The notes under the pieces were generated by a model that had not been told where the DNA came from, made no database searches, and saw only the letters and a program-made list of their open reading frames with translations. Below are positions 1 through 47,072 of a stretch of DNA of 47,072 bases, one piece after another; position 1 is the stretch's first letter, and the number at the start of each line of letters is the position of its first letter. Source of the DNA: an uncultured Bacilli bacterium. Lineage in GTDB: Bacteria; Bacillota_I; Bacilli_A; RF39; UBA660. The stretch is from contig CAJFEV010000002.1 in assembly GCA_904374795.1 (NCBI GenBank), positions 1-47,072 on the forward strand, in the 5' to 3' direction. Position numbers and translations under genes: made by a program.

Positions 1-114
1 AAGTGGTGAGTAATATATGAGTCTATTATTAATATAAATAGATTCGGATTTCCGAATTTAAATTTTATATGATTTCGGATTTCTACTTTTTAATTAACAT
101 AAAGATTTTTTTGA

Positions 115-143
115 TTTACTTCATCTTTTTTCTTTTGTATAAT
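115..143 (+). promoter_or_regulatory. sigmaA-type promoter of lepA operon
   Basis: TTTACT (115-120), 17-bp spacer, TATAAT (138-143); AGGTGA RBS at 151-156. Confidence 0.6.
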
Positions 144-161
144 AAGTAATAGGTGAAGTTT

Positions 162-1973
162 ATGGCAAGACAGTTTAAACAAGAAAATATTCGAAACTTT
201 TCCATTATTGCGCATATTGATCACGGCAAGAGCACTTTGGCTGATCGGATTTTGGAACTTACAGGTGCGATTAGTAAACGAGAAATGGTTAACCAAGTTT
301 TAGATAGTATGGATTTGGAAAGAGAAAGAGGTATTACAATTAAATTGAATGCAGTTTCCTTGCGCTATACGTATCATAATGAAGAATACATTTTGAATTT
401 GATTGATACTCCTGGTCATGTTGATTTTTCTTATGAGGTAAGTCGAAGTTTAGCTGCTTGCGAAGGAGCTATTTTAGTGGTAGACGCGTCTCAAGGAATT
501 GAAGCTCAGACTCTTGCTAATTTATATTTAGCCATGAATGCGGATTTAACAATTCTTCCTGTTATTAATAAAATTGATTTACCAAACGCGAATGTGTCTA
601 AGGTAAAGGATGAGCTAAAAAAGGTTTTAGGTTTTAAAGATGAAGAGATTTTGCTTTGTAGTGGGAAAACTGGTGAAGGGGTTCAAACTTTGATTGAAAC
701 GATTATTGAAAGAATTCCTCCTCCTCAAATTCATAATGACCTACCTTTACGAGCTTTAATTTTTGATTCTTATTTTGATCCTTATAAAGGTGTTGTTGCT
801 TTAATTAAGATTGAAGAGGGAGTTTTAAAGAATAAAGATGAGATACTTTTTATGGCAACAAATGTTTCTTATGAAGTTACAGAAATTGGTGTTCGTACAC
901 CAAAAGAACATCCTTTAGAAGAATTAAAATGCGGGGATGTTGGTTATGTTGTTGCGGCTATTAAGGATATTTCTTCTGTTCATGTTGGGGATACAATTAC
1001 GTTAAAGAAAAATCCTGCTAAGGAAGCGATTCACGGCTATAAACCAATGAAACCGATGGTGTATTCCGGAATATTTCCTGTAGAGCCAAATCGATATGAG
1101 GCTTTAAAAGAGGCTTTTCTTAAGTTGAAATTAAATGATGCAGCTTTAACGATTGAACCGGAAACGAGTGATGCTTTAGGATTTGGATTTCGAGTGGGTT
1201 TTCTAGGGCTTTTACATATGGATATTATTACAACACGTATTGAACGAGAGTTTGCTATTTCTGTAATTGCTACTAGTCCTAGCGTAGTGTATCATGTGAC
1301 TTTGACAAATGGAGAAAGCATTATGGTTGATAGTCCAAATAAGATGCCTGATGCGGTCAAAATTAAACAAATAGAAGAGCCTTTTATTTATACGAATATT
1401 ATTGTGCCAAGTGAGTATATTGGGCCTATTATGGAACTTTGCCAAAATAAACGAGGAATATATAAATCTTTGGAATATATAGATGAAACAAGGGTAAATA
1501 TTCATTATGAGATTCCTTTATCAGAAGTTGTTTACGATTTTTTTGATAAACTAAAAAGTTATTCAAAGGGATATGCTTCTTTTGATTATGAAATTTGTGG
1601 ATACCGAGTAAGTGATTTGGTTAAAATGAATATCTTATTAAATGGTGAAGTTGTTGATGCCCTATCTATAATTGTTCATAAGGATTTTGCTTATCAAAGA
1701 GGAAGAGCAATTGTAAACAAATTAAAAGAGGTTATTCCAAGACAATTGTTTCAAATACCCATTCAAGCAAGTATTGGTTCAAAGGTTATTGCTAGAGAAA
1801 ATATTTCGGCAATGAAGAAAAATGTTTTAGCTAAGTGCTACGGTGGGGATATTACTAGAAAAAGGAAATTATTAGAGAAGCAAAAAGAAGGAAAGAAAAG
1901 AATGAAGATGGTAGGAAGTGTTGAAGTGCCAAGTGAAGCCTTTCTATCAATATTGAGTGGAGATGATAAATAA
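162..1973 (+). CDS. lepA: Translation elongation factor 4 (LepA GTPase)
   Basis: [32 protein letters not shown] and C-terminal [25 protein letters not shown]; ATG at 162 follows the RBS (track start 153 is GTG inside the RBS). Confidence 0.98.
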
Positions 1974-3292
1974 TGCGAACTATAAGACAAAAAGTATATG
2001 ATTTAGCTTCTAATGAGAGAAAAACGGATCAAGAAATTGCGGACATGTTGTTTTTGGAAAGAAAGACTGTAAATAACTGGATAAATGATTTAAGAGAGCC
2101 TTCATCAGAGTTTTACAATTTAGCTTTATATAATCAAATTCTTTTTGAAAGAAATTATTTAAAAGGTTTTGTGGATAAAGATTTACTGGGAGATATTGTC
2201 AAACTTTCTTTTCAAGGGCTAACATTTATTGAAATTGCTGCTTTACTTGGGACAACAGAAGGGGATATTTTGAAGATGCTAGATTCTTATAATAATAAGA
2301 ACCGTTCTGTTTATAATCCGGAACTTTATCAGCAATTGCTTGTTAATAATAGTAAAAATATGGCGAGTAATGAAAGGGAATTATTTAAAAAGTTTAATGA
2401 TTTAGTAAATAATGGAGTAAAGCTTAATCAGGTTTCTAATTCAACTATTGTTAAAAAATTTTATAGATATCAAAATGCGAGAAGGGTTATTGAAACTTTG
2501 CTGGAATCAAATTTTACAGCTACAGATCAACATATCGCAAAAGTTTGTGGTGTGACTACTTCATTTGTTGGTGAAATTTTAACAGGAAAAGATAATGAAA
2601 AATTAGGGCAAAAGTTTTTTGGGGAAGAAATGATGCAATTTATAAAGAAAAAGCGTTTGGAAAGAGCTGAGAATAATCGCCATCATTTAAATTTGGGTTC
2701 AAATGATTCTTTAAGTCATGAAGCTCAAGTTAAATTAAGTGTTATTGTTCAAAATATTACTTTTTGGCTTCGCATTATTTTTTCTTTCCGGTTAACCTTA
2801 GAGGAATTTGGAGAAGTCGTGCAATTTCACAATTTGCAAGCATTAAGTAAAGCTATTTATAGTGCTGCAGAGTGTCAAAGTATTTATTATCAAAATGCTT
2901 TAAATTATTTGTTTAGTACTGCGGTAAATTCTCATGAGAATCAACGTGTGGAGACTGTAAAAGCTTTTCTTTTAAAACTTCATCTTGCAAGGAGTTCTAA
3001 TCTTGTTGAGTATAAAAAGCTGCTTGAACAAATCAATGATCAAGACTATAAAAATTTAGTAAAAAAATACACGAGTGGTACAAAAACGCTTTTAACTGAT
3101 GAAGATATTCAAGTGATTTTAAATTATCGATTAAAATATGCTCTTCCAATTCACGTTATACCTTTTAATAGAGAAGTATTGCATCGAAGATGTCCAGAAT
3201 CTTTAAGGGAGCAACTTGCTGAATTGGATAAATTCAATGTTGAACGTTCAAGATTTTATTATGCTAATAAAAATGATGGGTTAAAGAAATGA
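1973..3292 (+). CDS. Hypothetical protein with several helix-turn-helix-like segments
   Basis: 439-aa ORF overlapping the lepA stop (TAATG) and hemW start (ATGA); HTH-like strings TDQEIADMLFLERKTV, TFIEIAALLGTTEGDI, TDQHIAKVCGVTTSFV. Confidence 0.7.
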   Translation: MRTIRQKVYDLASNERKTDQEIADMLFLERKTVNNWINDLREPSSEFYNLALYNQILFERNYLKGFVDKDLLGDIVKLSFQGLTFIEIAALLGTTEGDILKMLDSYNNKNRSVYNPELYQQLLVNNSKNMASNERELFKKFNDLVNNGVKLNQVSNSTIVKKFYRYQNARRVIETLLESNFTATDQHIAKVCGVTTSFVGEILTGKDNEKLGQKFFGEEMMQFIKKKRLERAENNRHHLNLGSNDSLSHEAQVKLSVIVQNITFWLRIIFSFRLTLEEFGEVVQFHNLQALSKAIYSAAECQSIYYQNALNYLFSTAVNSHENQRVETVKAFLLKLHLARSSNLVEYKKLLEQINDQDYKNLVKKYTSGTKTLLTDEDIQVILNYRLKYALPIHVIPFNREVLHRRCPESLREQLAELDKFNVERSRFYYANKNDGLKK

Positions 3293-4371
3293 TATCTGTA
3301 TATATTCATATTCCTTTTTGCAAGTCTATTTGCTCTTATTGCGATTTTTGTAAAGTTTTTTATTATCAAAAATGGTCACATCAATATTTACTGAAATTAA
3401 AAGATGAAATTTTGGATTTATATGATGGAGAAGAAGTTAAAAGCATTTACATTGGTGGAGGTACACCTTCTGTTCTTTCTAATAACGAACTTGAATTTTT
3501 GATGAATATTCTAAAAGTTTTTAAACGAACAATAACTTGTGAATTTACTTTTGAATGTAATTTAGAAGACATTTCCAAGGAATTGTTGACTATTTTAAAG
3601 CAAAATAAGGTTACTCGTTTAAGTATTGGAATTCAAAGTTTTCAGAAAGAAAATTTAAAATTATTAGGTAGAAATCATAGTTTTAAAGACGCAGAAGAAA
3701 AAATGGCCTTAATACGGGAATTTGGGTTTAAAAATGTAAACTTAGATCTTATTTATGCTATTCCGGGCGAGACAATGAAAATGTTAAAAGAAGATATTAA
3801 ATGTTTTTTAAAATTAAAGCCTGATCATATTAGTACATATAGTTTAATGATTGAACCTAACACACTCTTATGGATTAATGGAGTCCGGCCAATCAAAGAA
3901 GAATTGGACGAGGAAATGTATCATTATCTTTGTAAAACTTTAGAAAAAAAAGGATATATACATTATGAAATTAGTAATTTTGCTAAAGAAGGCTGTGAAT
4001 CTATTCATAATTTGACTTATTGGAATAATGAAGAATATTATGGCTTTGGTTTGTCTGCTTCAGGTTATATTGATCAAATTCGTTATACAAATACGAAAAA
4101 TTTATCTAAGTATCTACAAGGCGAATATAAAGGTACGGAAGAAATACTATCTAAAAAAGATATTATGGATAATGAGATGATGCTGGGTTTAAGAAAAATT
4201 AAAGGAATTTGTAAAGAGGAATTTGAAGAAAAATATCAAGTAAAAATGGAGGATGTTTATCCAATTAAGCCTTTATTGAAAAATGGAGATTTAGAAGAAA
4301 AGAAAGGCTATATATTTATTCCTTATGATAAACTTTATGTTATGAATGAAATTCTTTTAAAAATGATGTAA
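3289..4371 (+). CDS. hemW: Radical SAM heme chaperone HemW (HemN-like)
   Basis: YIHIPFCKSICSYCDF (CxxxCxxC), GGGTPS, HYEISNFA, HNLTYW; canonical position after lepA. Confidence 0.93.
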   Translation: MISVYIHIPFCKSICSYCDFCKVFYYQKWSHQYLLKLKDEILDLYDGEEVKSIYIGGGTPSVLSNNELEFLMNILKVFKRTITCEFTFECNLEDISKELLTILKQNKVTRLSIGIQSFQKENLKLLGRNHSFKDAEEKMALIREFGFKNVNLDLIYAIPGETMKMLKEDIKCFLKLKPDHISTYSLMIEPNTLLWINGVRPIKEELDEEMYHYLCKTLEKKGYIHYEISNFAKEGCESIHNLTYWNNEEYYGFGLSASGYIDQIRYTNTKNLSKYLQGEYKGTEEILSKKDIMDNEMMLGLRKIKGICKEEFEEKYQVKMEDVYPIKPLLKNGDLEEKKGYIFIPYDKLYVMNEILLKMM

Positions 4372-4376
4372 ATAAA

Positions 4377-4405
4377 GAATATTTTTTCTCACTTTTGCCA
4401 AACTA
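4377..4405 (+). promoter_or_regulatory. Candidate forespore (sigmaG/sigmaF-type) promoter
   Basis: GAATA-N17-CAAACTA, close to Bacillus sigmaG consensus GHATR-N17/18-CAWAHTA. Confidence 0.35.
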
Positions 4406-4423
4406 ATTTATAAGGTGATTCTA

Positions 4424-4906
4424 GTGAAAAAAATATTCTTTTTTCTTTTGTCTTTTTTCAGTTTTATTCCATTTGTTTTTGCAGATTCTATTAAAAACTT
4501 AGAAGTTATGAATGGTACTCTTTCTAGAGAATTTGAATCAACAAATAATGTTTATTCAGTTATTTTAGATGATTCCGAAGATTCTCTTAAAGTTACTTAT
4601 GAGTTAAACGACCCAGAGGCTAAAGTTGTTTTTCATAATAATGAGTATGTAGATGGTGGTGAGAATAAGATGGAGCTTGAAGTAGAAAATACAGATGGTA
4701 CAAAGGAAATCTATACTTTTTATTTAGAGAAAGAGGAAACAACTCCTGTATTTAATGAAGCAATTTTAACAAATAACATGAGTGAACAAAAAGAAATTCC
4801 ATTTTTATCTTGGTATGTAGGAATTGCTTGCTTTATGATTATCGCTTTATTGTTTAAGGTTATTGTATTGGGATTTAAAAAAAATAAGAAATGTGCAAAA
4901 AAGTAG
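4424..4906 (+). CDS. Exported, membrane-anchored protein with cadherin-like beta-sandwich domain
   Basis: Signal peptide (KKIFFFLLSFFSFIPFVFA-D), LEVMNGTLSREFESTNNVYSV...VENTDGTKEIYT pattern, C-terminal TM helix plus basic tail; GTG at 4424 after AAGGTGA. Confidence 0.7.
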   Translation: MKKIFFFLLSFFSFIPFVFADSIKNLEVMNGTLSREFESTNNVYSVILDDSEDSLKVTYELNDPEAKVVFHNNEYVDGGENKMELEVENTDGTKEIYTFYLEKEETTPVFNEAILTNNMSEQKEIPFLSWYVGIACFMIIALLFKVIVLGFKKNKKCAKK

Positions 4907-4923
4907 CACATTTTTTTTATTTT
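4880..4923 (+). terminator. Intrinsic terminator
   Basis: AAATGTGC-loop-GCACATTT stem followed by a T-run. Confidence 0.6.
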
Positions 4924-4924
4924 C

Positions 4925-4953
4925 GCATATTTATACAGTGAGAGGCATATAAT
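4925..4953 (+). promoter_or_regulatory. Candidate mother-cell (sigmaE-type) promoter of the Gp10-like/RHS operon
   Basis: GCATATT-N14-CATATAAT; same geometry as the motif upstream of the spoIIM-like gene. Confidence 0.45.
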
Positions 4954-5001
4954 GCTTTTTTATATGGCTTTTAAAATCTCACATTTAGAAAGGAAGTAAT
5001 T

Positions 5002-6087
5002 ATGAATTTAGATGAGATGAAAAAAAACAGTGTAAATAGTGTGGAATTAGTTGATTCTTTACATGCTCCGTTATTGGAGTTTAAAGTAGCTCTAACTACA
5101 TCTAGCACAATACCTACAGAAAGTGATTTAAAGATTTTTGTTGATGATCATGAAACGGATGAAACAAATCGTAAAACTATTATTTATACACTTTCTAAAC
5201 CATTACAGTATGTAAATGGAGTGACAGATAAGTTTATTTTAGAACCGGTTTTTAAAGGAAATATGGTTCAAATGAAAGCTTATGTAGAACGGAATATTAA
5301 TCAAAATTTAGAAGGAGGTCTTGAAGTTTTAGAAATGCCGATTATTGAAGAACTTACATATCAGCCTATTCTTATGTTTTCTTCTTATAACAGGATTTCT
5401 ACCAATTATGAAAATGCAGAGTTAAGTTTACTTTATCCTAAAAATACCGATTTTGTGAAGTATTTTTTAATAAGTAGTTTTTCTTATAGTTTGAATAATG
5501 AAGATAAGTTTTTAACTTTAGATGATATTTATTTTAAAAATTGCTTTACAGAAACAGAAGAAGGGAAAATTAATGCAGAATTTAATAAGTTAACAATTAA
5601 ATGTTTAAATTCTTCAAATAATAATTTTAGTCTAGATTGTGACGGGAATTTGGTAGTGAATAGTATAACTACAAAAGTTCAAGATGAATCTTCTTCAAAT
5701 ATTGATTTCGATCAAATTTATCCTGTCGGTTCAATTTATTTAAGTGTCAGTGCTACTAATCCTGGTATTTTGTTTGGGGGTTCTTGGGAAGCATTTGCAG
5801 CTGGGAAAACCCTAGTTGGAATTGATGCAAATCAAGAAGAATTTAACACGGTAAATAAAATAGGCGGAGAGAAAAAACATACTTTAACGATTGATGAGAT
5901 GCCTAGTCATGATCATAAGCGTCCAAATTCTATTCTTTATAACGGAAATTCATCATGGTGGATAGGTGGCGCTGGTGGTACAACGATTGAGGTCGTTGAA
6001 ACTCCAACAAGTACTTCTGGTGGTAATCAAGCACATAATAACTTGCAACCTTATATAACTATTTATATGTGGAAGAGAGTTGCATAG
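5002..6087 (+). CDS. Protein with C-terminal phage baseplate Gp10-like / tail-collar-type domain
   Basis: C-terminus IYPVGSIYLSVSATNPGILFGGSWEAFAAGKTLVG...GGEKKHTLTIDEMPSHDH...GGNQAHNNLQPYITIYMWKRVA is the typical phage baseplate/tail-fibre tip signature; no signal peptide. Confidence 0.8.
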   Translation: MNLDEMKKNSVNSVELVDSLHAPLLEFKVALTTSSTIPTESDLKIFVDDHETDETNRKTIIYTLSKPLQYVNGVTDKFILEPVFKGNMVQMKAYVERNINQNLEGGLEVLEMPIIEELTYQPILMFSSYNRISTNYENAELSLLYPKNTDFVKYFLISSFSYSLNNEDKFLTLDDIYFKNCFTETEEGKINAEFNKLTIKCLNSSNNNFSLDCDGNLVVNSITTKVQDESSSNIDFDQIYPVGSIYLSVSATNPGILFGGSWEAFAAGKTLVGIDANQEEFNTVNKIGGEKKHTLTIDEMPSHDHKRPNSILYNGNSSWWIGGAGGTTIEVVETPTSTSGGNQAHNNLQPYITIYMWKRVA

Positions 6088-6097
6088 GAGGTTTTGT

Positions 6098-9000
6098 ATG
6101 AAAGAATTAAAAAATTTGAGAAAACCTCGTGAAAAACATTTTTTAAATGAAAACGGACTTATTACTGCGTATATGTATAATGAAGATGTTCATTATTTAA
6201 AAAATCAAGAATATCATGAAATTGATAATTCTTTAATTGAAAAAGAAAACTATTTTCAAAATAAAGAAAATAGTTTTCAAGCACATTTTTTTAAAAATAG
6301 TGAAAATAAAATTTTTGAAATAATAAAAGATGAAAATTTTCTTTCTTTTTCTTTAAATAATTCAAATCATTCTATTATCACTACTAATAAATATGCTATA
6401 ACCTATCAAAATATTTTAAAAAATATAGATATAACCTATCAGTTTATTCATAATAAAATTAAAGATACCATTCTTTTAAAAGACAAAGATAATGATTTTC
6501 AAAAATTAAAGTTTATTATTAGAACAAATTTAGAATTGAAAATGGAAAATAATGAAATTTTTCTTTTTGAACAAGGTAAATTTATTTATAAAATTGAAGC
6601 ACCTATTTTATTAGATAAAAATAAAAATTCATATCCAGTTCATTATGTTTTAGTGAAAAATGAACAGGAATATCTTCTTTCATTTCATGTAGACGAGTCT
6701 TTGCTGCAGGAAAGTGAACTATATCCATTTATTCTTGATCCTACAATTGTGAATGACGATAAGAAAAATGTCTATGATACCTATATTTATCCGGGAGATG
6801 AAAACGCTGATCGAAACAATCAAGAATTCTTAAAAGTTGGTGTAGATAAAAACAATGTTACTTATCGAACTTTATTAAAATTTGATTTACCAACCATTGG
6901 AACCGGATGCGATGTACTGAAAGCAACAGCTGTATTAATAAGTCATCCAAGTGAATTTGTAAAAGATGAGGAAGCTTATTCTCATAAAACTTTTGAAGCC
7001 TATCAAGTCATATCATCTTGGAGTGAGGAAACTGCTAATTGGAATACTATGCATGGTAAGTATAATTCGCATATAGATGATTATTTTTGGGCTTTTAAAA
7101 CAGAATATAATAAAGATGAAAATACTTTTTATTTAAAAGATACAACTATGGATATTACAAATGTTGCAAAAAAGTGGTATGCCGGAGAAGAAAATAATGG
7201 TGTATTGTTAAAACTTGAAGATGAAGTATATGGAGAGGAAAGCATGTATGCTTTTTACTCTAAAAATAATACTGTTTCAGATGAAATGGAGAATATAGAT
7301 GATCCAAAGCCTTATCTTTTAGTTACATATCGTAATCTTAATGGTTTGGAAGATTATATGACATATCAAAATATTCCTTTTCAAGAAGGAACTGGATATG
7401 TAAATAATTTAACTGGAAATTTAACAACAGTTTTTAGAGTTAATGGAACTATTGGAGGAAAATTCCCAATTGAATTAAGTTTGATTTATAATGCAAACGA
7501 TGTTGTGTTAAACAACAATATTGGACTTGGAAAAGGATATCGTTGGAATTTTCAGCAAACTTTAGAAGAAGTTGAAATTTCTGGAGTATCTTATTTAGAA
7601 TATATAGATTCTGATGGTACAATTCATTATTTTTCTAAAATAGATGAAACAACCTATCAAGATGAAGATGGTTTAAATTTTACCATTACTTTGGATAGCG
7701 AGAAATATGTATTAAAAGACAAAGAAAATCACCAAAAGATTTTTGAAAAAAGTGGAAATTTATACTATTTAAAGAAAATTGTTGATACCTATCAAAATGA
7801 AGTAGTTATTTCTTATGATGAAAATCATCGGATTAATGAAGTGAAAGATGCGAATAACGAAAGTATTTATATTACCTATGAAGAGAATAAGATTACTACA
7901 ACAAGTTCATATGAAACGAGTATTTTAAATATCCAAAATGAAAAAATTATAAATCTTGTAACAAAATTCGGAACAACCAGCTTTACTTACGATTCTAAAG
8001 ATTTACTTTCCAAAATCACGGATATAAATTTATTAGAAACAGACTTTGTCTATTATGAAACAAGTCCTTATCGTATGAAAAAAATCATTGAAAAGGGGAC
8101 AGATGGAACTACTGGAAACACGTTAGAATTTTTGTATTCTTTTTTGACAACAAAAACGGTTAATCAAAAAGGACAAGTAAAAAATTATTTGTTTAACTCT
8201 CAAGGAAATACGATTAATGTTACCAGTTTAAAAGATGATTTAGATTTTAAAAATGGGTATGGAACAGAAGATGTTTATGATGCAAATGACAATACTAAAA
8301 ATAAATTGTCTTTACGTATTCCTATTATGAAATATGTAAAAAATTTATTTTTAGATCCAAGCTTTGAAAAAAGAAATGAAGGATTCATTTATGATATAGC
8401 AACAATAGATACTCTAAATGCACGAAGTGGGGAAAAATGTGTTCGAACAAATTATGAAACAGATATTCCTTTGCCTAGTGTTTTAGAATCAGGTTATTAC
8501 ACTTTCAGCGGTTATTTTAAACATACAAGTGGTATGGAACTAACAATTCGAACTTCAAACACAAGTGTTTCTGAAACAAAATATTACACATTTACGGATG
8601 AATATAAACGATATTTTTTAACAGCTTATTTAGAAGCAAATACTTCTTATCATGTTACCGTCTTTCCAATGAATAATTCGACGGTTTATATGGATGATTT
8701 TCAGTTTGAAAGTGGGGAAGTAGTAAATTATCTTAATTTGATTGAAAATCCAGATTTTAGTGATGGAATGGCTGGATGGACAAATTCAGTTTACACGTTA
8801 AATGGAGAGACTACTACGAATGACGATGAAATTATTACTTTAGAAAATGGCCAAACGGTTTACCAGATGAATTGTAAGTCTACCCTTAGTAAAACATTAA
8901 CTAAACAGTTGCAACTCACAGGAAAAAAAGGAGATACGTATAGACTTTCGTTTTGGTATAAAAACGAAGGATTAAAAGATGGTTCGATTGCTGTAGGAAA

Positions 9001-12000
9001 TATTGCATTTTTACTTTTTGGTTATACCTCTGAAGTTCCTCATGGAGTGCCTACGTATAGTTTAAATCCACATGCAACAGAGTGGCAATATTTTGAAAAA
9101 ATTATCATTGCAGAAGAAGATTATACAAGTATTACATTAAATATTATGGCTCAGTTTAATGTAAACAAACTTTATTTTACTAATCTTTACTTAGTAAAAG
9201 ATTTTAGTGGTACTTCTTTTGAGTATGATGAGGAGGGAAACTTAATTTCTTCAACTGATCTTGCCAATTCTACTTCAACATTTCAGTATGACGCGAACAA
9301 TCAATTAGTTAGTAATTTTGCTCCGAAAGGGAATAATTTTCATTTTGAATATGATAATCAAGACTCTCAAAAACTATTACAAGGAGTTTCGACTAAAGGA
9401 ATTGCTAATCAGTTAAAATATGATACTAATCAAAATCCAATTCAAACAATTATTAAAAGTGTAAATTCATCTTTATCTTTAACTGAAGAATACTTTTATA
9501 TAAGAAAGAAAGCTACGGATAAATATTTATTTGCCGATTTTTATAGTAATAGACCTATATTAAAAGATTTTGAATGCAATTTAAGTCGTTTCCAATTAGA
9601 ATTAGAACATGATGAAACGCAAAATAAAGACTATTATTATATAAAAACAGACTTTATTTCAAAATACTTTGCATATCGTGAAAATATCAGTGAGAAAATT
9701 GCGTTTGTAGATACGAAGGAACAGGCTAGTTTATTTGAATTAATTGCAAATAAAAATGGTAGTTATACTTTACGAATCAAGCGAGTAGTTTCCACTGATC
9801 CTGAAGATATCACGCAAGACTCTTGTATTACTTTTGATGAAGAGGATAATTTAATTATTGAAGTGTATCATATGGATGATCCAAGTCAAGAATTGTTTTT
9901 TGAAAGTGCTGAAACCCCTTTATATGTAGAAACAAAAGCAGAATATGAAGAAACAGGAAAGTTTGTTTCCAAAACTATTGATTCTTTAGAAAAAGTTACT
10001 CTTTACGATATTGATGAACTTACAGGCTTAACAAACAGTATTACTAATCCAAAAGGGCAAACTATATATTATGAGTATAATGATAAAGAACAAGTAACAA
10101 AAATTAAGAAAAAAGAAAAAGAAATTCTTTATGCTTATAATACTCAAAATTTACTTTCAAAAATTACAAGTAATAATAAGGAATATACTTTTGATTATGA
10201 TGGATTTTTAAATAAAAAACAAACAAAAATCAATAATCAAATTCTTTCAACAAATCAATATGAAGAAAATAATGGAAATTTAACAAGTGTCAATTACGGA
10301 AACGGAAATACAATTTCCTATACATATGATGATTTTAATCGTTTAAAAACTCACACTAAAAATGGTAGTGTATATACTTATTATTATGACAATATGAATA
10401 ATTTAAGTAGAATTACTTCTAATGAAGAAACGTATGAATATAGTTATGATTTAGCTGGAAGAATAAGCAGTTATTTATATAATCAAAAAGAGTATTTTTC
10501 AGGACAAACTACTATAGATTACGAATATGATAGTAATGGCAATGTTACCAAAAAACGTTTATCTAATGGGTTAGCTATAGAATATACTTATGATGAAGAT
10601 GACAATATCATTAAAGTGGATGTTAACAATGCAACTTTAAATTATCAACGAGATTATTTAGGAAGATTAGTGGGTAAGAATATTAACAATCAAATTCCAA
10701 TTGAATATACGTATTATACAAATGGAAATAAAACATCTTTTGTTTTAAAAAGCATGAAAATTGAAAATGAATTATACGAATATTTCTATGACGATACATA
10801 TAATTTGAGTAAAATATTTAAAAATCAAAAACTTTATCAAGAATATACTTATGATGATTTTAATGAGTTAATAGAAGAACATCATTATGAAAGAGGAAGA
10901 ACATATCGTTATACATATGATGATTCTGGAAACATTTTATTTAAAAGAGAATACGAGTTAAATACTTTTAACCTTTATCATGAAGATAAGTTTTCTTATG
11001 AAAACGAAAATTGGGAGGATCAATTAACAAAATTTAATGATATAGAAATCACTTATGATGCAATTGGTAATCCGACAAGTATTGGAGATGCAACACTTAC
11101 TTGGGCAAATGGAAGAGAATTGCAAAGTTATCAAAATGGAGATTTACAAGTTTCTTATAAGTATAATAAGGATGGAATTCGAAGAAAAAAAATTATTAAT
11201 AATGTAGAAACAGAATACTTTACAGAAAATAACTCGATATTATTTGAAACCACCAGTGGTGTTATGTTATACTATTTACGAGATGACAACAATAGCCTAC
11301 TAGGATTTATTTATAATGGAACAACCTATTATTATAAGAAAAATCTTCAAGATGATATCGTTGGCATCTATACAAGTAATTATGAGCTCATAGCAACCTA
11401 TGAATATGATGCATGGGGAAAAATACTAAGTATAAAAGATCAAAACAACAACGAAATTATAGATGAAACTCATATTGCTATGATTAATCCATTTAGATAT
11501 AGGTCTTACTACTATGATAAAGAAACAAAACTTTATTATTTGAATAGTAGATACTATAATCCAGAATGGGGAAGATTTATTAATGCAGACGGAATCATTG
11601 GTGTACAAAATACTAAAATAGGATATAATTTATTTTTATATGTTTTAAACAGACCTATTCTTTTAGTTGACAATGGTGGGAATTTTTGGAATCCAATTGA
11701 TGTTGGAAAAAAAATATGGGGTGGAATTATGAAATTTGGCGCATATATTGGAGGAATCATCACAGATGCTAAAATTGCTGGAAAAGGATTCGCAAAGTCA
11801 TTTGATGAGTATTACAAGAAAAAATTAGATTTTGATGATAAAGAAAACCTTAGTAACCAAATAAAACATTCTTCTCAATTTCAAAATGCAGTTAAAAATG
11901 CTATTGTTGAATCAAATGGTGATTATTTTAAGGTAAATTCAACTTTAAATTATACAAATGCCACAGGAGATTTGAAACTTTTTATTGGGGAGGCAAACGT

Positions 12001-12199
12001 TTCAATGGAAGGAACACGTATAAATAATATTTGGGTGGTTGATGCTAGAGTCTATGATACATATGATTTCACTGAATGGAGATATGACTTTTCTTTTGGA
12101 TCGATTGCAAATAATTTCGGATTAATTTTATCTGATATAGGATTAGTAAAGCCATATAAATGGGATGTGAATTTTAGAGCAGTTTATAAAATAAAATAA
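6098..12199 (+). CDS. WapA-like RHS/YD-repeat polymorphic toxin with DNRLRE and carbohydrate-binding domains
   Basis: DNRLRE-type segment (YDTYI...YRTLLKFDLP...NNGVLLK...KPYLLVTY), two CBM-like modules (NLFLDPSFE, NLIENPDFSDG), many YD repeats, RHS core (YEYDAWG, NPFRYRSYYYDKETKLYYLNSRYYNPEWGRFINAD), PILLVDNGG cleavage motif; ATG at 6098 after AGGAGG that overlaps the upstream stop. Confidence 0.93.
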   Translation: MKELKNLRKPREKHFLNENGLITAYMYNEDVHYLKNQEYHEIDNSLIEKENYFQNKENSFQAHFFKNSENKIFEIIKDENFLSFSLNNSNHSIITTNKYAITYQNILKNIDITYQFIHNKIKDTILLKDKDNDFQKLKFIIRTNLELKMENNEIFLFEQGKFIYKIEAPILLDKNKNSYPVHYVLVKNEQEYLLSFHVDESLLQESELYPFILDPTIVNDDKKNVYDTYIYPGDENADRNNQEFLKVGVDKNNVTYRTLLKFDLPTIGTGCDVLKATAVLISHPSEFVKDEEAYSHKTFEAYQVISSWSEETANWNTMHGKYNSHIDDYFWAFKTEYNKDENTFYLKDTTMDITNVAKKWYAGEENNGVLLKLEDEVYGEESMYAFYSKNNTVSDEMENIDDPKPYLLVTYRNLNGLEDYMTYQNIPFQEGTGYVNNLTGNLTTVFRVNGTIGGKFPIELSLIYNANDVVLNNNIGLGKGYRWNFQQTLEEVEISGVSYLEYIDSDGTIHYFSKIDETTYQDEDGLNFTITLDSEKYVLKDKENHQKIFEKSGNLYYLKKIVDTYQNEVVISYDENHRINEVKDANNESIYITYEENKITTTSSYETSILNIQNEKIINLVTKFGTTSFTYDSKDLLSKITDINLLETDFVYYETSPYRMKKIIEKGTDGTTGNTLEFLYSFLTTKTVNQKGQVKNYLFNSQGNTINVTSLKDDLDFKNGYGTEDVYDANDNTKNKLSLRIPIMKYVKNLFLDPSFEKRNEGFIYDIATIDTLNARSGEKCVRTNYETDIPLPSVLESGYYTFSGYFKHTSGMELTIRTSNTSVSETKYYTFTDEYKRYFLTAYLEANTSYHVTVFPMNNSTVYMDDFQFESGEVVNYLNLIENPDFSDGMAGWTNSVYTLNGETTTNDDEIITLENGQTVYQMNCKSTLSKTLTKQLQLTGKKGDTYRLSFWYKNEGLKDGSIAVGNIAFLLFGYTSEVPHGVPTYSLNPHATEWQYFEKIIIAEEDYTSITLNIMAQFNVNKLYFTNLYLVKDFSGTSFEYDEEGNLISSTDLANSTSTFQYDANNQLVSNFAPKGNNFHFEYDNQDSQKLLQGVSTKGIANQLKYDTNQNPIQTIIKSVNSSLSLTEEYFYIRKKATDKYLFADFYSNRPILKDFECNLSRFQLELEHDETQNKDYYYIKTDFISKYFAYRENISEKIAFVDTKEQASLFELIANKNGSYTLRIKRVVSTDPEDITQDSCITFDEEDNLIIEVYHMDDPSQELFFESAETPLYVETKAEYEETGKFVSKTIDSLEKVTLYDIDELTGLTNSITNPKGQTIYYEYNDKEQVTKIKKKEKEILYAYNTQNLLSKITSNNKEYTFDYDGFLNKKQTKINNQILSTNQYEENNGNLTSVNYGNGNTISYTYDDFNRLKTHTKNGSVYTYYYDNMNNLSRITSNEETYEYSYDLAGRISSYLYNQKEYFSGQTTIDYEYDSNGNVTKKRLSNGLAIEYTYDEDDNIIKVDVNNATLNYQRDYLGRLVGKNINNQIPIEYTYYTNGNKTSFVLKSMKIENELYEYFYDDTYNLSKIFKNQKLYQEYTYDDFNELIEEHHYERGRTYRYTYDDSGNILFKREYELNTFNLYHEDKFSYENENWEDQLTKFNDIEITYDAIGNPTSIGDATLTWANGRELQSYQNGDLQVSYKYNKDGIRRKKIINNVETEYFTENNSILFETTSGVMLYYLRDDNNSLLGFIYNGTTYYYKKNLQDDIVGIYTSNYELIATYEYDAWGKILSIKDQNNNEIIDETHIAMINPFRYRSYYYDKETKLYYLNSRYYNPEWGRFINADGIIGVQNTKIGYNLFLYVLNRPILLVDNGGNFWNPIDVGKKIWGGIMKFGAYIGGIITDAKIAGKGFAKSFDEYYKKKLDFDDKENLSNQIKHSSQFQNAVKNAIVESNGDYFKVNSTLNYTNATGDLKLFIGEANVSMEGTRINNIWVVDARVYDTYDFTEWRYDFSFGSIANNFGLILSDIGLVKPYKWDVNFRAVYKIK
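11281..11585 (+). repeat. 305-bp RHS-core repeat, copy 1 (inside the full-length toxin)
   Basis: Near-identical to 12838-13142 (about 6 substitutions counted by eye). Confidence 0.95.
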
Positions 12200-12226
12200 A
12201 AAATTTTTATATAAAAGAGGATAAAT

Positions 12227-12754
12227 ATGAAAAAAACATTAATAAGTATGACTATTTTCTTAGCAATACTTGTATATTTTCAATACACTACTTCTTGCAA
12301 ATTTGCTTTTAAAGTTAATTATGATTTGAAGATGCCTGAACCTGAGTCACATCATGTATATTTTTCAGGCTTTCAAGATGTACCTGTGTTTACAGAACAT
12401 AAGTACAAAGATACTTTAAACGAAAAAACATTAAAACAATTTAATAGATTTAATAGTTCTAATGATATGGATATTGTTATGAAATATTTACGTGCTTATT
12501 TAAATCTATTGTCAAATGAAAATAAAGAAATTGTAATATCAAATTTTTCTAAAGATATTCTTAATGAAAATAATTATTATTTTGTTTACGATAAAAACAG
12601 GCGTTTCACTATACTCATTTATGATGTAAAAACAAAAGTTTTATACGAGATGATAGCTACCTACTGTTACAGAAATTGTCCTAGAAAATTAATTGATGAA
12701 GAAAATAATTATAATATTGCTGATGAGTTTATTATAAAGGAGATTGAATGGTAA
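12227..12754 (+). CDS. Putative cognate immunity protein, N-terminally anchored/exported
   Basis: Directly after the RHS gene; hydrophobic N-terminus MKKTLISMTIFLAILVYFQYTTSC; GAGG RBS. Confidence 0.7.
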   Translation: MKKTLISMTIFLAILVYFQYTTSCKFAFKVNYDLKMPEPESHHVYFSGFQDVPVFTEHKYKDTLNEKTLKQFNRFNSSNDMDIVMKYLRAYLNLLSNENKEIVISNFSKDILNENNYYFVYDKNRRFTILIYDVKTKVLYEMIATYCYRNCPRKLIDEENNYNIADEFIIKEIEW

Positions 12755-12774
12755 AAATATAACAATAAATCATA

Positions 12775-12831
12775 AAAAAAGCATCAAGAAAAAGAAATCT
12801 TGATGCTTTTTTAAAAATTTTAAGGTATAAT
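12775..12831 (+). repeat. Array junction element J1 (hairpin terminator plus -10 box)
   Basis: AAAAAAGCATCAAGA-AAAAGAAA-TCTTGATGCTTTTTT then TTTAAGGTATAAT. Confidence 0.85.
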
Positions 12832-12837
12832 TTATCT

Positions 12838-13142
12838 AGATGACAACAATAGCCTACTAGGATTTATTTATAATGGAACGACTTATTATTATAAGAAAAA
12901 TCTTCAAGATGATATTGTTGGCATCTATACAAGTAATTATGAGCTCATAGCAACCTATGAATATGATGCATGGGGAAAAATACTAAGCATAAAAGATCAA
13001 AACAACAACGAAATTACAGATGAAACTCATATTGCTATGATTAATCCATTTAGATATAGGTCTTACTACTATGATAAAGAAACAAAACTTTATTATTTAA
13101 ATAGTAGATACTATAATCCAGAATGGGGAAGATTTATTAATG
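12838..13142 (+). repeat. 305-bp RHS-core repeat, copy 2 (orphan module)
   Basis: Near-identical to 11281-11585. Confidence 0.95.
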
Positions 13143-13786
13143 GCGATAATTTAATATTGCAAAATACTAATACGTTATTAAGCAATAATTTATATCTTTA
13201 TTGTGATAATAATGTAATTAATAATACTGATAAAAATGGCCATCATATTTTTACCGCTAATATAGAATTATTAAAAGAATATTCTTATAGTATCTCTGAT
13301 ATCGGAAGTAACACTGTTATGGTGGAGATTGAAATTGGAGATAGTTATTATGTAGCAACAATGTCAAATAATGCAATACATTTTGCATTTTCAGAAAACC
13401 CAGATCTGAAGGATAATGGTTATACTATAGCAACAGCCTTATACGAAGCATATCATGATTTTTATTTGGAAGATATGACAGGAAGAACTTTTGCTGGAAT
13501 AAAATCAGAAATTGTTATTCATAAACTAGCCAATGATTTATTTGAAACTTTGAAAATGGAAAAATTGAACGAAAGGAGCAAAATTGCAGATATTGGTACT
13601 ACAAAATCTGATAATAATGCATGGATTTTTAAAGAATTTACGCCTCCTGTAATTGTTATTGAAGATAAAAAGAGTAAAACTAATTCTTTAACACAAAATT
13701 ACTGCCCTGTACCTAAAAAGCCAAAATCTAAAAATCCTTTTCGCGAATTTTTGGGATGGCTAGGAAATTTGTTTCTAATATTATGA
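12839..13786 (+). CDS. Orphan RHS C-terminal toxin module (5'-truncated RHS core plus alternative tip)
   Basis: Frame is open from DDNNSLLGFIYNG at 12839, first ATG at 13037 without clear RBS; core ends NNVINNTDKNG, then a tip unrelated to the main toxin. Confidence 0.85.
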   Translation, partial: DDNNSLLGFIYNGTTYYYKKNLQDDIVGIYTSNYELIATYEYDAWGKILSIKDQNNNEITDETHIAMINPFRYRSYYYDKETKLYYLNSRYYNPEWGRFINGDNLILQNTNTLLSNNLYLYCDNNVINNTDKNGHHIFTANIELLKEYSYSISDIGSNTVMVEIEIGDSYYVATMSNNAIHFAFSENPDLKDNGYTIATALYEAYHDFYLEDMTGRTFAGIKSEIVIHKLANDLFETLKMEKLNERSKIADIGTTKSDNNAWIFKEFTPPVIVIEDKKSKTNSLTQNYCPVPKKPKSKNPFREFLGWLGNLFLIL

Positions 13787-13806
13787 TATTGAAAGGAAAT
13801 TTGAAT

Positions 13807-14457
13807 ATGAAAGAAAAAGTAAAAAAAATAGTTTATAGTAAAGTATGGAATATTATTGATATTTTTCTTATTTTATTTTTACTATTTCATTATGTCTTTT
13901 TTATCAAATTTTCTTTTCAATTATCGTTTGTTTTTCCCATTTTAAATATTTTATTAGTTATTTTAAGTGTTTTTAGAATAATTGTTAGATTTATTTTAAT
14001 TTTTAAAGAAAGAAAATTTTTGAGATTCATGAATATTCTTTTTGTATTGTTCTTTTTACCATTACTTTTTTTAGCAGGAGCTTTGAAATTTGTAGATTTA
14101 ATCTTTCCACTTTTTTATAGAGATACGTATTATTTTTCCGAAAATTTTGAAGAAAGTTTTACATCTTATACTTATTTTAGTGGAACTGATGCCGATACGT
14201 ATATTTTTTACGAAAAAGAATTAGGTTTTGGAATTAAATGTATAGCTATGATAGATTATTATCATGAAATTTTTAATACTTCCACTTCTGCAGATAAAGA
14301 AGTTTATAAAAATTATATAAAAAACACAAAATTAAATATTGACTATAATAAATATATCTTAGAAATTGAAAAAGGTGATGATTTAGGTTTTTGTTATCAC
14401 AATTTAGCACAGAAATATGAAAGTGAAAATAATGTTATAGAATATTTCTTTGATTAA
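13807..14457 (+). CDS. Putative membrane immunity protein for the orphan tip
   Basis: Three hydrophobic helices followed by a soluble domain; ATG at 13807 after GAAAGGA. Confidence 0.7.
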   Translation: MKEKVKKIVYSKVWNIIDIFLILFLLFHYVFFIKFSFQLSFVFPILNILLVILSVFRIIVRFILIFKERKFLRFMNILFVLFFLPLLFLAGALKFVDLIFPLFYRDTYYFSENFEESFTSYTYFSGTDADTYIFYEKELGFGIKCIAMIDYYHEIFNTSTSADKEVYKNYIKNTKLNIDYNKYILEIEKGDDLGFCYHNLAQKYESENNVIEYFFD

Positions 14458-14640
14458 TCTATTATTTTTCAGAAATGAGTTAATGAATTAAAATATCGTT
14501 TTTCTTCACTATCAATTGAAAAAATTATAGAAATAATCAAATACTCGGAATAAGCCTAATCCAAAAAAGTCAATTTATATTCAAGCTGCTATTGATTATT
14601 TTGGCGAAGAAACTTATGTGGGAAGTCTAGGAGGCATAAC

Positions 14641-15375
14641 ATGGTAAGAAGATTTAATGAATTAAAAACAGGTGATACTTTTGCTTGGAAAATTGAAACA
14701 GATGAATATCCGGATTTTAAAGGAAGGTATATAATATTAACCTATTATTATAATGAAGATTTTGAAAAAAGGAGTTGTAAGCTTTTTAGACTTAAAATAA
14801 CAAAAGATAAAAAACTTCCTGTAAATGAAGAAGAAGTGAATAATTTAGAAGATATTAAATTATGTCATAATATATATGAATTAGCCATTAAAGAATATGA
14901 AGAGGCTAAAAGTGCTATACCCGATGAATATGGTTATATATATCAGTATACTTTAAATATGTATATTGATCGCAAAACTTTGCCTAAAAAATTAAATTAT
15001 ATCGGAAATTTTCAATTAAAACCTATTCCAAATGAGTTTTATTCTAAAACAAGAACGAGAAATCAAGCTGGTGCTTGTTGGGAATATTTTGATGAGAATA
15101 TTTTAAGACCCTATGTGCAATATAATTTAAAACAGTTTATGGGATACACTAAGGAAGGAAATAAAAGAATATATGATCATGAAGTGGATGCAGAAAATTT
15201 CAGAATGTATTTAAAAAAATTAGGTGACGCTATAGAAGGACCTAATGGAAAAGAAGTATTAAAGGCTTTAGGAATAGATATTGATCAGGAAATAAAAGAA
15301 GGAAAACATTTAAAAGACAGTTTAACATATGTAGGTCCAAAAGAAGAAAAAAACATCAAGAAAAAGAAATCCTGA
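14641..15375 (+). CDS. Putative cytoplasmic immunity protein, paralogue P1
   Basis: AGGAGG RBS; shares GDTF...EY...GRY, DEYGYIY, YIGNF, YNLK, YTKEGN, LGIDI, KDSLTYVG with three other array genes. Confidence 0.75.
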   Translation: MVRRFNELKTGDTFAWKIETDEYPDFKGRYIILTYYYNEDFEKRSCKLFRLKITKDKKLPVNEEEVNNLEDIKLCHNIYELAIKEYEEAKSAIPDEYGYIYQYTLNMYIDRKTLPKKLNYIGNFQLKPIPNEFYSKTRTRNQAGACWEYFDENILRPYVQYNLKQFMGYTKEGNKRIYDHEVDAENFRMYLKKLGDAIEGPNGKEVLKALGIDIDQEIKEGKHLKDSLTYVGPKEEKNIKKKKS

Positions 15376-15403
15376 TGTTTTTTCTTTATATTTAAGATAT
15401 AAT
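15343..15403 (+). repeat. Array junction element J2
   Basis: AAAAAAACATCAAGA-AAAAGAAA-TCCTGATGTTTTTT then TTTAAGATATAAT; contains the P1 stop codon. Confidence 0.85.
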
Positions 15404-15422
15404 GGCTTTAGGAAGTGCTTAA

Positions 15423-16166
15423 ATGAAGAGAAAAAGAAATCATTATAATTTAATTGTTTATGCATCAAGACTATTTATAATAAGTGGGTTTATTTTTTTA
15501 ATGTTATTTTCATTAGGAAACATGGAAATTGTATCTTGCTTAAAGAAATATGAAATATTACTACTTATTATGTCTTTTGCTTGTGCTTTTATTTTGTTTA
15601 TTCTTTTAGCTTTGTTAGATAAATATGAAAATAAAATTACTATTGATTTGGATTTTCCACGAAAACCTTTTGTCTATAATGTTTTAGACTTACATGCATT
15701 AGAAACTTCAATATCGATACAATTAACTAAATTGAATTATGTACGAGATTCTTCTTCTTTTTCTGATTTTGACATTTATTATAATTATAAATATGTTTGG
15801 TGGTATTCTGGAAAAAAGCGTCAATTAAATACTTTTGTACAATTTGAATATGAAGAATTTACTAACGAAATAAAAAAATATTTATTGTTACAAAGACAAG
15901 AAATCTTTTATAAGTTGCATAAAAAAGCAAAATTTTGTCAAACAATATTTTTAGTTAAAATAAAAAATAATAATAAATATTTAGAAAAATACTTGAAAGA
16001 AGTAGTACCACAATTTTTAAGAAATTATTTTTTAATAGCAATACTTGTTGAAGAAGATGGGAAAATATATATTCCTCATTGTGATATTTCTTTTTTAGAA
16101 TATAGAGAAATGAGAAAAAGATTAGAAAAAATTTTATATGAACAAATAAAACGTGTTAAGAGATAA
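15423..16166 (+). CDS. Hypothetical membrane protein (2 N-terminal TM helices), putative immunity
   Basis: 247-aa ORF with AGGAAG RBS inside the array. Confidence 0.7.
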   Translation: MKRKRNHYNLIVYASRLFIISGFIFLMLFSLGNMEIVSCLKKYEILLLIMSFACAFILFILLALLDKYENKITIDLDFPRKPFVYNVLDLHALETSISIQLTKLNYVRDSSSFSDFDIYYNYKYVWWYSGKKRQLNTFVQFEYEEFTNEIKKYLLLQRQEIFYKLHKKAKFCQTIFLVKIKNNNKYLEKYLKEVVPQFLRNYFLIAILVEEDGKIYIPHCDISFLEYREMRKRLEKILYEQIKRVKR

Positions 16167-16203
16167 AAATCTTAATGCGTTTTTTAAAGTTTTAAGATAT
16201 AAT
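16148..16203 (+). repeat. Array junction element J3 (divergent)
   Basis: AAAACGTGTTAAGA-GATAAAAA-TCTTAATGCGTTTT then TTTAAGATATAAT. Confidence 0.75.
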
Positions 16204-16209
16204 TAATTT

Positions 16210-16332
16210 AGATGACAACAACCTACTAGAATTTATTTATAATGAAATTTATTATAAAAAAGCATCAAAACGATATCGTTGGCATTTATATTAGTTATTA
16301 TGAATATAATGCATGATGCAAAATACTGAATA
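16210..16332 (+). pseudogene. Decayed third copy of the RHS-core repeat
   Basis: AGATGACAACAACCTACTAGAATTTATTTATAATG...GATATCGTTGGCATTTATA...TATGAATATAATGCATG...AAAATACT aligns with 11281-11430 with indels and stops. Confidence 0.8.
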
Positions 16333-16412
16333 CTGATATCAACTTTTACCCTGGGTGTAGGTAGATATCAAGTATTATTAAAACAAAAATTCATATAGGG
16401 ATGTGTTTTGTA

Positions 16413-16976
16413 ATGAAAAAGTATATTGAGCAACAGCATAAAGTAAATACAAAAAAATTACTAATATTATCAATAATGTTATTATTGTTTAATAGTATTA
16501 AATCTTGGTTTGCACTAGATATAGAAGTTATTATAAGCATTCTACTTAATTTAATAGGCTTTTTTTTAAACATTTATATTATTATAAAAGTAATAAAAAC
16601 AAAAAACAGAAATTATTTTCAAGTAATAATATTAATAATGGCTATTTTGTTAAATTTTATTCCTTTGTCAGATTATAAAGTCTATTTAGATTTTTATAAA
16701 ACAGAAAACTTAAGGATGGAGGTAATACAACAATACCAAAATGTGAATATGTTTTTAATACAGTTAGATGAAAAATATAAGGACTTATCGCAAAATGGTG
16801 TTATTTTGAATTATGATGGTCAAGTGTTTAGTTTTCCTATTTATACTACTACCTCAATTTATGAGGGAAATTATATAATTTATTCTCAGGAAAAAGAAGA
16901 AGAGTTGGTTAATTATATTGGCAGAATTTATTCTATAAAAAACTTGGCGGATAATTGGTATTATATTAAATGCTGA
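16413..16976 (+). CDS. Putative membrane immunity protein (orphan)
   Basis: Three TM helices plus soluble C-terminal domain ending IKNLADNWYYIKC; follows the RHS remnant; start could also be 16401. Confidence 0.65.
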   Translation: MKKYIEQQHKVNTKKLLILSIMLLLFNSIKSWFALDIEVIISILLNLIGFFLNIYIIIKVIKTKNRNYFQVIILIMAILLNFIPLSDYKVYLDFYKTENLRMEVIQQYQNVNMFLIQLDEKYKDLSQNGVILNYDGQVFSFPIYTTTSIYEGNYIIYSQEKEEELVNYIGRIYSIKNLADNWYYIKC

Positions 16977-17026
16977 AAAGATACTAAAAATTTCAATAAA
17001 TATTTTGCGAATATAGGAGGAATCAA

Positions 17027-17752
17027 TTGATGAAAAAGAGTTTAAGAACAAGCAAACCAGGAGATATATACTATTTTCCGATATCTAGTAAGGAATATCC
17101 AAAATATAAAGGAAAATATATTGTTTTAATTCGAAATAGTTTTGATGAATTATGGAATATGCCTTTTAAAACGTTTTACTGTAAAATTGTTGATGCGATA
17201 GATATGGAAAGTATTACTAAGGCTCCATATGTAGTAAGCGGACATACTATTATTGAACGGGAATTAGGTGATAAAGCCCCAAACTATGATATGCCAACAA
17301 AAGACGAATATGGTTTTATTTATATGTATACATTAGAAGTTAAAATGACTAGGAAAATGGATCAATTTGATATGCAGTATTTAGGAAATTTTCCATTGCT
17401 TCATCCAGAAAATGAATTTGTTTCTATACATGGCAGTAGAGGTGAAACTTTTTGCTTTTATTATCAAATAGAAGAAGAAGTAATTCAAAATTATGAGCAG
17501 TACAATTTAAAAAAGAGCGAGCGTTATACCAAAGAAGGAAACAACCGCGCCCTTCAGCTGTTGCAATATGATGTATTAGTTAGAAAATGGATGGCAGAAG
17601 AGGAAAAAAGTTGGAATGGAGATACAAAAGGTTGGCTATTATCTTTGGGAATAGATATTGACCAGGAAATAAAAGAAGGAAAACATTTAAAAGACAGTTT
17701 AACATATGTGGGTCCAGAAGAAGAAAAAAACATCAAGAAAAAGAAATCCTGA
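17027..17752 (+). CDS. Putative immunity protein, paralogue P2
   Basis: AGGAGG RBS; family motifs GDIY, DEYGFIY, YLGNF, YNLK, YTKEGN, LGIDIDQEIKEGKHLKDSLTYVG. Confidence 0.75.
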   Translation: MMKKSLRTSKPGDIYYFPISSKEYPKYKGKYIVLIRNSFDELWNMPFKTFYCKIVDAIDMESITKAPYVVSGHTIIERELGDKAPNYDMPTKDEYGFIYMYTLEVKMTRKMDQFDMQYLGNFPLLHPENEFVSIHGSRGETFCFYYQIEEEVIQNYEQYNLKKSERYTKEGNNRALQLLQYDVLVRKWMAEEEKSWNGDTKGWLLSLGIDIDQEIKEGKHLKDSLTYVGPEEEKNIKKKKS

Positions 17753-17782
17753 TGTTTTTTTTCTTTAAATTTAAGATATAAT
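17721..17782 (+). repeat. Array junction element J4
   Basis: Same hairpin as J2 then TTTAAGATATAAT. Confidence 0.85.
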
Positions 17783-17863
17783 GTTTTTAGAAAATAATTT
17801 AGACAAAAAAATATTTGTTCTTCATACTAACATTTATTTTTTAGAATAGAAAAGAGGTATATC

Positions 17864-18595
17864 ATGGTAAAAAGATTTAATGAATTAAAAACAGGTGATA
17901 CTTTTGCTTGGAAAATCGAAACAGATGAATATCTGGATTTTAAAGGAAGGTATATTATATTAACCTATTATTATAATGAAGATTTTGAAAAAAGAAGTTG
18001 TAAGCTTTTTAGACTTAAAATAACGAAAGATGAAAAACTTCCTGTAAATGAAGAAGAAGTGAACAATTTAGAAGATATTAAACTACGTTATAATATATAT
18101 GAATTGGCCATTAAAGAATATGAGGAGGCTAAGAATGCTATTCCTGATGAATATGGTTATATATATCAGTATACTTTGGAGATGTATATTGACCGTAAAA
18201 CTTTGCCTAAAAAATTAATTTATATTGGAAATTTCCAATTAAAACCTATTCCAAATGAGTTTTATTTTAAGAAAGGAACAAGAAATCAAGCATATGCTTG
18301 TTGGGAATATTTTGATGAGGATATTTTAAGACCCTATGTACAATATAATCTAAAACAATTTATGGGATACACTAAGGAAGGAAATAAAAAAATATATGAT
18401 CATGAAGTAGAGGAGGAAAATTTCAGAATGTATTTAAAAAAATTAGGTGACGCTATAGAAGGACCTAATGGAAAAGAAGTATTAAAGGCTTTAGGAATAG
18501 ATATTGACCAAGAAATAAAAGAAGGAAAACATTTAAAAGACAGTTTAACATATGTGGGTTCCAAAGAAGAAAAAGCTATTAAGAAGAAGCCTTAA
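17864..18595 (+). CDS. Putative immunity protein, paralogue P3 (recent duplicate of P1)
   Basis: Roughly 90% amino-acid identity to 14641-15375 by eye; GAGGT RBS. Confidence 0.78.
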   Translation: MVKRFNELKTGDTFAWKIETDEYLDFKGRYIILTYYYNEDFEKRSCKLFRLKITKDEKLPVNEEEVNNLEDIKLRYNIYELAIKEYEEAKNAIPDEYGYIYQYTLEMYIDRKTLPKKLIYIGNFQLKPIPNEFYFKKGTRNQAYACWEYFDEDILRPYVQYNLKQFMGYTKEGNKKIYDHEVEEENFRMYLKKLGDAIEGPNGKEVLKALGIDIDQEIKEGKHLKDSLTYVGSKEEKAIKKKP

Positions 18596-18623
18596 GAATT
18601 CTTCTTTACGTTTAAGGTGTAAT
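18563..18623 (+). repeat. Array junction element J5 (divergent)
   Basis: AAAGAAGAA...TTAAG-loop-CTTAA...TTCTTCTTT then TTTAAGGTGTAAT. Confidence 0.65.
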
Positions 18624-18648
18624 AAAAATTGATAATGTGGGTGATAGT

Positions 18649-19413
18649 ATGGGAAAAGTCGTAGATAAAACTAAAATCAATAATTGGGTAACCGGTGATA
18701 CATTTATTCAAAAGATAAAAAGCAATGAATTCTCTGAATATAACGGAAAATATTTGATTTATATACATGAAGAGGTTGAATGTTCATTAGCTGAAAAAAG
18801 GTCAAAATATTTTCGTGTTAAATTAACGCATACAAAGAAGTTACCTAGAACTAAGAAAGATATTGAAGATGCAGAATATGTAAAGATGCGTGCAGTTTTT
18901 CCTGATGCAGAGCAAAAAAATTTTTATAAAGATACCTACTTTGAATTTCCTAAAGCGGATGTTTATGGATTTATATATATATATTTATTTCGAATTATTT
19001 TTATACGAGGCAGTAAATTAAATGAATTCAAATATATTGGAAATTTTGACATTACTAAACCCACTGAAGAATATGTTCCATTTCCAAATTTGTTGCAAGA
19101 GCCAAATAGAATTTATAGATTTGCTATGGATAGTTGTTTGGAAAATTATAGAAATTATAATTTGAGGCAATTTTTTGGTTATACTAAAGAAGGTAATAAA
19201 GAACTACATTTTCGTGCATTGCATATGTTTGATATTATGAATCAAATAGGAAATTTAGTTTATGAAGAATCCGAAAGATGGAAAGGAAGAGAAAAGGAAT
19301 GGCTACTATCTATGGGAATAGATATTGAAAAGGAGAAAAAGAAAAGAAAAAAAGATACATTAACATATGTGGGTCCAGAAGAAGAAAAAAGCATCAAGAA
19401 AAAGAAATCCTGA
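18649..19413 (+). CDS. Putative immunity protein, paralogue P4
   Basis: Family motifs GDTF, DVYGFIY, YIGNF, YNLR, YTKEGN, MGIDI, DTLTYVGPEEEK; ATG at 18649 after GGTGA. Confidence 0.75.
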   Translation: MGKVVDKTKINNWVTGDTFIQKIKSNEFSEYNGKYLIYIHEEVECSLAEKRSKYFRVKLTHTKKLPRTKKDIEDAEYVKMRAVFPDAEQKNFYKDTYFEFPKADVYGFIYIYLFRIIFIRGSKLNEFKYIGNFDITKPTEEYVPFPNLLQEPNRIYRFAMDSCLENYRNYNLRQFFGYTKEGNKELHFRALHMFDIMNQIGNLVYEESERWKGREKEWLLSMGIDIEKEKKKRKKDTLTYVGPEEEKSIKKKKS

Positions 19414-19441
19414 TGTTTTTTCTTTAATTTTAAGATATAAT
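19382..19441 (+). repeat. Array junction element J6
   Basis: AAAAAAGCATCAAGA-AAAAGAAA-TCCTGATGTTTTTT then TTTAAGATATAAT. Confidence 0.85.
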
Positions 19442-19460
19442 GGCTTTAGGAAGTGCTTAA

Positions 19461-19646
19461 ATGAAAAAGAAAAGAAATTATTATAATTTAATTGTTTATG
19501 CATCAAGACTATTTATAATAAGTGGATTTATTTTTTTAATGTTATTTTCATTAGGAAACATGGAAATTGTATCTTGGCTAAAGAAATATGAAATATTACT
19601 ACTTATTATGTCTTTTGCTTGTGTTTTTGATTTTTTTCCGCAATAA
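19461..19646 (+). pseudogene. 3'-truncated duplicate of 15423-16166
   Basis: First ~54 codons near-identical to 15423ff, then abrupt loss of similarity and a stop. Confidence 0.85.
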
Positions 19647-19759
19647 AACTTTTGGAGATTATATTTTGAATACTCAAGTAAAAAAAGAGGAATTTTAACT
19701 TTTTTGCATAGTAATATGAGTTTAGGATTTGATGTGAATTTTAGAAGGTGAGTAGTAGA

Positions 19760-20059
19760 ATGTTTAAAATAGCTGGTAAAATTGCGATATTTTTGTTTGG
19801 AATTATGAGCTTTATGTGGTTTATTGATTATCAAATTGTTCAAGAGTACTATTACCCTAGAATTTCTAATAATGAAAAGTTAGTAAAAGAAATTGGAAAA
19901 ATTTCTAAAGTACATAAAAGTTTCTTTGAAGTCGAGGATGAAAACTATAATTTACGAGTTCAAGTTACTACAGAAGATAATTTAAAATATCTCATTCGAA
20001 TTAATGAAAAAGATAGTGAATATTTTGAAATTTTGGAGGAATACAATGAAAAAAATTAA
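19760..20059 (+). CDS. Small N-terminally anchored hypothetical protein
   Basis: One TM helix then soluble domain; ATG at 19760 after AGGTGA. Confidence 0.6.
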   Translation: MFKIAGKIAIFLFGIMSFMWFIDYQIVQEYYYPRISNNEKLVKEIGKISKVHKSFFEVEDENYNLRVQVTTEDNLKYLIRINEKDSEYFEILEEYNEKN

Positions 20060-20432
20060 ACGCATTTTAGCTGACTTTATCGATTTTTGGTTGTGTTTCA
20101 TTCCAGGATTTTTCCTTTCAATCCTTTTACAACCCAAACCTTATGTATATGCTGATATTATCAATATATTTTTTGCGATTTTTCCATTTGTTGTTTCTGC
20201 AACTTTGTGGGTCTATAAGGATACTATATTGAAAAATAGAAGTATTGGTAAAAAAATTATGGGATTATATATTTATGATTGTAATAATGAAATTTTACAA
20301 GATAAAAATATTTTAATACAACGAAATTTTTATATGTTGTGGCTTTGCCCTTTAAGTTGTTTTTTAATTGTGACATGCAATCAATCTGCCGGAGATCAAA
20401 AATATCATACTTTTGTATCTCCTCGTATTTAA
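20046..20432 (+). CDS. RDD-family membrane protein
   Basis: KRILADFIDF, RSIGKKIMGL, IQRN, QSAGD motifs; ATG at 20046 after GGAGGA. Confidence 0.8.
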   Translation: MKKIKRILADFIDFWLCFIPGFFLSILLQPKPYVYADIINIFFAIFPFVVSATLWVYKDTILKNRSIGKKIMGLYIYDCNNEILQDKNILIQRNFYMLWLCPLSCFLIVTCNQSAGDQKYHTFVSPRI

Positions 20433-20448
20433 GTACATAATTTATGTT

Positions 20449-20477
20449 ACATATGATTTGAGTTTTCTTCATATATT
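20449..20477 (+). promoter_or_regulatory. Candidate sigmaE-type promoter (leaderless transcript)
   Basis: ACATATG-N14-CATATATT, 5 nt before the ATG at 20483, which has no RBS. Confidence 0.35.
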
Positions 20478-20482
20478 CTATT

Positions 20483-21097
20483 ATGGAAAGATTGATTGCC
20501 CATAGAGGGTTAAAAGAACATGCGAAAGAAAATACTTTAGAAGCTTTTACTTTGGCTTTATCTAACGAGCATTATGCTGGTTTTGAATGCGACATAAGGA
20601 CTACTAAGGATGGCGTTTTTGTTGTTTGTCACAATCCGATGATTGGATTAGATATCATATCGAATACTTCCTATAAAGAATTAAAGAGAAAATATCATCT
20701 TCCTACTTTAGAACAAGTTTTAAAATTAGATTCTAATAAAATTTTTTTATTAGAAATTAAAGAAGCGAATATTGACCAAAAAAAATTTCAAACTATGATT
20801 CAAAAATATTCTTCAAAAAATATTTATGTCATGAGCTTTTTTAATAAAGTAATTCAAGAATTAAGTAGAACAAAGAAAAGGGAAAAATATGGTGTTTTAA
20901 ATTATGTTTTTAATAGTGAAGAATCTTATCAAGAATATGATTTTATTTGTTTATTAGAAAATATTATTAGTAAAAAAATGGAACTTTTTTTTGTAGAAAA
21001 ACATATAGAAACTTTTATTTATGGTATTCATCATCTTCAAAAAACAAGAAAAGAATATCCAAATTCTTATTTCATTACAGATGAAATTGTTCAATAA
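20483..21097 (+). CDS. Glycerophosphodiester phosphodiesterase family protein
   Basis: IAHRG...ENTLEAF, FECDIRTTKDGVFVVCH, LEIK. Confidence 0.9.
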   Translation: MERLIAHRGLKEHAKENTLEAFTLALSNEHYAGFECDIRTTKDGVFVVCHNPMIGLDIISNTSYKELKRKYHLPTLEQVLKLDSNKIFLLEIKEANIDQKKFQTMIQKYSSKNIYVMSFFNKVIQELSRTKKREKYGVLNYVFNSEESYQEYDFICLLENIISKKMELFFVEKHIETFIYGIHHLQKTRKEYPNSYFITDEIVQ

Positions 21098-21125
21098 AAA
21101 AAGAGAAAAATATTTCTCAGTTTTT

Positions 21126-21353
21126 TTATAAATGAATTTTTGGATATGGTTTTCTTTCATTTGTAAGACCTATTAAGTAATCAACACTTACATTATAATA
21201 TTTAGCTAAAACAGATAATTTATCGATAGGGATTGTGCGTATACCTCGTTCATATCTAGAATATTGGACTTGACTAATCTTTAATATTTTCGCGACATCT
21301 TTTTGCTGCAAATCTCTATCTTTTCTGATTTCCTTTAACCTATCAATATTCAT
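21126..21353 (-). CDS. XRE-family HTH transcriptional regulator
   Basis: RLKEIRKDRDLQQKDVAKILKISQVQYSRYERG...VSVDYLIG. Confidence 0.92.
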   Translation of the reverse strand: MNIDRLKEIRKDRDLQQKDVAKILKISQVQYSRYERGIRTIPIDKLSVLAKYYNVSVDYLIGLTNERKPYPKIHL

Positions 21354-21655
21354 AACACCACCGTATTCCTATTTTTTCATATAACCAAAAGGAGAACTTG
21401 ATTTTAATACCAGTTAGTTATATTTTATGTGAAAAAAGTTTTTGTGTAGCTTTTTTGGGGTGAAATTGTACTTTTTGGGCGTTACATGTATTCTTTTAAA
21501 ATTTTTACAAAGATGAGTGTAATTATGCAGTAGATTTTTAGAGTTATGCGGAATATGAGTGAAGATTATCTCAAAAAATATTTTTTCTTTTTTTGGATAT
21601 ATTGTATTTTTGTAGAATTATTGATATAATCAAAAAAGAATAGAGGGTATTAAAT

Positions 21656-23476
21656 ATGTTTGGAAGAATTATTTTTATTAGTGAAAGTGTTGCTCATTTA
21701 GAAAATACTTTAAAAAATAACGAAACTATGGATTTGATGAATATTCATGTTATTTTTGAAGCGCCAAATCAACGCATTTTAGGGGAGATTTCAGAAATTA
21801 ATCCGGATATTATAAAAATCCGCTTTTTAGGAGAATATATTGATGGTAGATATTTAAATGGTGTTATCAGAAAACCACTTTTATCTAGTAAAATTCGAGT
21901 GATTAATGAGAGTGAATTGCGAGAGTTGATTGGTTCTAAGACTACCAAATCTTTTGAACTTGGTCACAGTGCTATTTATAAAAATTATATTGTTTATCCT
22001 CAAATAAATGCTTTCTTTTCGAATCATTTCTTTATTTGTGGTAACTCTGGAGCAGGTAAGACGCATGGTATTTCTAGAATTATTCAAAATGTTTTTGCGG
22101 ATAAATCTGTAATCAATGAAAATGCCAACCTTTTTCTTTTTGATGCTTATGGTGAATATAAAAATGCGTTGCGTGGTATTTCCAAATATAATCCAAATTA
22201 TCAATATAAATTTATTACTTCTAATGTACATGAGGCAGATGATGTTCAATTAGAAATTCCAGTAAGTTTACTAAAGCTTGATGATATGGCTTTACTTTTA
22301 CAAGCTAGTAGTCATAGTCAACTACCTATTATTGAAAGAACTATTCGTTTAGCTAAAATTTTTAGTCAAAACAATGAAGAGAGTACAAGATATAAAAACC
22401 ATTTGATTGCTAAAGCACTACTTGCTATTTTGTTTAGTAATCAAACTACGGCTCATAAAAAGAATGAAATTTTTACGATTATTGAAGTTTGTCATACAGA
22501 AGATTTCAATTTCGATTCTCGGATAGCTGGACTCGGTTATTCTCGAAGTTTCTCTGAATGTTTTGAAATTGACTCGAATGGAAATTTTGGCGAATCTGTT
22601 TTAATTACAGATTATATTTTAAAACATGTAGATGATGCTTTAGAGGAAACGAAGGAACCTGAAATTTATTCTTATTCGATGTTAGATTTTTCTAAGGCTT
22701 TAGAGTTTACGTTGATTAGTGAAGGATTTCAAAACAACAGTAAAGTTTATGATGATGCCATTATGATTAAAGTGCGGTTATCGAGTATTTTAAATACAAA
22801 AGTAGGTACCTATTTTGTAAATAAAGGATATGTTACTTCTGAAGATTTCGTGAAAAATTTAGTTATGAAAAATGGTAAAAAAGCTCAAATTATTAATATT
22901 AATCTTGAAGATGTAGATGACGTTTATGCTAAAGTTATCGTAAAAATAATTTGTCGGTTACTTTTTGAATTTACTAAAGGACTTAAAGATCGTGCTTCTA
23001 TGCCTATTCATATGATTTTGGAAGAAGCTCATAGATATATTCAGAAAGATAATGATACGTTCTTGCTTGGCTATAATATTTTTGACCGAATTGCTAAAGA
23101 AGGAAGAAAGTATGGAGCGATACTTGGAATTATTTCGCAGCGACCTGTAGAAATTAGTGATACAGTTATTGCTCAGATATCAAATTTCTTAATCTTTAAG
23201 ATGACGCATCCAAAGGATTTAAAATATATTGAAGAAATGCTTCCGAATATTTCAAGTGATGTTATTGAAAAACAGAAAACGTTGCAACCTGGTAACTGTG
23301 TAGCCTTTGGTGGAGCTTTTAAAATTCCAATGATTGTTCGGATGGATATGCCAGATCCACCACCATATAGTTCTAACTGCGATGTAAGTGGCAGATGGGG
23401 TATACCTCAGAATTTACCTAATCAGACGACTGTACAGCCAGCAAATTCTTTACCTTCTCAAACTAGCTTAGGCTAG
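21656..23476 (+). CDS. HerA/FtsK-superfamily ATPase (DUF87-type)
   Basis: N-terminal HAS-barrel-like region, Walker A GNSGAGKT, FDAYGEY, Walker B MILEEAHRY, IAKEGRKYG...SQRP. Confidence 0.9.
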   Translation: MFGRIIFISESVAHLENTLKNNETMDLMNIHVIFEAPNQRILGEISEINPDIIKIRFLGEYIDGRYLNGVIRKPLLSSKIRVINESELRELIGSKTTKSFELGHSAIYKNYIVYPQINAFFSNHFFICGNSGAGKTHGISRIIQNVFADKSVINENANLFLFDAYGEYKNALRGISKYNPNYQYKFITSNVHEADDVQLEIPVSLLKLDDMALLLQASSHSQLPIIERTIRLAKIFSQNNEESTRYKNHLIAKALLAILFSNQTTAHKKNEIFTIIEVCHTEDFNFDSRIAGLGYSRSFSECFEIDSNGNFGESVLITDYILKHVDDALEETKEPEIYSYSMLDFSKALEFTLISEGFQNNSKVYDDAIMIKVRLSSILNTKVGTYFVNKGYVTSEDFVKNLVMKNGKKAQIININLEDVDDVYAKVIVKIICRLLFEFTKGLKDRASMPIHMILEEAHRYIQKDNDTFLLGYNIFDRIAKEGRKYGAILGIISQRPVEISDTVIAQISNFLIFKMTHPKDLKYIEEMLPNISSDVIEKQKTLQPGNCVAFGGAFKIPMIVRMDMPDPPPYSSNCDVSGRWGIPQNLPNQTTVQPANSLPSQTSLG

Positions 23477-23565
23477 TTTTTTTTATAATATTCAAAATTT
23501 ATTTCTTGACTAAATTTTTATCTTATGATAGTCTAAAACAATTCTGTGAAAAAGAGGAGATTTTT

Positions 23566-24066
23566 ATGATTTCAAAGAAAACGATTTTTGTTAATCAAAA
23601 AACTATTGAATGGGAAGTGGAAGATAATCCAAGTGTATTAGCAGCTGGTTACATTATTACTCCTAATGGTGAATTTTTAGCTATTAAAGATGTGGATGAT
23701 CATAGTAATATATATACATCCTATTTAAATGCATTGCTTAATAATAATAAGTATTATGATACGATAACTGGAAGTATAGAACTTATTGAAAATTATCATG
23801 TAGCCTATGCTGGTTTAAAACCACAAGATTTTCGAAATCCAGAAATTAAAAATCATGGTGGAATTTTGTTTTTACCAAAAGATATTTTAAAATGTGAACT
23901 ACGTAATTTACAATCTACACTTTTTTTACTTAAAACTAATCGCTCTTTATTTGGTGGGGAAAAGATTCCTGTGGAATGTCATTTTGGAATGGATCCTCAA
24001 CCATATTTTACTTCAGAAACTATTCAGATACTTGAAGAAAATATTCGTTTAAAAATGATGCGATAA
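23566..24066 (+). CDS. Hypothetical protein
   Basis: ATG at 23566 after GAGGAG; GYIITPNGEF...DDH motif. Confidence 0.65.
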   Translation: MISKKTIFVNQKTIEWEVEDNPSVLAAGYIITPNGEFLAIKDVDDHSNIYTSYLNALLNNNKYYDTITGSIELIENYHVAYAGLKPQDFRNPEIKNHGGILFLPKDILKCELRNLQSTLFLLKTNRSLFGGEKIPVECHFGMDPQPYFTSETIQILEENIRLKMMR

Positions 24067-24093
24067 AATTTTAGAATGTTAGTGTCAAATCTA

Positions 24094-24122
24094 TTGCACA
24101 TACTACAATTATTTGATACAAT
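24094..24122 (+). promoter_or_regulatory. sigmaA promoter of 6S RNA
   Basis: TTGCAC-N17-TACAAT with extended TG. Confidence 0.7.
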
Positions 24123-24128
24123 TGAATT

Positions 24129-24294
24129 ACCAAAGGTAAGTTAGTTTCATAAAACCGACTATGGTGATGATTGGGAATCAGAACTCTATATGGTGTTGAA
24201 AACTAATCCATTAAGTGAATTAGGCTCCTAAAGTATAGATGAGATGCCCCCCTCTCGAGTGAGCGGGATTTTATCACACTTGCTTACATTTGGT
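24129..24294 (+). ncRNA. ssrS: 6S RNA (SsrS/BsrA-like)
   Basis: ~166 nt; 5' ACCAAAGGTAAGTTAGTTTCATAAAACC pairs with 3' GGATTTTATCACACTTGCTTACATTTGGT to close a long rod; directly upstream of tcdA with rarA nearby, as for bsrA-yrvM-yrvN in B. subtilis. Confidence 0.8.
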
Positions 24295-24312
24295 TTTTTT
24301 TATGGAGTGAAG

Positions 24313-24975
24313 ATGATGAATGAGAGAATTTTAGATTTATTAGGAGAAGAGAAGTTAAAAAAAATTCAAAATTGTAATGTGTTGCTAATTGGTCTTGGCG
24401 GAGTAGGGGGATACGCATTTGAAGCTTTAGTTCGAAGTGGTTTTGAACATATTACTATTGTAGACTTTGATACTTTTGAAGAAAGTAATTTGAATCGACA
24501 AATCTATGCTCTTCAAAAAACTCTTGGAAAAAGTAAATGTGAAGTGGCTTCTTTTAGAGCCCATGAAATTAATCCGAATGTAACAGTTCATATTATAAAT
24601 GAACGACTTACTCAAGATAAAATCACGAGAGACTTTTTATCTTCTTTTGATTTTGTTATAGATGCATGTGATGATGTAATGGTAAAAATAGCTTTATTTG
24701 AACAGTGTTCTTTTAGTAAGAAAAAATTTATTTCTTGCATGGGTACTGCTAATCGCACTCATCCTGAATTCTTGGAAATTACCACTCTTGATAAAACGTA
24801 TAATGACCCATTGGCTAAAAAAATTCGAAATTCTTTTAAAAACAGCTCTATTTTAAAAGCTAAAGTAGTATGGAGTAGGGAAGTACCTGTTAAACAAAAA
24901 AAATTAGGAACTATTTGTTCTGTTCCTATGAGTGCTGGTAGCTTACTTGCTTCCTTTGTAATAAATAATCTTTAA
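24313..24975 (+). CDS. tcdA: tRNA threonylcarbamoyladenosine dehydratase (ThiF family)
   Basis: GLGGVGG, DFDTFEESNLNRQ, VIDACD, SCMG, DPLAKKIR, VVWSREVP; ATG at 24313 after GGAG. Confidence 0.88.
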   Translation: MMNERILDLLGEEKLKKIQNCNVLLIGLGGVGGYAFEALVRSGFEHITIVDFDTFEESNLNRQIYALQKTLGKSKCEVASFRAHEINPNVTVHIINERLTQDKITRDFLSSFDFVIDACDDVMVKIALFEQCSFSKKKFISCMGTANRTHPEFLEITTLDKTYNDPLAKKIRNSFKNSSILKAKVVWSREVPVKQKKLGTICSVPMSAGSLLASFVINNL

Positions 24976-24977
24976 TT

Positions 24978-25904
24978 CTATTTTTCATATACTCGTTTAT
25001 ATATATTATAAAGTAAAGGAAATTTTTCCTTCTTTTTTATTAAAGGGCTTATATTTTTTAATCCAATATATCCTTCAACAGTATTTTGCTTTAAAAATAA
25101 ATCTGCTTCTTTTTTTGTTTTAATTACTAATCGTCCATAAGAAAAATTTCTGGAACTCATAGTGGAGCCGGTTAAGAAAAAATCTCCTAAAGTTCCTGCA
25201 TAAATATTTTCGCTAGGATAATCTACTATATAGTATAAAATTTGAATATATTCTTTGTAACATTCTGTTAGATAAGAAAAAATTGTTGAGAGAAATGGAC
25301 TTTTTGCGTATGCCATTCCTGCTCCGATTGCATAGATGTTTTTTAAAACACTTCCAAGTTCTAGAGCTCTTTCTTCTTTTGTTCTTTCTAAATGAATTCT
25401 TTTTGGAACCATAGAAACAAATAGGTCAAAAACGCTTTTTTCTTTTGTTGCTACTGTTATAAATACTTCTGAACCTAAAATGAGATCTGATGCTAAGTTA
25501 GGGCCGGCAAAAAAGGCTGTTTTGTGGGTGTTTAAGGTGCTTTTGATATATTTGCTATAGAAGTATGGTTTGCTATCTAATAATCCCTTAGAACCTACGT
25601 AAATGGGTATAGAGGGCTTGTAATATTTTTTGAGTTTTAAAATTGTATCTTTTACATATGGACTTGCAACAAGTAGAAATATAGCTTTTGTATCTTTAAT
25701 TGCTTCTTCAATACTTGTTGTAACCGTAATATTTTTAGGTTTTTCCAGATTTTTTCCATCAAAACAAAGTTTATTTTCTTTAAGAGCTTTTTCTAAAAAA
25801 GTGTTGTCTGGTGTCCATATAACAATTTGCTGATTTTTGTTTTTTGAGAGTAAGCTAGCAATGGCGATGCTAAAAACACCGCTTCCAACACATGTTATTT
25901 TCAT
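24978..25904 (-). CDS. gpsA: NAD(P)H-dependent glycerol-3-phosphate dehydrogenase
   Basis: GSGVFS Rossmann motif, SKG, AGPNLA, LKNIYAIGAG, GDFFLT...SSRN, VEG. Confidence 0.85.
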   Translation of the reverse strand: MKITCVGSGVFSIAIASLLSKNKNQQIVIWTPDNTFLEKALKENKLCFDGKNLEKPKNITVTTSIEEAIKDTKAIFLLVASPYVKDTILKLKKYYKPSIPIYVGSKGLLDSKPYFYSKYIKSTLNTHKTAFFAGPNLASDLILGSEVFITVATKEKSVFDLFVSMVPKRIHLERTKEERALELGSVLKNIYAIGAGMAYAKSPFLSTIFSYLTECYKEYIQILYYIVDYPSENIYAGTLGDFFLTGSTMSSRNFSYGRLVIKTKKEADLFLKQNTVEGYIGLKNISPLIKKKEKFPLLYNIYKRVYEK

Positions 25905-27100
25905 TTTTCACCTCGCATTTCTTTCCATAATTTGTTTAAATTGTCTTCATATTTATTTTTTCTTGGATGATAATATTTTTTTCCTTGTAAGTTTTTAGGT
26001 AAATATTCTTGTTTTACGTAAGAATTTGGATAGTTATGTGGATATAAATAGGTTTTTGAAGTGGTTTTAATATGCTCTGGAACATTTCCTGTACTTCCTT
26101 TATGAATGTCGTTTAAAGCTTCATCTAAGGCAAGATGCGCACTATTGGATTTTGGAGATAAGGCCATTTCAGTAACCATTGTGCCTAAAGGAATTCTTGC
26201 TTCTGGGAGACCTACTAATTCACTTGCATGAATGGCTGCCATGACTTTGGGACCAATAGAAGGATTAGCGAGCCCAATGTCTTCGTAAGCAATTACACTC
26301 ATTCGTCTATAAATACTATCTAAATCTCCTGCTTCGATAAGTCTTGCTAAATAGTGTAGAGCAGCATCTACATCGCTACCACGAATAGATTTTTGAAATG
26401 CAGATAAAACATCGTAATGTCCGTCTTCATTTTTATCATGAAAAAATACAGGTTTTGCTTGAATATTTTTTAGAAGGTCTAGGGTGATTTTTTTATCCGA
26501 AGATGCATAGTAGGCAGTTTCTAATAAATTTAGAGCACTTCGTACATCGCCACTGGATACGGTTGCAATAAATTGTAAGCTTTCTTCATCTATTTTTATT
26601 TCAGGCAAATATTCTAAAGCTCTTTGAAGACCTAAAATAATGTCTTTTATAGATAATTCGTGGACCTCAAATATTTGTACTCGACTTCTGATTGCTGGAT
26701 TAATTTTATGGTAAGGATTTGATGTTGTAAGACCAATTACTAAAAGCAATCCAGATTCAATATGAGGAAGCAAAAGATCTTGTTTATCTTTGTTCATTCG
26801 ATGTATTTCATCAATGATTAGAATCATTTCTCCATACATTTTCGCTTCTTCTATGGCAATATCAAAGTCCTGTTTATTGTTAATTGTTGCATTTAAAAAC
26901 TTATAAGGCATTTTTATTTCATTTACTAAAGCATTGGCTATAGAAGTTTTTCCTGTTCCAGGTTTTCCATAAAAAATCATCGAACATAGATGATGGTTTT
27001 TTACTAAATTCGTTAAGATTTTTCCTTCGCCGATTAAGTGTTCTTGCCCTAATATATCTGAAAGTTTTTTCGGACGCATTTTATTTGCTAGATTTTCCAT
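25901..27100 (-). CDS. rarA: Replication-associated recombination protein A
   Basis: LANKMRP, GKPGTGKTS, IDEIHR, SAFQKSIRGSD, EDIGLANP, YLYPH. Confidence 0.95.
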   Translation of the reverse strand: MENLANKMRPKKLSDILGQEHLIGEGKILTNLVKNHHLCSMIFYGKPGTGKTSIANALVNEIKMPYKFLNATINNKQDFDIAIEEAKMYGEMILIIDEIHRMNKDKQDLLLPHIESGLLLVIGLTTSNPYHKINPAIRSRVQIFEVHELSIKDIILGLQRALEYLPEIKIDEESLQFIATVSSGDVRSALNLLETAYYASSDKKITLDLLKNIQAKPVFFHDKNEDGHYDVLSAFQKSIRGSDVDAALHYLARLIEAGDLDSIYRRMSVIAYEDIGLANPSIGPKVMAAIHASELVGLPEARIPLGTMVTEMALSPKSNSAHLALDEALNDIHKGSTGNVPEHIKTTSKTYLYPHNYPNSYVKQEYLPKNLQGKKYYHPRKNKYEDNLNKLWKEMRGEK

Positions 27101-27184
27101 TATTCTCCACCTTTATTCATTATAGCAAACAAACTATCGTTTGACAATCGAGGAAATATTTTCTATACTTAATTCGTGAGAATT

Positions 27185-28081
27185 ATGAAAGAATATCATT
27201 TAAAAGAACCTATTAAAAAATATTTGCATTCTTTACAATATGAAAGAAAACTTAGCAAAAATACGATAAACTCTTATGAAGAAAATCTTTATCTTTTTCA
27301 AGAATTTTTGAAACAAAAAGATCTTTTTCAAGTTACTAAGGAGGATATTTTAGCTTTTTTAAAACAAGAGAATCACAAAGCTGCGACTACTAAAGCGCAT
27401 TATTTTACGGTTATTCAAAATTTTTATCTTTTTTGTGTCGAAGAAGGATTAACTAAAGAAAATCCATGTGAAACGATTCATATGCCTAAACTTCCAGAAA
27501 AACTTCCTAATTATTTAACTTATGAAGAGGTGGATCGACTTCTTAATATGCCTTTGTATACTCCCTATGACTACCGTACTAAAGCAATGTTAGAGCTTTT
27601 GTATGCTACGGGTATGCGAGTTAGTGAACTTCTTTCTTTACGTTTTACTAATGTAGATTTGGAAAATTTTTTGGTTCGAGTTGAAGGGAAGGGGAGTAAA
27701 GAGCGAGTTATTCCTTTTAATGAAACGAGTAAAGAATATTTAGAAAAATATATTTATACCTATCGTCCTTTACTTATTAAAAATGGGAAAAATTATGATG
27801 AACTTTTTTTAAATAATCGTGGAACCCCTTTGACTAGACAAGGATTATTTAAACTTCTTAAAGCTTTATGTCGAAAAGCTTCCATTACGAAAAATGTAAG
27901 TCCACATGTTTTAAGGCATTCGTTTGCAACTCATTTATTAGATGCTGGAACCGATTTGCGGGTAATTCAAGAGTTTTTGGGTCATGAAAATATTAGTACT
28001 ACTCAAATTTATACGCATGTATCTAAAGAACATGTAAAAAAAGAATATCTTGAAGCACATCCGCGTAGTAAAAAAGAATGA
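27185..28081 (+). CDS. xerD: Site-specific tyrosine recombinase XerD-like
   Basis: LYATGMRVSEL, GKGSKERVIP, SPHVLRHSFATHLL, LGHENISTTQIYTH; start at 27185 (ATG) or 27176 (GTG). Confidence 0.85.
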   Translation: MKEYHLKEPIKKYLHSLQYERKLSKNTINSYEENLYLFQEFLKQKDLFQVTKEDILAFLKQENHKAATTKAHYFTVIQNFYLFCVEEGLTKENPCETIHMPKLPEKLPNYLTYEEVDRLLNMPLYTPYDYRTKAMLELLYATGMRVSELLSLRFTNVDLENFLVRVEGKGSKERVIPFNETSKEYLEKYIYTYRPLLIKNGKNYDELFLNNRGTPLTRQGLFKLLKALCRKASITKNVSPHVLRHSFATHLLDAGTDLRVIQEFLGHENISTTQIYTHVSKEHVKKEYLEAHPRSKKE

Positions 28082-28104
28082 TAAAACATCATCATTCTTT
28101 TTTT
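28069..28104. terminator. Bidirectional intrinsic terminator
   Basis: AAAAAAGAATGAT-AAAACATC-ATCATTCTTTTTT between convergent genes. Confidence 0.7.
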
Positions 28105-28108
28105 GGAA

Positions 28109-28213
28109 TTAACAATTCTTACGTTCTTCTCTACGTTGTTCTTCTTTTCTAGAATTTTGTCTGTTTTCATTTTTTCTAGAACGATTTTGTTTTTGCTTAT
28201 TATTTTTTTTCAT
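28109..28213 (-). CDS. Small basic hydrophilic peptide (34 aa), candidate spore protein
   Basis: MKKNNKQKQNRSRKNENRQNSRKEEQRREERKNC; GGAGGT RBS; not in the ORF track. Confidence 0.6.
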   Translation of the reverse strand: MKKNNKQKQNRSRKNENRQNSRKEEQRREERKNC

Positions 28214-28233
28214 TTCAATTTACCTCCCACTAG

Positions 28234-28262
28234 TATTATGGATGGTGTTCATTTTTTCATAC
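28234..28262 (-). promoter_or_regulatory. Candidate sigmaG promoter
   Basis: GTATG-N17-CATAATA on the minus strand just upstream of the RBS. Confidence 0.5.
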
Positions 28263-28329
28263 GAGAAAAATTTTATTTTATTTGCCAATGTTTGGTATTT
28301 CATGTAAAATAGTATTTAGGTGACGAGGA

Positions 28330-29376
28330 ATGAAGAAATATTATGTAATGGGGTCAAAAAATAAGGTTGCGCATATTTTGCGAGTTCCTATAATCCAAGA
28401 AGACCAAGTGTTTGTCGAACGAGAATTTCCAGATATTACCTTTATTGATGCGCTTTTTACTTTAAATCTAACTAAAAATGAAATTCTTTCTTTACTCCAA
28501 GAGTATAATCCTTCTTTTTTTCAAAATACAAATGAAAAAGATATGGATATATTTATTGCTAGAGTTAGCTTTAACGAAAAGAAAAAAACTTATGCTGTTC
28601 GTTTTTATGACCTTTTATATAGATATTCTTCTTTAAGAGTAGCTCCAAAAATTGAAGAGGGTATAAAAAAAGAAGCTTTAGAAAGAATGGAATCTGTTCA
28701 AAATCAACAAAAGATTTTATTACAATTAGATAATAAATTTAAAAATTTTCTTCATCTTTTACTTTCTTATACAACAGGTTCTCCTGATACAAAATGTTTT
28801 CTTTTGCGACCGGAAAGTATAGTAGATCCGGAAATCAAAAAAAATATTCGCAGTTATTATAGAAGTACGGATTATTTAGTTTATCATAAGTTAGAAACTG
28901 ATTTGCGATCTTATAAGAATCTTCGAGGCTTTTGTTTAGAGTTTTTACAATCTAATTCATTAAATCCAGTAAACTTTAAAGAAAAGAATTTTGAACGAAA
29001 ACATTATGTATATCCAAGTGAATTGTTTGGTTATCCTTATGATTTTACTTTGACTCTTGATGAAATAAATTATATTCCTAGGGATTATGTGCCTCCCGTG
29101 TCTTATGAAGACGAAATGGTCGCTTTTGAAGCAAAAATTTTTCAGTATATTCTTCAACAACCTTTTTCAAATCCAGAAATGCAATATTATTATGAGCAAG
29201 GAGGAATTTCTGCGATATTTGAAAACATGGATGCAAATGATATTTATGGAGTTTTAACTGATGAAGATAAAGTAAAATTAAATCTTTTATCCATACAGAA
29301 GTATGTAGAAATGAATTGGTCAAAAATTTATCAATATTTGCAAAATGATAACAAAAAACAAAGAAGAAGTAAGTAG
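28330..29376 (+). CDS. Hypothetical protein
   Basis: 348-aa ORF with AGGTGA/GAGG RBS; no recognised motif. Confidence 0.7.
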   Translation: MKKYYVMGSKNKVAHILRVPIIQEDQVFVEREFPDITFIDALFTLNLTKNEILSLLQEYNPSFFQNTNEKDMDIFIARVSFNEKKKTYAVRFYDLLYRYSSLRVAPKIEEGIKKEALERMESVQNQQKILLQLDNKFKNFLHLLLSYTTGSPDTKCFLLRPESIVDPEIKKNIRSYYRSTDYLVYHKLETDLRSYKNLRGFCLEFLQSNSLNPVNFKEKNFERKHYVYPSELFGYPYDFTLTLDEINYIPRDYVPPVSYEDEMVAFEAKIFQYILQQPFSNPEMQYYYEQGGISAIFENMDANDIYGVLTDEDKVKLNLLSIQKYVEMNWSKIYQYLQNDNKKQRRSK

Positions 29377-29437
29377 CAATTCTCCTTCTTTTTTAATAAA
29401 ATATAGATAGGAAACATAAAATTTAGCAGGTGATTTT

Positions 29438-30193
29438 ATGTCTTTTTTAATGCCTTTAGTTATTTCCTCTGTTGCGGGGCTTTCTACTGTATTGGGTTCT
29501 TTAGTGATTTTTAAGAAATGGAAAAGAGAAAACATTAATAAGTTCATTACATTTTGTTTAAGCTTATCCTTAATTATCATGATTGGCATTTCGATAACTG
29601 AATTAATACCAGAAGCCAGTTATTCTATTCTTGTTGAATATAAATTAGCTAAAGGAGTACTTATTTCATTAATTATTTTTTTAATAGGCGTTTTAAGTGT
29701 TTATTTTATAAATAAAAAAATAGAGAAGAGTAGTAGTAACGATTTAGATTTGTATCGTTTAGGAATACTTTCTATGCTTGCTTTAATGTTACATAATCTT
29801 CCAGAAGGAATTGTTACATTTTTAAGTAGCTATCAAGATATGGAATTAGGTTTAAAAATCAGTGTTGCCATTATGCTTCATAATATTCCAGAAGGAATTA
29901 GTATAGCCGTGCCGATTTATTATGCTACAGGCAGTAGAAAAGAAGCTGTTAAAAAAACTTTTATTTCTGGTTTAGCTGAGCCTTTGGGTGCTGTATTAGC
30001 TTTTCTTTTTTTAAGAAATTTTATAACTGATGCAATGATTGGACTTATTTTGATTTTTGTTGCCGGTCTTATGATTACTTTAGCTATTCACGAACTTTTA
30101 CCCAAAGCCTTAAGTTATCACGAAAATAAATATATTTTCTTTGGCTTTTTCACGGGAATAATCCTTTTACTAATTAATCATTTTGTTTTTTAA
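29438..30193 (+). CDS. zupT: ZIP-family metal transporter (ZupT/GufA)
   Basis: LHNLPEG and LHNIPEG motifs, SGLAEPLG, HELLP; multiple TM helices. Confidence 0.9.
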   Translation: MSFLMPLVISSVAGLSTVLGSLVIFKKWKRENINKFITFCLSLSLIIMIGISITELIPEASYSILVEYKLAKGVLISLIIFLIGVLSVYFINKKIEKSSSNDLDLYRLGILSMLALMLHNLPEGIVTFLSSYQDMELGLKISVAIMLHNIPEGISIAVPIYYATGSRKEAVKKTFISGLAEPLGAVLAFLFLRNFITDAMIGLILIFVAGLMITLAIHELLPKALSYHENKYIFFGFFTGIILLLINHFVF

Positions 30194-30252
30194 AACTTGT
30201 ATTTCATTTTCTTTTATTATAAGATTATAAATAAGAAAGAGAGTGGAGTAGT

Positions 30253-30565
30253 ATGTTAAAAAAGCAAGAGCATACGAAAAATATTGATAGAGGAAGAGTA
30301 TATCCAATTTTAGACCAAATTTTTATAGAATATGATAAAGATTTTCGCAAAAGTTTTTTATTTTCGGAATTCCAAGACAATTTAGCTTTAAAAGAAGTTC
30401 TTCAGGAACTTAAATAAACTAATGGAAAAAAATTTATTAAAATTTCTTATGGTAAAAAAAGCTTTACATTAACAAATTATGCTATTAGGTATTTAAGAAC
30501 TATTTATGCTGAATATAATAGATATGAAATTAATCATAAATTAAATGTTACATCTCTTCTGATTT
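30253..30565 (+). pseudogene. Disrupted hypothetical gene
   Basis: GGAG RBS plus ATG at 30253, in-frame TAA at 30415, same frame continues open until it runs into the IS remnant. Confidence 0.45.
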
Positions 30566-30881
30566 CTATATTAGCGATGTGGACTTATCTAATGTACTAA
30601 CTGGTTTTCTGGAGCGATTGCCATGTACAAAAGCTGATTTGCCTTTCTCCTTATATTTAACAATAAGACGATCAATTTGTCTTCTTGATAAACTGAGCTT
30701 TTTACTAGCTCTGTTTTTATTTCTGTTATGATCTACTAAATCTTTAATCACTTCATATTTCATTTGTTCATTCATTCTTAATTCAACCTTTCTCATATTC
30801 ATCACCAAGTGATGTATTCTACAGTACTTTTGAGACATAATCAAATACTAACACTTAAGACATTATCATATGCTAATCATA
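30566..30881 (-). mobile_element. IS1202-like (ISNCY) remnant: left end plus transposase N-terminus
   Basis: MRKVELRMNEQMKYEVIK...RASKKLSLSRRQIDRLIVKYKEKGKSAFVHGNRSRKP from 30796; terminal sequence TATGATTAGCATATGATAATGTCT reading from 30881. Confidence 0.8.
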
Positions 30882-31073
30882 TAATAAATAAAAAAATATA
30901 TCAGTAAAAAAGAGTGAAATAGTTTAAAAGAGAAAACTTTATGAAAAAAGGAAAAAGAAAAGTTCATAAAGTTTTTTTTCGCATAAAATAAGGCACGACA
31001 AAAAGAATTCCTGTAAAGAAATTACAAAAAATCATCAACTCTAGTTTTCAAAGAACAAAAAATTTAGTATAAT

Positions 31074-32162
31074 TTAATCATCAAATCTAAGTTGAAAGCT
31101 TAAATCAGAGCTGACTAGATTTGTGATTGTTGAAGAAATAAGCGAGTTGATGATTAAGGAGCTTATTTCTTTTTTAGTCACAAAAGATTTTACTTCTCTT
31201 AATGATGCAAAACCATATTCTAATAATTGTCTGATCGTATGAGCAATTTGAATAAATAAATAGTGAATTTTTAAACCGTTTTCATGTCTAGAACAAAGAT
31301 GAGAAATGTTGAATGTTCCATTTTTCTGTTCATTAAATCCTTCGTTTTCAATCTTCCAACGTTTTCTACCCATAGCAACAATTAGTTCAATATTATGTGA
31401 ATCAATCTGTAAGTTACTAATGTAATTGAATGTAGTAGTTTGATTATTTTTTGTTTCTATATATCGAAAAGCATTGAACGTATTTTCTTTAAAAGTTATT
31501 CCAGAGGATAAAAAATAATTTTCTTTATTTACTTCATTTTGATCATGGATATTATCTTCAAATTGTTCAAAAACTGTTTTAAGACGATTTTGTTTTAAAT
31601 TAAAAATATAATACCACTTATGATCATTACAAATATCTATCATGGGAGTTGTAGCATATAAAGCATCCCCAGTCACAATAAATTTTAATTTAGGATAATT
31701 TTTTTTAATTCGAGAAGCCATTCTTTTAAAAGCATTGGTTTCACAATCTTGTTTTTGCTTTTCAGTATTCATATCAATATTTTCAATCCATTCAGAATCA
31801 ATACTTATTACAAAGTTACCGAAGAGGACTTTAGCTTCTAAAACATACTTATAATATTTCGTTTTTCCATCTCTAGTTCTAGAAAGGCAATTGCCATTCA
31901 AGTTATAATCTAATGCAGTAAGACCAGTAGCATCTACAATCAATTGGATAGAACCATTATAACGAAACCGATCAAACATTTTACTTCTAAGAAGAGCAGT
32001 AAAAATGTATTTTCTAATTTCATCAATTTCCTTGTAATTTAAAGTTTCAATGACATCTTGAATTGTTTGCCAGTTAGGAATTTCTTTTAACTCTTGATTA
32101 CAAATAGTAGACAAGTTTTTGATAGCTTGTTCAGTGTTAAACTTAGAATTAATTTCGGTCAT
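31074..32162 (-). mobile_element. DDE transposase (DDE_Tnp_1 / IS4-ISAs1-like), 5'-truncated
   Basis: IVDATG, KQDCETNAFKR, VTGDALY, GRKRWKIENEGF; frame continues upstream (RLFALLCGITT) but the N-terminus appears missing. Confidence 0.82.
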
Positions 32163-32568
32163 AGTTGTAATCCCACATAATAAAGCAAATAAACGGGTTG
32201 GTGGTGCAACAAAGAAAAGAAAAAAGCCTTATTTTATAAGGGCTTTGAAATTTCGTGGTGCATTCCCATATCCTGTTGTAATTAAAATTTTAACTATTTT
32301 TAGAAATGAAGGTAAAATTTGACATGGAAACAGAATTATTTATAGAAAAAATATTCAGAAAAAATTATTAGAACAGTTTTATACCGATATAGAATTTCCA
32401 ATTGATAAAGATGTAAAAATTGAACCAGGTCTTGTTAGATTTTGTGAAAAAAATAATTTTTATAGTAATAAAATTATGGATTAATTTTATACAGGTTAAT
32501 GACTTTATGTTTAAAAATTGTTATAATATATTTGTCAAAATTAATAAAATTTTAAAAGAGGGCTATAT

Positions 32569-33612
32569 ATGAAAGAAATTTATGATAAATTGAATTATTA
32601 TTTAAATGATATTTGTAATTATTTAGAAAAAGAGCACCCATTTTTATTAGAAAATATTGATAAAATTTGTAGGATAAATGATGCATTTTTACGATTTTTA
32701 GAAAGTTACTCTTTAGACAATAAAACTATTCAAAATAATTTAACTTATGAAGAAGTTTATTATCTGGCAAGAGAAATTATAGAAAATATTGATAAAAATT
32801 ATTTAGAAAGTTTTGATAATTTAATACAAAGTGGAGAATTAGATTTTAGTTATGAAAATGATTATAATGATTCAGAATGCGTAAGTTTGTATAAAAATGA
32901 GAAAGTAGTAAAGCAAATTATTAATATTAATAGAGAGTTTAATTACAACGATGTAAGACTTTTAGTTCATGAATTTATTCATTATACAAATGGAAAAAAA
33001 CAATCAATAAATAGAAATTATTTTGGCGAATTTTTATCGATTTATTTTGAATTCTATGCAATTGACTATTTACTTAAGAAAGGTATTAGCAAAGAAGAAA
33101 TAGATTATTTATATAGAATAAAAAATGCAAAAAGGCATTCAACTATATTCTATCAATATGAAATTATTTTATTAGCATATACAAAATTTGGAAATTTAGA
33201 TGATAATACTTTAACTTTATTACAAGAATACTTTTTAAATATTAAAAGGGAAGTCTTTGAAAAAGAATGTACTACATTATGTAAAAACTTGTGTATAGCT
33301 GAGGAAAAAAATAAAGATAGAATTAAAGAAAATCCAAATGAACTTGGATGTGCTTTGGCAGAAGAATTTATGGCATATAATTATAAATATATATTAGGTA
33401 CTTTTTTAGCAGTTTATGCTCATAAGTATTCTGATTTTAATGATATTGTAAATTTAAATAATCATATTAATGAATTTAATGATAAAACAGTTTATGATAT
33501 TTGCTCTGGTATAGGTATTGATTTAAATGATGAAGATTTTTCCCAAAAATTATTCAGTTCTATGGATGAATATATAAACACTAAACAAATTGATCACAAG
33601 AAAGGCATTTAA
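32569..33612 (+). CDS. HExxH zinc-metallopeptidase-like protein (gluzincin / M3-like)
   Basis: LVHEFIHY followed by FGEFLSIYFE; own TTGACT...TATAAT promoter region and GAGG RBS. Confidence 0.7.
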   Translation: MKEIYDKLNYYLNDICNYLEKEHPFLLENIDKICRINDAFLRFLESYSLDNKTIQNNLTYEEVYYLAREIIENIDKNYLESFDNLIQSGELDFSYENDYNDSECVSLYKNEKVVKQIININREFNYNDVRLLVHEFIHYTNGKKQSINRNYFGEFLSIYFEFYAIDYLLKKGISKEEIDYLYRIKNAKRHSTIFYQYEIILLAYTKFGNLDDNTLTLLQEYFLNIKREVFEKECTTLCKNLCIAEEKNKDRIKENPNELGCALAEEFMAYNYKYILGTFLAVYAHKYSDFNDIVNLNNHINEFNDKTVYDICSGIGIDLNDEDFSQKLFSSMDEYINTKQIDHKKGI

Positions 33613-33646
33613 AGTCAATAATAAATAAAAAAATATATTAAAATAA

Positions 33647-34127
33647 TGTCAATAGTTTTTGAAAATGTCTCAAAAAAATTTAAACATTAACGGGAAAATA
33701 TTCTCGTTTTTGTTTGAAATTTTATATCTATTCTTATAAAAGTCAAGATAAGTTTGAATATTAACAAGCAGGAATATCAAACTTAAGCATAATTAGTTAA
33801 TATTTGATATAACACATGGTAGTAGCCATTTAATGTTTCTTGTGTATCAAAATAAGCTCCAACAATCGTAGAAGTTGCTTTATCGATAGCAAGATGTAAA
33901 CAAGCTTTTTTATCTCCAAACCAATGATGAATGGAACCATCTTGTTCAATGATTTCACCAAAATATTTAGGTTTTTCTCCTCTAGGGTGGGAATCCTCTA
34001 AAGCTATTTCATGACTGATAATCGTTTCTATTTGCTCTTCAGACATAGCTAGATTGATTTTCTTTTCTTGAAAAAGTTTTTTCTTTGCAAATTCACGTTT
34101 TGTTTTCTTTCTAGCCTTAGGGGATAG
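33647..34127 (-). mobile_element. IS1202-like (ISNCY) remnant: internal transposase fragment plus right end
   Basis: HPRGEKPKYFGEIIEQDGSIHHWFG...LHLAIDKATSTIVGAYFDTQETLNGYY; end TGTCAATAGTTTTTGAAAATGTCTCAA at 33647 aligns ungapped (19/27) with the left end at 30881. Confidence 0.8.
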
Positions 34128-34453
34128 TGGATTGTCAACACTTTTTTAGACAATTTTTATAAGGACAACCCCAAACGATATGCTACAGGTGTTTGGTAAT
34201 TTAGTGAACCATGAATTCGCACATTGTTATACCAATTCACATAGTCAAATAATTCACGTTCTAATTCTTCTAAATTTGCAAATCTTCTGTTGAATGCAAA
34301 CTCTGTTTTAAAAATTTTATAGGTTGCTTCTGCGACTGCATTATCATACGGACACCCTTTTTTAGATAAAGAACGCTTAATATGAAATATATTGATTACC
34401 TCATCAATTAGTTTGTTTTTGAATTCATTCCCTCTGTCTGTATGAAATATTTT
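34128..34453 (-). mobile_element. IS3-family remnant (integrase-core C-terminus plus right end) inserted in the ISNCY transposase
   Basis: Minus-strand translation HTDRGNEF...SLSKKGCPYDNAVAEATYKIFKTE...YVNWYNNVRIHGSLNYQTP, stop at 34157; terminal TGGATTGTCAACAC at 34128; not in the ORF track. Confidence 0.88.
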
Positions 34454-34966
34454 ATCTGATATTTTTGACTTTCAGAATTGCAAATAAAAAACATTTTCAT
34501 TATATGATATGTAAAAACTGTTTCTTAAATTTGCATCGAGATTTTAAAAGGTCAATATATATTTGCTTGCAGTTATTATACTTTAAAATATGGTTAATTG
34601 TAGAGGAAAATAAGAACTAAAAAATATTTTCATGTGTTAGTAATTCATCGTTGGTTTACATAATATACATTATGCAATATTTAAATTTGCAATAAAAATT
34701 GTTTTATAAATGCTTATTTGCTTTGTTTTTTCATTTTATTAATATTGATTTTGTTTTTTATAAAATTCATTTGTTTTAACATTTTAATTTTTTTATTATG
34801 TATTATTAATTATATTAATTATTTCATTTAGTTCTTATTATTGTATTATTGTATGGTTTGCTAATTTGCATCGAAATTTGAAAAGATGAATAATTATGCA
34901 TTCAGTGCATCAAAATCTTTATCTTCCCTCTTTTTCCATATTTAAAAAGTAGGGGACTTGCAACAA

Positions 34967-34992
34967 AAAATACTAGAGTAGTCTAGTATTTT
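34967..34992 (-). terminator. Intrinsic terminator
   Basis: AAAATACTAGA-GTAG-TCTAGTATTTT. Confidence 0.7.
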
Positions 34993-35782
34993 ATTCGTTA
35001 CCAATCATTGAACCACGTGATTCAATTTCAGCGATTTTTTCAAAAACTTCTTCAGCGTTATTTACATTAATTTCTGTATAGCCAAGTTCTTTTAAAGCTT
35101 GAATTCGTACGGTATTTAATTGTTGAGTACGACTTAATTTTTCTTCATTTTTCTTTTCAATTTCTTGAACGAAACGACGATGAGATTCTGCTAATTTGCT
35201 ACGTGAAGCTCCCCCATTGTTATAAAGTGTTAGGGCAGAGTAAAGAATTCCTTCGAAAATGAATTGTTTATCTTCATTGAATTTAAATTCATCTGGTTTT
35301 GTAAATCCTGTTATTTTTGACATATATCCAAAAATATATTTTATTTCTGGTACATTACTCATTGATTGCAACATATGGAATAAGTATAAAAGAGCGTAAT
35401 AGTTCTCTTCCCTTTTCTCTTCATCACTAAGTTTTTCTTTGAGTAAATTTACAATGTCTGTTAAAAGAACTTGAGATTCTTTATTTAAATTTTTTAAATC
35501 TAAATAATTGTCTATATCATTTGCATTTTTCATGCCTTGATTCAAACGATTTTCAACGCTCATTAAATAATCTGTTGTTACATTAATTTTTTCTAAAGCT
35601 TTGTCTGAATCATCTGTTATATCTAATAATTTATAAAGAAGAATTTTTTTCTCTTTAGGCCATTTATTTATATCATCGAGTTCAAGATAATTGTATACCA
35701 TTTGTCTAGAAACTCCTAGATATTTTGCTAGTCTTACCTTTGAAATTCCTAATTCTTGTAATAATTCATTTAATTTGTTCAT
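34991..35782 (-). CDS. N-terminal HTH (XRE-like) protein with large helical C-terminal domain
   Basis: LLQELGISKVRLAKYLGVSRQMVYNY. Confidence 0.75.
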   Translation of the reverse strand: MNKLNELLQELGISKVRLAKYLGVSRQMVYNYLELDDINKWPKEKKILLYKLLDITDDSDKALEKINVTTDYLMSVENRLNQGMKNANDIDNYLDLKNLNKESQVLLTDIVNLLKEKLSDEEKREENYYALLYLFHMLQSMSNVPEIKYIFGYMSKITGFTKPDEFKFNEDKQFIFEGILYSALTLYNNGGASRSKLAESHRRFVQEIEKKNEEKLSRTQQLNTVRIQALKELGYTEINVNNAEEVFEKIAEIESRGSMIGNE

Positions 35783-35880
35783 TTTCTATGCCTACTCTCT
35801 TTTTAATATTTACATTATAATTATATCTACTTAACATTTTTGTGTCAAGTAAAAGGGCATGAAATTTTTGGAAAAGTCTT

Positions 35881-36999
35881 TTAATCACTTAAATACCAAA
35901 GTTTTTCATTATTTTTAAAAACTTCTTTTATAATCCCGCTTCCTAAGCATTCTTCACCAAGATAAAAAACACAAAACTGACCTGGAGTTACGGATTTTAC
36001 TTGTTCTGGATATGTAACTTTTACTTCATCATTTTCTAAATAATCGATTTGAACTGCATAATCGCTACCACGGTAGCGAAATTTTGCGGTACAAAAAGTA
36101 GGATGTGTGGCACTTATCCAATTGACTTGTTCTAAAGTACAGCTGTCACTCATTAAGTAAGAGCTATCTTCGCCAAAAGCAACATATAAAATGTTTTTAG
36201 AAACGTTTTTGCCACATACATAGTGTCTTTCTTTAAATCCTGATAACCCTACATTTTTTCGTTGACCTATAGTATAGTTCATGAGGCCGGTGTGTCTTCC
36301 AATAACTTCATTTGTTTCTACATTGACGATATCTCCTGGATTTGGTTTTAGATAGTTATGAATAAACTCTTGAAAATGTCTTTCTCCAATAAAGCAAATG
36401 CCTGTTGAATCTTTTTTAGAAGCTACGTTTAGCTTTGCTTCTTCAGCAATTTTACGTACTTCTGGTTTTGTTAAATTGCCAACAGGAAATAAAACGTCTT
36501 TTAATTGGTCAGGTGTAAGCTGCGCTAGGAAATACGTTTGGTCTTTGTTCGTGTCTATTCCTCTTAAAAGTTTGCCATTTTCCATTCTTGCATAATGTCC
36601 AGTTGCCATATATTTTGCCCCTAATTTGTAGGCTTCTTTTTTAAATACATCAAATTTAATATATTTATTGCATAGTAAGTCTGGATTAGGTGTTCGGCCC
36701 TTTTTTAATTCTTCTAAAAAATAGGTGAAAACGTTATCCCAGTATTCTTTTATAAAATCTACTCGATGTAGAGGTATACCTAAAATTTGACAAGCTTTTA
36801 AAGCATCTTGATAATCTTGTTCTTGAGGACAAATAGAGTTATCTATGGTTGGATTTCCTAAAACATCGTTATTTAATGATGCGTCCCAGTTTCGCATGAA
36901 TAATCCTTCTACTTCATATCCTTCTTTTAGTAAAAGATAAGCACTTACTGCAGAGTCTACTCCTCCACTCATTCCAACAATTACTTTTTCCTTTTCCAT
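35881..36999 (-). CDS. mnmA: tRNA-specific 2-thiouridylase MnmA
   Basis: GMSGGVDS, TPNPDLLCNKYIKF, ATGHYA, KDQTYFL, KKDSTGICFIGER, YTIGQR. Confidence 0.97.
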   Translation of the reverse strand: MEKEKVIVGMSGGVDSAVSAYLLLKEGYEVEGLFMRNWDASLNNDVLGNPTIDNSICPQEQDYQDALKACQILGIPLHRVDFIKEYWDNVFTYFLEELKKGRTPNPDLLCNKYIKFDVFKKEAYKLGAKYMATGHYARMENGKLLRGIDTNKDQTYFLAQLTPDQLKDVLFPVGNLTKPEVRKIAEEAKLNVASKKDSTGICFIGERHFQEFIHNYLKPNPGDIVNVETNEVIGRHTGLMNYTIGQRKNVGLSGFKERHYVCGKNVSKNILYVAFGEDSSYLMSDSCTLEQVNWISATHPTFCTAKFRYRGSDYAVQIDYLENDEVKVTYPEQVKSVTPGQFCVFYLGEECLGSGIIKEVFKNNEKLWYLSD

Positions 37000-37029
37000 A
37001 TTGCACTTCCTTAACTTCTATCTATTATA

Positions 37030-37617
37030 TCAAAGAATTAAAAAATTAAAAAGTGGTAGAATTTTGCTTCCTAGTCCCCATAGTAAAGCATCATAAATTA
37101 TAAGAAGAAAAGTGCATAATGCACAGCCTTTAACTAGGTGAACAACAATAATACTTGGGTCGGTTTTGTAGATATATTTTCCAATCATTTTTCTGGCTAT
37201 TCGAAGACATTTTGAAAATAAAAATAAGAGACAAATGAGATAGAATACTTTTGTAATTAAAATAAAAATACAAGCAAAAACAAAACCGATTAAGCCATAC
37301 GTTAAACTAAAAATTCCTAAGAGAAAACCAATACTCATTCCTTCATAAAAAATCAGGGTACATAAAAAGGGAATCCCGATTGCAAAAAAGCTTGTGAGTA
37401 TTCCGATTACGAAAACAAAAAAATGAAAAAATAAATAATTATATGTACGATTTGATATATTTTCTGCAAAATAAGTGACTTCTTCTTTTAATATATCGAT
37501 GTGTGAAATACCGAGATATAATCCAACAACGATACCAAATATAAGTAAAACTGCTAAGAATAGTACAAAATATTGATTCTTTTTAAAATATTCTTTGCAA
37601 CATTTCAAGTTAATCAC
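37030..37617 (-). CDS. spoIIM: Stage II sporulation protein M-like membrane protein
   Basis: ~195 aa with five TM helices, LIFGIVVG, GIPF...YEGMSIGF pattern; sigmaE-like motif upstream; real start may be TTG at 37608. Confidence 0.6.
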   Translation of the reverse strand: MINLKCCKEYFKKNQYFVLFLAVLLIFGIVVGLYLGISHIDILKEEVTYFAENISNRTYNYLFFHFFVFVIGILTSFFAIGIPFLCTLIFYEGMSIGFLLGIFSLTYGLIGFVFACIFILITKVFYLICLLFLFSKCLRIARKMIGKYIYKTDPSIIVVHLVKGCALCTFLLIIYDALLWGLGSKILPLFNFLIL

Positions 37618-37624
37618 CTAAGAA

Positions 37625-37653
37625 AGTATATTTACAAACACGAGATTTTATGA
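37625..37653 (-). promoter_or_regulatory. Candidate sigmaE promoter of spoIIM-like gene
   Basis: TCATAAA-N14-AATATACT on the minus strand. Confidence 0.45.
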
Positions 37654-37684
37654 TAAATTTAATAGGAAAAAGAGAGGTCATTTT

Positions 37685-37780
37685 ATGAATAAAAGAGTAC
37701 GACAAGTAGTTACATGGATTATTTTATTTATTATGGTAGCTGGAATTGTTGCTAGTATTGCAGTTTATGCATTTCAATAA
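37685..37780 (+). CDS. 31-aa single-pass membrane peptide (Prli42/DUF4044-like)
   Basis: MNKRVRQVVTWIILFIMVAGIVASIAVYAFQ; GAGAGG RBS; followed by a hairpin at 37781-37808; not in the ORF track. Confidence 0.7.
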   Translation: MNKRVRQVVTWIILFIMVAGIVASIAVYAFQ

Positions 37781-37807
37781 AAAGAATCGAGTTAGGTCTC
37801 GATTTTT

Positions 37808-38797
37808 TTATTCCGCATATTTATCTCCAGTTTCTAACATAGTTGTAATGAATATTCCATATCCAGTGAGTGGGTTGTCGACAATAACATGTGTAACTGC
37901 TCCGATTAGTTTATCGTTTTGGACGATGGGAGAGCCACTCATCCCTTGCACTACTCCACCAGTTTTTTCAATGAGTTCTTTATCTGTTATTTCAAATGTA
38001 ACATTTTTTACATCACTATATTCTTTAATACTTGTAATTTCAATCTCATATTCTTTTTTTTCTTGACCATCTAAAACCGTATAAATTGAGGCTTTTCCAA
38101 TTTTGATTTCATCTGGATTAGCAATTTCTATTACTTTGGTATTTAGGTCAGCCTCATAAATTCCATAAATGCCATGTGAACCATTTGTTAAGATGTTTCC
38201 ATAAATATTTTTGTAATTGAAATTTGCATTTTTAGCTCCAGCTACGCCAGTACTACTTTTATTAATACTTGTAATGGTGCTTTCAAAAATTCTACCTGTT
38301 TTTACCTCTACTATTTCGCTTGTAGTACTTTCAAGAATTTCGTGTCCTAAAGCTCCGTAGACTTTGGTTTCTGGGTCAATGTAAGTAAGTGTTCCAATAC
38401 CGGTAATACTATCTTTTACGTAGAGCCCAGTTTTATAAATTCCATCTACTTTTTCTAAGGTCATTTTTATTTTCTTTTCTTCATGATCACGATTTACAAT
38501 TAATTCAATTTCATTATTCATTATTTCTTTTTCAATGACCGATGTTAAATCGCTAATAGAAGATACTTGTGTTTGATTTACCTTAATGATTAAATCCCCA
38601 ATTTGAATTTCAGGTGTGCCTTTTACATATTCACCATTTACAGGGTAGAAACCTATAACCATGACACCAGGTGTTTCAATATGAATTCCAACACTTTCTC
38701 CACCTAAGATCACTTTATTTGAATAGGCAAATACTTGTAAAGGAAATAAAAATATGACCACTAAAAATAAAATCATGTTTTTATAATTTTTTTTCAT
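37808..38797 (-). CDS. spoIVB: SpoIVB serine peptidase (S55) with PDZ domain
   Basis: GGESVGI, GLYVKDSITGIGTLTYIDP, YGALGH, TGGVVQGMSGSPIVQNDKLIGAVTHV. Confidence 0.93.
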   Translation of the reverse strand: MKKNYKNMILFLVVIFLFPLQVFAYSNKVILGGESVGIHIETPGVMVIGFYPVNGEYVKGTPEIQIGDLIIKVNQTQVSSISDLTSVIEKEIMNNEIELIVNRDHEEKKIKMTLEKVDGIYKTGLYVKDSITGIGTLTYIDPETKVYGALGHEILESTTSEIVEVKTGRIFESTITSINKSSTGVAGAKNANFNYKNIYGNILTNGSHGIYGIYEADLNTKVIEIANPDEIKIGKASIYTVLDGQEKKEYEIEITSIKEYSDVKNVTFEITDKELIEKTGGVVQGMSGSPIVQNDKLIGAVTHVIVDNPLTGYGIFITTMLETGDKYAE

Positions 38798-38921
38798 TTT
38801 ACTCTTCCTTTCTAATCATCATGTAGTATAAACAACTTTTCTTTCAAAACTATGGAAATAGTTGCTATGGAAAAATTTGGCTTTTTTATGGTATACTTTT
38901 ATTAGAAAGGATAGAAAGAAT

Positions 38922-39452
38922 ATGAATGATGTTATCCATGCTTTATGTAATAGAAGAAGTTGTAGAAAGTACTTAAAAAAACAAATTCCTGAAAAAGATT
39001 TACAAATCATTTTAAAATGTGGTACGTATGCTCCAAATGGAAAAGAAAAACAAAGTGCTTCCATTGTGGTGATTCAGGATGCCAATCTTATTAAAAAGAT
39101 TGCTAAAATGAATAGTAGTTTTATTCGAAAGGAAGGCATTAACCCTTTTTACGATGCCCCCACTCTACTTATCATTTTTGCAGATAAAAATGTAAGTACT
39201 TATGTTCAAGATGGCGCTGCGGTTGCTTCTAATCTTATTCATGCTGCGTATAGTTTAGGCATCGACTCTTGTTGGATTCATCGTGCTAAGGAAACCTTTG
39301 AAACTTTTGAGGGAAAAGAACTTATGAAAAAATGGGGATTAGGGGAAAATTTTGAAGGAATTGCAAATGTAATCTTAGGTTATCGCGATGGAAACCTTCT
39401 TGCTCCTGCAGAAAGAAAGGAAAATTATATTATTTATAATGAAAAAAGATAG
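38922..39452 (+). CDS. Nitroreductase family protein
   Basis: RRSCRKY, APNG, FYDAP, AYSLGIDSCW; ATG at 38922. Confidence 0.9.
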   Translation: MNDVIHALCNRRSCRKYLKKQIPEKDLQIILKCGTYAPNGKEKQSASIVVIQDANLIKKIAKMNSSFIRKEGINPFYDAPTLLIIFADKNVSTYVQDGAAVASNLIHAAYSLGIDSCWIHRAKETFETFEGKELMKKWGLGENFEGIANVILGYRDGNLLAPAERKENYIIYNEKR

Positions 39453-39458
39453 AGCTTT

Positions 39459-39947
39459 CTATCTTTTTTCTAGGATTTCTACCATTATTTCTTTTTCGTT
39501 AACAAAATATTTTACCTTTGAACCTATTTTTTGTAAATAGAGTGCTTTTCCTAAAGGACTATTTATGGTTATTTCTTTTATTTTTGCTGTTACTACAGGA
39601 AAATATTTTCCTGTGAGTTTAACTATATCCTCCTCATAGTCCTCTTCACTATAAAAGAAACGTATACATACTATGTCTTCAAGGTAAATCAGATTGTTGT
39701 CTTTTTTTTCTTCAGAGATGATTTCTAGTTTTTGCTTATCTAAAATCATTTTTTGAAGCTCGTTAGAAATTCTTCTTTCTTCTTGAATAGCTTCTTCGAA
39801 AGCAAAATTATCATGCCATCCATCTCCTGGAGCATTTCGAATTGCTTCGCCTTGAAATTGTAAATTTTTTTCTAGAAATTTTCTTTTTTTCTCCAATTCT
39901 TCTAGAAATTCTTGCAAACCTTCTTTTGAAACATAAATTTTATCCAT
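39459..39947 (-). CDS. GreA/GreB-family protein with atypical coiled-coil tip
   Basis: IYVSKEGLQEFLEELE, GDGWHDNFAFEEA, ITINSPLGKALY; ATG at 39947 after GAGGAGG. Confidence 0.82.
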   Translation of the reverse strand: MDKIYVSKEGLQEFLEELEKKRKFLEKNLQFQGEAIRNAPGDGWHDNFAFEEAIQEERRISNELQKMILDKQKLEIISEEKKDNNLIYLEDIVCIRFFYSEEDYEEDIVKLTGKYFPVVTAKIKEITINSPLGKALYLQKIGSKVKYFVNEKEIMVEILEKR

Positions 39948-40092
39948 TTTCCTCCTCTTCGGAAAACGATTTTGAAAACTATATTCAGTATGACACGATT
40001 TTAATGGAAATGCAAGGAAAAAGATTTTTAGTTGAATTATTTTACATGAAGATATATTAGATAGACGCAAAAAAAGAAGGATAGTTTCCTTC

Positions 40093-41514
40093 TTAATATT
40101 GTTTGCCTACATATATACGACAAGTTGCTTCTTGTCCACATACAATACATTTTCCAGTTGGTTTTTCTTCTTCAATAATACAGCGACTTTTATATCCTGT
40201 ATCATTTTTAATTTGTTCTTCACATTCTGTTTTTCCACACCAATTTATCTTGATAAAACCAGTTTTTTCTTTAATTAATTCTTTCATATCATCATAGTCT
40301 TTTACATCAAAGATTTTTTTGTTTCTTCTTTGTAAAGCTCTATCATACATATCTTTTTGAATTGTTTCTAAAAGTTTTAAGATGTAGTCTGCTACTTCAT
40401 TTGTTTTCACTTTATATTTTTCTAAAGTATCTCTTCTAACTACAGTTACTTCATCGTTTTCTAAATCTCTTTTTCCAATCTCGACACGGATTGGAATACC
40501 TTTAACTTCTGCTTCAGCAAATTTATAGCCAGGGCTTTTATCTGAATCATCGATTTTATAAGTGTATTCTTCAGGAATTTTTTTAATAATCTCATCAATG
40601 GTATTTAAAATACTTTCTTCTTGTGTAATTGGAATAAAGATTATTTTAATTGGAGCAATGTTTGGTGGAAGTACTAGACCATGATTGTCTCCGTGAGTCA
40701 TAATTATTCCGCCAATCATTCTTGTTGAAACTCCCCAGCTTGTTTGATATGGAGTTTGCAATGTGTTGTTCTCATCTAGAAATTGAATTCCAAAAGCTTT
40801 AGCAAAATGGTTGCCAAAATAATGACTCGTTCCGTTTTGTAGTGCTACTCCATCATACATCATTGCTTCTAGAGTGTATGTTTCTTCAGCACCAGCGAAT
40901 TTTTCTTTTTCTGTTTTTCTACCAACTAAAACAGGTAAAGCTAAGATATTTCTTTGAAAATCTTCATATATTTTTAGCATTCTTAGAGTTTCTTTTTTGG
41001 CTTCTTCGCTTGTTTTGTGCATCGTGTGTCCTTCTTGCCAAAGAATTTCTCTACTTCTTAAAAATGGTCTTGTTGTTTTTTCCCAACGAACGATTGTACA
41101 CCATTGATTATATAGTTTAGGTAAATCCCGGTAAGACTTGATAATGTTTTTATAGTGTTCACAGAATAAAACTTCACTTGTTGGTCTTACACACATTTTC
41201 TCTTCTAATTTTTCGTTTCCACCATGTGTAACCCAGGCTACCTCTGGCGCGAAACCATTAACGTGTTCTTTTTCTACATTTAATAAAGACTCTGGGATAA
41301 ACATAGGCATCTGAACATTTTCATGACCTGTTTTTTTAAATTCTTTATCCAAAATTTTTTGAATATTTTCCCAAATTGCATAGCCATAAGGTCTAATGAT
41401 CATACTGCCTTTCACTGATGAATAAGCTACTAAATCAGCTTCTCTTACAACATCTGTGTACCATTTGGCAAAATCTACATCACGGTCGGTAATTTTACTA
41501 ACTAATTTGCTCAT
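40093..41514 (-). CDS. proS: Proline--tRNA ligase (archaeal/eukaryote-type)
   Basis: DFAKWYTDVV, GFAPEVAWVT, RPTSE, VRWEKTTRPFLR, QTSWGVSTR, C-terminal zinc site and terminal Y. Confidence 0.97.
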   Translation of the reverse strand: MSKLVSKITDRDVDFAKWYTDVVREADLVAYSSVKGSMIIRPYGYAIWENIQKILDKEFKKTGHENVQMPMFIPESLLNVEKEHVNGFAPEVAWVTHGGNEKLEEKMCVRPTSEVLFCEHYKNIIKSYRDLPKLYNQWCTIVRWEKTTRPFLRSREILWQEGHTMHKTSEEAKKETLRMLKIYEDFQRNILALPVLVGRKTEKEKFAGAEETYTLEAMMYDGVALQNGTSHYFGNHFAKAFGIQFLDENNTLQTPYQTSWGVSTRMIGGIIMTHGDNHGLVLPPNIAPIKIIFIPITQEESILNTIDEIIKKIPEEYTYKIDDSDKSPGYKFAEAEVKGIPIRVEIGKRDLENDEVTVVRRDTLEKYKVKTNEVADYILKLLETIQKDMYDRALQRRNKKIFDVKDYDDMKELIKEKTGFIKINWCGKTECEEQIKNDTGYKSRCIIEEEKPTGKCIVCGQEATCRIYVGKQY

Positions 41515-41743
41515 GACTCTCTTCCTTACCTTCTAATTCAAAGTCTTTTAATTCATCGTTTTCGCTTAAAATCTTATTCACTTGTTTGGTTGCTTTATCT
41601 AGTTTTTCTTGGCAAATTTTAACTAAATTCATTGCATCGGTATATTTATTAATAGCTTCTTCTAATGGAATACTTCCGCTTTCTAAATCTTTAATAATTC
41701 CTTCTAAATCTTGTAATGCTTTTTCAAATGTAATTTCATTCAT
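41498..41743 (-). CDS. xseB: Exodeoxyribonuclease VII small subunit
   Basis: FEKALQDLEGIIKDLESGSIPLEEAINKY. Confidence 0.93.
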   Translation of the reverse strand: MNEITFEKALQDLEGIIKDLESGSIPLEEAINKYTDAMNLVKICQEKLDKATKQVNKILSENDELKDFELEGKEESHEQIS

Positions 41744-43071
41744 GATATAATCTCCTTTACTTCTACACTAAGCTCACCCTTAGATAGGCGAACATTTAAT
41801 ATATCTTTTTCTTTTATCTTACTACTTTCTTTAAGTATATGTCCATCCTTTTTTATCAATGAATATCCTTTGTCTAAAATATTTAATGGATTTACTAATT
41901 TTAAAGTTTGAACAATAAAGGCAAAGTCGTGATTTTTTTTGTTTAAAATTGCCTCAATATTTTTTTGCAAAATTTCTTGATTTTTCTTAATTTCTTCGAT
42001 TTTGTTTTGATACATAATTAATGGATTTTTTATAATATAATGTTCTTTTAGATAATTTATCTCTTTTACTTTGTTTTCAAGAAAACTATCCATTGCATTT
42101 TTTAATTTGTCAGTTAAATCATCTAATTTTTGTATTTTTACATCATATAAAACCATTGGATTTTTTAAAATAAAACTATCTGCAAGTTTCTTTAAATGAT
42201 GTTTTTTCTCATTTAATCTAGTTAAAAAGGCGTTTGATATTTCGATTTGTTTGGTTTGAAATAAATTTTTTACTTCTTCAATAGTTGGAACAGCCATTTC
42301 CGCGGCGCCTGTTGGTGTTGGGGCTCGTTTGTCGGCAACAAAATCAGCTATTGTTACATCTACTTCATGACCGACCGCGCTTATTATAGGGATTTTGGAT
42401 TCATAGATTGCTCTTGCAACAATTTCTTCATTAAATGCCCATAAATCTTCGATTGAGCCTCCCCCACGTCCGACAATTAAAATATCTAAATCGTATTCAT
42501 TCGCTTTTTTTATGTTTTTGACAATATCTTCTTTGGCTTGCACTCCTTGGACAAGTGACGGGAAAAGAATGGTTTCACACAAAGGAAAACGTCTAGTTAT
42601 CGTACTTAAAATATCTTTAATTGCAGCACCTGTTGGAGCCGTGACAATTCCTATTTTTTTGGGAAATTTTGGAATGGGCTTTTTATGACTTGGATCAAAC
42701 AATCCTTCTCCTGCTAATTTCTTTTTTAATTTTTCAAATTCTACATACAGATTGCCTAAGCCATCTTGCTCCATTTTATCTATATAAATTTGATAATTTC
42801 CGCCAGCTGGATAGACACTTATCCTTCCTTCTACTAAGACATTCATTCCATCTTCCGGGACAAATGTTAATTTGGAAGCCATGCTACGAAACATAATGGC
42901 GCTGATTCTAGATTCTTCGTCTTTTAATGTTAGATATAAATGTCCAGAGGAATGTCTTTTAAAATTGCTAATTTCTCCTTTTAGGTATACTTTTTGTAAA
43001 TAAGAATTACCATCAAAAATCATTTTAATAAAGTTGTTTATTTGAGAGATTGTAATATATTCATGATTCAT
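41740..43071 (-). CDS. xseA: Exodeoxyribonuclease VII large subunit
   Basis: GEISNF...SGHLYLTLKD, RGGGSIEDLWAFNEE, SAVGHEVD, RAPTPTGAAE. Confidence 0.97.
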   Translation of the reverse strand: MNHEYITISQINNFIKMIFDGNSYLQKVYLKGEISNFKRHSSGHLYLTLKDEESRISAIMFRSMASKLTFVPEDGMNVLVEGRISVYPAGGNYQIYIDKMEQDGLGNLYVEFEKLKKKLAGEGLFDPSHKKPIPKFPKKIGIVTAPTGAAIKDILSTITRRFPLCETILFPSLVQGVQAKEDIVKNIKKANEYDLDILIVGRGGGSIEDLWAFNEEIVARAIYESKIPIISAVGHEVDVTIADFVADKRAPTPTGAAEMAVPTIEEVKNLFQTKQIEISNAFLTRLNEKKHHLKKLADSFILKNPMVLYDVKIQKLDDLTDKLKNAMDSFLENKVKEINYLKEHYIIKNPLIMYQNKIEEIKKNQEILQKNIEAILNKKNHDFAFIVQTLKLVNPLNILDKGYSLIKKDGHILKESSKIKEKDILNVRLSKGELSVEVKEIIS

Positions 43072-44051
43072 AAATGCTTACCTTCTTCTTTTTCAAGTGT
43101 TTGAGTAATATTTATCAATTCTTTATAGTGTTCTTTATAAAGAGAGTTGATATTTTCACGGATTTTTGTTCCTTTATCTACTTGATATTTTTCTTCTAAA
43201 TTTGTCACAATATTTAAGAGTGTTTCTGGAGTCAAAATATAGAGTTGTCTTATAGCCTCTAATTGAAAACTGGATGAAGAACTATAGAAAAATTGCTTGA
43301 ATGAATCATATATATTTTGGATAGAACCTTCGTATGCTCTCATGGAATTATTTCTTGATAGGTCAAAAAATCTTTTCTGAAAACCCAATTCCATATCATA
43401 CATTGGCACTAGAAAGGCGTGTATTCCATTATCTAAAAGTTCCCAGTTTCCTAAATGAAAATCGTGTTGCATAGTTATAAAAGCGTATGTATATCTGCGA
43501 GTTAATTCTTCAATGATTTTATAAACAAATAGATGTTTGTTTGGATAATCCTGATAATAATTTTCTAAAGCTTCCCAAATAAAAGAAAGCGAATTAAAAG
43601 AAAAGTTTTCTGCAAAAGATGTTTCATATAGTTCGTCTAATGAATTAATTCCTATAGTTTCTTTAAGCTTTCTATTAAACTCTAAATTTTCTAAGTAGGA
43701 CCAAATAATATCCTTTCCAGAAATTATTTTATAACCATTTATTTGATAATTATCAGAAATGATTCCATATGTATTACTTTTTGGATTTACTCGAATTATT
43801 TCAGAATTTATTGTAGCTATAGAAACTGTTTTAGCTAATTCTTCCATAAATACTTGCATGAACAATTGATCATTTAATCCGTTATTTTTACAAATTTTTA
43901 AAAAATAATTTTTCCCTTCTATGTTGTTTAACCAGTATCCATTATAATGAGGGCCACATAAATCGTTGGGGATAATCTGATGAGCCTTCATTGCTTTACT
44001 CCAATTTGGAATAAGACTGTCTAACATTATTATTCCGTTTTCCCGTTTCAT
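43068..44051 (-). CDS. HipA-like (PI3/4K-superfamily) Ser/Thr kinase domain protein
   Basis: YFLK, YGIISDNY, QHDFHLGNW catalytic loop, VPMYDME. Confidence 0.72.
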   Translation of the reverse strand: MKRENGIIMLDSLIPNWSKAMKAHQIIPNDLCGPHYNGYWLNNIEGKNYFLKICKNNGLNDQLFMQVFMEELAKTVSIATINSEIIRVNPKSNTYGIISDNYQINGYKIISGKDIIWSYLENLEFNRKLKETIGINSLDELYETSFAENFSFNSLSFIWEALENYYQDYPNKHLFVYKIIEELTRRYTYAFITMQHDFHLGNWELLDNGIHAFLVPMYDMELGFQKRFFDLSRNNSMRAYEGSIQNIYDSFKQFFYSSSSSFQLEAIRQLYILTPETLLNIVTNLEEKYQVDKGTKIRENINSLYKEHYKELINITQTLEKEEGKHL

Positions 44052-44053
44052 TC

Positions 44054-44449
44054 TTACAATTCCTTCATGAGTTTGTCTAATACTGCATTTATCATTTTTA
44101 CTAAATCTTCATCTGTGTATTTTTTTGCTAATTCAATGGCTTCATTAATTACTACTATTGGCGGAGTATCCATATATTTCATTTCATATATTGCCATGCG
44201 CAATATCGCAGCACCAGTTTTGTCTAAGCGATTTATCTCCCAATCTTTTAGATATTTGTTCGCAATTTCGTCAATTTCTTTTTCTGATGTTATTACACCG
44301 TAAACTAAGTCTTTGACAAATTCATTATCTACACTTACATTTTCTTTTAAAACTTCATCAACGTCATATGTAAGATGGTTTTGTTTTAAAATATCTATTT
44401 GATACAGACAAGTCATTGCAAGTTGTCTTAATTCGCTTCTTTTTTGCAT
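44054..44449 (-). CDS. nusB: Transcription antitermination factor NusB
   Basis: RSELRQLAMTCLYQ, WEINRL...ILRMAIYE, VVINEAIELAKKY, INAVLD. Confidence 0.95.
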   Translation of the reverse strand: MQKRSELRQLAMTCLYQIDILKQNHLTYDVDEVLKENVSVDNEFVKDLVYGVITSEKEIDEIANKYLKDWEINRLDKTGAAILRMAIYEMKYMDTPPIVVINEAIELAKKYTDEDLVKMINAVLDKLMKEL

Positions 44450-44475
44450 AATATATCACCTTTTTTATTGTATCA

Positions 44476-44502
44476 AAAAAAACTAGGTAAGGCTAGTTTT
44501 TT
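44476..44502 (-). terminator. Intrinsic terminator
   Basis: AAAAAACTAG-GTAAGG-CTAGTTTTTT. Confidence 0.6.
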
Positions 44503-44578
44503 GTTGCTGTTTGAAAGCTAAAGATACAGTTTTTGTAATTATATTATAACCATAATTTATATTTCGTAAAACTTCTAA

Positions 44579-46903
44579 TTATTGTAGACGTTTTAAGCTG
44601 TTGTTCAAAGTGGTTTCCTTTGTATTTTTTAATGCAATCGGATCATAATCTTCAAATTGTGAAATGTATTTTGGATCTATACTTTGGTTATTTTCAATTG
44701 CTTGTCTAATTTCTGGATAATAAGCTAATAGTTCTTCTTTGATGGTTGCTACTTTCCAAGTAATACTTTCAAGGTGTTCTCGATGTTGCATCATTAAGAG
44801 TTCCATGTCTTTATTTGTACTAATTTTTCCTAGATATTCTCCATTCAAAAATGGATAATATCCAATAATCACAGATGAACTATCAGTATAACCTGATGGT
44901 ACACTAGAATAAATGGAAGCATAATATATTCTTCCTCCTTCAATTTTTCTTCCTAAAGTAAGATATGGAGAAAGATCTGAACTGTTCTCTTCGCTTTTGA
45001 TTATGCTATTGTTAAAATCCTCGTTATCTATGTGAACATTTGACTCTTCAGGCAAAGGTGATATTATCACTGAAGGTGTTTCTAAAACTTGTTCTTCTGC
45101 TTCGGAATCTGACTTTGATGAGGTAACGTTGCTAACTAATTTGCTTGAAGTAGCGTTATTTGCAGTTATGGACAAACCTGTTCCAAGTCCTATAAAAGCT
45201 GCGATAATACCTAAATAACGTTTTCTGTATTTGGAATTTTTTGATTGATAATTTTCTAAAATTTTTAGTAATTCTTCTTTGACAATATAATCTTTCGCTT
45301 CTAGTTTTTTTATAATATTTTCTAAATCTTTTTCATTATTACTTTTCTCTATTCGTGATAGACTTTCTTCCAATGTTTTTAGCCTGTCTTCTATATTGTT
45401 TTTCGTTAGAAATTCTGATAAGCCTTTTTTCTGGATCTCTAATATTTCAATTTTTTTTTGCAATTCTTCCATTTTACTTTGATAATCTTTTATCTTTTGT
45501 TGAGTATTTGATTCGTCAATTAAATGTTCTTCTTGTGAGTCTGTAGGAGTTTCTTCAGGTTGTCCCAAATTTAAACTATCGAGTAAGTTTTGTAAAAATA
45601 CATTCATTTCATTATCCATATTTTCTTTTTGAGAGTTCGATAAATTATTCAATTTATTGACAAGATCTTCAACATTTTTTAAAAGATAATCAAACGCTTC
45701 TGGTTGAATGTCTTCCTGTTTTGTTTGGTTTTCAAATGAATTTTTCATTTTTTCCGTTAATTGATCTATTCGATCTAGTAAATTCATATATGCACTAGAA
45801 GTTAAATGAGTATTATTTTTTATACTTGTTAAATTTTCCTTCAGTTTTTTTACTTTTCTTTCTATAACTGTTTGATAAGATTTTAGGGCAACCTTTTTCA
45901 TTTTTTCTTCTATTTGTTTTAAGGCATCTTCTATAGTTGTTATCTTTGGATCATTAGGTAAAGTACTATTGATTCCATTTGTTGACAATGTGTCTTCCCA
46001 GTAATATATCGGATAAAGATAATCAATTTTCGGAATGTATCCTTCATTTATGTAATTTTCTAGAAGAAAATCGTAGGCTAATATTTTAATTTTTTCAAAA
46101 AATTGTTTTAAATCGTCAAATTGGGCGAAACTTATGATTTCAGATAATGTAAATTTTTTGAGTCTTGTTAAGTTTATTTCTTGATCGTCACAATTATTAG
46201 TGCAGCAGATATGACAGCTTAACCAATTCTTTTCAGCTTCCATTTTATCGAAATTATTTACTTGATGAGATTTTGAAGATAAATCGATGAATTTTAAGAC
46301 TTCTAGATTCACACCTTTATCTAATAATTTGTCTATGATTATTAAAAGCATAGAAAGGTAATGAATTGCTTCGGCATAACATCTTGTAATTTCACTGCTT
46401 CTTCCAATCCATAAAGGTCCTTGAATATCAGAAATACTTCTTGGTTTATTATCCATATTGATTAAATCATGGTCTGATGGTTCTGTTTCAGGATGTATTT
46501 TATCTAAATCGATTGTTTCGTTCCATCTCTTTGATTCGTCTACTCCTAGGAAACATAGGAAGGTTTGTTTTACAATATTTTGCATAAAAGGGACTAAAGT
46601 TAGAGGATTATTAGCTACAATGCTTGCTATAGCTTCAAGAAGATCTTCATCGTAATGTAATGGTTTAACATAATGATCATTATTAATGAGTTTTATTTCA
46701 TCAGTGCGAAAATTAGATAAAATAACTTCTTTTACCGGTGGATTAAAACGACTTTCTTTCAATTGGCAATATAATGACCATATGTACCAATTAGGGATTT
46801 CCCTTATAAAGGGAAGTTTTTTTATTCTTTCTAACATTCTTTCATCACTAATGTATGGAAATAATAATTCAACATTTATTTTATTCGATTCTATATTTTC
46901 CAC
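44579..46903 (-). CDS. Large hypothetical protein with coiled coils and one late TM helix
   Basis: ~774 aa; heptad-rich middle, hydrophobic YLGIIAAFIGLGTGLSITA after a basic patch; GTG at 46903 after GAGGTG. Confidence 0.75.
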   Translation of the reverse strand: MENIESNKINVELLFPYISDERMLERIKKLPFIREIPNWYIWSLYCQLKESRFNPPVKEVILSNFRTDEIKLINNDHYVKPLHYDEDLLEAIASIVANNPLTLVPFMQNIVKQTFLCFLGVDESKRWNETIDLDKIHPETEPSDHDLINMDNKPRSISDIQGPLWIGRSSEITRCYAEAIHYLSMLLIIIDKLLDKGVNLEVLKFIDLSSKSHQVNNFDKMEAEKNWLSCHICCTNNCDDQEINLTRLKKFTLSEIISFAQFDDLKQFFEKIKILAYDFLLENYINEGYIPKIDYLYPIYYWEDTLSTNGINSTLPNDPKITTIEDALKQIEEKMKKVALKSYQTVIERKVKKLKENLTSIKNNTHLTSSAYMNLLDRIDQLTEKMKNSFENQTKQEDIQPEAFDYLLKNVEDLVNKLNNLSNSQKENMDNEMNVFLQNLLDSLNLGQPEETPTDSQEEHLIDESNTQQKIKDYQSKMEELQKKIEILEIQKKGLSEFLTKNNIEDRLKTLEESLSRIEKSNNEKDLENIIKKLEAKDYIVKEELLKILENYQSKNSKYRKRYLGIIAAFIGLGTGLSITANNATSSKLVSNVTSSKSDSEAEEQVLETPSVIISPLPEESNVHIDNEDFNNSIIKSEENSSDLSPYLTLGRKIEGGRIYYASIYSSVPSGYTDSSSVIIGYYPFLNGEYLGKISTNKDMELLMMQHREHLESITWKVATIKEELLAYYPEIRQAIENNQSIDPKYISQFEDYDPIALKNTKETTLNNSLKRLQ

Positions 46904-47072
46904 GTATAAACACCTCACATTTATTAGTTATTATACATAAATTCAATAATAATTCAAGTTTTTATTAATACTGCATTAAATAAAATTGAAAGTTCCCATT
47001 TTAAATTGCATGGGAAATAAGTTTGATAATCAGTCAATGGTGAGACCATAGGTCGAATTTATCTTGACCATT

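Follow-up and report, generated by a model that had tools for sequence, protein, structure and literature searches.

How could a large toxin that carries no export signal leave the cell that makes it and find a target, and what part might be played by the phage-type fibre protein encoded directly in front of it? This question is raised by a two-gene operon of a gut bacterium (positions 5002–12199), in which a fibre-protein gene comes first and an RHS toxin gene follows. We analysed the operon within the window, by which we mean the whole 47,072-nucleotide stretch of DNA under study, together with related loci. The features referred to below are:

4925..4953, + strand: putative promoter-like element GCATATT-N14-CATATAAT, 48 nt upstream of the fibre-gene ATG
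5002..6087, + strand: fibre-protein gene, 361 aa, phage receptor-binding type
6085..6100, + strand: gene junction, TAG stop overlapping an AGGAGG ribosome-binding site, then ATG
6098..6775, + strand: RHS residues 1–226, N-terminal motif, then a galactose-mutarotase-like beta-supersandwich
6776..7327, + strand: DNRLRE domain with CBM96 fold, RHS residues 227–410
7328..11404, + strand: RHS body, a further beta-rich region, then the YD/RHS repeat shell
11405..11680, + strand: Rhs-associated core, residues 1770–1861 (TIGR03696, E 7.7e-16), ending ...NRPILLVDNGG
11681..12199, + strand: C-terminal toxin domain, ~172 aa, a candidate toxin in no described family
12227..12754, + strand: candidate immunity protein, 175 aa, with an N-terminal hydrophobic, lipoprotein-like leader
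13037..13786, + strand: orphan RHS C-terminal cassette, starting with the conserved core end (TIGR03696, E 3.4e-16, residues 3–69)
13756..14457, + strand: candidate membrane immunity gene paired with the cassette at 13037–13786
14641..19413, + strand: array of paralogous genes and membrane-protein genes, candidate orphan immunity genes

The two genes are tightly joined. At their junction, GTTGCATAGGAGGTTTTGTATG, the TAG of the fibre gene (6085–6087) overlaps the AGGAGG (6086–6091) that serves the RHS gene, whose ATG lies at 6098; this overlap, pointed out in a preliminary description of the DNA, is read directly in the sequence. In most relatives, the fibre-gene stop and the RHS start lie within about 10–50 nt of each other, and 19 loci have a coiled-coil ORF of roughly 124 aa between the two genes. 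No hydrophobic N-terminus was found in the 2033-aa product of the RHS gene (6098–12199), and the Kyte-Doolittle 15-residue maximum over its first 70 residues is 0.11, as computed in the near-identical locus L059. The sole in-frame start upstream of the ATG, a TTG at 6080, adds MHRRFC without any hydrophobic stretch (hydrophobicity of the extension −1.12). The signal-less state claimed for the window's protein extends to its paired relatives: not one of the 70 partner RHS proteins has a signal peptide (hydrophobicity maximum at most 0.89), and all begin at a conserved MKE..LRK.REKHFL motif. A signal peptide was likewise not found in the fibre protein. Both proteins are cytoplasmic products, neither with an export signal. 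The RHS protein also lacks the usual adaptors, as had been stated, with no LXG, WXG100, PAAR or VgrG domain found by Pfam at E ≤ 0.01, and the search of the 89%-complete genome for WXG100 was negative too, which argues against a T7SS adaptor as the export route. A Pfam scan of 31 window ORFs, including all but one of those of at least 90 aa beyond 19.7 kb, detected no phage structural, holin, endolysin or secretion-system gene, agreeing with the earlier view that the pair has no other such company in the window; the sole mobile-type genes scanned were a Xer-type integrase (27176–28081) and a DDE transposase (31074–32162).

The fibre protein ends, as proposed, in a Gp10-like domain: Gp10_C (PF21939) matches residues 236–360 with E 9.5e-30 (104.8 bits, Pfam cut-off 27), and ten of 11 PHROG matches are to tail, tail-fibre or baseplate families. 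This tip is preceded by an N-terminal beta-sandwich (residues 1–150) and a neck (about 151–235) carrying the invariant motif DDIYFKDxFT. When its AlphaFold model (pLDDT 76.8; N-domain 85–97) was compared with known structures using Foldseek, phage baseplate and gp10 structures came out on top with low TM-scores of 0.22–0.41, namely the phage KP1 baseplate chain 9f4b_FA (best match, E 6.7e-6), T4 gp10 5iv5_AC (E 4.7e-5) and the gp10 C-domain 2fkk (E 3.1e-4). Mean pairwise identity is 0.43 in the N-domain and 0.47 in the neck; in the tip, the frame reaches 0.68 and 0.58 and the middle, variable in length (75–129 residues), 0.29, and alternative tips stand in tandem at four loci (L093, L096, L103 and L108). 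A conserved N-terminal part and neck with a hypervariable tip is the sequence pattern that would be expected of a receptor-binding protein.

The toxin itself opens with the conserved motif MKELxxLRKxREKHFLxxDGT. Residues 1–226 are predicted with pLDDT 87.3, and within them residues 43–220 align (VIA-align Z about 10–11.4) with domains of chondroitinase, PL33 lyase, GH38 and beta-galactosidase; 92 of the 95 homologues of residues 1–226 are 1900–2200 aa long (range 1580–2153). The DNRLRE domain (NCBIfam NF033679, E 4.3e-20) resembles 8wab_B (VIA-align Z 16.7) and 7vbo_A (Z 13.9), with target-normalised Foldseek TM-scores of 0.65–0.71; CBM96 is a module that binds acidic polysaccharides. The body matches RHS_repeat (Pfam, E 1.9e-32), YD_repeat_2x (E 4.5e-23) and RHS_core (E 1.1e-17), the repeat matches spanning 9224–10936. 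For the C-terminal ~172 aa no Pfam family was found at its cut-off, with matches considered up to E ≤ 1; we read this domain as a candidate toxin because it is located after the Rhs core, where the toxin usually sits. Split RHS ORFs in five relatives (L059, L060, G021, L095 and L130) could reflect decay or assembly error. In one chicken-gut metatranscriptome, four contigs of 237–262 nt match stretches of the RHS gene at full identity, which is no more than a weak hint, since RNA libraries can contain DNA.

Directly after the toxin gene comes that of the 175-aa protein, for which we infer an immunity role; it matches no Pfam family, and its homologues (cluster 24) are found at the corresponding position in loci of the genus. 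Further downstream, the array at 14641–19413 consists of paralogous genes of about 245 aa (starting at 14641, 17027, 17864 and 18637) and membrane-protein genes (starting at 15423 and 16401). None of them matches a Pfam family, clusters 7 and 14 of the array recur downstream of RHS genes in relatives, and the array probably represents orphan immunity genes.

The pairing is not peculiar to the window. An alignment of the fibre protein retrieved 80 species-level loci, and in 70 of them the same RHS N-domain follows directly. The fibre N-domain was found in 49 loci, followed by RHS in 46, by a contig end in two and by neither in one (L081), so that it stands beside an RHS gene in 46 of 47 judgeable loci. 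Within the genus, the pair is present in four (G009, G018, G021 and G027) of the 36 other genomes searched (65–93% complete), and many pairs lie far from phage genes, directly among housekeeping genes (ribosomal, FtsZ, NusB, Mur). These sequence comparisons speak for a conserved functional unit rather than an isolated leftover of a prophage, and the pairing on which the preliminary description was built holds in relatives.

A class-wide draw showed the RHS N-domain in 53 of 399 genomes. In other families of the class, 23 of 28 analysed loci with homologous RHS genes have a signal-bearing 49–108-aa extension (hydrophobicity maximum of at least 2.05), and none of 16 Sec-type loci fetched with their flanks has a fibre, holin, endolysin or sigma-r4 marker. 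This indicates that the RHS toxin of the pair has lost the Sec signal peptide carried by its sister proteins. In a quick tree, Sec-type and fibre-type RHS proteins separate with about two label changes, the deepest split being weakly supported (SH-aLRT 40). Signal loss together with possession of the fibre gene thus goes back largely to one evolutionary event; with about two switches on the tree, the link between them rests on one or two events rather than on a series of independent ones. Since the RHS N-domain is common to Sec-type proteins, it is not a fibre-specific docking domain.

Release by lysis is suggested by what surrounds the pair in relatives. A holin-like or endolysin-like gene lies within about 3 kb in at least 27 of the 70 pairs, to which L138 adds a GH25 lysin and L093 an M23 gene 6 kb downstream. 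Recurrent clusters comprise Peptidase_M23 with LysM or PG_binding_1 and PHROG endolysin matches (25 loci), Phage_holin_4_1 (E 1.6e-37, nine loci), which we take to be the family of TcdE, and small membrane proteins matching phrog_4105 (13 loci) or phrog_13256 (six loci). Additionally, a small Sigma70_r4_2 protein is encoded in 22 fetched loci, in 19 of them no more than 3 kb upstream of the pair. Two viral contigs (L141 and L142) carry, in this order, tail genes, a 650-aa fibre, two small membrane proteins, a 261-aa endolysin-like gene, a 200-aa fibre protein and RHS; in L130, the matching locus, membrane proteins of this kind hit a PHROG holin family. The holin, endolysin and sigma-r4 context points to lysis of the producer cell, a release route absent from the preliminary description, and not to display on the spore. 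About 41 of the 70 pairs have no lysis gene in the fetched DNA, much of which extends only about 3 kb downstream, and for four of five such pairs checked further no M23 gene was found on the same contig. Since many pairs also stand directly among housekeeping genes, a lysis cassette is not obligatory. In the window's 89%-complete genome, tblastn with cluster members found no holin_4_1, no member of the small-membrane-protein clusters 9, 13 or 36 and no sigma-r4 protein, and the sole full-length M23 protein is located among housekeeping genes.

The preliminary description had instead read a sigmaE-like promoter in front of the pair and envisaged sigmaE-type transcription in the mother cell, with display on the spore or release with it and the fibre protein as carrier or anchor. 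The genome is that of a spore-former, encoding Spo0A, SpoIVA (634 bits) and YabP as well as SpoIVB and SpoIIM inside the window, and the putative element at 4925–4953 appears closely similar to the spoIVA promoter of the same genome (GTATATT-N14-CATATAGT, same 14-nt spacer); in B. subtilis, spoIVA and yabP depend on sigmaE. Three of the 28 genome sites with the pattern ATATT-N13-15-CATAnAnT precede an ORF with a ribosome-binding site, those of the fibre gene, spoIVA and a Fic-domain gene, and the 44 one-mismatch sites include those before yabP and a D-Ala-D-Ala carboxypeptidase gene. Mother-cell lysis would also supply release to a locus without lysis or secretion genes of its own. However, 28 sites against a shuffle mean of 34 is no enrichment, and most of the one-mismatch sites stand before ORFs unrelated to sporulation or before intragenic fragments. 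L059 and L076 retain the element and G018 has it with one mismatch, whereas L062, L063 and L067 have the first half only and lack the −10 half, which is kept in four of seven loci of the genus; in the family, the motif occurs in five of 70 loci. SpoIIGA was not found in the incomplete genome, relatives rely instead on a dedicated sigma-r4 protein and on lysis genes of phage type, and there is no sign of spore attachment. The likeness to spoIVA in a spore-forming genome stands, the sigmaE assignment is weakened by the motif's distribution, and we consider it distinctly unlikely that the pair is a spore-borne device.

The prophage setting of some loci lends itself to a different explanation, in which the pair is cargo without joint function, the fibre gene a leftover or alternative tail-fibre tip and the RHS toxin an independent add-on. 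A prophage module of fibre, holin and lysin genes immediately precedes the pair in L124, L130, L131, L141 and L142; L140 has an RHS gene between ArpU-like and terminase genes without a fibre gene, L128 lacks an RHS gene and encodes sigma-r4, a fibre, small membrane proteins and a GH25 lysin, and ordinary prophages (G014, G020, L127 and L137) contain small Gp10_C ORFs as well. Tight spacing and fixed order in 70 loci, many far from phage genes, the near-exclusive occurrence of the fibre N-domain beside RHS genes and the coincidence of signal-peptide loss with the fibre gene make this unlikely. Conservation of the first 20 or so RHS residues across 70 loci, as might be seen in an export signal, could mean that an unrecognised non-lytic exporter, T7SS-like or a holin-like channel, reads the motif MKELxxLRKxREKHFL, and holin-dependent non-lytic export is described in the excerpt of PMC9527704. 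That idea is very doubtful, given that the 89%-complete genome yielded no WXG100 and that the 70 loci share no transporter gene beside the pair; moreover, the motif also follows the signal peptide in Sec-type homologues (alignments start at query residues 1–8) and thus belongs to the folded N-domain instead of being an export signal specific to signal-less proteins. Two proteins without export signals at a locus without lysis genes might, finally, act inside the cell, for example in abortive infection, and never be released. This seems highly improbable for an RHS protein that retains two glycan-binding modules and whose candidate immunity protein has an extracytoplasmic-type leader, with polymorphic C-terminal domains and orphan cassettes typical of inter-bacterial competition and with lysis genes accompanying many relatives.

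The explanation we favour, with roughly even confidence, is an RHS bacteriocin that is set free by lysis and directed to its target by a phage receptor-binding protein. Like WapA of B. subtilis and S. suis, the window's toxin combines a large YD/RHS shell with an Rhs core and a polymorphic C-terminal toxin domain, and has a candidate immunity gene downstream, orphan cassettes and a DNRLRE domain near the N-terminus. A DNRLRE domain is also given for S. suis WapA in the available passages of PMC12704120, which describe WapA proteins as carrying a Sec signal peptide as well as LysM repeats that bind the wall, and as being retained on the cell wall. In contrast, the window's RHS protein lacks a signal peptide and showed no LysM domain, and a phage fibre-tip gene lies in front; its Sec-type sisters of the same class have no fibre-tip gene. 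YenTc of Yersinia entomophaga, a signal-less Tc toxin, is released by a T10SS through phage-type lysis of a subpopulation (excerpt of PMC10847048), and to that extent resembles our signal-less RHS-shell toxin, which adjoins a phage-type lysis cassette in relatives. Unlike the window's pair, Tc toxins are Gram-negative, three-component (A, B, C) and anti-insect; our system has neither a TcA-like channel nor an SpvB domain, its toxin is partnered by a phage fibre tip, its lysin belongs to the M23 or GH25 type, and no cassette lies at the window's own locus.

The PaLoc of C. difficile encodes the sigma factor TcdR, the holin TcdE and the endolysin remnant TcdL (PMC12485765 and PMC10516005, in part), and its signal-less large toxins are released by these phage-type lysis genes (TcdE/TcdL/TcdR; PMC12485765, same excerpt). 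As far as these excerpts go, the likeness is of Gram-positive, signal-less large toxins beside small sigma factor, holin and phage-derived endolysin genes; PaLoc toxins, however, are glucosyltransferases that act on host cells and have no fibre protein, whereas here there is an RHS shell. Tailocins, monocin and F- and R-pyocins are, in the accounts available in part, also phage-derived, with a receptor-binding protein that sets the target range and release by a lysis cassette, but the pairs that stand alone come without tube, sheath, tape-measure or baseplate genes, and the killing agent would be the RHS toxin instead of a tail. MuF polymorphic toxins are carried by temperate phages of Firmicutes (PMC5576092, in excerpt) and are thus likewise phage-carried polymorphic toxins; within that description, they are fused to a head-morphogenesis domain, while here the RHS protein lies beside a tail-fibre tip.

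In such a lysis-released bacteriocin, the fibre protein and the RHS toxin would both be made in the cytoplasm without an export signal and set free when the producer cell lyses, as the holin and endolysin genes, the sigma-like regulator and the prophage modules of relatives suggest. In the window's genus, which has no lysis genes nearby, another source of lysis would be required; given the resemblance of the promoter to that of spoIVA, the lysis of the mother cell as sporulation ends may, tentatively, be one candidate. The mutarotase-like sandwich and CBM96 domain of the toxin, together with the hypervariable fibre tip, may then bind the surface of a competitor, upon which the RHS shell would deliver the C-terminal toxin, sister cells being protected by the lipoprotein-like immunity protein. 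A wall-anchored, contact-dependent WapA would need no such targeting; the fibre protein would provide it for a toxin that diffuses freely.

The fibre gene and the RHS gene directly downstream of it form a conserved operon, whose products are a fibre-tip protein of phage type and a WapA-like RHS toxin with no signal peptide. The window, contig C2, belongs to a metagenome-assembled genome (G000; 1.30 Mb in 96 contigs, 89% complete, G+C ~27%), in which we found no Gp10_C-type gene other than the fibre gene and only the one RHS gene. In the genus, the island carrying the pair is bounded by hemW and a gene for a 163-aa protein on one side and by a GDPD gene on the other.

Gene order around the pair in the window.
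153-1973: lepA
1973-3292: 439-aa protein with several weak helix-turn-helix matches, between lepA and hemW
3289-4371: hemW
4415-4906: 163-aa membrane protein with a signal peptide, a C-terminal membrane anchor and a weak cadherin-like beta-sandwich match (E 0.0044, below cut-off)
5002-6087: fibre-protein ORF, 361 aa
6098-12199: RHS gene, 2033 aa
12227-12754: 175-aa ORF with a lipoprotein-like leader
13037-13786: orphan RHS C-terminal cassette, carrying the core end (TIGR03696, E 3.4e-16)
13756-14457: membrane partner of the orphan cassette
up to 19413: array of ~245-aa paralogues and membrane-protein genes
from 20004: RDD-family gene and GDPD gene

The main features that the preliminary description had read from this stretch were recovered in database searches. 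The 361-aa protein ends in a Gp10_C domain (residues 236–360; PF21939, E 9.5e-30), and 10 of its 11 PHROG matches are to tail families. Its TAG stop codon (6085-6087) overlaps the AGGAGG (6086-6091) that precedes the RHS ATG at 6098. Neither window protein has a hydrophobic N-terminus, the RHS protein carries no LXG/WXG100 domain, and the 89%-complete genome yielded no WXG100 protein. Pfam scans of 31 window ORFs, which took in all but one ORF of at least 90 aa beyond 19.7 kb, detected no phage structural, lysis or secretion genes besides the pair, and no tail or baseplate gene module surrounds the fibre gene in the 47-kb window; such modules are present only in the relatives' loci L130, L141 and L142.

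By its position alone, the 175-aa ORF at 12227-12754 is a candidate immunity gene; Pfam returned nothing above cut-off for the C-terminal toxin domain, the immunity candidates or the paralogue arrays. The gene for the 163-aa protein also precedes the fibre gene in two related genomes (G018 and G027) and at locus L059, and does not in the related genome G021; its product is probably a mere neighbour of the pair. In G027, a 168-aa protein occupies the position matching the 439-aa helix-turn-helix gene. Farther along the window (21656-24975), consecutive genes encode a 606-aa HerA-like DUF87 ATPase, a 186-aa protein without known family and a ThiF-family protein, and may constitute a defence or modification module. 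Elsewhere in the genome, G000:C1:34069-44225 resembles a conjugative element: it encodes a 1018-aa surface protein, an 819-aa ORF judged by eye to be a putative VirB4-type ATPase, and the genome's only homologue of the helix-turn-helix proteins listed below as cluster 8.

To place the pair in its genus, we searched 36 other genomes (65–93% complete) and found it in four, with products of 404 and 2038 aa in G009, 475 and 2046 aa in G018, 484 aa and an RHS protein split into 573 and 1470 aa in G021, and 200 aa followed by an RHS gene at the contig end in G027. The hemW site is common to the pairs of the window, G018 and G027. A wider survey, using one genome per species and an alignment of 47 full-length fibre homologues as query, yielded 80 loci. 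The RHS N-domain is encoded directly downstream of the fibre gene in 70 of these, so the pairing of a Gp10-like protein with a signal-less RHS protein, for which the preliminary description had proposed a survey of relatives, is conserved. All 70 partner RHS proteins begin at MKE(L/I)..LRK.REKHFL, with a hydrophobicity maximum of at most 0.89. Of the remaining ten loci, two are cut off by a contig edge (L087 and L099), two genuinely have no RHS gene (L081 and L128), two consist of arrayed mini Gp10_C ORFs (L121 and L122), two carry ordinary prophage fibres (L127 and L137), and two match in the C-domain only (L129 and L136). Where the fibre N-domain itself was detected (49 loci), 46 loci have an RHS gene, two are cut by the contig end and one is without.

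The organism labels on these loci are uncultured Bacilli, Tenericutes, 'Candidatus Ventrenecus', 'Caccenecus', 'Onthocola', Mycoplasma sp. CAG:776 and Clostridium sp. CAG:1000, a few of which are probably mislabelled bins. Genera of this kind are placed in the order RF39. The RHS frame is split in two at L059, L060, L018 (G021), L095 and L130 (for example 789+1256, 1018+987 and 573+1470 aa), which could reflect decay or an assembly error in the metagenome bins.

In sequencing runs, words of the stretch 4400-12800 were present at half or more in 19 runs of 8 studies, mostly labelled as chicken-gut metagenome; two of the runs may be the source of the window DNA. A chicken-gut metatranscriptome (run X20) contains four contigs of 237–262 nt identical to parts of the RHS gene; because DNA can occur in RNA libraries, these contigs give only a hint of RHS transcription. 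Most of the stretch has no RNA contig in X20, and another RNA run (X24) gave none at all; neither result bears on expression. One metagenome contig of a DNA run (X5) passes from 4917 straight to 12223 and leaves out precisely the fibre and RHS genes (side 30 letters, depth 4.3); it could come from a strain that lacks the pair or has a divergent allele, or be an artefact.

The RHS protein has the repeat shell, core and variable C-terminal domain of RHS/YD polymorphic toxins: YD/RHS repeats (PF05593, E 1.9e-32; TIGR01643, E 4.5e-23), an Rhs-associated core at residues 1770–1861 (TIGR03696, E 7.7e-16) and, after the core, a ~172-aa domain that matched no family. A DNRLRE domain lies at residues 227–410 (E 4.3e-20). 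The structure model of residues 1–430 (pLDDT 87.3) shows a galactose-mutarotase-like supersandwich at residues 43–220, with VIA-align Z of ~10–11.4 against domains of chondroitinase, a PL33 lyase, GH38 and beta-galactosidase, followed by a CBM96 module at residues 223–410 (8wab_B, Z 16.7; 7vbo_A, Z 13.9). With these two predicted folds, the toxin N-terminus looks like a glycan-binding region, unlike a phage docking domain. The departure from WapA is twofold. Whereas WapA carries an N-terminal Sec signal and is wall-associated, the window protein has no signal; and in place of the LysM/CWB2 wall-binding repeats of WapA, neither of which was detected by Pfam at E <= 0.01, it has the mutarotase-like sandwich and CBM96.

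The missing signal is best seen against sister proteins that have one. Of 399 genomes sampled across the class, 53, spread over 11 families, encode the RHS N-domain; this draw returned 30 loci, 28 of which gave tblastn matches. At 23 of the 28, the protein has 49–108 additional N-terminal residues with a hydrophobicity maximum of 2.05–3.15, that is, a signal peptide, and the fibre gene is absent upstream. The signal-less remainder comprises the window, L030 and L031 (same family, with a fibre gene upstream), L035 (at a contig start) and L056. The upstream signal peptide that the preliminary description had considered for orthologues is found in these 23 proteins without a fibre gene upstream, and in none of the 70 fibre-type proteins, whose maxima stay at or below 0.89 compared to at least 2.05 in the sisters. 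Markers for fibre, holin, endolysin and sigma-r4 genes were all absent from 16 Sec-type loci with 3–5 kb flanks.

A quick tree built from residues 1–430 places 71 fibre-type rows together with L140 and L159 on one side, and 15 Sec-type rows together with L157 and L035 on the other, although the deepest split is weak (SH-aLRT 40). Since about two label changes are needed on this tree, the association between signal loss and the fibre gene, perfect as it is, appears to derive from one or two evolutionary events followed by long retention, not from many gains. A second kind of signal-less RHS gene, with no fibre gene, is seen at L159:5435-8281 (genome G318, another family of the class), where it is preceded by genes for a 153-aa protein with several membrane segments, which could be a holin, and a 221-aa protein; neither belongs to a Pfam family.

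The fibre protein was modelled (pLDDT 76.8) as a confident N-terminal beta-sandwich (residues 1–150, pLDDT 85–97), a poorly predicted helical neck and the Gp10_C tip. In Foldseek, full-length baseplate chains rank highest (phage KP1 9f4b_FA, E 6.7e-6; T4 gp10 5iv5_AC, E 4.7e-5), followed by the gp10 C-domain (2fkk, E 3e-4) and galectin-like lectins; the TM-scores are low (0.22–0.41), and the matches agree with the baseplate-like nature first proposed for the product of 5002-6087. In pairwise comparisons of the 47 homologues, the N-domain averages 0.43 identity and the neck 0.47; the two parts of the Gp10_C frame reach 0.68 and 0.58, and the Gp10_C middle, which varies in length from 75 to 129 residues, 0.29. 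Judged from these alignments, a conserved attachment end with a diversifying distal end is the pattern expected of receptor-binding proteins. Seven loci (L093, L096, L103, L108, L109, L111 and L115) have two to four tip genes in tandem, and in some of them the N-domain forms an ORF of its own (104–127 aa); short fibre forms of ~200 aa without the N-domain also adjoin RHS genes (G027, L104, L105 and L120).

The fibre protein may bind the RHS protein. A complex prediction with RHS residues 1–230 and three copies of fibre residues 150–361 scored 0.00, which counts neither for nor against binding. A protein search with fibre residues 1–165 gave no usable match by features, with structure rows at TM <=0.45, and no fused longer form of residues 1–235 was found at E <= 0.001 among proteins of 633–2000 aa, which is weak evidence. 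At L121:6652-10871 and at L122 (both uncultured Bacilli), there are arrays of ~9 tandem ORFs of 123–145 aa, each barely more than Gp10_C (MKLNIDFIYPVGSIYMS...), that adjoin neither an RHS gene nor an obvious prophage.

The ORFs surrounding the 70 pairs were grouped into clusters, and representatives were compared with Pfam and PHROGs.

Recurrent protein clusters around the 70 pairs (position, approximate length, number of loci, matches).
Cluster 3: upstream, ~160 aa, 22 loci; Sigma70_r4_2 (29.6 and 27.2 bits against a 25.7 cut-off), PHROG sigma factor
Cluster 8: upstream, ~178 aa, 10 loci; helix-turn-helix, sub-threshold r4 match only
Cluster 4: between both genes, ~124 aa, 19 loci; coiled-coil ORF, no Pfam or PHROG family
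Cluster 2: downstream, ~262 aa, 25 loci; Peptidase_M23 with LysM or PG_binding_1, PHROG endolysin
Cluster 10: downstream, ~132 aa, 9 loci; Phage_holin_4_1 (E 1.6e-37)
Cluster 9: downstream, ~102 aa, 13 loci; small membrane protein, phrog_4105, no Pfam family
Cluster 13: downstream, ~72 aa, 6 loci; small membrane protein, phrog_13256, no Pfam family
Cluster 36: downstream, ~75 aa, 4 loci; small membrane protein

The pair is often, but not always, linked to lysis genes of phage type, to the gene of a small sigma-like regulator and to the ends of prophages. A lysis-type gene lies within ~3 kb of at least 27 of the 70 pairs, a floor because only ~3 kb beyond the RHS gene was covered; beyond those, L138 has a GH25 lysin and L093 an M23 gene 6 kb downstream. 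Stand-alone cassettes (L078, L095 and L104) consist of sigma-r4, fibre, in some cases the coiled-coil ORF, RHS, immunity, holin or small membrane protein, and endolysin genes, with housekeeping genes on both sides. At L124, L130 and L131, and on two viral contigs (L141 and L142), a prophage module of tail fibre, holin and endolysin precedes the pair; at L140 the RHS gene has an ArpU-like gene on one side and a terminase gene on the other. Only three viral contigs contained a relative. Many bare pairs have ribosomal-protein, ftsZ, ftsH, nusB, greA or mur genes as immediate neighbours. Four of five bare loci checked further have no M23 gene on the contig of the pair, and each of the five genomes has 5–7 M23 genes, with one close to the pair in L093 only. 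The ~124-aa coiled-coil protein (for example L078:10125-10532 and L070:10085-10450), which is encoded neither in the window nor elsewhere in its genome, is a possible assembly factor or adaptor. At L128:8169-10989, a cassette without RHS and immunity genes encodes a sigma-r4 protein of 165 aa, a short fibre protein of 192 aa, a pair of small membrane proteins and a lysin of GH25+LysM type; it represents either a deletion derivative or an ancestral frame for RHS insertion.

The window differs from these cassettes. Holin and endolysin genes are absent beside its toxin gene and from its genome, and tblastn with all cluster members found no holin_4_1, cluster 9, 13 or 36, sigma-r4 or coiled-coil protein there. 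The sole full-length M23 protein of the genome (C17:9338-10114) is encoded among housekeeping genes and a recombinase gene. We therefore do not count the window as a lysis-cassette system; release by such a cassette would apply to its own pair by kinship only.

A sporulation-linked promoter had also been proposed. The genome encodes Spo0A, SpoIVA and YabP, with SpoIVB and a SpoIIM-like gene inside the window; a search for SpoIIGA was negative. Ahead of the fibre gene, the element GCATATT-N14-CATATAAT (4925-4953) matches the sigmaE-type pattern ATATT-N13-15-CATAnAnT exactly; in B. subtilis, spoIVA and yabP are sigmaE-dependent. This motif has 28 sites in the genome against a shuffle mean of 34 and is not enriched. 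Three of the 28 precede an ORF with a ribosome-binding site, namely the fibre gene, spoIVA (GTATATT-N14-CATATAGT) and a Fic-domain gene. When one mismatch was allowed, 44 ORFs followed a site, among them two clear sporulation genes (spoIVA and yabP) and two possible ones (a D-Ala-D-Ala carboxypeptidase and a weak YtvI-like protein), and many sites lay inside genes. The strict B. subtilis-type pattern [GT][AC]ATATT-N13-15-CATAnAnT has six genome sites, too few for a regulon, of which only that of the fibre gene precedes an ORF.

Within the genus, the full element is present at L059 and L076, with one mismatch in G018, and as the first half only at L062, L063 and L067, so that the -10 half is kept in 4 of 7 loci. 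The exact match shared with spoIVA thus stands beside a motif that is unenriched and partly kept, and a sigmaE-like promoter is therefore possible for the window's genus, not established. Display on the spore found no direct support; the spoIVA-like promoter leaves room for a variant in which the toxin is released by lysis of the mother cell. A different element, CTAG[CT][AG]-N4-7-nnAGT[AG], precedes the fibre gene in 13 of the 70 loci, compared to a shuffle mean of 0.2, and is probably a shared promoter or operator; it is often followed by CATATAA or TTATGAT, and the window is without it.

Taken together, the pair is a variant of the RHS polymorphic toxins with putative lysis-gene-linked release and putative targeting by a phage receptor-binding protein. 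The gene context backs the earlier proposal that a fibre tip was domesticated and coupled to a toxin with no need for a secretion machine. The toxin would leave through lysis of the producer cell, the fibre protein would act as its targeting subunit, and in the window's genus lysis would be supplied in trans, perhaps from the sporulating mother cell. Precedents for lysis-linked toxin release are Tc toxin release by a T10SS (PMC10847048) and the C. difficile PaLoc (PMC12485765, PMC10516005, PMC12150058). Both combine a signal-less toxin with adjacent holin/endolysin genes; the window pair shares the first feature only, and its relatives share both in at least 27 of 70 loci. Phage tail-like bacteriocins, in contrast, have tail tube and baseplate genes, which are absent from the window and from the stand-alone cassettes L078, L104 and L095. 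A more far-reaching picture, which we consider rather unlikely, is a bacteriocin particle in which an RHS shell carries exchangeable phage receptor-binding tips, made in the cytoplasm, freed by programmed lysis of the producer and widespread in small-genome gut Bacilli; the window's genus would have dropped the phage lysis genes and rewired the operon to a mother-cell sporulation promoter, the toxin being released with the spore at mother-cell lysis.

WapA proteins are Sec-dependent, and the S. suis WapA paper describes the passage of these toxins through the cell wall as unresolved (PMC12704120). The 2012 polymorphic-toxin survey lists tail-fibre repeats as stalks within toxins and has no occurrence of the word 'holin' (PMC3482391). 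We found no description of the fibre-tip and RHS pair in the main text of open-access literature. How Gram-positive RHS toxins of more than 200 kDa exit the cell and find their targets is an unsettled question, for which these proteins offer a natural comparison between sisters with a Sec signal and those with no signal and a phage fibre tip, often accompanied by holin/endolysin genes. If the model holds, it would add a mode of polymorphic-toxin trafficking, release by lysis combined with targeting by a receptor-binding protein, and would suggest that exchangeable tips determine target range in an abundant, uncultured group of gut bacteria.

Follow-up and report, generated by a model that had tools for sequence, protein, structure and literature searches.

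The window analyzed here (the whole stretch of DNA, 47,072 bases) belongs to an AT-rich Bacilli genome and contains the locus of a 2039-aa Rhs toxin. The full-length toxin gene (6080..12199, on the + strand, as are all the features of the array located below) matches RHS_repeat in Pfam (2e-32), and the C-terminal 339 aa of its product match the Rhs_assc_core model of NCBIfam (6e-17); the 712 homologues of this toxin are mostly about 2000 aa long. Its core ends near position 11585, and the variable C-terminal toxin region corresponds to 11586-12199. Two 5'-truncated rhs fragments and small ORFs matching no known family are present 3' of the toxin gene, and the G+C content of this array is slightly below that of its flanks (24-27% versus 28-32%). 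A segment of the rhs core (11262..11585) is repeated in both of the orphan fragments, as judged from nucleotide identity: it matches 12820-13142 with 96.3% identity over 325 nt, and 16210-16303 with 79% identity over 105 nt. This segment is the left-hand homology arm of every Rhs module. Each of the modules (three in the window and one in L001, a locus of 2,973 nt which was the sole related one found and to which the strain comparison is confined) shows rhs-core homology at its left edge and, at its right edge, the short repeat under study, called J.

Gene A (12227..12754), an ORF of 175 aa with a signal-peptide-like N-terminus, matched no family in Pfam or NCBIfam and is presumed, purely from its position, to be the immunity gene of the main toxin. 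Orphan 1 (12824..13786; Rhs_assc_core in NCBIfam, 4.4e-18) consists of a 5'-truncated rhs core fragment and a different C-terminal toxin region. It is followed by imm1 (13807..14457), an ORF of 216 aa with a hydrophobic N-terminal half, which has no J behind it and is presumed to be the immunity gene of orphan 1. Gene C (15423..16166; an ORF of 247 aa with a hydrophobic N-terminus) precedes the remnant of orphan 2 (16209..16376), which was recognized by identity and by comparison with L001 and includes a degenerate rhs core fragment and the last traces of a toxin region. This toxin region is intact in L001, where positions 1125-1169 match 16334-16376. Gene D (16401..16976; 191 aa), which is 96.9% identical to positions 1277-1911 of L001, is not followed by a J in the window. 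Four paralogous B genes occur in the array: B1 (14641..15375), defined by family alignment and profile, B2 (17027..17752), which aligns with the family and is 38% identical to B1, B3 (17864..18595), the body of which is 93% identical to that of B1 while its 3' end has diverged in the identity profile, and B4 (18637..19413, with a likely start at ATG 18649), which is 34% identical to B1. The array ends with C' (19461..19646), a truncated second copy of gene C showing 90% identity to it over 59 aa; a blastn tract pairs 15271-15598 with 19315-19637, where the homology stops.

The hairpin and box repeat

The six-fold recurrence of a hairpin and TATAAT unit, as described in the first-pass annotation, was confirmed, the unit being 57 bases long. 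J1 (12775..12831) has a perfect 15-bp hairpin (12775-12812, loop 12790-12797) and a box at 12819-12831. It is not fused to gene A, the stop codon of which (12752-12754) lies 21 nt before it, and its similarity to J2, J4, and J6 is confined to the unit itself. In the other five copies the upstream stop codon was found inside the hairpin region, as had been claimed: in the 3' arm, as TGA, in J2 (15347..15403; hairpin 15347-15384, B1 stop 15373-15375, box 15391-15403), J4 (17724..17782; hairpin 17724-17761, B2 stop 17750-17752, box 17770-17782), and J6 (19385..19441; hairpin about 19385-19422, B4 stop 19411-19413, box 19429-19441), and as TAA in the loop of J3 (16148..16203; diverged but compensated hairpin 16148-16183, C stop 16164-16166, box 16191-16203) and in the degenerate J5 (18563..18623; interrupted T-run, B3 stop 18593-18595, box TTTAAGGTGTAAT at 18611-18623). 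The near-constant spacing also held: the distance from the ...ATG end of the 3' arm to the box is 13, 13, 13, 15, and 13 nt in J1, J2, J3, J4, and J6, respectively.

The J repeat is genuine and confined to the array. The 13-nt box TTTAAGRTRTAAT has six exact matches in the 47,072 bases, all of them on the + strand and in the array (starting at 12819, 15391, 16191, 17770, 18611, and 19429); when up to one mismatch was allowed, 10 matches were obtained, a number that compares with an expectation of 2.66 and was not reached in any of 100 shuffles. A search for the whole arrangement, from the loop end through the 3' arm, the T-run, and the gap to the box, gave five matches versus 0.00 expected, and among the genomes of 185,579 species, each represented by one genome, the arrangement occurred at a single locus, namely the homologous Rhs locus. 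With a covariance model, the six copies in the window and the two in L001 scored 62-88 bits (62.1 bits in the case of J5), and the scan of the window yielded nothing between these scores and the best unrelated match, an ordinary terminator at 29350 (25.5 bits). All the copies have the same orientation and lie within 6.7 kb, and J is absent at the imm1|B1 (14458-14640) and D|B2 (16977-17026) boundaries. The statement that the unit follows and precedes unrelated genes stood only in part, since four of the six upstream genes are B paralogues and the end of gene C is B4-like over about 50 nt, while the six downstream contexts form three homologous pairs (rhs core fragment, C, and B, each occurring twice).

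The hairpins of J1, J2, J3, J4, and J6 consist of 14-15 pairs around an 8-nt loop, in line with the original description, which did not hold for J5. The + strand folding energies of these five copies are -18.4, -13.8, -15.5, -14.8, and -13.8 kcal/mol, with z-scores of -6.6, -3.6, -4.4, -3.1, and -2.3, respectively. The fold of J5 is not significant: it reaches -8.3 kcal/mol (z +0.24), a stability matched by 113 of 200 shuffles. The hairpin has been kept by compensatory change: 83.8% of the cells in the hairpin columns are paired, a share that drops to 41-63% if the partner is displaced by 1-3 columns, and changes on both sides occur at three pairs, with a covariation score (0.279 versus 0.168) reached by only 1 of 500 shuffles. 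The succession of hairpin, T-run, and TATAAT box fits the proposed anatomy of an intrinsic terminator and a -10 element, and the hairpin may have terminator activity. The argument drawn from the wobble pairs of J3 in favor of an RNA terminator applies to J3, which folds better on the + strand (-15.5 versus -8.6 on the - strand), but not to J2, J4, and J6, in which an A.C mismatch on the + strand corresponds to G.U on the - strand, and which fold better on the latter (-17.2, -17.9, and -17.0 versus -13.8, -14.8, and -13.8).

The box is the most conserved segment, the mean pairwise identity being 93% across J1-J6 and 97% without J5; the arms and loop reach 70-79%, and the spacer of 6 nt reaches 51%. 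That J2, J4, and J6 are so alike may be a sign of recent duplication and not of selection. Five different sequences adjoin the 3' edge of the box, and the homology between J1 and J2 or J6 ends exactly at its last base (12831 with 15403 and 19441). In the L001-Jb copy, the box has decayed, and the downstream gene is 5'-truncated and probably dead. A consensus promoter scan of the window listed none at any J; by eye, at most two of six positions match at -35 and the TG extension is absent. The -10 of J lies only 19 nt before the start codon of gene C, so that a transcript would have its ribosome-binding site right at its 5' end. The promoter activity suggested for the box is therefore weakly grounded.

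The B gene family and the related locus

The B genes are presumed to be immunity or accessory genes; none of 25 family members matched Imm26 in Pfam, and a fold search against the PDB gave no matches. In the sliding identity profile, the bodies of B1 and B2 are 31-62% identical, and the last 150 nt or so, including J, are 85-97% identical. The pattern is reversed between B1 and B3 (87-100% in the body, dropping to 66-75% at the 3' end). A blastn tract links 15266-15414, at the end of B1, with 17643-17793, at the end of B2, and the 3' homology block delimited by these two methods (15257..15414) comprises the gene end, J2, and about 11 nt. On other contigs, the body of protein P0025 resembles that of B1 and its end belongs to the B4 type; P0034 carries the B1/B2 type of end on a body of 36% identity. 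These profiles indicate that the B genes are mosaics, the common block of which consists of the gene end and J.

J2, J4, J5, and J6 are the native 3' ends of B genes, the hairpin encoding a lysine-rich tail and the stop codon. The tail ends in ...KKS in 13 of the 25 aligned B-family proteins (40 were found in all), and it is disordered in the structure model: the AlphaFold model of B1 has a pLDDT of 88, falling below 50 in residues 231-244. The stretch 12774-12803 of J1 reads KKSIKKKKS*, like a B tail, and the codons of J3 are in phase with the tail of J2. In gene C, the final 50 nt or so before the hairpin (16095-16147) are B4-like (local alignment score 40, versus 20.6 +/- 3.7 in the shuffled controls, none of 500 reaching 40). 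Judging from these similarities, the six copies all lead back to a single source, the 3' end of the B family. The portability attributed to the unit by the first-pass annotation was not borne out, given this common origin and the single locus detected among the species genomes.

In L001, which is 96.5% identical to the window over 860 nt, the order is main toxin, D, B remnant, J, C, J', and a 5'-truncated A. Gene D lies directly 3' of the main Rhs toxin there, whereas in the window it is A that belongs to the main module, D being part of a degenerate module that follows C and J3. These gene orders indicate that the main and orphan modules have been swapped in the related strain. The B remnant in front of J measures 48 nt (hmm positions 225-240). 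One breakpoint between the two loci falls inside a J, at 16183, and this, together with the J shared by the B mosaics, speaks for J as a recombination point; the other breakpoints between the strains, which speak against it, are outside J. The deletion of B in L001 has its end point at a repeat of 11 nt, 12-22 nt before J, and the switch from core to toxin region is also outside J. Protein P0046, a Gp10-C fusion, implies a deletion at a microhomology of about 15 nt unrelated to J.

Interpretation and comparison with known systems

We consider it probable (roughly 0.6) that J is the 3' homology block of the tandem B family in this Rhs array and was spread by general recombination, much like the staphylococcal esaG arrays. 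The unit would comprise the last codons of B, specifying the disordered lysine-rich tail and the stop, an overlapping hairpin of the Rho-independent type, and then the 13-nt box ending in TATAAT. The hairpin might end the transcription of each module, and the box might weakly restart it, so that the downstream immunity genes would still be expressed after the loss of the toxin part. Unequal crossing-over and gene conversion of the RecA type would use the block of 57-150 nt as a passive substrate, and modules could thereby be duplicated, deleted, and re-sorted; a dedicated recombinase would be unnecessary. J and the rhs core bracket every Rhs module.

J might also be a passive relic, consisting of B's own terminator and the start of an ancestral follower copied by segmental duplication. 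In that case only the terminator would function, the conservation of the box would reflect the youth or the homogenisation of the copies, and J would have no special role in rearrangement. The tracing of all the copies to B ends, the location of J2, J6, and L001-Ja within long duplicated tracts (the 15271-15598 tract and the 860 nt shared with L001), the position of most strain breakpoints outside J, and the lack of canonical promoter features are all in keeping with this idea. It is nevertheless the less likely account, because the box has retained 93% identity although the arms, loop, and spacer of J1 and J3 have diverged, the homology of J1 with J2 and J6 stops at the last base of the box, and the box has decayed before a probably dead gene in L001-Jb. 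A derivation of the box from the eroded 5' end of an orphan rhs fragment is rather doubtful; each J would once have been a terminator joined to an rhs core fragment, and the junctions J|C, J|B3, J|B4, and J'|A would have resulted from the loss of the toxin part and from selection of the -10-like sequence with the immunity gene. The rhs homology does begin 6 nt past the box in J1 and J3, the starting point being identical, and modules from which the toxin part was deleted are known, namely orphan 2 in the window and J' with the truncated A in L001. The frame through the box, G-I-I-Y-L-D-D-N-N, resembles the consensus ...[VI]-[IL]-Y-Y-[LI]-R-D..., which was seen in the 21 homologue rows, of 27, that cover the position (the regular expression matched 27 of 120 Rhs proteins, in 6 of the 27 elsewhere). 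The similarity between the box and the main rhs gene, however, amounts to 13 matches in 20 positions, with a gap of 9 nt and in DNA that is AT-rich, and the frame has a stop codon directly before it. This origin of the box would be compatible with the spread of J as a B-family homology block and does not exclude it.

It is very unlikely that J is a site-specific recombination site (integron attC-like, rAID-like, or Xer-dependent), the arms of which are bound by a tyrosine recombinase moving the cassettes. Arms of 9-15 bp around a conserved, asymmetric 8-nt spacer do recall the outline of recombinase core sites, and five different sequences adjoin the box in a window carrying a xerD gene. Against this, no integrase or recombinase was found in the 4.4-24 kb part of the window, and the only tyrosine recombinase in the window lies 7.7 kb beyond the array, behind unrelated genes; it passes the cut-off of the housekeeping XerD equivalog (337.8 versus 329.6) and fails the integron-integrase model (155 versus 265). 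The arms of J3 co-vary, which means that arms have not been reassorted at the spacer, and the only homology boundary in the loop comes from the diverged 5' arm of J3. Some boundaries lack J, which is fused in frame to coding sequence, and a single locus was detected in the species genomes. The analogy with integrons and rAID arrays put forward in the first-pass annotation was not supported, and J looks like the common tail of one duplicated gene family rather than an integron-like cassette site. The least probable origin is a miniature mobile element, MITE- or REP-like, inserting at gene ends: J is short, structured, multi-copy, and located beside different genes, but its copies share one orientation within 6.7 kb, with none elsewhere in the window and a single locus among the species genomes. 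Searches of plasmids and phages gave no match, Rfam contained no family, and inspection revealed neither target duplications nor any terminal inverted repeats other than the hairpin itself.

Integron attC sites resemble J in being imperfect inverted repeats at the 3' ends of cassettes. The array differs in that it has no IntI and no shared upstream promoter serving promoterless cassettes, each J carrying its own -10-like box, and J is absent at some boundaries and fused to ORFs. The rAID-1 arrays of Bacteroidales join a XerD-family recombinase and repetitive intergenic sequences (Ross et al., bioRxiv 10.1101/471110). As far as that account describes them, they are similar in having small genes arrayed behind systems for interbacterial toxins, a repetitive intergenic sequence, and a slightly lower G+C content; this likeness is one of description, and here no recombinase heads the array, J lies within coding sequence, and the phylum and the toxin system are different. 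The T6SS immunity arrays of Vibrio cholerae, resulting from sequential effector displacement (Kirchberger et al., 2017, PMC5361080), differ in organism and secretion system, and the conserved region is not described as a terminator or promoter in the parts of that paper drawn upon here.

Recombination between main and orphan rhs genes via their common core sequence has been documented (Koskiniemi et al., 2014, PMC3967940). The likeness with the parts of that study considered here extends to the full-length rhs gene followed by 5'-truncated fragments with nearly the same core (96% identity over 325 nt in this window and 95% over 522 bp in that study) and to the presence of another module in the main position in a related strain. 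The present genome is of the Gram-positive type (Bacilli), and each module has a J on its right-hand side, of which those parts make no mention. The esaG and tipC arrays of Firmicutes (Garrett et al., 2022, PMC9484751) differ from this locus, going by the portions of that report used here, in that J is also found behind the non-paralogous A and C and adjoins orphan rhs fragments, the locus is of the Rhs and not the T7SS type, the stop codon falls within the terminator-like hairpin of J, and the B genes, of presumed function, form an unrelated family. Those same portions describe similar features: non-identical tandem paralogues, mosaic alleles, and homologous recombination with no dedicated recombinase. 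The 'homology block 3' of esaG, which covers the gene end and the downstream intergenic region, is reported there to mediate the gain and loss of paralogues (PMC9484751).

Gene order behind the Rhs gene

The window is AT-rich (G+C 23-32% per 2-kb window, and 24-27% over the array) and carries housekeeping and sporulation genes, lepA, a ProRS, SpoIVB and SpoIIM among others. A full-length rhs gene (6080-12199, + strand) encodes a protein of 2039 aa with RHS repeats (Pfam RHS_repeat, 2e-32) and the Rhs-associated core domain (NCBIfam). Relatives of about 2000 aa number in the hundreds, and the few named ones belong to uncultured Bacilli. Two ORFs stand in front of it (4415-6087). One, small and secreted-looking, is cadherin-like (E = 0.0044, short of the Pfam cut-off). 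The other encodes 361 aa, carries the C-terminal domain of phage baseplate Gp10 (9.5e-30) and has a stop codon overlapping the Rhs start; a protein of this type is not the usual companion of an Rhs toxin.

The array behind the Rhs gene lies entirely on the + strand. Gene A (12227-12754) is followed by J1, the first copy of the junction repeat, an orphan rhs fragment (orphan 1, 12824-13786) and imm1 (13807-14457). Then come B1 (14641-15375), ending in J2, C (15423-16166), ending in J3, a degenerate second orphan rhs fragment (orphan 2, 16209-16376) and D (16401-16976). The paralogues B2 (17027-17752), B3 (17864-18595) and B4 (18637-19413) end in J4, J5 and J6, respectively, and a truncated second C (19461-19646) closes the array. 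The two fragments are 5'-truncated, contain the common core sequence, differ in their C-terminal regions and are each accompanied by a small ORF; together with the complete rhs gene upstream, they give the array the organization of an Rhs main/orphan locus. The C-terminal regions of the rhs genes were not assigned to any Pfam or NCBIfam family. Since A, imm1, B1-B4, C and D likewise match no family in these two collections, the array genes are read as immunity genes from their position.

Directly past the array, a 103-aa ORF (19748-20059) gave a weak, sub-threshold match to TnpV (E = 0.001, 19.5 vs 27 bits). It is followed at 21656-24066 by genes for a 606-aa HerA-type helicase (DUF87), which anti-phage HerA models match at 1e-43, far below their cut-offs, and for a 186-aa protein of no family; the two may form a defence pair. 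A DDE transposase gene (DDE_Tnp_1_4, 31074-32162, - strand) lies about 11 kb from the array, and no link between them was seen.

Anatomy and specificity of the J repeat

Exact matches to the box closing the repeat, TTTAAGRTRTAAT, number six in the window, and each lies at a site listed in the first-pass annotation. The combined pattern of loop end, 3' arm, T-run and box has five matches, as against 0.00 expected, with arm-to-box spacings of 13, 13, 13, 15 and 13 nt. The six-fold recurrence of the unit is real. A hairpin had been described in every copy: this holds for J1, J2, J3, J4 and J6, which form hairpins of 14-15 pairs with 8-nt loops (z-scores -2.3 to -6.6), and not for J5, in which no significant hairpin was detected (z +0.24). 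When the six copies were aligned with the two copies found in L001, the only related locus detected in another genome, 83.8% of the cells paired, as compared with 41-63% when the partners were slid; three hairpin pairs change on both sides, and the covariation score of this eight-copy alignment was reached by 1 of 500 shuffles.

The covariance model built from the eight copies, which score 62-88 bits, was used to scan the 47 kb with filters off: only the J copies scored high, no further copy was detected, and all other matches stayed at or below 25.5 bits, barring the reverse strands of the copies. The match at 29350 (25.5 bits), considered as an extra copy, is an unrelated terminator. Since the ordinary terminators of the window (after 4906, 23476 and 29376, for example) are unrelated to J in sequence, J is a specific family and not the generic terminator of this genome. 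The same scan detected no copy at the imm1|B1 or the D|B2 boundary, although such gaps would still be permitted by cassettes of several genes.

On the coding strand, five of the six copies place a stable stem-loop with an immediate T-run at the end of a gene, as expected of a terminator. A terminator scan reported the J sites only on the - strand, because its + strand stem absorbs the T-run. The argument that G-U wobbles favour an RNA acting on the + strand is valid for J3; J2, J4 and J6 show the opposite, with an A.C mismatch on the + strand and G.U on the - strand. The -10 hexamer TATAAT is exact in five copies, J5 having TGTAAT, and the anatomy proposed for the unit, a terminator followed by a box, is sound.

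Whether the box acts as a promoter is another matter. None of the J copies was among the promoter sites listed by a consensus scan (best 60 of 116), the -35 position (16-18 nt), read by eye, shows at most two of six sigma-A matches at any copy, the box has no TG extension, and only 19 nt separate the -10 hexamer from the start codon of C. On paper, the box would make a weak promoter. Elsewhere in the window, a canonical-looking promoter was noticed by eye upstream of 21656. The mean pairwise identity between J1-J6 is 72% in the 5' arm, 79% in the loop, 70% in the 3' arm, 51% in the spacer and 93% in the box, and the homology of J1 to J2 or J6 reaches precisely to the final base of the box, which argues that the box has been kept by more than recency. 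Termination and re-initiation of transcription are plausible candidate functions of J.

Probable descent of J from B-gene ends

Each of the four B paralogues has a J copy as its 3' end (J2, J4, J5 and J6): the tail ...E-K-x-I-K-K-K-K-S is specified by the 5' arm and the loop of the hairpin, with the stop codon in the 3' arm. In the alignment of 25 of the 40 B homologues, the conserved protein stops at D-S-L-T-Y-V-G and is variable beyond, the ...KKS end being present in 13 of the 25 (hand count). In the AlphaFold model of B1 (pLDDT 88, pTM 0.77), residues 231-244 fall below 50. although gene A does not run into J1, the stretch 12774-12803 still reads KKSIKKKKS-stop; the codons of J3 are in phase with those of J2, with an earlier stop; the approximately 50 nt of C preceding J3 resemble the end of B4 (score 40 vs 20.6 +/- 3.7, reached by 0 of 500 shuffles); and in L001 a 48-nt B remnant precedes the J copy. 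Taken together, these features make descent of all the J copies from B-gene ends the simplest history, as far as it may be read from the sequences. The 100 nt before J1 do not resemble the end of any B gene, an equal score being reached by 217-374 of 500 shuffles. Six-frame translations searched with a B-family HMM yielded the four genes, the L001 remnant and nothing else, neither ahead of J1 nor between imm1 and B1.

The B genes are tandem, non-identical paralogues (34-93% identity), as are those of esaG arrays; B2, B3 and B4 adjoin, and B1 lies 1.6 kb upstream. In 60-nt windows, B1 and B2 show 31-62% identity in the body, then 85-97% from about 15257 through J, and B1 and B4 are 90-95% identical over the last 100 nt or so. 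B1 and B3 show the opposite, their identity dropping from 87-100% to 66-75%. Two homologous proteins from other contigs are mosaics of the same kind, P0025 combining a B1-like body with a B4-type end and P0034 a 36%-identical body with a B1/B2-type end. The family thus has a homology block with mosaic alleles that runs from the gene end into the intergenic sequence behind it, as is the case for esaG.

The 11-nt motif AYWTATGTRGG occurs six times in the window, as against 0.09 expected, and five of these copies are in the array (14612, 15325, 17702, 18548 and 19363): four of them encode the invariant T-Y-V-G close to the ends of the B genes, and the fifth belongs to the B1 leader. An assignment of B to Imm26 was suggested by an Atlas lead of only 0.83 and was dropped, as 0 of 25 B members match that family. 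The B1 model gave no PDB match at E <= 0.001, and the B family may have an undescribed fold.

Exchange of modules and relation to known systems

Among the 185,579 species genomes covered by one scan, only L001 gave a match to the J pattern; this locus is the end of a contig (2,973 nt) in the MAG of an uncultured Bacilli member. It is 95-98% identical to segments of the window, in rearranged order: rhs core, an intact toxin region, D, the B remnant, J, C, a J3-type hairpin and A without its first ~70 nt. The main module of L001 is therefore the degenerate orphan 2 of the window, and the main immunity gene of the window, A, is the truncated trailing gene of L001; the difference in order indicates that main and orphan modules have been exchanged. 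Orphan 2 (16209-16376, compared with 629-1276 in L001) retains almost none of its toxin-coding region, but D, at 96.9% identity to L001, is still whole; here a toxin has been lost and its partner gene kept.

The first-pass annotation had proposed J as a recombination point, and the breakpoints between window and L001 bear this out only in part. Within J3, the homology to L001 breaks off at 16183, after the hairpin and before the box, and L001 continues with a decayed box joined to internal A sequence. In this second L001 copy (2817-2839), the J3-type hairpin is kept, the spacer carries CTTT as in the J2/J4/J5/J6 type, a single deletion and a single substitution have degraded the box, and the 5'-truncated A comes next. 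The switch from core to toxin sequence at 11585 lies outside J. So do the ends of the B deletion: the body of B is missing in L001 exactly between two AYWTATGTRGG copies, that of the B1 leader (14612) and that of the T-Y-V-G codons, the latter end lying within the block but 12-22 nt before J (one comparison locus). Another contig encodes P0046 (222 aa), in which the first 190 aa of the Gp10-domain protein (89% identical) are joined to the last ~37 aa of C at a common E-E-G-K-I stretch, with a microhomology of about 15 nt (window 5557-5575 and 16050-16066). Unless it is an assembly chimera, the alternative to be borne in mind, P0046 would point to a strain that has lost the entire rhs gene and the greater part of the array, by a deletion whose end-points have nothing to do with J. 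Given breakpoints both inside and outside the repeat, and those of P0046, J is one recombination substrate among several.

J had also been likened to the cassette sites of integrons and of rAID-1 clusters, and this analogy is not supported: no recombinase accompanies the array, J is missing at two boundaries, and the hairpin arms co-vary rather than reassort. An integron has an integrase gene beside its array; no integrase or recombinase family was found in any ORF of 153-24975, and the only tyrosine recombinase, XerD (27176-28081), is separated from the end of the array by 7.7 kb and by unrelated genes (HerA-like, ThiF, gpsA-like and MgsA-type ATPase among them). This XerD passes the cut-off of the housekeeping XerD equivalog (337.8 vs 329.6) and falls below that of integron integrases (155.3 vs 265). 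The defining features of rAID-1 arrays are skewed G+C, repetitive sequences between the genes and a XerD-family recombinase that is conserved (10.1101/471110). No such recombinase heads the present array; the six J copies do provide repetitive sequences between array genes, which overlap coding sequence however, and Pfam and NCBIfam give A, imm1, B1-B4, C and D no homology to known immunity genes. Of the features that define rAID-1, only the repeats and, weakly, the G+C are thus shared by the present array.

The other identities considered fare no better. A MITE or small mobile element would have dispersed copies, terminal repeats and target duplications, which were not found in the window, species genomes, plasmids or phages; in a blastn search with distant settings, the plasmid and phage collections gave no match to 12700-19700. 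For an Xer/dif-like site, the only likeness noticed, by inspection, is the ribosome-binding region of the C leader, which stands behind only two of the six copies. The only Rfam matches, two sub-threshold ones of the hairpins to a microRNA family (29.7 and 25.8 bits, gathering threshold 70), are attributable to chance.

The best-supported account is that of a gene-end homology block combined with general recombination. J would be the gene-end block of the B family and, along with the rhs core, would bracket modules, which general recombination would then shuffle; in all four modules seen in the window and L001, the left edge is core homology and the first right-hand repeat is J. It is also possible, though we would give this only about one chance in five, that J is not a mere relic but a selected, self-contained module end, which closes the frame with an in-phase stop, ends the transcript and restarts transcription for the next gene. 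With the rhs core it would then form a two-armed homology scaffold, the segment between the arms being swapped, duplicated or dropped by general recombination, and J would be a recombinase-free functional analogue of the integron cassette site in gut Bacilli. Should J indeed act as terminator and promoter, this would account for the continued expression of immunity genes once their toxins are deleted.

Toxin/immunity arrays decide the coexistence of strains, and the gain and loss of their genes have been worked out for few model systems. Here, in poorly studied, uncultured AT-rich Bacilli, every Rhs module has rhs-core homology at its left edge and, at its right edge, a gene-end block of 57 nt, and main and orphan modules have changed places in a related strain; the J covariance model provides a simple marker for locating module limits in related genomes. 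In the literature listings consulted, no junction of this type was described for Rhs loci of Bacilli. The locus does not reveal a new recombination mechanism. In the part of the esaG study available, homology block 3 takes in the end of the gene together with the intergenic sequence that follows, and the B family shows the same mosaic pattern (PMC9484751); the exchange of modules in L001 is that known for rhs main/orphan loci, as described in the accessible part of PMC3967940. The J locus is best placed among these known kinds, esaG-type blocks and Rhs orphan arrays.
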